From contig CALXBZ010000115.1 in assembly GCA_944386665.1 (NCBI GenBank), forward strand, positions 1-38,855: a stretch of 38,855 nt of DNA. Direction: 5' to 3'. Below the pieces are notes generated by a model, which did no database searches, was not told the DNA's origin, and saw only the letters and a list, made by a program, of their open reading frames with translations. Below are positions 1 through 38,855 of this stretch, one piece after another. How positions within the stretch are numbered: the first letter of the stretch is position 1; every line of letters begins with the position of its first letter. Position numbers and translations under genes: made by a program. This DNA comes from an uncultured Clostridia bacterium. Lineage in GTDB: Bacteria > Bacillota > Clostridia > TANB77 > CAG-508.

Positions 1-77
1 GGACTTACTATCTTATACATTAAACCTCCTAATTTACTCTGATAAAGATTTACTCATATTATACCTCATATCTTTCA
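1..77. repeat. Terminal direct repeat, left copy (circular-assembly overlap)
   Basis: Bases 1-77 are identical to 38779-38855. The RusA-like ORF start lies inside the repeat, and 77 nt is a common assembler k-mer size. Confidence 0.95.
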
Positions 78-280
78 CAATATACTCTCGTAGTCTTACC
101 TTTATCTATAAAATGTAAATACTCATTATTACAATAATTATCATCATACCAATTCTCATTCTTGCAATTATTGCAGTCGCAATATAACGAGTATCTACAT
201 CCTTCTTTAGTATATCTTCTAACAGATTTTGTAGTTGCTAAAAGTTTTATATTTTCAACAATTATTCCTTTATTAATCAT
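59..280 (-). CDS. Hypothetical Cys-containing phage protein
   Basis: 73-aa ORF in the tightly packed leftward operon with a CxCxxC motif. Confidence 0.6.
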   Translation of the reverse strand: MINKGIIVENIKLLATTKSVRRYTKEGCRYSLYCDCNNCKNENWYDDNYCNNEYLHFIDKGKTTRVYCERYEV

Positions 281-449
281 CTACATCTTCCCTACCGTAA
301 CTCTTGTACCAGCCTATTTTTGTTTCTAATTCCTCAATACGTTCTTTCAGGTCAAAATTTTTTCTTTCTTCGATTGTTAGCTTTTCTTCCAATTCATTAA
401 CACGAGCTTCAAGCTCAATTTCTCTTAGAGAAATATTTTTATCTGTCAT
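273..449 (-). CDS. Small coiled-coil hypothetical protein (58 aa, not in ORF track)
   Basis: Manual translation MTDKNISLREIELEARVNELEEKL...YGREDVDD. A GAGGAG RBS lies upstream and the ORF overlaps the next gene's start. Confidence 0.6.
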   Translation of the reverse strand: MTDKNISLREIELEARVNELEEKLTIEERKNFDLKERIEELETKIGWYKSYGREDVDD

Positions 450-532
450 TCCGTACTCCTCTCATAAACTGTTCTTTAGTACCTATACCACAAGTAAAAT
501 ATTCACAAATGGACTTTATATAGTATACATAT

Positions 533-742
533 CTAATATCCTCCCCAAGCTATCTCGTATTTATCCCCTTCTATTAGGGTTAAGGTAAAGTATAAACGCT
601 TAAGTTCTTCTACGTTTTCTTGAAAGGGTATTAAGTATTCTATATAATCTTTACCTTGATAACAAGCTTGTTCTATAGCTACCATTACATTATCCATATT
701 GGCTTTCCTTGCTATCCCTTGTGCTTGTATTCTATCGAGCAT
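533..742 (-). CDS. Hypothetical protein
   Basis: 69-aa ORF directly after the phosphoesterase gene, with a GGAGG RBS. Confidence 0.65.
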   Translation of the reverse strand: MLDRIQAQGIARKANMDNVMVAIEQACYQGKDYIEYLIPFQENVEELKRLYFTLTLIEGDKYEIAWGGY

Positions 743-1456
743 TTAATCCTCCAATAATACACATTTAATCTTACCATCAACTATAGGTATAGGTGTTACC
801 GCAAAACTATCTTTCTCTATATATCCGTATAGAAAACCTTGCTGCCAATTAGGTTCATCTATATACTCAGGGTTTAAATCGCAAAGGCAGAAGCTTTCAA
901 ACCAAGCTAAATATCTTTCAGGTGTTCGATAATAATATACTCCACCTCTATGAGTGTGAGAACTAATACCACTACTGTCGTGCTTTTCAAGTTCTCCTCT
1001 TGCTGTATAACTAGAGAATTTCCTAATCATATCTCCGTGAATTATTTTAAGACTACCTAATTTAAAACCTTTATCTTTATATTCTATAATATAGTTATCT
1101 AGATTTAACAAATTAGGCAACTTTAAAGCATCTAATGAATATAATTCAGGATGTTTCTTTAGATAACGTTCTATCCTATTTTCGTGATTACCTTTAACAA
1201 ATATTATCTTTGCTTTAGGGTTTAAGCTTCTAAGTTTCTTAAAGAACTTCTGGGCCATATCAATTTCTTTTTGTAGGCTATTAATTCTATCAGGGTCTTT
1301 ATCAAAAAAACTTACATCGTAGAAGTCTAAAATATCTCCGTTAAGAATTATTGTATCAACAGGATGATGTTCTAAGAATTTATATACAGCTTTCAAAGCT
1401 TTATCATCGTGGTATGGAAAATGTATATCACTCAGAACTACAAATTTATTTTTCAT
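743..1456 (-). CDS. Calcineurin-like metallophosphoesterase
   Basis: Motifs SDIH, GDILD, GNHE, IIHG and SHTH match the metallophosphoesterase signature. Confidence 0.9.
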   Translation of the reverse strand: MKNKFVVLSDIHFPYHDDKALKAVYKFLEHHPVDTIILNGDILDFYDVSFFDKDPDRINSLQKEIDMAQKFFKKLRSLNPKAKIIFVKGNHENRIERYLKKHPELYSLDALKLPNLLNLDNYIIEYKDKGFKLGSLKIIHGDMIRKFSSYTARGELEKHDSSGISSHTHRGGVYYYRTPERYLAWFESFCLCDLNPEYIDEPNWQQGFLYGYIEKDSFAVTPIPIVDGKIKCVLLED

Positions 1457-1594
1457 TTAATCCCTCCAAGTCTTTAAGTTTAATCCACATAAAATATCCT
1501 GTTGATGTTTTACAGAATGCTTTATCATCTTTAATTCTTTCTATAAGATACCAATAAGATTTATCTTTGGTATAATATTTATTTCCTATCTCCA

Positions 1595-1888
1595 TTATTT
1601 GCCTTTCGCTTTATTAATAATATCAAGGATTTCATCAAGTGTATCATAACGTACTTGCGTTCCGTCTGCAAAAGTATAGGTATCCTCTAAACAATATTTC
1701 TCAATCTCATCAAGTACTTGCTCGTATTTCTCGCATTCTTGCTCTTTGCGTTTGAGTTGTTTGAATATACAGTCTTTACCTTCACAGTCAACTAACCCTT
1801 CTCCGCAACTTTTATAAAGGTTATGCAAATAATATCTACACTTACTCACATTACAACCGTCAATCATTACCTGTTCTTTATCTACCAT
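1595..1888 (-). CDS. Hypothetical Cys-rich/coiled-coil phage protein
   Basis: ORF track gives 1595..1909. An AGGAG RBS favours the internal ATG at 1888 (MVDKEQ). Confidence 0.6.
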   Translation of the reverse strand: MVDKEQVMIDGCNVSKCRYYLHNLYKSCGEGLVDCEGKDCIFKQLKRKEQECEKYEQVLDEIEKYCLEDTYTFADGTQVRYDTLDEILDIINKAKGK

Positions 1889-2039
1889 ACAATCTCCTAT
1901 TAGTTTCATCTATTATATCTTTCCAGTAAGGGTCTATTTCTACTGGATTATAATTAAGACATTTACATCCTCTTATTATTTTACATATACGCTTATGAGT
2001 TATAACTATACAGTTACAGAGGTATTTACATCTTCTCAT
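1878..2039 (-). CDS. Small Cys-rich protein (53 aa, not in ORF track)
   Basis: Translation MRRCKYLCNCIVITHKRICKIIRGCKC...RLYGR. Its ATG overlaps the dnaB stop (ATGA) and it fills the intergenic gap. Confidence 0.5.
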   Translation of the reverse strand: MRRCKYLCNCIVITHKRICKIIRGCKCLNYNPVEIDPYWKDIIDETNRRLYGR

Positions 2040-3352
2040 CGAGGGTTACTCCCTTCTATAAATTCTGTCTTAGCTCCATTAAATAACATTGGTATCATAC
2101 GACAAGTACCTTCTCTATTCTTAGCTATTATTAATTCTGCTTTACCTCTACTCATAGGGCTAGGATTATATACTTCATCTCGATATATAAACATAACCAC
2201 ATCAGCATCTTGTTCTATTGCTCCACTATCTCTAAGGTCCGATAGTATTGGTCGTTTATCTTGTCTCTGTTCTAACTGCCTAGATAGTTGACTTAAACAA
2301 ATAATAGGTACGTTGTATTTGTTAGCTAATTTTTTTAATCCTCTACTATTATCAGATACAACATCAAATCTATCATATACTTTCTTATTATTACTCTCCA
2401 TAAGTTGAAGATAATCTATAACTATCAAATCACAACTTCCTTTTTTATCTATCATATTGTTGATATTCTTTTCTATAGAAGTTAAAGTACATTCACTAGC
2501 ATCATCTATAAATAAGTTTAGTTTAGATAGTTGGCCACTAGCTTCTGCTACTCTATTCATAGCATCCTCCACTGTTACTCCACCATTAGTTAAAACATCA
2601 TTGTTTAATCCTGTCAATCTAAATACACTACGTTTAGTATATTGAGCATATCGCATTTCCAATGAATGAAATAATACATTATGATTTGTAGATACATTCT
2701 CTGCTATCTGTTGAGCTAAACTACTTTTACCCATAGATGGTCTAGCAGCTAAGATATATATTTTTGATTTACATAAACCAGATAAAACATTATCTATCTT
2801 TTTAAATCCTGTAGACAAACCAAATGTTTTAGTTTCAGAATTTAATACAGTATCTATCTCATCCATTACTTCAGTAACACCTGTTAAGATACTTGTTAAA
2901 TTATTATCTGTTTTACTGAGTGATATGATTTCAGCTTGAGATTTTAAACTATCAATAGCATCATCTATGTCTATACCTTTTTCTATATCACTTTTAGTAT
3001 GGTCTATAAGATAAAGTATCTGACGCTTCTTACTATATTTTTTAACAATCTTACATAATTGTTTATAGTTAGATGTAGTTATAACACTATCAGCAAGGAG
3101 GTTTATATATTCCCTCCCGCCAATAGTATTTAGTTGGTTATCAAATTTAAGTTGCTCACTTACACTTACTATATCTATAGGTTTATCTTTCTTATACATA
3201 GTACAAATAGTATCAAAGATAATTCTATTTGCTTCTGTAAAGAAGTCCTTAGTTTCTAGTAATGAAGATATAGACGCAACCTTACTATTGTCTACCAACA
3301 TAATTCCTAATATATTTTCTTCAGCATCTTTATTATATAAATCTTCTATCAT
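2036..3352 (-). CDS. dnaB: Replicative DNA helicase DnaB
   Basis: Walker A AARPSMGKS, Walker B IVIDYLQL, LSQLSR, DLRDSGAIEQDAD and IIAKNREG motifs, plus the N-terminal DnaB domain. Probable start is the ATG at 3352; the ORF track extends to 3370. Confidence 0.97.
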   Translation of the reverse strand: MIEDLYNKDAEENILGIMLVDNSKVASISSLLETKDFFTEANRIIFDTICTMYKKDKPIDIVSVSEQLKFDNQLNTIGGREYINLLADSVITTSNYKQLCKIVKKYSKKRQILYLIDHTKSDIEKGIDIDDAIDSLKSQAEIISLSKTDNNLTSILTGVTEVMDEIDTVLNSETKTFGLSTGFKKIDNVLSGLCKSKIYILAARPSMGKSSLAQQIAENVSTNHNVLFHSLEMRYAQYTKRSVFRLTGLNNDVLTNGGVTVEDAMNRVAEASGQLSKLNLFIDDASECTLTSIEKNINNMIDKKGSCDLIVIDYLQLMESNNKKVYDRFDVVSDNSRGLKKLANKYNVPIICLSQLSRQLEQRQDKRPILSDLRDSGAIEQDADVVMFIYRDEVYNPSPMSRGKAELIIAKNREGTCRMIPMLFNGAKTEFIEGSNPR

Positions 3353-3495
3353 TATTTTATCTCGTAACAATATTCAGAAGTACAGTCAAGTGTTGTATAG
3401 CTATCAAATAAATTGTTTATGTATATTGTACTTGCTACCATAAAAGCTATAGTTAATATTAATATAACATATTCTGGAAATAAATCTTTATTCAT
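3352..3495 (-). CDS. Small single-TM membrane protein (47 aa, not in ORF track)
   Basis: Translation MNKDLFPEYVILILTIAFMVASTIYINN... with a GAGGT RBS. It fills the gap before dnaB. Confidence 0.5.
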   Translation of the reverse strand: MNKDLFPEYVILILTIAFMVASTIYINNLFDSYTTLDCTSEYCYEIK

Positions 3496-3496
3496 A

Positions 3497-4093
3497 TTAC
3501 CTCAATAATAAATTAGGAAATCGTGTCATTAAATATTCTACTTCTGGATTATTTATTCTAAGCTCAACAGGAAGTTCATCAAGATATCTTTGTGCTTGAG
3601 TTGGATTGTCTATATCCCAAACAGATAAACTATTATTGTAGGGGCTGCTAGTAGCCTTAGAATTAATGTTCATTTCATTAACTACTCTTTCATTTACCCA
3701 TCCCTTAGTTATCTTATAATAATGAGATATCCTTTGATATTCTTTTAATCTTTGTCGAGCTATACTTTCACTCTCGGCTCGGACTTCTAAGTTACTTATA
3801 TAATCATACAGAACTTCTACTGCTCTATGGAAATATATATCTCCAAACTGTTGTATAACTCTATCATATTCTCCTTTAGTCAGACGGACTTTACCCAAGT
3901 TGTTACTCTGTTGAACTCCATTCCTATCAAACTTCATTACCCTTGCTCGTTTACAATCAAAGCGTTCTAGTAATAATTGATAAGCCTCCTTAGACTGCTT
4001 CTCCGTAAAGGTTTGGACGTATGCAATAAGCGTTTCTTTTGCAGTTAGTTTAGGTATATTAAGTTTTAATTGTTTCTTAGTAACCATATGCAT
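3497..4093 (-). CDS. Replication-initiator C-terminal-domain-like protein (paralog B)
   Basis: VRLTKGEYDRVIQQFG...LYDY...HYYKI..W resembles the C-terminal domain of phage replisome organisers. It lies upstream of dnaB and is similar to 5437..5979. Confidence 0.5.
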   Translation of the reverse strand: MHMVTKKQLKLNIPKLTAKETLIAYVQTFTEKQSKEAYQLLLERFDCKRARVMKFDRNGVQQSNNLGKVRLTKGEYDRVIQQFGDIYFHRAVEVLYDYISNLEVRAESESIARQRLKEYQRISHYYKITKGWVNERVVNEMNINSKATSSPYNNSLSVWDIDNPTQAQRYLDELPVELRINNPEVEYLMTRFPNLLLR

Positions 4094-4658
4094 TCTTTCT
4101 TAACATTAGATAATATTTATTTATATTCCTAACTCGTTGATTAGTAGATGGATGGGAGATAGTATCTTTATTCCTATCTCTACCCTTTGATATTCTCATT
4201 AAAGCTTTTGATAATGATTGGGGTTTTTTATTTTCATAAAGTAATTGAGTAGCTTTTGCATCCGCTTCATATTCAAACCGATGACGTATCTGTTTAGCTT
4301 CAAGAGGAGTTATACTCTTACCCATAGTCTGTATCTGGTTCATAATTGCTTGACCCTTCTGGCTATGTTGATTAAGTACGTGTCCTAGTTCGTGATATAA
4401 GATGCCTCTCAATTCATCTTTCGGAAAATTATTAGCAAGTGTATTGGATATAGTTATATCATTATTCTTGGTATAAGCTACATTACGAAAGTCATCAACT
4501 ATTCTAACAGAACAATAAGTATTATAATAATTACAAAGAGATATTACTTCATCAATTACTTGTGCTTGTTCAGAAATCGTTGCTGCTTTAGTTGGTGGTA
4601 GCCAAAGTATACTACCTATTAAAAAAATAATACTTAATAATCTATAAATTAATTTCAT
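4077..4658 (-). CDS. Exported M48-family zinc metallopeptidase
   Basis: N-terminal signal peptide, HELGH (HExxH), EYEAD third ligand and SHP motif. Confidence 0.85.
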   Translation of the reverse strand: MKLIYRLLSIIFLIGSILWLPPTKAATISEQAQVIDEVISLCNYYNTYCSVRIVDDFRNVAYTKNNDITISNTLANNFPKDELRGILYHELGHVLNQHSQKGQAIMNQIQTMGKSITPLEAKQIRHRFEYEADAKATQLLYENKKPQSLSKALMRISKGRDRNKDTISHPSTNQRVRNINKYYLMLRKNAYGY

Positions 4659-4663
4659 CTTTA

Positions 4664-4912
4664 CTATTCCTTTTGATTATTATTGTTTAGTGTTTCTTTT
4701 TTCAATTCTTCATTTTCCTTTATTGCTGATTCTACTTGAGCCTTAGCATATTCAAAAGATAAATAAAATACAGCTGTGTCGGGTGGTATTTCTTTGATAT
4801 TATTGTATATGAAAACTTCTTTAAAATAATGTAATATATTATCTTCGTTTTCTATAACTTGAAGTAATAGCTCTGGCTTGTCTTTTAATATTTCCTTTAA
4901 TGCTGTGTTCAT
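4664..4912 (-). CDS. Hypothetical protein
   Basis: 82-aa ORF with an AAGGAG RBS. Confidence 0.65.
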   Translation of the reverse strand: MNTALKEILKDKPELLLQVIENEDNILHYFKEVFIYNNIKEIPPDTAVFYLSFEYAKAQVESAIKENEELKKETLNNNNQKE

Positions 4913-5059
4913 TCTTTCTCCTTTAATATTCTATCTATATAAGTATTAATTCTAGTCATACAATCTTTTTCGATTTATATATTCTATAGTGTGGATTATA
5001 ACTTGTACTTGTTAACCAATATTCTGTAGCTACACCATATAATGTGTTAGGTATTCCCG

Positions 5060-5440
5060 TCATAACATATCCTCTAAATCTTTCGGGTTAATATTGCCAT
5101 AGTTATTATAATACTTAACCCAATCTTCTTTATATATATAATCAGCTTTAACTATACGTTCGTAGTTATATTGATTAGGTTTACTCATTTCTGTATGTCC
5201 AACTACAAAGATTAAATCATTAACATCTAACTCATATAAAGCATAATACATTAGTTGTCCTTTAACAAATACTCTAGTCTTATATTTTTCAGTTGTCCAT
5301 CCATACTTTGCTTTACTATCCCTAAGTAAATGTTTACCCTCACATCTGAGTATAACTAAGGGATATTCTCCTGATGTATAATCTTTTATTTCTATTATCT
5401 TTAAGTGGTGATATTCATTTTGTCCTTGATTTAAAATCAT
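5060..5440 (-). CDS. Putative single-stranded DNA-binding (OB-fold) protein
   Basis: The pattern RVFVKGQL...LDVNDLIFVVG...IVKADYI resembles SSB OB folds, the C-terminus is acidic (LEDML), and the gene sits in the replication module. Confidence 0.5.
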   Translation of the reverse strand: MILNQGQNEYHHLKIIEIKDYTSGEYPLVILRCEGKHLLRDSKAKYGWTTEKYKTRVFVKGQLMYYALYELDVNDLIFVVGHTEMSKPNQYNYERIVKADYIYKEDWVKYYNNYGNINPKDLEDML

Positions 5441-5979
5441 AAGTTAAACTTTTCTTTTAGGTATTTACATCCCTCGTCTATATTCCTTAGATATACTGGA
5501 GTACCTTGTATATATTTTCTTGCATTCTCTATTGTATCTATATCGTGGTAATCTATATTAGTAATAGCTTGGCAAATAGTAGAAGTATAATCGCTTAACT
5601 TTTCTTTCATAGCTAGATTAATTGCCCATTCTTTTAACTTCTTATAGGGATTGTTAATAGGTTTATTAGTTTGTTCTATATACTTATCTAAGATAACACA
5701 AGCAGTAGTTACAACTTCCGCTCCATACTCGTTTAATAAAGCTTGATATTGTTTATTACTTAGAGTGAAGTTATTAAAGTCAATCATATCTTCTAGCTTC
5801 TTAAGTCGGTTAATCTTTTTAGCTTCTTGTTTATCTAATAGTTTTTGTATAGTTCTTTCTTTACTTGAGGTAAGCTCTATTAAATTAAATACATTGGTTA
5901 ACAACACTGTCAGCATATATCTATTTACTAATAATTCATTTACTATATTAAACTTATTATATAAATCTTTATAAGACAA
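5437..5979 (-). CDS. Replication-initiator C-terminal-domain-like protein (paralog A)
   Basis: FTLSNKQYQALLNEYG...LDKYI...PYKKLKEW motif. It aligns by eye with 3497..4093. Confidence 0.5.
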   Translation of the reverse strand: MSYKDLYNKFNIVNELLVNRYMLTVLLTNVFNLIELTSSKERTIQKLLDKQEAKKINRLKKLEDMIDFNNFTLSNKQYQALLNEYGAEVVTTACVILDKYIEQTNKPINNPYKKLKEWAINLAMKEKLSDYTSTICQAITNIDYHDIDTIENARKYIQGTPVYLRNIDEGCKYLKEKFNL

Positions 5980-6256
5980 GTTTTAATCCTCTCAAATATA
6001 TATATCCATCTTGTGTTAAGTCTATCGCCTGATTAACGTCTAATTGATTTAAAGCTTTCCACAATCCTGACTTAGTTTTATACCCGTATTTCTTTTTATC
6101 TTTTTCATAACTATCAATAACTAAGAATAAAGTATTACTATCTTCATCATCTTGTCGCTGATGTTCTTGTAATAACTTAAGATATAATTCTCTATTGCGT
6201 CTACTCCTAAGTATATCAATTAATACATTCATTGGTAATGTTATTTCTTTATACAT
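5969..6256 (-). CDS. Putative winged-helix DNA-binding protein
   Basis: C-terminal TKSGLWKALNQL...AID...GYIYL fits a recognition helix plus wing. AAGGA RBS. Confidence 0.45.
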   Translation of the reverse strand: MYKEITLPMNVLIDILRSRRNRELYLKLLQEHQRQDDEDSNTLFLVIDSYEKDKKKYGYKTKSGLWKALNQLDVNQAIDLTQDGYIYLRGLKLVL

Positions 6257-6442
6257 ATTCGTATCCTTGTTTTTACCGTTCTAGCAAATTTATTAATTCT
6301 TTACCTAACATATGTGGTATTATTACCGTTCGGTAAAAAGAAAATAATACTGGTAGGTTTATTGAGTATACTCTAGTTCCTATCTTATATACCGCCAGTT
6401 CGGTCTTTCTCCCCCACTTCCCCCTCTTAAATCAAAGAGGTA

Positions 6443-6541
6443 TCACAAACCAAACGTTATACCAATCATTAGTATTCCTGTTGCTATCATTCCAATAGCT
6501 AATACTAATAGTAAAGTAGTTCCTAATAATCCGTATATCAT
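6443..6541 (-). CDS. Small hydrophobic membrane peptide (32 aa, not in ORF track)
   Basis: Translation MIYGLLGTTLLLVLAIGMIATGILMIGITFGL, starting just after the previous stop. Confidence 0.55.
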   Translation of the reverse strand: MIYGLLGTTLLLVLAIGMIATGILMIGITFGL

Positions 6542-6544
6542 TTA

Positions 6545-6808
6545 TTATCTACCCTTCATATCTATCATTAATGATGTTACCCAAGCTGTAAGCCCTGATG
6601 CCATTAACAAAGCGTCTGTCTTTATACCTTTTTCCTCTGCTCTTTGTAATATCATAGCAAATAAATCTAATCGTTTATCTATTTCTTCTTCTACATTCAT
6701 TGGTGGTTTTTGTTGTTGTTGAAACTGTTGATTGTTATTAAAGTTTCGTTGGTATTGATTACCTCCCCCAAAATTATTGTTGTTAAAATTCTGTCTAGAA
6801 AATGCCAT
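6545..6808 (-). CDS. Hypothetical protein with N/Q/G-rich low-complexity N-terminus
   Basis: 87-aa ORF with an AAGGAGG RBS. Confidence 0.7.
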   Translation of the reverse strand: MAFSRQNFNNNNFGGGNQYQRNFNNNQQFQQQQKPPMNVEEEIDKRLDLFAMILQRAEEKGIKTDALLMASGLTAWVTSLMIDMKGR

Positions 6809-7499
6809 AAGTAAAATCCTCCTTTAGTTTTGATTGTAATTTTCTACGTAACTTTTTAATACTAGCTCTTATCATTGCTGAACATCTTGCATTACTTATA
6901 TTAAGTTCTTTAGCAATCTGTATTACTTGTTTATTATTATCTAGATATCTTTCTCGTATAGCCTTCTGCGCTATTGGCCTAATAAATTGTAAAAGATATT
7001 CTATTAATGTAATCATTCTTTTAGTATCAATTGTCGTATCCATATTTGTATAAGTAGGCAATGCATTATTTAATTCATACTCGTCAACATCTACTGTTTC
7101 AGCATAATAATCCATATTCATTAATACTTCTGTTCGGTTTCCCATACCCTTATCTTTTAAGTATGCTTTAATTTCATCGGTAGTATTATACAATCTTTTA
7201 GCTTGATAATAATGTGATATATAGTCCGTTATATATCTTGGTATAGTTATCATATTACGTTGTAAGTTTTGTTCTTCTCTTAATCGTCTTGTTAATATCT
7301 TTTGAATATATAGAACACTTTTCTCGGCGATATTGATATTCTTTTTCTTGAGTTTTAAAATAGTTTCATATCCTGCTTGGACTAAATCATCAACATCAAG
7401 TCTATAATCATCCTTTTTTATTTTCAAAGCTACCTTATATATTAATGGTTTATATTTTTTGATGAGTTCCTCATCATTGAATTTTTGTAAGTAGTTCAT
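6795..7499 (-). CDS. Phage-encoded sigma70-family RNA polymerase sigma factor
   Basis: Region 2 (LIKKYKPLIYKVA...DDLVQAG), ITIPR motif and region 4 HTH (QIAKELNISNARCSAMIRASIKKLR). Confidence 0.85.
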   Translation of the reverse strand: MNYLQKFNDEELIKKYKPLIYKVALKIKKDDYRLDVDDLVQAGYETILKLKKKNINIAEKSVLYIQKILTRRLREEQNLQRNMITIPRYITDYISHYYQAKRLYNTTDEIKAYLKDKGMGNRTEVLMNMDYYAETVDVDEYELNNALPTYTNMDTTIDTKRMITLIEYLLQFIRPIAQKAIRERYLDNNKQVIQIAKELNISNARCSAMIRASIKKLRRKLQSKLKEDFTYGIF

Positions 7500-7680
7500 C
7501 TAATACCTCTGCCCGTTTAATTAATCCATAATATAATGGACTTCTATACATACCATATAATGTAATATCAATATCAAGTAAAGTTCGTACAACTTTCAAT
7601 TCTTTTTGTATTAATTTCCGTAATATCTTTTTATCTTGTCCATTAATATATGTTTTATTATTCATCTTCAAACCCGCCAT
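7474..7680 (-). CDS. Hypothetical protein
   Basis: ORF in the leftward operon that overlaps its neighbours. Confidence 0.55.
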   Translation of the reverse strand: MAGLKMNNKTYINGQDKKILRKLIQKELKVVRTLLDIDITLYGMYRSPLYYGLIKRAEVLDELLTKIQ

Positions 7681-7843
7681 ATTCTATATAGTTTATAAAT
7701 TGTTTAGTTGATATTCTACCTTCTGATAAGAAGTCTATTAAATCTTCTCGATTTATATCACCATTATCTATATGGAATTTAATTTCATCATCATAGTTAT
7801 ACGGGTCTAATCTACAATTGTAATCCATTTGGTCTATATTCAT
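7658..7843 (-). CDS. Hypothetical acidic protein
   Basis: The ORF-track start at 7876 lies within the promoter. A GAAAGGA RBS supports the ATG at 7843 (MNIDQMDY). Confidence 0.65.
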   Translation of the reverse strand: MNIDQMDYNCRLDPYNYDDEIKFHIDNGDINREDLIDFLSEGRISTKQFINYIEYGGFEDE

Positions 7844-7864
7844 AATTAAATCCTTTCTATTTAT

Positions 7865-7893
7865 ATCATACCACATATTTTACACGATGTCAA
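7865..7893 (-). promoter_or_regulatory. Sigma70-type promoter for the sigma-factor/replication operon
   Basis: Minus strand TTGACA-N17-TATGAT with an extended -10 TG. Confidence 0.85.
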
Positions 7894-7911
7894 TAGATTT
7901 ATTTCACATAT

Positions 7912-7929
7912 TTTACATTACTTTACAAT
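7912..7929. promoter_or_regulatory. HLR1-like tandem box (OmpR-family regulator site)
   Basis: TTTACATT-AC-TTTACAAT matches the consensus (G/T)TTACA(T/A)(T/A)-N2-(G/T)TTACA(T/A)(T/A). Confidence 0.55.
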
Positions 7930-8171
7930 TAGAATTCTTGAATAACTCTATTATAAAATGGGAATATTAAATCATCATCTAATATTTTAGGGTTGTAATA
8001 TTCTATAACAATTCCGTCTGATACTGTCAATGTATTCGTTTCTGGATTATAATCATAAGTTGTTAATCCATCACGTACAATCCCTTGTATAAGTATAGCT
8101 TTACAGGCTAATTGATGTGCCTTAAAATTGTTTCCTGAATGTTTATTAATTTTACATCTATCATTTTTCAT
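7929..8171 (-). CDS. Hypothetical early protein
   Basis: 80-aa ORF with an AAGGA RBS. Confidence 0.65.
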   Translation of the reverse strand: MKNDRCKINKHSGNNFKAHQLACKAILIQGIVRDGLTTYDYNPETNTLTVSDGIVIEYYNPKILDDDLIFPFYNRVIQEF

Positions 8172-8174
8172 AAT

Positions 8175-8393
8175 TTAATCCTTTACATATTCTAATTGAT
8201 AACAATCTTCTAGATAATTAGATAAGAAAAACATTATTGTTTTATTATCAGCTAGATGTAATTCATAGTTTTTACATCCCCATAAGTTTAGTAAAGTTTC
8301 TACATATTGACAAGAATATTCACCATCAATCGTAATAAATCCGTACTTATCTGTAAAGCATAGCCATAAATAATAATCGTGTTGCATATTCAA
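8175..8393 (-). CDS. Hypothetical early protein
   Basis: 72-aa ORF with an AAGGAG RBS. Confidence 0.55.
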   Translation of the reverse strand: MNMQHDYYLWLCFTDKYGFITIDGEYSCQYVETLLNLWGCKNYELHLADNKTIMFFLSNYLEDCYQLEYVKD

Positions 8394-8730
8394 TTACTCC
8401 TTTCTCTTTATAAGTTTCTATTAACGGTAAGGCATAACGTATAGCTTTCACATATTCTTTTCTTATATTTTCTCTATGTTTATAAGTGCAACCCCAATCT
8501 AACACTTTGCTATATTCTTTTACTGGTTTAGTGTTTACTCCTAAATTAACTAGAGTTTTGTATAGGTCATAGTCATAACAATCAAGATATCCATATTGAT
8601 ATATTGTTTGGGCTACATTGATGCCAAACACTTTTTTGTAATGTCTTACTTCATCAATTCCCATACGTTCAACTATATACTTCGCAAATTGTAATCTTAC
8701 TTTAAAATTCTTTGTTGTTACTGTACTCAT
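8347..8730 (-). CDS. Hypothetical early protein
   Basis: 127-aa ORF with a GAGGAGG RBS. Confidence 0.7.
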   Translation of the reverse strand: MSTVTTKNFKVRLQFAKYIVERMGIDEVRHYKKVFGINVAQTIYQYGYLDCYDYDLYKTLVNLGVNTKPVKEYSKVLDWGCTYKHRENIRKEYVKAIRYALPLIETYKEKGVIEYATRLLFMAMLYR

Positions 8731-8732
8731 AT

Positions 8733-9020
8733 TTATCTTACCTCCTCATTATTACTTAATACATAAACTTTATATTTGTTATTAATTAAATATTGAATAA
8801 ATTTATTTAAGTTTTGACAATTCTTTTCGTGATATCCACAATGAAAACTTCTATGTTTTATATTAAATAAGCCGTAATATGTTCCATATATTGCTATAAA
8901 ATAAGTATAATCGTTATGCTTAATTATAAACCTATTTAATTTATATTTGTTTATTGCTTTGCTTATGTTTATAAATTCTTTTGGTATCTCGCTAAAGCTA
9001 TCTTTAATGACTTCAATCAT
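8733..9020 (-). CDS. Hypothetical early protein
   Basis: 95-aa ORF with an AAGGAG RBS. Confidence 0.7.
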   Translation of the reverse strand: MIEVIKDSFSEIPKEFINISKAINKYKLNRFIIKHNDYTYFIAIYGTYYGLFNIKHRSFHCGYHEKNCQNLNKFIQYLINNKYKVYVLSNNEEVR

Positions 9021-9044
9021 ATTGTACTCCTTTTAATCATTATA

Positions 9045-9479
9045 TTAATTATGATAATATTCATTAATCAAACTTCTAACAATCTTATTATCGTGAATGC
9101 CCGCTAATATATACCAAGCATTCAAACCTTGTCTTAACACAACAGCTGAACGGACTTCATTAATAAATTGCTCGTAGCTTGAAAAAAACTTTTTATTGCA
9201 TAGTGTTGCATTAATTTGACAGCTATGACATAATCCTGTATTATAATTTTCATATAGCTTTATAGTTACTGCTATATTACTATAAGTTTTTTGTAATTTA
9301 TTATATGTATCTAAAACATCATATAAGTCTATAACTTCATTAATATCTTTAATAATATTTTTATCTTTTAATAGTTTTGAATTTTTTCTATTTGATTTAT
9401 AGAATTGTATAGATATTTGCTTGAACACTTGAGTATTCTTTTTTGCCAAATTATTTGTTTGTTCTTCTATTGTTAACAT
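9045..9479 (-). CDS. Hypothetical early protein (first gene of the leftward arm)
   Basis: 144-aa ORF with an AAGGAGG RBS and a TATAAT -10 box at 9504-9509. Confidence 0.7.
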   Translation of the reverse strand: MLTIEEQTNNLAKKNTQVFKQISIQFYKSNRKNSKLLKDKNIIKDINEVIDLYDVLDTYNKLQKTYSNIAVTIKLYENYNTGLCHSCQINATLCNKKFFSSYEQFINEVRSAVVLRQGLNAWYILAGIHDNKIVRSLINEYYHN

Positions 9480-9548
9480 AATTAATTCCTCCTTTATATT
9501 CTTATTATACCCAATAAAAATATTTCATAACATCTAAAGGATTATATT

Positions 9549-9566
9549 GTTACATAACTTTACAAT
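9549..9566. promoter_or_regulatory. HLR1-like tandem box upstream of the leftward early promoter
   Basis: GTTACATA-AC-TTTACAAT, differing from the 7912-7929 box at only two positions. Confidence 0.55.
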
Positions 9567-10178
9567 AAGGAAGGAAAAGAGAAGGAAAGGGAAAAAGGAG
9601 AGAAGACTTTTTTATTAAGAGGGGAACATTGAGGGGGGGATTTTTTTTCTTTTGCTACTATATTTATATAGTAGTTTTCTTTATTAAAAAGGGGGAGCTA
9701 AGAAGGGTAATTAATTTTTAGCTATGAGGAATAAGGAATAAGAAAAGAAAAGGATAGCGTACTTTCTTTTACTAGATAATACTATGTAGTACTAAGTATT
9801 ATTCATAATTTTTTCTTTATAGGTAGTTAAATAACTAACGGAGAATTTCTCCTCAATATATTGTTTGGTTTGTTTATAGTTTTATTGTTTTATGGTTGCT
9901 GTTTGTTTATTCGGTTAGAATTTAATGTTACTGTTTAGCCTTTTCCTTTCTGTTGTTTAGTCTACCCTTCGGAGCCGTCGATTAGATTACAGCCGGGCGT
10001 TTTCTGTATTGGGACTAATCACCATACAAGCATTTTGAACAAATTAAAAGTAGTACTATAGTACTGGTTATTTTATGGTAGTGTCTAATAAAAAAAAAGA
10101 AATAAAACCATACCCCTATATATAGAATATATACCCCCTATCTTTAAAGAAAAAAAAATAATTTTTTTAAAAAAAATT

Positions 10179-10206
10179 TTGATTTTTAAAAAAAAGATGT
10201 TACAAT
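10179..10206 (+). promoter_or_regulatory. Rightward sigma70-type promoter
   Basis: TTGATT-N16-TACAAT with an extended -10 TG, preceded by A/T tracts, just before the ATG at 10216. Confidence 0.6.
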
Positions 10207-10215
10207 AAATATAGG

Positions 10216-10590
10216 ATGGGATATTTTGATTTAGTTCGACGGATAGTTAATAGTAAGGAGTATGCTACTAAGAAGTATACCTATGAGTTTTATAACCAGA
10301 TAAAACGAACCTCATCTAATAGACGTACTATTGATAACATTAGACAGACTCTTAATTCGTTAAATAGTATATCCGATTATAAGTTTAATATCTACTTATA
10401 CCAGGATGGAAAATGTTATCAATTAGATTTGTATAGTTCAAATTGTTATGAAGGTTCTATACGAGATAATAACTTAAAACAACTTAGTAATAAGTTTAAG
10501 GATATATGCCTGAAAATCAAACACTATTTAAAAAACAAGCTTATATCTGTACAGAAAAATACAAAAAATAGTAAATTGAGTAAAGAATAA
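10216..10590 (+). CDS. Hypothetical protein
   Basis: 124-aa basic ORF, first gene of the rightward arm. Confidence 0.6.
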   Translation: MGYFDLVRRIVNSKEYATKKYTYEFYNQIKRTSSNRRTIDNIRQTLNSLNSISDYKFNIYLYQDGKCYQLDLYSSNCYEGSIRDNNLKQLSNKFKDICLKIKHYLKNKLISVQKNTKNSKLSKE

Positions 10591-10612
10591 GAATAGGGGG
10601 GTATTAATAAAT

Positions 10613-10879
10613 ATGCGAAAACAAATATCTATCTTTGCAGCAATAAATCATTCAATAGATTTAGACCCTGATATGTATTGTAAGATAGTAGATTATGGTA
10701 GAGATTTTTGTAAGTTGGATAAATATGGAGATATATGTTTAGTAAACAGTAAAGGAGTTAAAGTTCCTGTCTGGAGGATAGTTCGTAAATGTTGGAATAA
10801 GAATTTAAAAGTAAGATACTTAGATAACAACCGTACAAACTTAACTAGGGATAACTTAAGATTATGTTTAAACCAATAA
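10613..10879 (+). CDS. Degenerate HNH-like protein
   Basis: VWRIV...VRYLDNNRTNLTRDNLR mirrors the HNH pattern HR.I...VDHINGN.LDNR..NLR, but the histidines are replaced. Confidence 0.55.
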   Translation: MRKQISIFAAINHSIDLDPDMYCKIVDYGRDFCKLDKYGDICLVNSKGVKVPVWRIVRKCWNKNLKVRYLDNNRTNLTRDNLRLCLNQ

Positions 10880-11115
10880 CTTATTTTACCGATGATAGTT
10901 CCTTGATAGAATTATTTAATCAATATCAAAAAATAGTATCTACTTTATTCAAAGCTAAAATATTTCTTTATGAAGATTGCGATAATGAATATCCTGATAG
11001 GAAGTTTATAGTCTGTGAAATACAAAAACCATTTCCCGAAGGGATAATATTTGTAACTATGAGTAGTGATATAGATAAAGTATTAAGAAATATTGAAGAG
11101 TTTATAGAGTATTAA
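10864..11115 (+). CDS. Hypothetical protein
   Basis: 83-aa ORF overlapping the previous gene. Confidence 0.6.
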   Translation: MFKPITYFTDDSSLIELFNQYQKIVSTLFKAKIFLYEDCDNEYPDRKFIVCEIQKPFPEGIIFVTMSSDIDKVLRNIEEFIEY

Positions 11116-11163
11116 AAACCAGACCACAATGATTTGTGTGAATACCTCCTTTCCGATTTCCTA

Positions 11164-11200
11164 CTAAGGTTGCTGGTAATCCTTAGATTATTTTTCTTTT
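11164..11200 (+). terminator. Putative intrinsic terminator upstream of terS
   Basis: CTAAGG...CCTTAG stem followed by ATTATTTTTCTTTT. Confidence 0.5.
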
Positions 11201-11209
11201 AGAGGTCCG

Positions 11210-11593
11210 ATGGAATTAGATGATAAGCAAATAAAATTTATTGATAATTATATACAAACCTATTCTGCTGAAATATCTGCTATCAAGGCTGGATATCCGA
11301 GAGAGAATGCTTTAAAGGTAGGTCTTGATTTATTAGCTAATTCTACTATAGACGAGGCTATTAAAGCTCGAGAGAAAGAATTGAACTCCTCATCAGATAT
11401 GCTTAAGATGAGTAAGGAAAGACTACTAAGAAGTATGTATTATATCTATAATGAAAGTCTTAAGAAAGGAAGAACAAACGAAGCGATAACTATATTAGAG
11501 AAGATAGCAAGTTGGTCAGGTGTTAATCCTGATGAAGTTCAATTAGAACCTGTACAACTTATAATAAATAATCTAGATGATAACAAGATATAA
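11210..11593 (+). CDS. terS: Terminase small subunit
   Basis: KQIKFIDNYI...SAIKAGY...LL...I N-terminal terminase-small-subunit motif, directly upstream of terL. Confidence 0.85.
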   Translation: MELDDKQIKFIDNYIQTYSAEISAIKAGYPRENALKVGLDLLANSTIDEAIKAREKELNSSSDMLKMSKERLLRSMYYIYNESLKKGRTNEAITILEKIASWSGVNPDEVQLEPVQLIINNLDDNKI

Positions 11594-11625
11594 CTTATTT
11601 TTGTATATGAAAGGAGGTGATGTTA

Positions 11626-12999
11626 ATGACGTACAGCGTAGAACTTTTACCAGCACAAAAAGAATATTTTGAAATTAATCATAATAATCCAATTGATATA
11701 GCTGTATATCAAGGAGGATATGGTAGTGGTAAAACCTGGTGTGGTAGTTTATTAGGAATAATCTTAGCTATCAAATATCCTGGTATAAGAGGTTTAGTTG
11801 GAGCATTAACATACCCCCTTCTTAGAGATACAACCTTATTTACTTATATAGAACATCTCGATAAATTAGGACTTCAATATACTTTCCTAAAGAATGAGAA
11901 CAAATTAATATTTCCTAATAAGAGCGAGATATTATTCCGCCATCTACAAGAACCTGAAAAACTTAAATCATTAAACTTAGGTTTTGTAGAGATAGAGGAA
12001 ATGAGTGATGTACCGGAGAGTACATTTACAATGTTGTTATCTCGTCTAAGACAAAGTCCTAATCCTGAATGGAAAAACTTTCGCCATAGATTATTCGGTC
12101 ATACAAACCCTCAACAATCCAGAGGTTGGATATATCAATACTTTAAACTAAATCCAAAAGAAGGATATCGAAGGATATTAGCACCTACTACTCAAAATAA
12201 ATTTTTACCAGAAGGTTATATAGAGTTACTTAAAAACTCTTATAACGATTTATATTATAGGATAAATGTAGAAGGTGAAGACTGTGATGATACAACTGGT
12301 CTAGTAACTAAAGGCTTTAACAAAAACCTACAAATTGTAGATGGACTAAATATAGACCCGTCATTACCAATCCATTTAACTTGCGACTTTAACGTAGACC
12401 CGATGTGTTGGTATATATGCCAAGTAAAAGATGGTAATGTATATGTATTATACGAGATGGTAAAAGAAAACACTACTACAGATAGTGCAGCAAGTATTAT
12501 TGCTGATTTGTTATGCAATTATAAAACACATCCTATAATAATAAACGGTGATGCTTCTGGAGATTACGTAACAACCAAAGGTGTTGATTATGTCTATATA
12601 AAGAATAACTTATTGAGGAATGGATTTAATAATCTTACTCTTAAAGTTATGGCTAAGAACCCTGGTATTGAATATAGGATATCGTGTTGGAATAATATGA
12701 TATGTGGGCCTGATAATAAACCCCATATATTTATACATCCTCAATGTAAGTATTTAATATACAATATAGAAAACTATGAAGTAGAACCTGGTACATCTAG
12801 ACCTAAAAAGATAAGCTCTAGTAAAATAAAGAATAACCCTATGGCTAAATACTTAGGTCATCCAATAGATGCAGTTAGTTATTTAGTTTGTTTATACTTT
12901 CCTATTAAAGCTACAAGATATGACCAATATAAATCAAATGAGAGTATCTCTAAAGAACGTGATATATTTGGTGGAAAGTATGATAAACGTTTAATATAA
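11626..12999 (+). CDS. terL: Terminase large subunit
   Basis: Walker A GGYGSGKT, Walker B IEEMS, TNP motif, and nuclease motifs DFN and HPIDAVSY. The GAAAGGAGGT RBS supports the ATG at 11626 (ORF track 11617). Confidence 0.95.
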   Translation: MTYSVELLPAQKEYFEINHNNPIDIAVYQGGYGSGKTWCGSLLGIILAIKYPGIRGLVGALTYPLLRDTTLFTYIEHLDKLGLQYTFLKNENKLIFPNKSEILFRHLQEPEKLKSLNLGFVEIEEMSDVPESTFTMLLSRLRQSPNPEWKNFRHRLFGHTNPQQSRGWIYQYFKLNPKEGYRRILAPTTQNKFLPEGYIELLKNSYNDLYYRINVEGEDCDDTTGLVTKGFNKNLQIVDGLNIDPSLPIHLTCDFNVDPMCWYICQVKDGNVYVLYEMVKENTTTDSAASIIADLLCNYKTHPIIINGDASGDYVTTKGVDYVYIKNNLLRNGFNNLTLKVMAKNPGIEYRISCWNNMICGPDNKPHIFIHPQCKYLIYNIENYEVEPGTSRPKKISSSKIKNNPMAKYLGHPIDAVSYLVCLYFPIKATRYDQYKSNESISKERDIFGGKYDKRLI

Positions 13000-13010
13000 G
13001 GAATAAACCA

Positions 13011-14849
13011 TTGGTAACATTTTTTTATCAAAGCAATAAGAAAATAAATCTTAATCCTGATAAACGTAATAAGATATGTAATGATATCAAATCATTATTT
13101 AAAAACTATTATACTGATTTAGAAGGACCTAAAAGAGAAACTATAGATATCTTAGATAAACTATTTCCTTGTGTTGATGATACTGGAAAACTAGATAAGA
13201 TACCAAGTTTATATGAACAATATAAAACATATACAAGTGCTATACAAAGAGCTTGTTATCCTAGCTATGATGCTATAGTAGATATTAAAGGATTAGATTT
13301 AAAGAGTAATAATCTAGCTGGTACTTATAAAGCAAGTCTTATATACGATTGGTACAATATAGATTTAGAAGCTACTATAGATAAATGCCAAGATGATTGG
13401 GCTATTAAAGGTGAAGCTGCTGCTTATATCTACTGGAAAGAAGAAGTAGTAGAGATAGATGACCCTATACAAAGTATGGAGTTAGATGAGACTACTGGTT
13501 TACCTAAGCTAGTTGAGATACCTAATAAAAGAAATATAACTACTTTTAGAGCTGTAGATGTTAAGCGTATTGACCCTCATAATTTATATTTTGATAGGAG
13601 CCAAGTAGATAATTGGCAATCTTGTAAAAAGGTATATAGAGACTTTATTCCTTTAGAGATTGTTCTTTCTAATACAAGTTATAATCTAACTCGTGATGAA
13701 AAGAAAGAACTAAAACAATTAGTATTAGGTGAAAAGAAAAGTCTTAGTAATCAATACGAAAGTCTTATAAAGGAAGATACTATAGTATATGGTAACTCAG
13801 TAGAAGTCTTAGAGTTTGAAGGTGATTATGTAGACCCTGAAACTTATGAGATATATAGAAATGTAGAAGCTACTGTTGTAGCTGGTAAGTATCTAGCCAA
13901 ATTCCAAGAAAGCAAGAAACCTAAAAGCTCTATTGTATGGGCTGCTTATATGAAGAGGCCTGATACTGGTAGAGGTCAATCACCATTACGTATTCCGGAG
14001 ATATTAAACTCAGTACAGAATATGTGTGCTGACTTAATGATGCAATCCTGGAAATTAAATACTTATCCAACATTCTTAGCTCCTAAAGGAATGTTACCTA
14101 CATACGTAGACCTAGAACCTGGTATGGTAGTAGAATACGATAATACAGATTTATCTATGACTAGCGTACCAAGCAAGATGGATTTCTCATCCGGTCTTAG
14201 AGGATTTGAATTCTCTGACTTTTTCCAAAGACGTATGGAAAGCGCTACTGGTATTAACCAGTATATGCAAGGGGCTATGGATGGTAGTGTAAGAACCGCT
14301 AGTGAAGCAAGTTATATTCATAGCGGAGCTACAATGAGAATGGCTAGAGAAGCTTTCTTATTCTCTCATAACTTCTTATATAAATTAGTTCGTACATATG
14401 CTTTATTCAAGAAAGTATTTGATACTCAAGATGTATCAGTACCTATAGGTAACGACCAGTACGCTATGGTTGATGAAGCTGTACGAAATGGTAATTATCA
14501 ATTTATAATAGGCGGTAGTCAATCCGCTGTAGAAAGAGAGGCTGAAACACAAAAGATATTTACTCTATTCGGATTACCGGTATTCCAAAGTTTAGCAGGT
14601 GTACTTGACCCAATCACTTCTGCAGAATTCCTTAAATGGGTATTGAATAGGATGAACTTCCAAGACACTACCCAAGTAATGGAAATGCTTAATATGAATG
14701 GTATGTTAAGAAAACTTGCTCAACAGATGGGAATACAGAACCAAAACTTTGAAGGGTTTAGACAGGATATGATGGATAGATTTAGTCAACAAGCTCCTCA
14801 AATTGCTGTTGATATGTATAACGAAATAAGAAATGGAGGTAACGTCTAG
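13011..14849 (+). CDS. Portal protein (P22/podovirus-like)
   Basis: 612 aa directly after terL, with MESATGINQYMQG and TASEAS motifs typical of this portal class. Confidence 0.85.
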   Translation: MVTFFYQSNKKINLNPDKRNKICNDIKSLFKNYYTDLEGPKRETIDILDKLFPCVDDTGKLDKIPSLYEQYKTYTSAIQRACYPSYDAIVDIKGLDLKSNNLAGTYKASLIYDWYNIDLEATIDKCQDDWAIKGEAAAYIYWKEEVVEIDDPIQSMELDETTGLPKLVEIPNKRNITTFRAVDVKRIDPHNLYFDRSQVDNWQSCKKVYRDFIPLEIVLSNTSYNLTRDEKKELKQLVLGEKKSLSNQYESLIKEDTIVYGNSVEVLEFEGDYVDPETYEIYRNVEATVVAGKYLAKFQESKKPKSSIVWAAYMKRPDTGRGQSPLRIPEILNSVQNMCADLMMQSWKLNTYPTFLAPKGMLPTYVDLEPGMVVEYDNTDLSMTSVPSKMDFSSGLRGFEFSDFFQRRMESATGINQYMQGAMDGSVRTASEASYIHSGATMRMAREAFLFSHNFLYKLVRTYALFKKVFDTQDVSVPIGNDQYAMVDEAVRNGNYQFIIGGSQSAVEREAETQKIFTLFGLPVFQSLAGVLDPITSAEFLKWVLNRMNFQDTTQVMEMLNMNGMLRKLAQQMGIQNQNFEGFRQDMMDRFSQQAPQIAVDMYNEIRNGGNV

Positions 14850-15178
14850 TGAACTTTGAAGAAGCACAGAGACTCGCGAACTTCAGGAAAAGAAAACAAT
14901 CCGAAGCAAGTTCTAACTTATCTCAGAAAAAGATAGAGATAACCGAGTTTCTTAAAACCCATAGCATCTTTAAGGATATGCTTGAAACAAAACAAAAAAC
15001 TTACGAAGATTGTATTGAATTTATTTATCTCAATGAGATTATACCAAAAATTAGAGGTACTACCTCGATGGAATATTTATCAGGCTTTAAAGATGGTGTT
15101 AACTATTTTGGTAAAGCCTATAAAGAATATTTTAAAGTACTTGATGATTACAATAATCTTATAGAAAGGGATAAATAA
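14849..15178 (+). CDS. Hypothetical head-module protein
   Basis: 109 aa, translationally coupled between portal and scaffold. Confidence 0.65.
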   Translation: MNFEEAQRLANFRKRKQSEASSNLSQKKIEITEFLKTHSIFKDMLETKQKTYEDCIEFIYLNEIIPKIRGTTSMEYLSGFKDGVNYFGKAYKEYFKVLDDYNNLIERDK

Positions 15179-16107
15179 TGGAAGAACAATTAACGAACAA
15201 TGAACAACAAACACCTGTAGAAAGTTTACCATCTGTAGAAAACTCGGCAACTACTGTTGTTGAAGAAAATGCAAGAGAACAATCTACTGAAAATATAGTT
15301 GATGAGGGTGCAACAAATATTCAATCTGAGGCAGATAGCAAACCCGTAGAGGAGACTTTGCCAAAGATTGATACTCCTAATGCTAAAGAAGATATAGAAC
15401 TTCTTAAAAAGCAATTAGATGAGTATAAGCTCAAAGAGGAAGAAATTAAACAATTATCATCAAGATTAGGTACAAATAATTTTAGTGATATGCAAATCTT
15501 TGAAGCTAATAAACAATTAGATATTATAGACAATCAAGCTCAACAAGCCTATATATCTTTATGTAATCAGTTTGGGGTAGATTACCAACCTGATAAAATA
15601 GAAGCTAGTGCTAATGAGCTTAAGTCTAGAGACCCGCAAGCTTATTATGATTTAAACTATAAGCTTAATCAATTAGATAACGTAGTTAATCAACAACGTA
15701 ATGAAATCAAAAACTTTGTACGAAATAGAGAGATACAACTTTCTACTAAAAAGTATAACAAAATATTAAGTGCTAGTCCTGTATTAAGACAACAACTTGA
15801 CAATTATTTAACCATAGTAAACCCTGCTAATCCTTCTAAGGATATAGATATGTTTATGCAAATAGCACAATCTATACAAGCAGAGGCTTTTGAATATGGT
15901 AAGTTGTTTGCACAACAGGAAGCTAAGAAAGTTGAAGCTTCTCCAGAAACTATATTGAATAATAATTCTATTGTACAAGGTAGTAATGGTGGAACTACAA
16001 CAGGAGCTAAACCATTAACTCTTGCAGATATAGAGAAGATGGATTTGGCTACATATAGTAAATACGCAACAGAGATTGATAGACTACGTTCCGAAGGTAG
16101 ATTATAA
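15178..16107 (+). CDS. Capsid scaffolding protein
   Basis: Acidic disordered N-terminus, coiled coil and basic C-terminal end (..MDLATY...RSEGRL), immediately upstream of the capsid gene. Confidence 0.75.
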   Translation: MEEQLTNNEQQTPVESLPSVENSATTVVEENAREQSTENIVDEGATNIQSEADSKPVEETLPKIDTPNAKEDIELLKKQLDEYKLKEEEIKQLSSRLGTNNFSDMQIFEANKQLDIIDNQAQQAYISLCNQFGVDYQPDKIEASANELKSRDPQAYYDLNYKLNQLDNVVNQQRNEIKNFVRNREIQLSTKKYNKILSASPVLRQQLDNYLTIVNPANPSKDIDMFMQIAQSIQAEAFEYGKLFAQQEAKKVEASPETILNNNSIVQGSNGGTTTGAKPLTLADIEKMDLATYSKYATEIDRLRSEGRL

Positions 16108-16129
16108 TTAACTTTGAAAGGAACGCATT

Positions 16130-16276
16130 ATGGCAAATTCAACTACAAATTTTGGTAATAACGAATTTAATAATGCTAATGGCTTAAACCCGATTATATT
16201 TTCTAAGAAGGTAGCATTAGCATATACTAAAAAATCTAAAATTCTTGAACTCATTACTAATGATATGTGGGAAGGT
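16130..16276 (+). CDS. Major capsid protein, exon 1 (49 codons)
   Basis: GAAAGGA RBS. Translation MANSTTNFG...NPIIFSKKV...ITNDMWEG joins in frame to exon 2 to give WEGEIKNQGDRVRI. Confidence 0.9.
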
Positions 16277-16959
16277 AAACTATAAATCTTGCCTTCCGTC
16301 TAAAAACTCCGCTAAACGGGGAAGCCCTCCAAAGTTAATAGGGTAATCCCGTACCAAGCTTTATAGGCGACTATAGAGTATGGTCTAACGACTAGAGTTG
16401 AAACTCATTGAGTTAATAATTACTCCACGAAAACGGGGAATTGAATGAATAAAGAATACAAAAATAAAGAACTACTAGCTAAAAAATATAATGAATTAAG
16501 GTCGATGCAAAAGGTTGCTGATTACTACGGAGTTAGTAAGAAGTTAATACTTAATTATATGAATAGATTTAATATACCAAGATTTCAGAGACCTCCAGCT
16601 AAACCTAAAATTAAAAAAGAAGATACTTATCATAAAGGTTATATAACAACTTGGAATGGTTATATAAAAGTAAAAGCTCCTATAGACCATCCGTATAAAG
16701 ATAATAAAGGATATATAATGCAACATAGATTAATTATGGAGCAAAGTATAGAGCGATACTTAGAACCTTATGAAGAGGTTCACCATATAGATTACAATAA
16801 ACAAAACAATAACTTAAATAATTTAATGCTAGTAACAAAAACAGAACATATACGTATTCATTTAAAAGATAGTATTCATCCAGTTAAGATATAGTCTGAA
16901 CTTATACAATGGTAAAGTATAAGATGTAAAGGATAAAGAGCCTTTACGATAACATAATG
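16277..16959 (+). mobile_element. Group I self-splicing intron (683 nt) in the major capsid gene
   Basis: P1: exon end GGAAGGU pairs with IGS GCCUUCC (16291-16297) with a U-G pair at the splice site. P10: AAUCUU pairs with GAGAUU. P/Q elements AAACGGGGAA and AAUCCCGU. P7: GACUA (16390-16394) with UAGUC (16892-16896). P9 hairpins and terminal G at 16959. Confidence 0.93.
16445..16894 (+). CDS. Intron-encoded HNH homing endonuclease with N-terminal HTH
   Basis: QHRLIME...EEVHHIDYNKQNNNLNNL HNH motif and N-terminal HTH (MQKVADYYGVSKKLI). Located between the two P7 strands. Confidence 0.9.
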   Translation: MNKEYKNKELLAKKYNELRSMQKVADYYGVSKKLILNYMNRFNIPRFQRPPAKPKIKKEDTYHKGYITTWNGYIKVKAPIDHPYKDNKGYIMQHRLIMEQSIERYLEPYEEVHHIDYNKQNNNLNNLMLVTKTEHIRIHLKDSIHPVKI

Positions 16960-17928
16960 GAGATTAAAAATCAGGGAGATAGAGTTAGAATAGTTCTTCC
17001 TAACCTAGATGGTATTACTATTGGTGATGGTGATTTATGTCCTACTCCTGGCTCTATTGACCCTGAAGCTCTTGACTTGGTAATTGATAAACAGAAAACA
17101 TTCCGTTTTGATATTTCTGATAAACAACTTGCTCAAACACAATTCAAAAATATCGAAGATGGTTATGCTAACGCAGTTGCAGAAAAGGTAGCACAAGTAA
17201 GAGCATTAGAAGTACAAAGAGCAATCTTTGAATACGATGGCGCTACAGTTGATGCTGAAGATACAGAATATGACCATACTAAACACGAATTAGCTGGTGA
17301 TTTCGGTACTGATACTGCTCCTGTAGAAGTAACTCCTCAAAATGCTTATCCGTTTATGCTTCAAGTTAAGATGGCTTTATTAGATAAAGGTGCTATCGCT
17401 GATGATGGTACTTACAACTTCAAACCATTAGAGCAAGAAGCTCAGGATATGAGAGGTGTATTTATTTGTGGTACTAGATTAGCTGCAATCTTATTATCTG
17501 CTTACCAAATTGCTGCTCGTTCTACAGCTGCTGTAGATATGGTAGTACAAGATGGTGTAGTTAAACGTGTTGCTGGCTTGGATGTTCATATTGATAGACT
17601 CTTAGACCAAGTAACTACAACAAAAGGTAATGGTACAGTAGACGCAAATGATAGTACTAGAAAGAAATTTACTAACTTACCATTTATTGCTGGTACTAAG
17701 AACGCTATTACTAAAGCTTCTCAAATCTCTAAAGTAGAAAAAGTTAGAGACCCGTATTGCTTCAATACAATTGTTAAAGGTATGGAACTTTACGGTTTCA
17801 AAGTACTTCACCCAGAAGCTCTCGTACGTGGTGTTGCTAAGGCTTACGAAGGAAAGATTATGGATATCAATGCTTCTATTCCTGTAGTTCAAACAGCACC
17901 TGTACCTACAGAAGACGCTGGAGCTTAG
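16960..17928 (+). CDS. Major capsid protein, exon 2 (spliced product 371 aa)
   Basis: P22-coat-like motifs GDRVRI, LVIDKQKTFRF and YGFKVLHPEAL. Follows the scaffold gene. Confidence 0.9.
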   Translation, partial: EIKNQGDRVRIVLPNLDGITIGDGDLCPTPGSIDPEALDLVIDKQKTFRFDISDKQLAQTQFKNIEDGYANAVAEKVAQVRALEVQRAIFEYDGATVDAEDTEYDHTKHELAGDFGTDTAPVEVTPQNAYPFMLQVKMALLDKGAIADDGTYNFKPLEQEAQDMRGVFICGTRLAAILLSAYQIAARSTAAVDMVVQDGVVKRVAGLDVHIDRLLDQVTTTKGNGTVDANDSTRKKFTNLPFIAGTKNAITKASQISKVEKVRDPYCFNTIVKGMELYGFKVLHPEALVRGVAKAYEGKIMDINASIPVVQTAPVPTEDAGA

Positions 17929-17933
17929 TTTTC

Positions 17934-17957
17934 GAGGGGATTAATTCCCCTCTCTTA
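17934..17957 (+). terminator. Hairpin/terminator after the capsid gene
   Basis: GAGGGGA-TTAAT-TCCCCTC perfect 7-bp stem with a weak U-tract. Confidence 0.65.
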
Positions 17958-17987
17958 ACGATTAAATAATATTGGGTATAATTAGAT

Positions 17988-18728
17988 ATGGCTAACAAAA
18001 CTTATTTTGATTTATGTAATGAAGTATTAACAGAATTATTTTATGAGAGAGTAAGTACCTTTGAAGAATTAGATGGTATTGCCGAAGGTATTAAAGTTAA
18101 ACAAGATTTAAATTCTGCTCTTAATATGGTGTGTAATAGTGAGAATGCTCCATTTAGATTTAGAAAATGTGAGTTTGACTTAGCACTTGTCGAAGGTATT
18201 AAAAACTATGAAATGCCTAATGGTTATATCGACTATATGAGATATAGAGATACTCCAATAGTATTGGTATATGAAGAGGACCACGAGTATCTACCTGTTA
18301 CTTATGGTATGCCTTTACAATATTGGATAGATAACGGTAAAGAGATTTCTTTATATCCTATACCAGACTCTACTCAAACAGGGCGTCTTATTAAAGTAGA
18401 GTTCTATACAAATGATTTTGCTAGAAACAAATGTGGTGTTTTAAAACCAGAAATGAAACTAGCAGATGATGAACCTATTATACCAAACCATCATAGAGAT
18501 ATTCTTAAATGGAAAGTATGTGCTGATTGGAGAGCTTCATTAAACGATGCTAAAGCTTTATTCTATGAAAGAAGATATAAGAAAGCTTATACAAATCTAA
18601 TAGCAGACCAGAAGCTTACAAGAGATTATCCAGCTGGATTTAATATTATGGGTAATAACTTAAAGAATTATCAGAATAGTATTATTAGAGCTTTCTATTT
18701 ACCATCAACAGCTAAAAGGATTTATTAA
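17988..18728 (+). CDS. Head-to-tail adaptor (tail tubular protein A-like)
   Basis: Follows the capsid gene. The TYFDLCNEVL start and G.P..Y...LYPIPD...D.P.IP motifs are typical of podovirus adaptors. Confidence 0.7.
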   Translation: MANKTYFDLCNEVLTELFYERVSTFEELDGIAEGIKVKQDLNSALNMVCNSENAPFRFRKCEFDLALVEGIKNYEMPNGYIDYMRYRDTPIVLVYEEDHEYLPVTYGMPLQYWIDNGKEISLYPIPDSTQTGRLIKVEFYTNDFARNKCGVLKPEMKLADDEPIIPNHHRDILKWKVCADWRASLNDAKALFYERRYKKAYTNLIADQKLTRDYPAGFNIMGNNLKNYQNSIIRAFYLPSTAKRIY

Positions 18729-21184
18729 TGGCAGGAACTATTAAATACTATAACTTAACAGGTGGACTTAATACAGTTCAAGGATTGGGTACAATCAATC
18801 AATCTCCTAAACGTACAGAGTCTCCTGATATGATGAATGTTGAATATTACAAATTAGGTGGTATTCAATCTATGGAAGGTAACCAACAATTTGCAAATGT
18901 ACTTCCATCATCTATTACATTAGGTTATGAGTATATATATCAAAATACAAAATATATGATAGTATGTACTTCTGATGGTACTGTATATAGATATGATAAA
19001 CCCTCTAGTGAATTTATTCAAATATATAAATTTGCTACTCCTACAGAACGTCATAGTATTTGTACTTTTAATAATGGTATAGTAATAAGTAATGGTGTAG
19101 ACGATTTAATTTTTTATCAATACGGACGCCATCAATTACTTCAAGGTAGTCTTACTTTAACTCAAGACTCTACAGAAATAACTGGTACTGATACTAAGTT
19201 TCTTACTGATTTATCTATTGGAGATTATATTGAATTCGCAGATATAGAAGGTAAATTTAAAGTAGTTACAATTACTGATGATACTCATTTAACAATAGAT
19301 AGAGTACCAGAGTTTGAAGCTAGTCAACTATATTATGCTTGGACTAATGGTGATACTACATTATATACAACAACAATTGATAATAGTACTAATGTAAATG
19401 TTTATAATATAAATGGGACTAGTGTTAGTATAGCTTATACTAATGGGAATATAGCAAATAATGTACTAAGTATACAAACAAAACAAACTGTAACCCAACA
19501 AGGAAGTAATTATAAAGATTGGACACAACCTAATCCAACTTCTAATACGTCTTATGGAACAATATCAGGTAATATAGAAAATCCATATACGTTATTCTCT
19601 GGTGGTGGCTATGGATTCGCTTTTGGAACAGTTACAGTAACCTGGAATTTTCCAGTTACATTGAGACTTAGTTCAATTAGTTATAGAATTGTTGAGGCTG
19701 GTTACTCTAGATTAACGGTTAGAGTGTATAATCAAAATAATACTTTATTATCTGTTAGAGAAATAGACCAGACGAGTGGTGATATTTTTAATGACACCTT
19801 TAATACTGTAACTGATACAACAAGTATAAGAGTAGAATTTAATTATCCCTTAGTATCTGGTGGACCTGGTTTTGCTCTTGTAGGAGAAATAAAACTATAC
19901 GGTAAAGAGAAATATAGTTATAACTACACATCTGAAGAAGTTGTTAATACTAACTACAACTATTCAGAATCTGATAATCAAACTCTTGATACTAACCTTA
20001 GTAATGTTAGTTATTACCTAAGTGATATATCAGAACTTAATGCAGTATATACTACTGATGATGAAAACATACGTAGAGAAATAAGAGGGCTTGCTCTTAA
20101 CTCATACCAAGGTAGAATATTCGTAGGTGCTAATGATGGAACTTTGTATTATTCTGGAGTAGGTTTAATCCACGGATGGAACTTACAAAAAGATGATGCT
20201 GGAGCTATACCCTCATTCTATGATGATAACTCTGATTTTACCGCGTTAGGTTTATGGGATAAATATTTAGTAATATGTAAGAGAGAAAGAAGCTATTTAC
20301 TTGATGGTACTAATGCAGACCAAGGGCAATGGATTTTAAACCCTTATAGTGATTATACTTGTGATAGTCAACAATCTTGGTTAGTAGCTAATAACTCCTT
20401 TATAGTATACTCTCGTAGTGCTGGTGGTATATATCCATTACTTCAAAGAACAATCTATAACCCTAACTATCAGGGTGTGGATATGAGTGTAAAGATAAGG
20501 GATAGTTTTTATAATCTTAATGAAAGTAAATTCCCTTTTATATTCCCAGTATATCATCCAAGAAAAAAATATATAATGTTCTATATGCCATTTATTTATG
20601 GCAATGGAAGTAACTATTGTTATATATTTGATTTACAAACAAAGACTTGGTTACTTAGAGTAGTACCGCAAGAAGTAACTTGTGCATTTAGATATGATAA
20701 TAAAATATATATAGGTACTCGAACTGGTAAAATACTAGAAGAATTTAAAGGTAGTAACTTTGATGGAGAGCCTATAGAGTTTTATTGGAAATCACCATTC
20801 TTTACATTCGGACAAGGAACTGATTATCTATCTACTAGAGAATTTAGAGTTAGTATAAGCGAAGATAGTTTAAATAAATTCTACGTTAGAAATAGAAGAG
20901 ATGGAGAGGGTAAGCAAGACTCCAGATTAATTACACAATCAGTTCAAGGTGGAAATACTCTTATATGGAATACTGTTAATCAAGAAGGAGATAATATAAC
21001 AGATACAACTTGGGATAATTATAACTGGGTTATAAATAAATATAGTGTAAAACGTTTTCCATTACCTAGACAATTCTTCCAACAAATGCAAGTAGAGTTT
21101 TACGGTAAAGGATTAGATGAAGGAATGAGAATATTTGGTTTTGAGATAGACGGTATACAACTAGAAGAAGTAACCTGGAGATAG
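18728..21184 (+). CDS. Tail nozzle/stabilisation protein (tail tubular protein B-like) with inserted domain
   Basis: N-terminal GGLN, beta-propeller-type repeats (YQGRIFVG, LYYS, TALG) and a T/N-rich central insertion. Confidence 0.7.
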   Translation: MAGTIKYYNLTGGLNTVQGLGTINQSPKRTESPDMMNVEYYKLGGIQSMEGNQQFANVLPSSITLGYEYIYQNTKYMIVCTSDGTVYRYDKPSSEFIQIYKFATPTERHSICTFNNGIVISNGVDDLIFYQYGRHQLLQGSLTLTQDSTEITGTDTKFLTDLSIGDYIEFADIEGKFKVVTITDDTHLTIDRVPEFEASQLYYAWTNGDTTLYTTTIDNSTNVNVYNINGTSVSIAYTNGNIANNVLSIQTKQTVTQQGSNYKDWTQPNPTSNTSYGTISGNIENPYTLFSGGGYGFAFGTVTVTWNFPVTLRLSSISYRIVEAGYSRLTVRVYNQNNTLLSVREIDQTSGDIFNDTFNTVTDTTSIRVEFNYPLVSGGPGFALVGEIKLYGKEKYSYNYTSEEVVNTNYNYSESDNQTLDTNLSNVSYYLSDISELNAVYTTDDENIRREIRGLALNSYQGRIFVGANDGTLYYSGVGLIHGWNLQKDDAGAIPSFYDDNSDFTALGLWDKYLVICKRERSYLLDGTNADQGQWILNPYSDYTCDSQQSWLVANNSFIVYSRSAGGIYPLLQRTIYNPNYQGVDMSVKIRDSFYNLNESKFPFIFPVYHPRKKYIMFYMPFIYGNGSNYCYIFDLQTKTWLLRVVPQEVTCAFRYDNKIYIGTRTGKILEEFKGSNFDGEPIEFYWKSPFFTFGQGTDYLSTREFRVSISEDSLNKFYVRNRRDGEGKQDSRLITQSVQGGNTLIWNTVNQEGDNITDTTWDNYNWVINKYSVKRFPLPRQFFQQMQVEFYGKGLDEGMRIFGFEIDGIQLEEVTWR

Positions 21185-21198
21185 AAAGGATAGACTTA

Positions 21199-21726
21199 AT
21201 GGAACAATTTATGATACTACCAATTACCTGGTCGCCTGTATATCAAAAAGAAATAGAAGAAATATACAGAATGCTTAAAGACCAAGAACATAAAATATTT
21301 GACCTTACCTGGTATGATATGGGAGGAGATATATTAAATTATGTTGAAGGTCGTATTAAAGAAGATGCAGTATTTGTTATTAAAAAAGACAATGATATCT
21401 GTGCTTTCTTTATGTTAGAAAACCCTAGAACTTTCAAGAATATAATTACTAGAGTAGAAGTTCATACAGTAGTAAGAAAAAAATACTGGGGTAAAACTTC
21501 TCGAGATATTATGAATAGTTTTAGGAACTATTTATTTACTAATTATAATATTAAGAAAGTAATAGCTCAAGTCCCTCAATGTGGATATGGAGTTATTAAA
21601 CTACTTAAAGATATAGGCTTCAAGCACGAAGGAACATTAAAACAAGCATTACTCTTCTTAGATAAAAACAATAAACCAAAATTTTATGATGAGCTTATAT
21701 ATAGCTTAACAAATGAGGAGATTTAA
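21199..21726 (+). CDS. GNAT-fold acetyltransferase-like virion-module protein
   Basis: VEVHTVVRKKYWG and LLKDIGFKHEGTL motifs. Sits between nozzle and ejection proteins, as in many podoviruses. Confidence 0.75.
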   Translation: MEQFMILPITWSPVYQKEIEEIYRMLKDQEHKIFDLTWYDMGGDILNYVEGRIKEDAVFVIKKDNDICAFFMLENPRTFKNIITRVEVHTVVRKKYWGKTSRDIMNSFRNYLFTNYNIKKVIAQVPQCGYGVIKLLKDIGFKHEGTLKQALLFLDKNNKPKFYDELIYSLTNEEI

Positions 21727-21731
21727 TTATT

Positions 21732-22589
21732 ATGGCTAAAATTGTAGACAGACCAATGTATGAAGAATTTAAGGATACCCCCTGGATTACACATAATAGA
21801 GAGATGGAGAATACTGCTTATGGTACTCTCAACAATGCTTTAGATAATTTATATAACTTTAATGAGAATCAATATCAAGCAATAGCTGATGCATATACAG
21901 GTGCTCAATGGAAAGATTTAAATCGTGGTTATCTACAAGCTATGAATCAACAAGCAGCTAATGAACGTAATAGATTAGGTACATCTGGTGCTAGTTCTTC
22001 ATTATATAATACCAACACATTACAGAATAGTTATAATGATTTAGCAGGTAGATTGGCATCTAATACAGCTTCTCAATATAATAACCTTATTAATCAAGAA
22101 TGGAATAGACGTCTACAGAATTTAAATCTATACAATGATTTATGGAGAAATGCTGGTACTACAGCCCATAATATAGATATAGCAAATTGGGATATTAGAA
22201 ATCAAAACAAAGATAGACAATGGGCTAATGATGTTGATAGAAATAATAATACTGGTTGGAATGCTTTTGCTAATGTTCTTCAAGGTAGTGTAGAAGGTGC
22301 ACTAGCCGGTAGCGCTTTCGGGCCTTGGGGTGCTGCAATCGGTGGTGTAGTAGGTGGATTAGGAGCTACAGGAACTAATCAAAACAGTAGTAACTTAGGC
22401 TCTACTTCTATGAATTTATTTAATAACTTATCTGGAAATAATGGTAATAGTTATTCCAATTATGCTAATAACCAGAATTGGTTAGCTAATTCTGGTGTAG
22501 GTAATTATGGTCTATCAACCAACAATCTTACAGATACTTTAAGCAATAGTAATCTTTACCAAGCTATGGTTAATATAGGTTTAATTTAA
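21732..22589 (+). CDS. Ejection/internal virion protein (small)
   Basis: N/Q-rich helical protein with a glycine-zipper hydrophobic segment GALAGSAFGPWGAAIGGVVGGLG. Confidence 0.6.
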   Translation: MAKIVDRPMYEEFKDTPWITHNREMENTAYGTLNNALDNLYNFNENQYQAIADAYTGAQWKDLNRGYLQAMNQQAANERNRLGTSGASSSLYNTNTLQNSYNDLAGRLASNTASQYNNLINQEWNRRLQNLNLYNDLWRNAGTTAHNIDIANWDIRNQNKDRQWANDVDRNNNTGWNAFANVLQGSVEGALAGSAFGPWGAAIGGVVGGLGATGTNQNSSNLGSTSMNLFNNLSGNNGNSYSNYANNQNWLANSGVGNYGLSTNNLTDTLSNSNLYQAMVNIGLI

Positions 22590-22590
22590 T

Positions 22591-24489
22591 ATGGTTGAAC
22601 AAAAGAAAAATCAAATATTTCCTTGGAATAAACCAGGAGCTACTCCATTATCTATAGGATTAGATTTAGCTGGTAGTGGTTTAGCTGGTTTATCTGGATT
22701 AGGTATACTTAGTGGTGTTGGTTTAATACCAGGTGGGTTAGGATTACTTGGTAGTGTTGGACTTCATAATGCAGCAGATACTGCACGTGGAAATAATCAA
22801 TCAGTATCATTAGTTAAAGAGAATCCTAAACTACAACAAACTATTACTAATACTCCTCAACAACCAGCAAGAAGGAATTATGGATTTAAACCAGATACTA
22901 TTCAAGGAAAAATAGTTAGTGAAGCTTATAAACAAGGTGTTGACCCTGCTTTAGCTCTAGCAATAGCTAAACAAGAAAGTGGATTTAATCCTAATGCTTT
23001 CGGAGATATTAATGTTGGTGGTTCTTATGGGTTATTTCAAATCCATAGACCATCCCATCCAAACTACAAAGGCGGATTTAATGTTGATGAAAATATAAAA
23101 TACGGAGTAGGCTTTCTTAAAAATCTTGGTAACAGATTTAATAACGATATACAAAAAGTTATAATGGCTTATAATGCTGGGGCTGGTGCTGTTAATAGTG
23201 GCAATATTCCAGCATCAACTAGGCAACAATACTTACCTGGGGTTATGGGTTTTTATAATGAATACAATAAAGGTGAAGTTCCATATACTCCACAATTTAA
23301 CCAGAGGCTACTAGGAGGCTCAGCAACCCCTGTTAATTATGAAATAGGATATGTTGACCCCCCAAGAAATACAACAGCCCTTAATAAGCTTTTAAACGCC
23401 GCTAAGAATAATCAAGGAAATATAGATATGGATAATATTACTAATAACCAACAGATGGCTAATCTTTTAAATAATATACAAATGATATCTGAGTTTGCAA
23501 GAGGAGCACAACAAGGTAATAGACTTCCTGATTTAGGAGTCAGCAATGAAGAATTAGATGCTTATAGTAGAGCTTTAGAACAATTCGGAAAAAATATAGC
23601 TGGTGCCCGTAAAGATTTACAAACATATCAAGAAGCTATAGGAAATGTAGGTAGAGCTAATGCTCTAGCCCCTGTATTAAATGCTGTTGGCTCAGCCGCT
23701 ATTAATGCATTAGATACTAGATATCGCCCTATGTTTGATGTTACTGGACGTAATTATATAGGTGATAGAACTGGTGCTTTAAGAGACCCTAGAGTAAATT
23801 TATTCGGAGATAACGTAGCTAGAGGTATGATAAATAATCTATCAATAGCTGATAAACTTATCCAAATGAATAACGCACAAAGACAATTAGAATTACAGAG
23901 ACAACAACAAGCTGCTGATTTATTAACAGCTGCTAGGGTAAGTAATCAAACAGGTTTACCACTCCAAGTAACACGTCAGATGACACCTACTGATTATATA
24001 AATTATATTAAACCTACTCAAGAAGCTCAAAACAAAACACAAGAACAAGCTATGCAAGGTGTAGTAGATGCTATTACAGATAGACAACAACAATTAGCAG
24101 ATTATACTAAAGCAATAGATGAACAAAACTTACAAAATCTTGGACAGTATAATGTAGAACTTTTAGGTCAACAAGGTCAGAACTTAAGACAGGCTGCTCA
24201 ATTAGAAAATCAATATAATATAGCAATGATGGATAATGCTACTCGTAGATATATTGTTCAACAAACAGGGTTAAATGCTCAACAATTAGAGAACTTGAGA
24301 CAGTCTGACCCAAATGCATTCTATAGAGCAATAGGTCCAGTTCTTATGGCAGCTACATATAGTGTTGGTACTCCTGCTGCACAAAATGCTGGATTATTCA
24401 TTAACAATTTATTACTACCTTTAATTGGACAACAAGGAACTACTCAACAAACTCCTGACCAATCTTACTGGAGTCAATTTAATAAATAA
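22591..24489 (+). CDS. Ejection protein with SLT lytic transglycosylase domain
   Basis: AIAKQESGFNPNA, GLFQI and AYNAG motifs, an N-terminal Gly-rich hydrophobic segment and a Q-rich C-terminal region. Confidence 0.85.
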   Translation: MVEQKKNQIFPWNKPGATPLSIGLDLAGSGLAGLSGLGILSGVGLIPGGLGLLGSVGLHNAADTARGNNQSVSLVKENPKLQQTITNTPQQPARRNYGFKPDTIQGKIVSEAYKQGVDPALALAIAKQESGFNPNAFGDINVGGSYGLFQIHRPSHPNYKGGFNVDENIKYGVGFLKNLGNRFNNDIQKVIMAYNAGAGAVNSGNIPASTRQQYLPGVMGFYNEYNKGEVPYTPQFNQRLLGGSATPVNYEIGYVDPPRNTTALNKLLNAAKNNQGNIDMDNITNNQQMANLLNNIQMISEFARGAQQGNRLPDLGVSNEELDAYSRALEQFGKNIAGARKDLQTYQEAIGNVGRANALAPVLNAVGSAAINALDTRYRPMFDVTGRNYIGDRTGALRDPRVNLFGDNVARGMINNLSIADKLIQMNNAQRQLELQRQQQAADLLTAARVSNQTGLPLQVTRQMTPTDYINYIKPTQEAQNKTQEQAMQGVVDAITDRQQQLADYTKAIDEQNLQNLGQYNVELLGQQGQNLRQAAQLENQYNIAMMDNATRRYIVQQTGLNAQQLENLRQSDPNAFYRAIGPVLMAATYSVGTPAAQNAGLFINNLLLPLIGQQGTTQQTPDQSYWSQFNK

Positions 24490-24500
24490 GAGGTTTATTA

Positions 24501-27401
24501 ATGGCTGATAAATTTAATAGACAAGAGGCTATACAAGGTGCTTTAGATATGGGACAATCGATTGAACAAATCAATCAAGGTCTTAGTTCTATTGGACAAA
24601 AACCTTTAAGTAGTTATGAACAAACATTAATACAAGATAATAACTTTGGACAATCTTTAGGAGAAAGGTTTGGGGAAGGTGCAATGAATTTTGCTCAAGG
24701 TTTGGGTACTATTCTTGCATCTCCCGTTGAATATTATCGTAATAAAGATTTCAGAAATGCTGTTAATAAAGGTGTAGCTAACTACACACAAGATGTATTA
24801 ACCGGTAATAGAAATCCTGTTGAAGACTTTACTAATCTAATGTTAAGTCCATACGGTGTAGAGTCTAATGATATATTTAAAGCTCCTCTTCAATCAGGAC
24901 AACGTATATTAGAAGGTGCTGCTTCTCATCCATTTGATGCTACATTAGATGCTATGAGTATACTTCCTCCCGGTACTATAGCAAACGTTTTAAATAAAAT
25001 ACCTAATGAAGGGTTTCAAAAAATTAGACGTGGGATAATGCCTACTACTAGAGAAAGACGTGTTAATACTCTTCTCAATAGAGGAGCTGGCGAAAGTATT
25101 ACTAAACGTTCTGACTTTGAAGATAAACTTACTAAGATTGCTACAGACTCTGACTTACCTAAATATGTTAGAGAATTAACTACAGGTACCGGCGAAGCTA
25201 GTAAAGGTAAACAGGCATTACAAGACTTTACTAAAGAATTAAATGAGAGGATGGTTAAGCTAGGGTTAGACCCTAATGAATATAAGAGAACTTCTGTAGC
25301 TCAAAAAGTATTAGAAGATTTAGACCCTAACAGAAAAGGTAATATATATTTACAGAATGTACAGAAAGCTATAGATAATCCTACAGAAGCTAATATAAAA
25401 GCTTTAGGTGTAGATGAAGCTAGGTTTAAACAATTAGTCGACGATGCTAATAAACTTGCGGATAAAGGTAAGCTAGCTACTATTACTCAAAGAAATATAT
25501 ATAGTGATGTAGACCACAGACTGGTAGACTTATCAGAATTAGGCCAAGGTGTTACAAGACAAAGAACTTTCGGTACAGCTACTCCAGAACAAGTAGCAAG
25601 AAATTTTGATAGAGGATATAGAAATCTATATAACCTTATTGAACGTGCTGAAAATAGTAGAGATAGTCTCGGAGAAATAGCTAAAGAATTCGGTCGAAAA
25701 ATATCTCCTAATGATGTTAATAAGGTTCGGAGTAATGAAGTAGTTATATCTCCTAAAGAATATCGAGATAATGTAAGTCAACTGTTTGGGCGTGATACAA
25801 ATGGTAATATAGAAAAGCTAGCTAATGATGTTACTAAAGGTGCTAATGCAAACACATTAAGTAAGTATAGTGATGATTTATATGTGGTGCCTAAAGCTGA
25901 TGTAGAAGCTTGGAGAAACTATACAGCTGGTATAGATTACCAATCGTTAATGGGTAGATTTGTACAAAGTGCTAGACCTGTAATGGGAGCGTTTAAATCA
26001 AATGTGCTAACCAGACCTTCTTATGTAGCTGGTAACAGAATAGGTAACTGGGCATTAGGTGCTATAGGTGGAGCTGATTATGCGAGCGCTTTAAATCCAA
26101 GACTAAGAAAATATATTCCAGAATATATTAAACAATCAACATCCTACCACGGCTATGATGCTGTTAATACAAATAATCCTTTAGTTGCTTATAAAGATAG
26201 TGCATCTAGATTACGTAATGCAATTAAAGATATTCAAGACCCTGATACTAAGTTACCTGATAGAATAGCAGCAGCTGGTCAAGTAGTACAACGTACTCAA
26301 GAATTAGCATTACCTATAAGACAATTATTCCAAGCTGAAAGTCAATTAGAATATCTTGACAGAAGTGCGGTTTATTTTAATGAGGCTAAGAAGTTAGCTA
26401 GAGAAACTAATAAATCTTTTGAACAAGTATTAAAAGAAGGAGTTAAAGATAGTCAAACACAACGTACTTTAATAGATAGAGTTAATAGTGTATTAGGAGA
26501 TTATGTAGGTAGAAACTATTATATAAATCCAACTCTTAGAGAATTTGCTTCTACAATAACTCCATTCTATAAGGTAATAACAACAAGTGCTGATGTTGGA
26601 AGACAACAATTATATAGAAATCCATTCCGTGTGCAAGCGTATGCTAGGATACCAAGCAGAGCTGGTAATGAAATACAAAGAGTAGATGCTGAACTTGGAT
26701 ATCAACCAACTGATAATGACCCTAGAGGTGGTATGGTAGTTACTCCTACTTATAGTAGACGTGCTCCAGCTACAGTATTATATAATAATTATCATCCACT
26801 TAGTGCTCCTGCTGAAATAGTACAGAGTTTATTTGGACCTTCTCCAAGACAAGGTGAAGGTACTGGATTAGCTGGTATCGGTGGTATAGTTGCTGGTAAT
26901 ATAACTCCAATTACTGGAATAATAAATGCGTTAGAAGGTAAAGACCCTTATGGCAATCCTGTAGTTGGTCCTAATAGTTATAAGCTAGGTAATCAAGTTA
27001 TTACTCTTGATGAGAATGGTAATAAATTAGAACAACCTGATATTATCGGTGGTGTAACCGGATATATAGGAAGATATCTACTTCCTTCTGCTACATTATG
27101 GAACTCTACTCTAGGACCTGTTGCAGGAACTTTAAACAATAGAAACTTCTATAGACCAACATCACGTTCTATATTCGGACAGATAGGTAATACCCCAAGT
27201 ATTCCTTACTTATATGAAGGTAATCCTAATAAACCAATGGCTAATAATCCGTTAGATGTTTGGATTAATCAAACTGGATTTAGGACAAGAGATGTATGGT
27301 ACCCATTACAAAATAGAATAAGTCCTTATGATATGAGACAACTTAATAGACGTAGATATATGGATGAACAAAGATTATTAATGAAACAACGAGGTAATTA
27401 A
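24501..27401 (+). CDS. Large ejection/internal virion protein
   Basis: 966 aa, third of the ejection-protein trio by position. Confidence 0.6.
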   Translation: MADKFNRQEAIQGALDMGQSIEQINQGLSSIGQKPLSSYEQTLIQDNNFGQSLGERFGEGAMNFAQGLGTILASPVEYYRNKDFRNAVNKGVANYTQDVLTGNRNPVEDFTNLMLSPYGVESNDIFKAPLQSGQRILEGAASHPFDATLDAMSILPPGTIANVLNKIPNEGFQKIRRGIMPTTRERRVNTLLNRGAGESITKRSDFEDKLTKIATDSDLPKYVRELTTGTGEASKGKQALQDFTKELNERMVKLGLDPNEYKRTSVAQKVLEDLDPNRKGNIYLQNVQKAIDNPTEANIKALGVDEARFKQLVDDANKLADKGKLATITQRNIYSDVDHRLVDLSELGQGVTRQRTFGTATPEQVARNFDRGYRNLYNLIERAENSRDSLGEIAKEFGRKISPNDVNKVRSNEVVISPKEYRDNVSQLFGRDTNGNIEKLANDVTKGANANTLSKYSDDLYVVPKADVEAWRNYTAGIDYQSLMGRFVQSARPVMGAFKSNVLTRPSYVAGNRIGNWALGAIGGADYASALNPRLRKYIPEYIKQSTSYHGYDAVNTNNPLVAYKDSASRLRNAIKDIQDPDTKLPDRIAAAGQVVQRTQELALPIRQLFQAESQLEYLDRSAVYFNEAKKLARETNKSFEQVLKEGVKDSQTQRTLIDRVNSVLGDYVGRNYYINPTLREFASTITPFYKVITTSADVGRQQLYRNPFRVQAYARIPSRAGNEIQRVDAELGYQPTDNDPRGGMVVTPTYSRRAPATVLYNNYHPLSAPAEIVQSLFGPSPRQGEGTGLAGIGGIVAGNITPITGIINALEGKDPYGNPVVGPNSYKLGNQVITLDENGNKLEQPDIIGGVTGYIGRYLLPSATLWNSTLGPVAGTLNNRNFYRPTSRSIFGQIGNTPSIPYLYEGNPNKPMANNPLDVWINQTGFRTRDVWYPLQNRISPYDMRQLNRRRYMDEQRLLMKQRGN

Positions 27402-27403
27402 AT

Positions 27404-28252
27404 ATGGTTTGGACAATACCTAATACATTCGTAGGTGGTACACGTGCTAGTGCTACTGAAATGAATGAAAACTTTACAAGTATAAAGCAATTTGTAGACC
27501 TTCTCGAAACACAAGGTGCTAACAATGAAATTGATATTTCAACCTTAACTACTAATAAAGCAGATATTAATGGTTCTACTGAACAAAGATTTTCTGTAGC
27601 TAATCCTAGTTCATCTATGGATGCAATGAATTTGCAAACATTTAAAAGTTTAACCCTTAATAGTAGAGATACAATTTCAGGATATAACCTAAGTAAAACT
27701 AATAATAATACAATTAGTGCTACACCTGGTAGTTGTTACGATAGTACATATGAGTTTATGATTACATCAACCCTTACTCTTTCTAAGAGTGAAGCACTTG
27801 GTGCTAATGCTACATATTATGTATTTGTTTGTGGTGATGCTCAAGGTGAAAATCCTCAACTAGTATTTACTACCTCTTCTACAATACCTACATTACCGAG
27901 TGGCTATGATTATTATAGACGTATTGGTAATTTTACTACAGATGGTAATGCTAATATAAATAGAGTCTTAAATGAAGGACAAGTTGCTAATAACTTTGTA
28001 GGCTTCATTGGAGGACAAATGGGTGGTGGAGGAATAGGAACTATTACCCTTACTGAAAATAGATGGTTATATGCTAGAGTGAGTGCTAGAAATACGCAAG
28101 CATTTATCTATATAAATAATCTTATTGTAGCCAATGAATATACTGCAAAAGAATGGAATGATGCACATAGTGTAATGATACCTTGTATGGCTGGTCAGAC
28201 TATTCGTATAGAAGGTGGATGGTCAGAAATTGTTTGGTATCAAATGATATAG
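27404..28252 (+). CDS. Tail fibre/needle protein
   Basis: N-terminal PNTFVGGT.ASA.EMNENF anchor motif and TYYVF...PTLPSGYDYYRRIG domain seen in phage tail proteins. Confidence 0.7.
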   Translation: MVWTIPNTFVGGTRASATEMNENFTSIKQFVDLLETQGANNEIDISTLTTNKADINGSTEQRFSVANPSSSMDAMNLQTFKSLTLNSRDTISGYNLSKTNNNTISATPGSCYDSTYEFMITSTLTLSKSEALGANATYYVFVCGDAQGENPQLVFTTSSTIPTLPSGYDYYRRIGNFTTDGNANINRVLNEGQVANNFVGFIGGQMGGGGIGTITLTENRWLYARVSARNTQAFIYINNLIVANEYTAKEWNDAHSVMIPCMAGQTIRIEGGWSEIVWYQMI

Positions 28253-28261
28253 GTAATAATT

Positions 28262-28657
28262 ATGGTAGACAAGTTAGTATTAGAAATAAATCAAGGATGT
28301 CCAAGAGGATATGCATTTACAATAACTCAGAAGGTGTGTAATTCAGATGGGAGTTATAATATAGTACCCTTAAACTTAACAGGTATGACTATAGAGTTTT
28401 TAATTAAGAAAGCTCCATATTATAAACTACCTAGTCTTATTGCTAAGTATATAACAGAAAGTTCTAGTTTGGTAGATACTGGACAAATAACAGATGCAAA
28501 AAATGGCCAGTTCTTTGTTCAAATAACTCAAGAAGAAAGTGTTAAACTACCACCTGGTGAATATGCTTTAGTAATTAGAATAGTAGATAAAGATACTGTA
28601 AATCATATTAGCGGTGATGGTAATAATTATGCAATCTATAGAGTTTGCTATCAATAA
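28262..28657 (+). CDS. Fibre-attachment (BppU N-terminal-like) protein
   Basis: PLNLTGMTIEF...ITDAKNGQFFVQIT...LPPGEY pattern. Confidence 0.55.
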   Translation: MVDKLVLEINQGCPRGYAFTITQKVCNSDGSYNIVPLNLTGMTIEFLIKKAPYYKLPSLIAKYITESSSLVDTGQITDAKNGQFFVQITQEESVKLPPGEYALVIRIVDKDTVNHISGDGNNYAIYRVCYQ

Positions 28658-28672
28658 TAGGAGATATTTATT

Positions 28673-31000
28673 ATGCCTTTAAATAACGAGAATAACAATG
28701 AATGTTGTAAATGTACAACTCCAGAAATACATATAGAGCTTAATAAACAAGGACCTCAAGGACGTCAAGGTAATCCTGGACTTGATGGGTTTAGTCCTGA
28801 TATATCTATAGCAGAAAATACTGAGAACTCTTTTAAGCTTAGAATTGAAGACAAAGATGGGGTAATTACTACTCCTAATCTTAAAGCTACATTACCAGTA
28901 GGTGGTCAAGAAGGTACGGTATTAACTAAGAATAGTTCTACAGACGGGGATGTATCTTGGCAAATGCTACCTAACGCTTCTCCAGAAAATCCTGGTATGG
29001 TTGAATTAGCAACTACAGAAGATATGACCCCTGATGAAAGCGGAGAGATTAATGACTTAAAAGCTGTAACACCAGCATTATTTAATAATGAATTAACTAA
29101 ACAAGTACAGAACTTTATAGTAGCTGGTGATAATATAACTACTTCTGTAGATGATGAAGGTAAAGTAACTATTAATGCAGAAGCTGAACCTTATACATTA
29201 CCACAAGCAAACGCAACTGCTCTAGGTGGTGTTAAAGCTAATCCTAAAACCGATGAAGATACGCAGCCTGTTAATATAGATGCTGCTACTGGATTATTAT
29301 ATACTAAAGCAGGTGGTGGTACTGAATTAGTCCCTGCCACAGATACTACATTAGGTGGAGTTATCATTGGTGATGGTCTATCTGTTGATACTGAGGGGGT
29401 AACATCATTAGATTTAGATGTGGAAGAACCATTACAAATAGTTGAAAGTATACCTAGTAATCCACATATAGAATCTGGAGCAGATGGTAAAGGTGTTTAT
29501 GGTTTAGATGTAATAGCTTTTACTCCTAAGAATGGACATAGTGTTACCGAGGATGTAAATCAGCTTAATACATCTCTAATGAATGTTGGTGATACAGTAA
29601 CATTAAGCATTAAAAATAGAACAAACAATATAATTGATTGGGAAAATAATATCTTAGAAGCACCTTTATATATTCAAGACAATGCGATGATATTTGCTAT
29701 TGGTTTTAATTGGGAGTTAATGAATATCTCAAATATTAATAGTATGGGGGAAATAGGTACTATATATGCCAATAGAGACCTTGAAGGCAATATTACTCCT
29801 TTACTGTATATAACAACAGAAATACCTTTTGCTGAAGGAAATCAATATAATAAATCGTGTGGATATAAATTCTTGGACAATGGAACAGCTCAAGATAATT
29901 CTACAACTAATTACCAACTAGAGTGTATTTACTCTTATAGGTCTGCTTGGCAAGCTGCTAATGGTCCAGAGTTAATGTATATAGTAAAATTTATTCGCAA
30001 GGATAGTGGTCTATATGAATTCGACATTTGTGGTAACCAACCTATATTTGACTCGAATAGATTAAATTGGAATAATTGGTTATTTTATGATAAGCAATCA
30101 AGTACTAATTGGCACGGAATAGCACAGAATATTGATACCTCAAATATTGAAATTAATTGTGTTTTTTATGTATTAACTCCAAAAAATAATGACCACTTAT
30201 ACAATAAAAATTATCCATTCTTAGCTAAATATACAGGAAATATAAATGCATTTGGTGCAAAAGACCACGGATTTCCAGCTGTAGTTGATGCAATGACTCA
30301 ACATTATGTTGAAGCATCACCTGCTAGTGGTACACCTAAATTATCTTTAAATTATGATAACTCTACTATTAAAGTAAATGAAAACAACCAGTTGTATGCT
30401 GATGTAGCAATACCAGATAATATTACTACACAAGGTAATACTTTTAATGGGGCTAATCAACTTGTACAACTAGACGCCTCTGGTAAACTTCCTGCTATTG
30501 ATGGTAGTCAATTAACTAACTTACCAGGTGGTTCTGCCCCTACCAATATGGTAACTACTGATACAGAACAAACTATTACTGGTGATAAAGTTTTTACTGG
30601 AACATTGACATTAGGTAATAATAGTTCTACGTATGTATATACAAATGGTACTGGTAATATAAATACGGCAAATCTATATACTGATAGTTTAACAATAGGT
30701 GGTCACTATAAAAACAGTACACAAGCTACTACAAAAGCCTCTTCCTCTATATCCTTTACAAATATTAATCATTCAATACAAAATCCAATAGATTTATTAT
30801 ATTTTAATTCTCAAGATAAATTTAGTGTAGGTAATACAGATTGTCCTTTAATATTGGAAGGAAGCACAATTACAGCAAATGGTAATAATATAGTTACTAC
30901 TAATGATACTACGCCTCTTGTTATATGGAGAGGTACTCAATTAGAATATGATGGTATAACTAGTAAAGATGCGAATACTTTATATATAATAACAGGATAA
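28673..31000 (+). CDS. Tail fibre / receptor-binding protein
   Basis: Short collagen GXY stretch, YTLPQA..LGGV and PATDTTLGGV repeats, LVQLDASGKLPAIDGSQLT and QTITGDKVF fibre motifs, C-terminal WRGTQLEYD...DANTLYII. Confidence 0.85.
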   Translation: MPLNNENNNECCKCTTPEIHIELNKQGPQGRQGNPGLDGFSPDISIAENTENSFKLRIEDKDGVITTPNLKATLPVGGQEGTVLTKNSSTDGDVSWQMLPNASPENPGMVELATTEDMTPDESGEINDLKAVTPALFNNELTKQVQNFIVAGDNITTSVDDEGKVTINAEAEPYTLPQANATALGGVKANPKTDEDTQPVNIDAATGLLYTKAGGGTELVPATDTTLGGVIIGDGLSVDTEGVTSLDLDVEEPLQIVESIPSNPHIESGADGKGVYGLDVIAFTPKNGHSVTEDVNQLNTSLMNVGDTVTLSIKNRTNNIIDWENNILEAPLYIQDNAMIFAIGFNWELMNISNINSMGEIGTIYANRDLEGNITPLLYITTEIPFAEGNQYNKSCGYKFLDNGTAQDNSTTNYQLECIYSYRSAWQAANGPELMYIVKFIRKDSGLYEFDICGNQPIFDSNRLNWNNWLFYDKQSSTNWHGIAQNIDTSNIEINCVFYVLTPKNNDHLYNKNYPFLAKYTGNINAFGAKDHGFPAVVDAMTQHYVEASPASGTPKLSLNYDNSTIKVNENNQLYADVAIPDNITTQGNTFNGANQLVQLDASGKLPAIDGSQLTNLPGGSAPTNMVTTDTEQTITGDKVFTGTLTLGNNSSTYVYTNGTGNINTANLYTDSLTIGGHYKNSTQATTKASSSISFTNINHSIQNPIDLLYFNSQDKFSVGNTDCPLILEGSTITANGNNIVTTNDTTPLVIWRGTQLEYDGITSKDANTLYIITG

Positions 31001-31004
31001 TATT

Positions 31005-31700
31005 ATGACATTAAATTTAGGAACAACTAATATAAACAAACTATATCTAGGTACTACAGAAGTAGTTAAAGCTTATCTTGGTACTACTTTAGTTTATGGT
31101 AATAATACTCCCACTAGTTATGTTTTAAATTCAGATTATATAGATATTATAGGAGATGTAACAATAGATAATCAAGGAGTAGCTACAAACTTCTTAGCGG
31201 GGAATTATTTAAAGTTTAAACAACCATTTAATCCAGGAGATGATAACTACGAAATAGTAATTAAAGCTCTAGTTGGGAACGGTTCTGATGGTACACTATC
31301 CCTATTTGGGGTTAAAGATGTTTACTCATTTGTAATTGGTGCTGACACTGATACTTCTCGATTTACTATATGGGCATCTAGTAATGGAACTAGTTGGGAT
31401 TTAGATAATAGTAGTCTGGTTAATACAACAAATCATAGCCACTTATTATTATATTGGAAATTAAGTTATGATAATAATACCAATACTACATCTATAGCAT
31501 CAAGTACCGATGGAACATCTTACATAAATATCAAGAATTATAATTCTAAATTATATTTCAATAGTGATTGCTATTTATATATAAGCGGTAATAGAAGTAA
31601 TACAGGTAATGAAATAGGAGCTAATGCCCAAGTTTATCTAGCAGAAAGCTATTATAAAATAGGCACAAATAGTTCAATCTATTTTGCTATACCAACATAA
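31005..31700 (+). CDS. Distal fibre-associated protein with putative lectin-like beta-sandwich
   Basis: N-terminal LGTTNINKLYLGTTEVVKAYLG motif, which typically follows fibres ending in DxNTLY. Beta-rich C-terminus. Confidence 0.6.
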   Translation: MTLNLGTTNINKLYLGTTEVVKAYLGTTLVYGNNTPTSYVLNSDYIDIIGDVTIDNQGVATNFLAGNYLKFKQPFNPGDDNYEIVIKALVGNGSDGTLSLFGVKDVYSFVIGADTDTSRFTIWASSNGTSWDLDNSSLVNTTNHSHLLLYWKLSYDNNTNTTSIASSTDGTSYINIKNYNSKLYFNSDCYLYISGNRSNTGNEIGANAQVYLAESYYKIGTNSSIYFAIPT

Positions 31701-31718
31701 GAAAGGAGATATAGTTTT

Positions 31719-31751
31719 ATGGCTTGTAAATCAAAGAAGAAAAAAAGATAA
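31719..31751 (+). CDS. Putative 10-aa basic micropeptide MACKSKKKKR
   Basis: Strong GAAAGGAG RBS at 31701-31708 upstream of the ATG. Confidence 0.45.
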   Translation: MACKSKKKKR

Positions 31752-31916
31752 CCATTTTAACTCAATAATCAATTTAAGATAGCTAGCGTTTGATTTAAGG
31801 AGGGTTAGTATATTAGAGGATAACTTATACCTCGACGATATTTAACCCCTCTTAACAAGCTTACTAGCCACCTCTAATTAAATATTTTACAAAATAACAA
31901 GGAGATAATTTACATT

Positions 31917-32204
31917 ATGAACATATTTGAAAAACTTTGGAATAAGGTAAAAACATTTTTTAAGAAGGCTGATGGGTTTAGAGAAGCCTTAGAAAATAAA
32001 ATAGCGGATTGTTTAGAAGATTTAGACAATTGTGAAGATGTCGATGAAGCAGAAAAAGAATTAGTAGCTAAAGCAATAGACTTTGCTTGTAGTTATTATG
32101 GGGTAAAGAATGTACCTGCTGGTGTAACTGATGAGATAGGAGAGGTAGTAGTTGATGCTTTGGGAAAGCTCAACAACAAAGTCCAGGACCAACTAAGGAA
32201 ATAA
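31917..32204 (+). CDS. Hypothetical protein with N-terminal amphipathic helix (possible -1 frameshift extension to 32299)
   Basis: AAGGAG RBS, MNIFEKLWNKVKTFFKK N-terminus, slippery G GGA AAG at 32162-32168. Confidence 0.75.
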   Translation: MNIFEKLWNKVKTFFKKADGFREALENKIADCLEDLDNCEDVDEAEKELVAKAIDFACSYYGVKNVPAGVTDEIGEVVVDALGKLNNKVQDQLRK

Positions 32205-32300
32205 GATATAAAGACGAGAAAAAGGTAGACTTTAATATAAGGCCGTATAGTCCATACGGACGGTCTGGTATCTGGTTGAATTTTATTTGGAGAATATAAT

Positions 32301-33431
32301 ATGGTAGATTATTTAAACTTAGAAGATATAGCTGCTCGATTGGTAGGTAAGAGTAATCCTACTAAAGTATATCACGGCAGTATGTATGGATTATTAGATA
32401 ATGTCGATTTTAATTATTATGGAAAAGGTGAGGGTAGTAAATTTTATGACCCTAATGATGTAGAGCTACCCAATCATTATTCTATAGATGATTATAAAAC
32501 TGCGGGGCATTACGCTGGTAAAGGTTTAGGCTACCCTTTAAACCAGCAAGGAGCTGTAAATATAGAATATCTACCCGATGAAAAATATTATATCAATCCA
32601 GACTTACCCTTTAATCAACAATCTAAAGAAGTACAAGAGGCATTAATTAAAGCAGGGTATTATAATCCTTCAGCATATAATGCTGATGATTATTATAAAT
32701 ATATGAAGGGAGAATTAAGAATAAAAGGTCTATCTCCTATGCAAAAAATAGATTTATATAATCAAATAGATAATGCTCTGACTAAATACGGAGAAAATAA
32801 AGCTATAGAAACTTGGCTAAACTATGTTAATAAAAATCCAGAAGTAAGTTTCTTACCTGGAGAAAAACTAGTTTATGGTGGAAATGACGTATTAAACTAT
32901 AGAGAAGCTTTAAAAGCTGCTAAAGAAGCAGGATTGGAAGGAATTGTAAGATATAAGCCTGCTATGCCAGAAGCTGGTTTAAAAAAAGAAGCCAGAGTAT
33001 TTCAATCACTCCATCCAGAAAATATAGAGATAGCTAACAACCCTAAATTAGGTAGAAGATTATATGGGGATTTTAATGAATATAATAAAACTTTGCAGCA
33101 ATTAGCAGAAGGATTAAATAAAGCTAAAGAACTTCAGCAAGCAATTTTAAATAGACCAGCAATTCAAGGGGTTTTTAATCATCCAATGACTAAGGCTCTT
33201 GGTAAAGCAGCTGGTACAATTATGAACGCTACTAATGCGGTTGGTGATGCTATGTTGGTTGGTGATTATATTAATAAAACTTCTCAATGGCATCCTGATA
33301 ATATCCAATGGAATCAATCTGGTAATCCTATACCTACTAGAGGAGTAGGAATGGTTGTACCAGCTAGCCAGCAACAACCTTGGGAAGCTTCACCTGTTAG
33401 ATTATATGGGGGAATAAGTTACTATGATTAA
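32301..33431 (+). CDS. ADP-ribosyltransferase-like (ART-PolyVal-type) protein
   Basis: VYHGS...F...GKGEG...Y...A..YA N-terminal motifs and distal AGLEGI.Y...VF...PENIEI. Confidence 0.6.
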   Translation: MVDYLNLEDIAARLVGKSNPTKVYHGSMYGLLDNVDFNYYGKGEGSKFYDPNDVELPNHYSIDDYKTAGHYAGKGLGYPLNQQGAVNIEYLPDEKYYINPDLPFNQQSKEVQEALIKAGYYNPSAYNADDYYKYMKGELRIKGLSPMQKIDLYNQIDNALTKYGENKAIETWLNYVNKNPEVSFLPGEKLVYGGNDVLNYREALKAAKEAGLEGIVRYKPAMPEAGLKKEARVFQSLHPENIEIANNPKLGRRLYGDFNEYNKTLQQLAEGLNKAKELQQAILNRPAIQGVFNHPMTKALGKAAGTIMNATNAVGDAMLVGDYINKTSQWHPDNIQWNQSGNPIPTRGVGMVVPASQQQPWEASPVRLYGGISYYD

Positions 33432-33972
33432 ACCAGAGCTATTAGATAAACGCCACACATATATCTTATTAGAATATGGAACATCAGCTATTAGTAAGTT
33501 AATACAAAAATTTACTAAGGAATATTATCCAGAAGCTGGAGACCATATACCTACTCACGTACTTGCTCTTAGCTTTGAGGATGGTATCTGGAGAGTATAT
33601 GAATCCCATATGAAGCCTGAGCCTGATGTAGAGTTACCTTCTGGAGTTCGTACATATCCTTTAGATATTCTTAAGCAAGCATTCCCTTCTACTTATTACA
33701 AAGGGGAAGTATATCAAGTAAGGTTTGATAGAAGAAAGTTAAAGAACTATCTTGGACAACCTTATGGTATAGGAGATATTGCTTCTCTTATGGGAGCTGC
33801 TATTACTAATCGTAATGGTAAACAACAGGACCGTAGAGGATTAGTATGTAGTGAGTATTTAGCTTTAGCTCATAAGAATATTAGGAAATATCTCTATTTA
33901 AAATCTCATTGTATTACTCCTATTCATTGGTTAAAATACTTACAAGAGAATCATATACCTAGAGTTTCTTAA
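33424..33972 (+). CDS. Permuted papain-like NlpC/P60 (YiiX/YebB-type) enzyme
   Basis: His before Cys: PTHV...VYES...YLGQPY...LVCSEY...ITP. Confidence 0.75.
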   Translation: MIKPELLDKRHTYILLEYGTSAISKLIQKFTKEYYPEAGDHIPTHVLALSFEDGIWRVYESHMKPEPDVELPSGVRTYPLDILKQAFPSTYYKGEVYQVRFDRRKLKNYLGQPYGIGDIASLMGAAITNRNGKQQDRRGLVCSEYLALAHKNIRKYLYLKSHCITPIHWLKYLQENHIPRVS

Positions 33973-34066
33973 TCTTTTATTATATCCCTTTCCAAGAGGA
34001 AAGAAAAGAAATATATAAAGAAAAGAAAGAGAAGGTTTTCCCTTAGAGGATTTAAAAAGTAAACAT

Positions 34067-34213
34067 AAAAAAATCTAGCCCAAGTAATTACTACTTGCCC
34101 TAGTTGAATTCCTCTTTATTAAATTAGGATAGCGAATAACCTATCGTTATCAGTAGGGGAGCAAGCTCCGAACTTATTTATTATATCCCTATTCCTGTCG
34201 GAAAGTCTCTACT
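34067..34213 (-). ncRNA. Candidate small RNA (about 145 nt)
   Basis: Upstream TTGATT-N18-TACAAT promoter with extended -10 TG (34217-34246), 5' stem-loop, terminal hairpin plus U7, and no ORF-track ORF. Confidence 0.4.
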
Positions 34214-34300
34214 TATATTGTACCATACTTAAATAAAAAAAATCAAAAAGTGGTATAAGAATTTTACATATTGATTTTATTTTATAAGGAGAAAATCCTT

Positions 34301-34525
34301 ATGGTAACTGCTTTAACATTATTATTAAGCTTTGTAAATTTTATTTTAATTGTTGGTATTATATTATATTATTTTCATACTCACTTTATAATTATCGATA
34401 GAGATTCTTGGAATACTATTTCAGAATATATGCAAGCATCAGAACCAGAAGAAGTACAAGAACTTCCTGGAGGGAATGGTTTCTTTAAAGAATATATAGA
34501 GGAAGAAGATTATGATGATGAGTAG
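34301..34525 (+). CDS. Single-TM membrane protein with acidic tail (lysis-module candidate)
   Basis: An AAGGAG RBS supports the ATG at 34301. N-terminal TM helix, directly upstream of the endolysin. Confidence 0.65.
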   Translation: MVTALTLLLSFVNFILIVGIILYYFHTHFIIIDRDSWNTISEYMQASEPEEVQELPGGNGFFKEYIEEEDYDDE

Positions 34526-34569
34526 TTACATCATCCAATTAACTACGTTAATTTATGGAGTAAATTATT

Positions 34570-35028
34570 ATGAGGATTAATGAGAAAGGGTTAGCTCTTA
34601 TAAAAGAATTTGAAGGATGCCGTTTGACGGCCTACCGTTGTCCAGCAGGTGTTTGGACTATAGGTTATGGCCATACTCAAGATGTTAAATCAGGTATGGC
34701 TATTACAAAGATAGATGCTGAAAGATTTCTACGTCAGGATATCCGTAGGTTTGAGGAAGCTGTAACTTCTCTTATTAAAGTACCAGCTACTTCTAATCAA
34801 TTCTCAGCACTAGTTAGCTTTGCTTTTAACGTAGGGATTAATAGTCTACGTACCTCCACTCTTCTTAAGAAATTAAATAGAGGGGACCTTAATGGAGCTG
34901 CTAATGAATTCCTCCGTTGGAATAAAGCAGGGGGTAAAGAATTACCAGGACTTACTAGACGTAGAGAAGCAGAAAGAAAATTATTTCTAACTATTGATAA
35001 GAAAGATTACTTAGATAGTAGATTATGA
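34570..35028 (+). CDS. GH24 lysozyme (endolysin)
   Basis: FEGCRLTAYRCPAGVWTIGYGHT catalytic region, ALVSFAFNVG and GLTRRREAE motifs. Confidence 0.95.
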   Translation: MRINEKGLALIKEFEGCRLTAYRCPAGVWTIGYGHTQDVKSGMAITKIDAERFLRQDIRRFEEAVTSLIKVPATSNQFSALVSFAFNVGINSLRTSTLLKKLNRGDLNGAANEFLRWNKAGGKELPGLTRRREAERKLFLTIDKKDYLDSRL

Positions 35029-35111
35029 ATATTAATTCTCCGGGGTCTAGGAGCCCGTTTAAGACGGGTTAAATATTGTAGAGGATAAATTATATATAAA
35101 GGATATTAACT

Positions 35112-35282
35112 ATGGATAAAGATACAAGAGAGATCCTTAAATTAATTCACGAGGATATACAGCAAATTAGAAAAGATATAGATGATTTAAAGAGGTTTAA
35201 AAACCGAGTACTTGGAGGACTAGCTCTCTTTGTATTTATAGTACAATCCTTCTCATCTTATATATTTGGTTGTTATAAGTAG
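35112..35282 (+). CDS. Small coiled-coil plus C-terminal TM protein (holin/XhlA-like candidate, 56 aa, not in ORF track)
   Basis: Translation MDKDTREILKLIHEDIQQIRKDIDDLKRFKNRVLGGLALFVFIVQSFSSYIFGCYK. AAGGA RBS, directly after the endolysin. Confidence 0.6.
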   Translation: MDKDTREILKLIHEDIQQIRKDIDDLKRFKNRVLGGLALFVFIVQSFSSYIFGCYK

Positions 35283-35293
35283 TAAATATAGAC

Positions 35294-35335
35294 AAAAGAA
35301 AACCCGCTTGGATTAATTTCCTTGCGGGTATTTTT
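35294..35335. terminator. Bidirectional terminator between the convergent arms
   Basis: ACCCGC...GCGGGT stem flanked by an A-tract and a T-tract. Confidence 0.75.
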
Positions 35336-35468
35336 GTATCTATATTATTTTTAATTGTATATTTATTGTATCATTATCCAATAATTTAATGGATTGGATT
35401 GTTATTCCTTTACCTATAAACTTAGAGAGGAATTTCATTATCATCTTCCGTATCATATTCATCTCCTA

Positions 35469-35639
35469 TTATTCATCAGATAAACCAAGACATCGCCTAA
35501 GTCTCTTTCTAATTTCTCCGTCATAATTATCTGTATAATTCTTAAATATAAAAGCTTCTACTAAGTCTGCTCTAAGGTTTACTAATTCTTCATAGGTAAA
35601 TCCATATAACATAGGAGTTATGTTAGACTTTATTTTCAA
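35469..35639 (-). CDS. Small hypothetical protein (56 aa, TTG start, not in ORF track)
   Basis: AAGGAGG RBS; the start overlaps the previous stop. Confidence 0.45.
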   Translation of the reverse strand: MKIKSNITPMLYGFTYEELVNLRADLVEAFIFKNYTDNYDGEIRKRLRRCLGLSDE

Positions 35640-35977
35640 AATATATCCTCCTTATCATTTGGTTGTTTTTCTTCCTCACTACTAATTAGAATAGTCTCTA
35701 GGTTATTTATATAATCTACCGCTTTATCAACGAGATACATTATAAAGTCAAACTCTTCTTTATCTTCATTAGCACTACGTTTAATATTATAAATAAGGTC
35801 ATACTTATCACGTTCAAATTTATGAGGTATCTCATCTCTAGATATTACTTTGATTTCTTTATGTTGCCATCTCTTACGAAATGTTAGAGGAGCCAGTAAA
35901 TCATCTAAATATTTAGAGGGTTCTCCATTCTCTATAGTAATATCATATTCTCTATTATACCAATTAGTTAACTTCAT
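35636..35977 (-). CDS. Hypothetical protein
   Basis: 113-aa ORF with a GAGGT RBS. Confidence 0.65.
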   Translation of the reverse strand: MKLTNWYNREYDITIENGEPSKYLDDLLAPLTFRKRWQHKEIKVISRDEIPHKFERDKYDLIYNIKRSANEDKEEFDFIMYLVDKAVDYINNLETILISSEEEKQPNDKEDIF

Positions 35978-36049
35978 AACAATACCTCAACAATCATAAT
36001 ACCTGTAAGAAAAGATAGAAGAGTCCAACATAATATTAATATAGTATTC

Positions 36050-36517
36050 CTAATCACTAGCATCATCCTCCTTAGGTATATCTATATAGCTACCTTTAAA
36101 AGATTTCTTAGTAGCATAAGCCATCATTATTCTAGTAAGGAAATGTCCTTTATGGTCGTCTTGTGTATCACCTTTCTCCATAGCATAGAGGTGGATTAAA
36201 GCGTGGTTAAGATGGTCTTCTTCTGGTATAAGTCTCCAGTTATTCATTGGATATTTTCTTACACCTTCTTCTAGTGTTTTAGCTATTTGAATTAAAGCAT
36301 CGGGTACTTGTTCCAAAATATCTAAAGTCATATTATCCTTACTTATTTCACCATTCATATATTTTATTACAGGTAAAGCTAGCTTATATTGTTGCTCAAA
36401 AAATCCATACATAAATATAGGGTCTACTAAATGGAAAGCTCCTATTGCTTTAGATTGTTTACCACCTTTATTATTAGTAACTATCTCTGCATCTTTACCT
36501 ATTCCATCTATATTCAT
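36050..36517 (-). CDS. dATP/dGTP diphosphohydrolase-domain (DUF5664-like) protein
   Basis: IAKTLEEGVRKY..NNWR...HLNHALIHL...D..DDH..H...R.MM pattern. Confidence 0.7.
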   Translation of the reverse strand: MNIDGIGKDAEIVTNNKGGKQSKAIGAFHLVDPIFMYGFFEQQYKLALPVIKYMNGEISKDNMTLDILEQVPDALIQIAKTLEEGVRKYPMNNWRLIPEEDHLNHALIHLYAMEKGDTQDDHKGHFLTRIMMAYATKKSFKGSYIDIPKEDDASD

Positions 36518-36520
36518 TAA

Positions 36521-36745
36521 TCATCCTTTCAATCGTAATAGCTTTAAATATCTATATACTACAAATCTTTTAAGTAGTTTATTACTTACATATTTATATC
36601 TAATATTAAACATAATATGAGTAAAACAATACTGATAGAGATTGTAGGTATCATATCCATTAATTATTTTTCGTTCAATCATTCGGTAATTCTTTATAAC
36701 AATCTTCACATATAAATATATAAGGGTCAGATAAATCTGATACAA
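36521..36745 (-). CDS. Hypothetical protein
   Basis: ORF filling the operon; the true start is probably an internal ATG. Confidence 0.4.
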   Translation of the reverse strand: MYQIYLTLIYLYVKIVIKNYRMIERKIINGYDTYNLYQYCFTHIMFNIRYKYVSNKLLKRFVVYRYLKLLRLKG

Positions 36746-36902
36746 ATTCTACATCTAAAGCGTAGCCTATTTCTAACTTATCATTATCCTCTCCGCACAT
36801 ACTACATCTATGAGGGAGTTTAGCTTTATTATACATCTGTTTAGTATGATGTAACCCTTGAGCATTTAATGCATCTGCAAATATTTCATCTTCTATACTC
36901 AT
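36675..36902 (-). CDS. Small zinc-finger protein
   Basis: CSMC...CEDC zinc-binding pair. Confidence 0.65.
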   Translation of the reverse strand: MSIEDEIFADALNAQGLHHTKQMYNKAKLPHRCSMCGEDNDKLEIGYALDVEFVSDLSDPYIFICEDCYKELPND

Positions 36903-37094
36903 TTATTCTTCTTCCTTTCTTGGTTTTAATGCTTCTGCTATAATATCAAATACTTTATTAATTGTTCCTCTAATCTCTTTATGTGCTTGGATATCAGCAA
37001 CGAGAGTGTTCTGAACATTTAGTAATGCTTGTTTATATATATAAGCTTTATTAGTCTTCCTCATTAATTTCTTTCTCCTCCTGTTCTTTTTCAT
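36903..37094 (-). CDS. Hypothetical basic protein
   Basis: ORF in the operon. Confidence 0.55.
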   Translation of the reverse strand: MKKNRRRKKLMRKTNKAYIYKQALLNVQNTLVADIQAHKEIRGTINKVFDIIAEALKPRKEEE

Positions 37095-37377
37095 TTACTG
37101 TATCTATAATATCTTGTTGAAGTTTAACCATAACATCTAAGAATACAGAGAATGGTTTCTTATGGAAAGTTTTAATATCCAAGTAGTTATCGCAGACTAT
37201 TCCTATCTTACCAGCAAAAGGAAATACACTATGAACTCTATATCTTTCCTTTTCAGGTTCCTCATAAACAACAAACTTAGGACTACTGTATTTTAATTGC
37301 ATAGCTCTTACACAAGCTATATATAAAACATCCTCTATATCTTCAAAAGTTATATTATATATTTCTTTATCTGTCAT
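37051..37377 (-). CDS. Hypothetical protein
   Basis: 108-aa ORF with an AGGAG RBS. Confidence 0.65.
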   Translation of the reverse strand: MTDKEIYNITFEDIEDVLYIACVRAMQLKYSSPKFVVYEEPEKERYRVHSVFPFAGKIGIVCDNYLDIKTFHKKPFSVFLDVMVKLQQDIIDTVNEKEQEEKEINEED

Positions 37378-38104
37378 AATATACTTCTCCTGTATTAAAG
37401 TTGTATTGACTTATGCTTATTATTTGTGCCATATACTTATTCTTATAATAATCTTCTTTAGGTAATCCATTATCTTCAAACAGTTTAATAACTTCTTTTT
37501 CATCTCTACTAAATTCTAAAAATTTATTAGCTTTAGTTTCACCATATCCAGGTATGCCATTATAATGGTCTGCATTATCTCCCATTATTATTTGTTTATA
37601 GAGGTTATATTGAGCAGTATCTCTATCTATATCTACCAAGTTATTATTTGGTAAATCTCTAAAGAACTTACAAGGTACTGTAAAGAAATCTTTATCTATA
37701 GATACAATTATCTTATCAAAGGTAGGGTAGAATGTTTTATCCTCATATAATATCCTACAAGTATCATCAGCCTCAAGATTAACTAAACTAATAGGGTTAT
37801 ATTCTTCCTTAACTTCTTGTAATAACACTTCATATATCGGAGGTTTAACAGGTCTATTCGATTTATAATCTGGATTAATTACTTTCCTAAAGTTATTCTT
37901 ATCACCAATAGCAAGCTCACAATCAGTAGCTTGTAACTTATCCATTAAACGATTAAGATTATCTTCTATATATAATATACATTTATTTATATCATAAGCC
38001 TCATAATATATATTCTTATGTATATTATCTTGATGAAGTATTTTAGCAGCTGTTATAGATTTATATAGGTAACTTTCTATATCTACTATTAATAATCTAT
38101 TCAT
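37367..38104 (-). CDS. 5'-3' exonuclease (T7 gp6/FEN-like)
   Basis: LIVD, NFRK...YKSNR, LEADD, SIDKD and H3TH motif GDNADHYNGIPGYG..KA. Confidence 0.92.
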   Translation of the reverse strand: MNRLLIVDIESYLYKSITAAKILHQDNIHKNIYYEAYDINKCILYIEDNLNRLMDKLQATDCELAIGDKNNFRKVINPDYKSNRPVKPPIYEVLLQEVKEEYNPISLVNLEADDTCRILYEDKTFYPTFDKIIVSIDKDFFTVPCKFFRDLPNNNLVDIDRDTAQYNLYKQIIMGDNADHYNGIPGYGETKANKFLEFSRDEKEVIKLFEDNGLPKEDYYKNKYMAQIISISQYNFNTGEVYYDR

Positions 38105-38324
38105 AATATATTCTTATCCTCCCGGTAGAATTGGGTCTTAAATCTTTTATGACGTGTTGAGTATTTATAGGACGCGAGTGTATGTTGCGTTCCATTAATT
38201 CTCTATAATAATTGTGTTGTAATTCGTGAGCTTGATTAATACCAACTTCTCTTTTGGCATCTCTTATTTGTTCGGGAGTTGGAAGAGGTACTAACCCTAA
38301 ACAACTTAATAAGATTAATTCCAT
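38097..38324 (-). CDS. Hypothetical protein
   Basis: 75-aa ORF with an AAGGAGG RBS. Confidence 0.6.
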   Translation of the reverse strand: MELILLSCLGLVPLPTPEQIRDAKREVGINQAHELQHNYYRELMERNIHSRPINTQHVIKDLRPNSTGRIRIYYE

Positions 38325-38333
38325 AGAGCCTCC

Positions 38334-38798
38334 TTATAGTATATTATGTTTCTCTAATTCTATATTGATTTGTTTATATAATTCTGTTGGGTCTTTTATA
38401 TGGTCGATATTGTATACTTTTATTTCTACCCTAGGATTATCTCTATCTATTCCTCCATCTGTATATAACACCATAGGTATATTACTAGCTTTATCATCTG
38501 GTAACTTACCACATTCAACTAGAGCATCTTCAAAGAATTTTTGATGGATAGATAGAACATTACCTATATCAAATCTTCTGTTATCACCTTTAAATACTTG
38601 ATATAGTATAGCTATCTTTTCGTATCTAGGTTTATCTTGTATCTGGTCTACAATAGCTTGCTTATATTTAATCTTTGCTACGTTTAAAGTTCTGAAATAA
38701 GTATTGCGATAGTTGTTAAGATTAAGAATAAAAAATCTTTCCTTACCTTTTTTATCTATGCTTAATCTAATCTTTAAAGGACTTACTATCTTATACAT
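38334..38798 (-). CDS. RusA-like Holliday junction resolvase
   Basis: LNLN..Y, RRFDIGN...KFFEDAL...G.LPDD and D..NPRVEI motifs. Confidence 0.85.
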   Translation of the reverse strand: MYKIVSPLKIRLSIDKKGKERFFILNLNNYRNTYFRTLNVAKIKYKQAIVDQIQDKPRYEKIAILYQVFKGDNRRFDIGNVLSIHQKFFEDALVECGKLPDDKASNIPMVLYTDGGIDRDNPRVEIKVYNIDHIKDPTELYKQINIELEKHNIL

Positions 38799-38855
38799 TA
38801 AACCTCCTAATTTACTCTGATAAAGATTTACTCATATTATACCTCATATCTTTCA
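38779..38855. repeat. Terminal direct repeat, right copy
   Basis: Identical to 1-77. Confidence 0.95.

Follow-up and report, generated by a model that had tools for sequence, protein, structure and literature searches.

How does a phage make its coat protein when the gene is broken after codon 49 by an insertion of 683 nt? The question is raised by the window analyzed here, the entire 38,855 nt of contig CALXBZ010000115.1 (assembly GCA_944386665.1), which is catalogued as DNA of an uncultured Clostridia bacterium. The contig ends share a 77-nt terminal overlap that is typical of a complete circular assembly, and the phage is roughly 38.8 kb. The answer proposed here is that the capsid gene is very probably cut by a mobile, splicing group I intron that carries a homing HNH endonuclease.

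The downstream part of the interrupted gene (exon 2) matches PHROG 267, major head protein (5.9e-13), and the profile of the capsid family matches the capsid protein of phage Che8 (PDB 8e16; 4.6e-9). In tblastn, annotated coat and capsid genes are 25-29% identical, with E down to 1e-15. The gene order is terminase, portal, two ORFs without a family match (14849-15178 and 15178-16107) and the capsid gene, which fits a head module; its position suggests a scaffolding role for the gene directly before the capsid gene. The match to known capsids, combined with the expected place in the head module, identifies the product as a probable HK97-fold major capsid protein. In Pfam, neither of the two exons matches a family, and nor does P0001, a continuous homologue of the capsid protein. 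The AlphaFold model of P0001 has a mean pLDDT of 57.8, and a Foldseek search of this model against the PDB yields no match at E<=0.001, the top rows being mostly phage capsids. Between 15000 and 18200, promoter-like sites (14 vs 15.1 expected) and terminator-like structures (1 vs 1.1) occur at chance level.

The boundaries of the insert are fixed by comparison with protein and DNA that lack it. The N-terminus of P0001 is identical to exon 1 at 49 of 49 residues, the sequence then reads EIKNQGDRVRI, and identity to exon 2 is 97%; the 49 and 322 codons of the two exons make up 371 amino acids, the length of P0001. At the DNA level, 16276 is followed exactly by 16960 in a contig of 1,715 nt from run X5. 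In run X3, a contig of 37,429 nt has GAA between 16276 and 16963, an identical junction apart from a synonymous GAG>GAA substitution. (The flanks of the latter contig differ from the window at 6 positions in 377 nt and at 20 in 1,138 nt, and are about 98% identical to it). Excision of the insert restores the reading frame of the host gene, P0001 and the insert-free DNA alleles showing the predicted junction exactly. The ATG at 16957-16959 consists of the final three bases of the intron and has no AGGA-like ribosome-binding site upstream; AAGG motifs similar to the GAAAGGAA that precedes exon 1 are found in front of the neighbouring genes at 15178 and 18728. An intein was considered as well and is ruled out because stop codons come after exon 1.

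A sequence-only reading of this DNA had already proposed a 49-codon exon 1 at 16130-16276 behind a strong ribosome-binding site, an insert of 683 nt, and a spliced product of 371 residues with the junction WEG-EIKNQGDRVRI, and had taken the ATG at 16957 for the end of the intron. Each of these proposals is borne out by the sequence: the ribosome-binding site is GAAAGGAA, of the same type as in neighbouring genes, two independent metagenome contigs skip the insert at its proposed ends, and the intron-less homologue P0001 matches all of exon 1 and runs on into EIKNQ. For annotation, this means that the capsid gene here, and in at least eight related clusters, is probably mis-called as an ORF of 323-346 aa in place of a 371-aa product, because the start ATG is really the intron end or because intron bases are read as protein.

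Table. Coordinates of the interrupted capsid gene and of the proposed ribozyme elements in the window
Feature	Position	Strand	Remarks
Shine-Dalgarno-like GAAAGGAA	16116..16123	+	Read directly; 6 nt between its end and the exon 1 ATG
Exon 1, major capsid gene	16130..16276	+	49 codons from ATG 16130; last codons GAA GGT (...W E G)
P1	16270..16297	+	Exon end GGAAGGU (16270-16276) with internal guide GCCUUCC (16291-16297), 7/7; 95.9% of cells paired (7 sequences)
Putative group I intron	16277..16959	+	683 nt; missing from DNA contigs in runs X5 and X3, 16276 being joined exactly to 16960
In-frame TAA closing the exon 1 frame	16283..16285	+	Two codons into the intron, within the P1 loop; ORF 16130-16285
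P10, 5' strand AAUCUU	16285..16290	+	Pairs with GAGAUU 16960-16965 (first six bases of exon 2), 6/6
P3, 5' strand CUCCG	16307..16311	+	Pairs with CGGGG 16434-16438; 100% of cells paired; U-G replaced once by U-A
P4 and P5	16316..16352	+	P4 16316-16321/16347-16352, P5 16325-16328/16340-16343; aligned to P4/P5 of RF00028
P6 hairpin	16354..16383	+	13 positions, one A-A mismatch; GCGA loop 16367-16370
P7, 5' strand GACUA	16390..16394	+	Pairs with UAGUC 16892-16896; matches RF00028 consensus GACUA
P7.1 and P7.2	16395..16425	+	P7.1 16395-16398/16403-16406, P7.2 16410-16413/16422-16425; stems read directly, between P7 and P3'
HNH endonuclease ORF	16445..16894	+	149 aa, fills the P8 region; ATG 6 nt past P3'
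P8, 3' strand (tentative)	16872..16879	+	Partner 16454-16459 or 16445-16450, mutually exclusive
P9 and P9.1	16901..16947	+	P9 16901-16907/16917-16923, P9.1 16926-16932/16941-16947; 7-bp hairpins; 100% of cells paired
Terminal G (omega G)	16959	+	Last base skipped in intron-less DNA alleles; invariant in 7 sequences
Exon 2, major capsid gene	16960..17928	+	322 codons and stop; PHROG 267 match

The insert contains the core helices P3-P9 in canonical order, including the P3/P7 pseudoknot, with P8 tentative (Table). P1 and P3 are spaced by only 9 nt and leave no room for P2. At the 5' splice site the U16276-G16291 wobble is invariant in 7 sequences, as are P4 (100% paired) and P7, the 3' side of which sits in AAGAUAUAGUCU, identical to the Rfam consensus. 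P1 has an A-C mismatch in the introns L021 and L069, and P10 has two mismatches in L021 and one in L017. For P8, pairing by way of 16454-16459/16872-16877 reaches 94.4% over 3 sequences, and an ORF-less sibling makes a short local P8 at the corresponding place. The guide GCCUUCC, P10, P7, the P9 hairpins and the terminal G, all of which the sequence-only reading had picked out, are each found as described there.

Comparison of 7 related introns provides the evidence that the proposed pairing is maintained. Of 447 cells over 64 proposed pairs, 92.8% are paired; compensatory change is seen at 11 pairs, located in P6 (3 pairs; 78.9% of cells paired), P9 (5 pairs), P9.1 (2 pairs) and P10, where the C-G pair of the window is U-A in five of the six other sequences and unpaired in one. 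None of 500 shuffled controls reaches the observed pairing and compensation, and slid controls give 0-3. (P3, P4 and P7 are invariant or changed on one side only, so that no covariation signal comes from them). Subgroup IA (phage-type) group I introns have extra P7.1/P7.2 helices between P7 and P3'. The two 4-bp hairpins that would constitute this feature in the window lie in a stretch that Rfam aligns as an insertion at exactly that place; they are weakly supported, by one-sided changes only, with P7.1 92.9% paired (7 sequences) and P7.2 91.7% paired with no compensatory change in a count confined to 3 sequences.

Recognition of this structure by the Rfam group I model RF00028 is obtained only in narrow searches. 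A 1-kb search gives 30 bits (E 1.5e-5) for the 5' half of the structure (16236-16454), below the gathering score of 50, the model being split by a 450-nt ORF; the 3' piece of the intron alone scores 10.4 bits (E 1.1). For a natural ORF-less sibling, L071 (262 nt), whose identity to the window intron is about 91% over the 5' portion and 81% over the 3' portion, a narrow search yields 59.2 bits (E 1e-14); L021 scores 35.1 bits. RF00028 has no match at gathering, and none at E<=0.1, on the whole window; there is no Rfam match for L017 and L021 searched within 11 kb, nor for L069, L071 and L072 at gathering with default filters. As to covariance models, the ORF-less sibling lies above gathering, and the window itself stays below that score.

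The ORF inside the insert encodes an HNH protein, as the sequence-only reading had it: Pfam HNH_3 (PF13392) matches at 37.8 bits against a cut-off of 24.8 (E 1.5e-9), PHROG 7545 at 1.3e-22, and 12 PHROG HNH families at E<=1e-4. All of 4 variants retain the H-H...N...N...H residues. With dN/dS of 0.11-0.15 against three relatives (4 computable pairs), the ORF is intact and, on this measure, under purifying selection. Its ribosome-binding site, GGGGA, is overlapped by the 3' strand of P3, and the 3' strand of P7 begins with the TAG stop of the ORF. The search against PDB sequences at E<=1 finds nothing other than a weak HTH match (E 0.46), and that against 50,697 deposited phage genomes finds no close relative, one partial match covering 33% of the query. 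HNH enzymes drive the homing of group I introns in Bacillus phages SPO1 and SP82 (I-HmuI, I-HmuII) and in Staphylococcus phage Twort, nicking one strand; these introns sit in the DNA polymerase gene and others. The domain order of I-HmuI is probably the reverse of that of the window protein, which has an HTH-like region at the N-terminus (Pfam HTH_50, 8.4e-4, below cut-off) and the HNH at the C-terminus. PMC3706429 cites a paper on homing in SPO1/SP82 by a nicking endonuclease. Intron-less alleles, Rfam matches, covariation and the Pfam and PHROG matches of the HNH protein jointly support the identification of the insert as a probable group I intron.

That the element moves is indicated by its distribution, which is sporadic, varies between presence and absence in near-identical phages, and is confined to one conserved site. 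Among 120 homologue clusters, 109 are continuous, 8 are exon-2-only ORFs starting with intron-derived residues, and 3 are fragments. (In the relatives the frame 5' of exon 2 runs through P9.1 of the intron, reading MY[KR]IKSLYDN.M). The same intron occupies the same WEG/E-I site in capsid genes that are just 32% identical to each other; between these diverged phages the HNH proteins are 75% identical and the products of the upstream gene 44%. Insertion at the same site in capsids this divergent, the similarity of the HNH proteins and the occurrence in 8 of 120 clusters therefore point to a mobile intron. The target site is kept at L003 and L005, which lack the intron, and even at the more distant loci L014 and L015 (the four loci covered out of 12 examined), its conservation resting mainly on the protein counts over the 120 clusters. 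An alignment search of viral contigs located relatives at 11 loci, all continuous and without insert; the exon 2 protein as a single query against viral contigs found 0 relatives, and a scan of genome contigs found two only, at 26% identity.

The intron-bearing form is found again in runs X2, X5 and X10, and run X5 holds both intron-bearing contigs and the intron-less contig. (Run X10, which contains an intron-bearing relative, is labelled RNA-Seq but is probably DNA). In chicken-gut samples, alleles with intron and HNH gene, with intron but no HNH gene, and without intron co-occur in near-identical phages. At a single site within an essential late gene, uncultivated gut phages have the element with its HNH gene, without an ORF, or not at all; together these states constitute a clean natural example of the cycle of gain, decay and loss of a homing intron.

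These observations can be assembled into a sequence of events. In the late transcript the ribozyme would fold and the end of exon 1 would pair with the internal guide to form P1, with the U-G at 16276. An external guanosine would then attack the 5' splice site, P10 would bring exon 2 into line, and the freed end of exon 1 would attack after the terminal G, 16959. The predicted outcome is an mRNA encoding the 371-aa coat protein (...WEG-EIKNQ...). A given RNA molecule should be able either to fold as a ribozyme or to be translated into the HNH protein, but not both, because the ribosome-binding site lies in the 3' strand of P3, the start at or beside P8, and the stop in P7. In a mixed infection the HNH enzyme would cut or nick capsid alleles that lack the intron, close to the conserved TGGGAAGGT/GA.AT site, and repair off the intron-bearing genome would copy the intron in. 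Homing of the HNH element into intron-less alleles, as suggested in the sequence-only reading, fits the data in that near-identical phages differ in whether they have the intron, which is also scattered over 8 of 120 clusters and carried by capsid genes only 32% identical.

Whether the intron also serves the phage is a separate matter. Splicing might time or limit coat-protein synthesis (the gate on capsid production of the sequence-only reading), or the HNH enzyme might damage the capsid gene of intron-less competitors. Both alleles are present in one sample (X5), so encounters are plausible, and the overlap of the HNH ribosome-binding site and stop with P3 and P7 would couple ribozyme folding to HNH translation; for phage PhiPA3, a part of PMC11620839 describes an intron endonuclease that acts in competition between co-infecting phages. 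Against such service, 109 of the 120 homologue clusters live without the intron, and relatives keep the intron with the HNH gene lost, as is expected from the usual selfish cycle and argues against a needed function; a role of this kind is rather improbable. The more specific proposal that the HNH protein is a weapon between related gut phages, cutting the essential coat gene of an intron-less competitor at co-infection, is tentative and, on present indications, somewhat unlikely. If it were true, the intron-bearing phage would win even where the intron stays uncopied, and the three co-occurring allele types of the chicken gut would be a snapshot of the contest.

Two other alternatives to a splicing, homing intron fare far worse. 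The first takes the insert for an unspliced HNH insertion, with the capsid made as a 51-aa and a 323-aa piece (the latter from ATG 16957) that assemble in trans. An ATG does exist for each piece, and unspliced split genes are in print, NrdA of Aeromonas phage Aeh1 being split by mobE according to a portion of PMC7344957. However, a complete ribozyme core with compensatory changes in 7 relatives would be senseless if no splicing took place, the gene is also split by the ORF-less 262-nt version (L069, L071, L072), which brings no gene of its own, the ATG at 16957 lacks a ribosome-binding site and is simply the intron end, and in relatives the frame in front of exon 2 passes through P9.1 (MY[KR]IKSLYDN.M); this explanation is extremely improbable. 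The second, that the intron is real but this copy dead (in a defective phage genome, or in an allele whose capsid is unexpressed), could appeal to the origin of the window in a metagenome bin and to its Rfam score below gathering, and is hardly credible when every core helix is intact, P1 (7/7) and P10 (6/6) pair better than in relatives, both exons have open frames with 97-100% identity to continuous P0001, the HNH ORF is likewise open and evolves under purifying selection, the contig has the terminal overlap of complete circular assemblies, and the intron-bearing form recurs in X2, X5 and X10.

The probable interruption of a head gene by a splicing HNH intron is less exceptional than the sequence-only reading implied in referring to introns of DNA-metabolism genes. 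Published examples of phage head genes carrying an HNH group I intron go back to Lactococcus phage Tuc2009, the major head protein intron of which appears in a table of PMC2504315; in this respect the window adds one more case and raises no new question. The Tuc2009 gene (mp4) has the same layout of a short 5' exon (orf37, 56 codons), an HNH group I intron (orf38) and a long 3' exon annotated as 'linked with orf37 after excision of group I intron', and it comes after a scaffolding gene. Its HNH protein is 310 aa long compared with 149 aa in the window, and when the window region is compared with the Tuc2009 locus by blastn and tblastn, intron, HNH and capsid protein show no similarity beyond chance-level matches and a 12-nt AAGATATAGTCT core. 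By this comparison the two introns are evidently independent insertions in unrelated capsid families.

An intron in a major capsid gene is also already in print for mycobacteriophage LittleE (Cluster J), for which a section of PMC3706429 gives a putative homing endonuclease in the intron of the major capsid subunit gene, and proof of splicing by RT-PCR and N-terminal sequencing. The final base of exon 1 is U and that of the intron G, as in the window; the endonuclease differs in being LAGLIDADG-like and encoded on the opposite strand, and the host is a high-GC actinobacterium. The LittleE intron is called 'most likely group I' in that section, and the likeness drawn here is one of description.

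Similarity at the sequence level leads instead to an intron in a different host gene, the large terminase subunit of Streptococcus thermophilus phage SW13 (Brussowvirus; split at 1723/2008), which scores 50.1 bits with RF00028. The last ~80 nt (J8/7-P7-P9) are about 77-85% identical, the 3' core AAGAUAUAGUCU is common to both, and the Rfam insertion between P7 and P3' falls at the same spot. The SW13 intron differs in having no ORF and a 5' part without blastn similarity to that of the window. Relatives of the SW13 terminase intron are present in Clostridium and Staphylococcus phages.

A group I intron that carries an HNH ORF interrupts the major capsid gene at 16277-16959; intron-less alleles, matches to the Rfam group I model RF00028, compensatory base pairs and a match of the ORF to Pfam HNH_3 bear out what had been read from the sequence alone. 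Excision of these 683 nt joins exon 1 in frame to exon 2 (...W E G + E I K N Q G D R V R I; 49 + 322 = 371 codons), and the exon-insert-exon layout proposed in that reading is as described. A protein search with exon 2 yielded 136 relatives. The closest among the best 120 of these, P0001, is a continuous 371-aa homologue, 97% identical, whose residues 1-49 are identical to exon 1 (49/49) and are followed directly by EIKNQGDRVRI. The intron-less junction is also found at the DNA level, on comparing 15900-18100 with public chicken-gut sequencing runs (these are DNA or probably DNA, and their contigs tell whether the element is there, not whether it is spliced out). In run X3, a contig of 37,429 nt covers both flanks, with 6 differences over 377 nt and 20 over 1,138 nt, and joins 16276 to 16963 through GAA; apart from the synonymous GAG>GAA change, this junction is as predicted. 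The exact 16276-to-16960 join is found on a 1,715-nt contig of run X5, a run that also has contigs spanning the boundary of exon 1 with the insert and that of the insert with exon 2. A diverged insert-bearing relative occurs in run X10 (8,035-nt contig, 170 differences over 15900-17529). Natural alleles without the insert confirm its boundaries.

Features of the capsid locus and its intron, and ORF-less introns at related loci
Feature	Coordinates	Strand	Remark
Terminase large subunit gene	11617-12999		upstream of capsid gene
Portal gene	13011-14849		upstream of capsid gene; sub-threshold SU10 portal match
109-aa ORF	14849-15178		upstream of capsid gene
309-aa ORF	15178-16107		upstream of capsid gene; scaffolding-gene position; without family match
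Shine-Dalgarno-like GAAAGGAA	16116-16123	+	before exon 1 ATG 16130
Exon 1 ORF	ATG 16130, 49 codons to GGT 16274-16276	+	TAA 16283-16285 two codons on; read from sequence
ORF of 323 aa	starts ATG 16957	+	read from sequence
P1	16270-16276 / 16291-16297		U-G at splice site
P10	16285-16290 / 16960-16965		
P3	16307-16311 / 16434-16438		
P4	16316-16321 / 16347-16352		
P5	16325-16328 / 16340-16343		
P6	16354-16366 / 16371-16383		GCGA loop
P7	16390-16394 / 16892-16896		
P7.1, P7.2	within 16395-16425		two small hairpins between P7 and P3'
HNH ORF, 149 aa	16445-16894	+	Pfam HNH_3, PHROG HNH families
P9	16901-16907 / 16917-16923		
P9.1	16926-16932 / 16941-16947		
Terminal G	16959		
ORF-less intron, L071	1717-1978		
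ORF-less intron, L072	about 6992-7247		
ORF-less intron, L069	about 3340-3605	minus	

Exon 2 matches PHROG 267 (major head protein; 5.9e-13) and annotated coat/capsid genes at 25-29% identity, and a profile built from 13 family members finds a capsid protein of solved structure, that of mycobacteriophage Che8 (4.6e-9). The protein has no family in Pfam. Its AlphaFold model is poor (pLDDT 57.8), and Foldseek returns no significant match for that model, the top rows being mostly phage capsids. A G+C-rich 7-bp hairpin (GAGGGGA / TCCCCTC, 5-nt loop) at 17934-17952 starts 6 nt past the capsid stop; it has no clear T run downstream and is not called by a terminator scan.

The outcome of Rfam searches varies with the length of sequence searched. 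The whole window yields nothing at gathering score and nothing at E<=0.1; restricted to 16100-17100, the search gives an RF00028 match of 30 bits (E 1.5e-5) at 16236-16454. Covered are P3, P4, P5 and P6, as well as P7 on its 5' strand and P3 on its 3' strand; beyond that point the model is interrupted by the ORF. Scored by itself, the 3' part of the intron reaches only 10.4 bits (E 1.1), and AAGAUAUAGUCU within it is model consensus. At the related locus L071, the ORF-less intron, which spans 262 nt in alignment A3, exceeds the gathering score of 50 with 59.2 bits (E 1e-14); Rfam with default filters on 32 kb misses it. The window's own 30 bits lie below that gathering score.

In a three-sequence set, the 74 pairs of the fold are 91.9% paired, with 7 compensatory. 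In a set of seven (alignment A4: window, L021, L017, L068, L071, L072, L069), 64 pairs are 92.8% paired, and 11 of them change on both sides (5 in P9, 3 in P6, 2 in P9.1, 1 in P10). None of 500 shuffles reaches any of five measures, and slid controls give 0-3 pairs with two-sided change at 29-45% pairing. With related sequences and a structure taken from the window, part of the pairing percentage is to be expected; the informative signal lies in the compensatory pairs. P3, P4 and P7, being invariant or changed on one side only, are uninformative either way. Two mutually exclusive pairings are possible at 16872-16879 (tentative P8), and P2 is absent, since the gap between P1 and P3 is only 9 nt. 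The two hairpins between P7 and P3' would point to the phage-type subgroup IA.

The HNH ORF scores 37.8 bits on HNH_3 (cut-off 24.8) and 1.3e-22 on the best PHROG HNH family; the N-terminal part of its product weakly matches a Pfam HTH model. The H-H...N...N...H residues are retained in all four variants (window, L017, L021, L068), and dN/dS is 0.11-0.15 in four computable pairs (two further pairs are saturated). No close relative was found in the PDB, nor among deposited phage genomes, where there is one partial match. The ORF starts 6 nt 3' of the P3 3' strand, within which its GGGGA ribosome-binding site lies, and its TAG stop is formed by bases 1-3 of the P7 3' strand. Folding of the ribozyme would hide the HNH start region, and a ribosome translating the ORF would block ribozyme folding. 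That the intron splices, how efficiently, and any regulatory role it may have, such as the possible gate on capsid production suggested in the sequence-only reading, are matters that we infer.

An IMG/VR pattern search for the intron core returned ten contigs, three of which (L069, L071, L072) have a natural ORF-less intron of about 256-262 nt at the same capsid site. Their 5' ribozyme part is 89-92% and their 3' part 76-81% identical to the window's, with a short local hairpin connecting the two. Their short P8 is made up of what is left of the two ends of the HNH gene, GGATGAAA from its start and ATTCAAT.AAGATATAG from its end, so this gene has probably been deleted. The same metagenome holds L017-L022, six IMG/VR contigs found through the HNH protein. 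These and L068 carry intron and ORF between exon flanks ...W E G and E/D I ...; compared with the window, identity is 32% for capsid exon 2, 44% for the upstream gene product, 75% for the HNH protein and 86-92% (DNA level) for the 5' ribozyme part.

The best 120 of the 136 homologue clusters comprise 109 continuous ORFs, 8 exon-2-only ORFs and 3 fragments. The exon-2-only clusters (P0019, P0021, P0043, P0049, P0054, P0007, P0010, P0033) are mis-called, lack exon 1 and begin in the intron, either at the intron-terminal ATG or in the P9.1 hairpin; three start with M[ED]IK and five with MY[KR]IKSLYDN.M, the translated P9.1 region. Among these best 120 of 136, the 44 continuous clusters with Y for W at the site have no intron-type counterpart, a pattern that would fit, as a correlation only, the need for a GGAAGGU exon end. 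Target-site readout, covering 4 of the 12 loci examined, gives TGGGAAGGT followed by GAAAT in intron-less L003 and L005, and TGGGAAGGC followed by GAGAT in the distant L014 and L015. A homing intron can be expected to leave a scattered distribution, near-identical phages that differ in carrying it or not, and endonuclease-less copies; all three are seen here, and the proposed homing of the HNH into intron-less capsid alleles fits them. Most relatives lack the intron and some copies have lost the HNH, which counts against a needed function.

The last ~80 nt of the window intron are 77-85% identical to 106 deposited phage records. Among them is Streptococcus thermophilus phage SW13, with an intron (50.1 bits on RF00028) that interrupts the gene for the large terminase subunit at 1723/2008. 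The last ~75 nt also match (about 82-85%) inside genes annotated as tape measure or minor tail protein in Clostridium perfringens phages (JF767208/NC_019506, phiCP13O; JF767209/NC_019508, phiCP34O; MZ401006; OQ717002), as well as unannotated stretches of one Staphylococcus phage and one Clostridioides phage (MK893987; MW512570). Such matches may be related introns that lack annotation in their records. Several short contigs of runs X2 and X3 match just 16891-16960 with unrelated sequence on either side, so these samples hold further family members in other contexts.

The arrangement itself is already in print. The major head protein gene of Lactococcus phage Tuc2009, annotated as 56-codon orf37 plus orf39 with an HNH-encoding group I intron between them, is among the entries listed in PMC2504315; its locus has no similarity to the window except a 12-nt core, so the two insertions are independent. 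For the capsid-gene intron and homing endonuclease of mycobacteriophage LittleE, splicing is recorded as proven by RT-PCR in PMC3706429. In the literature searched, no case closer than these two came up. The sequence-only reading was right in its observation and main interpretation; the finding serves to correct the capsid gene call and as a tidy population example, and it will not surprise specialists.

The window is one (C115) of the 117 contigs that make up a 1.22-Mb bin. Its bases 1-77 are identical to 38779-38855, and since this resembles a circular-assembly overlap, the window probably represents a whole phage genome (about 38.78 kb, 31% G+C). For several large late proteins, encoded at 18728-21184, 24501-27401 and 28673-31000, PHROG gives no match at E<=1e-5. 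A 234-aa protein (6795-7499, minus strand) has a weak match (4.3e-10) to a PHROG family labelled RNA polymerase sigma factor, and a 632-aa protein (22591-24489, plus strand) matches endolysin and lytic tail protein families.
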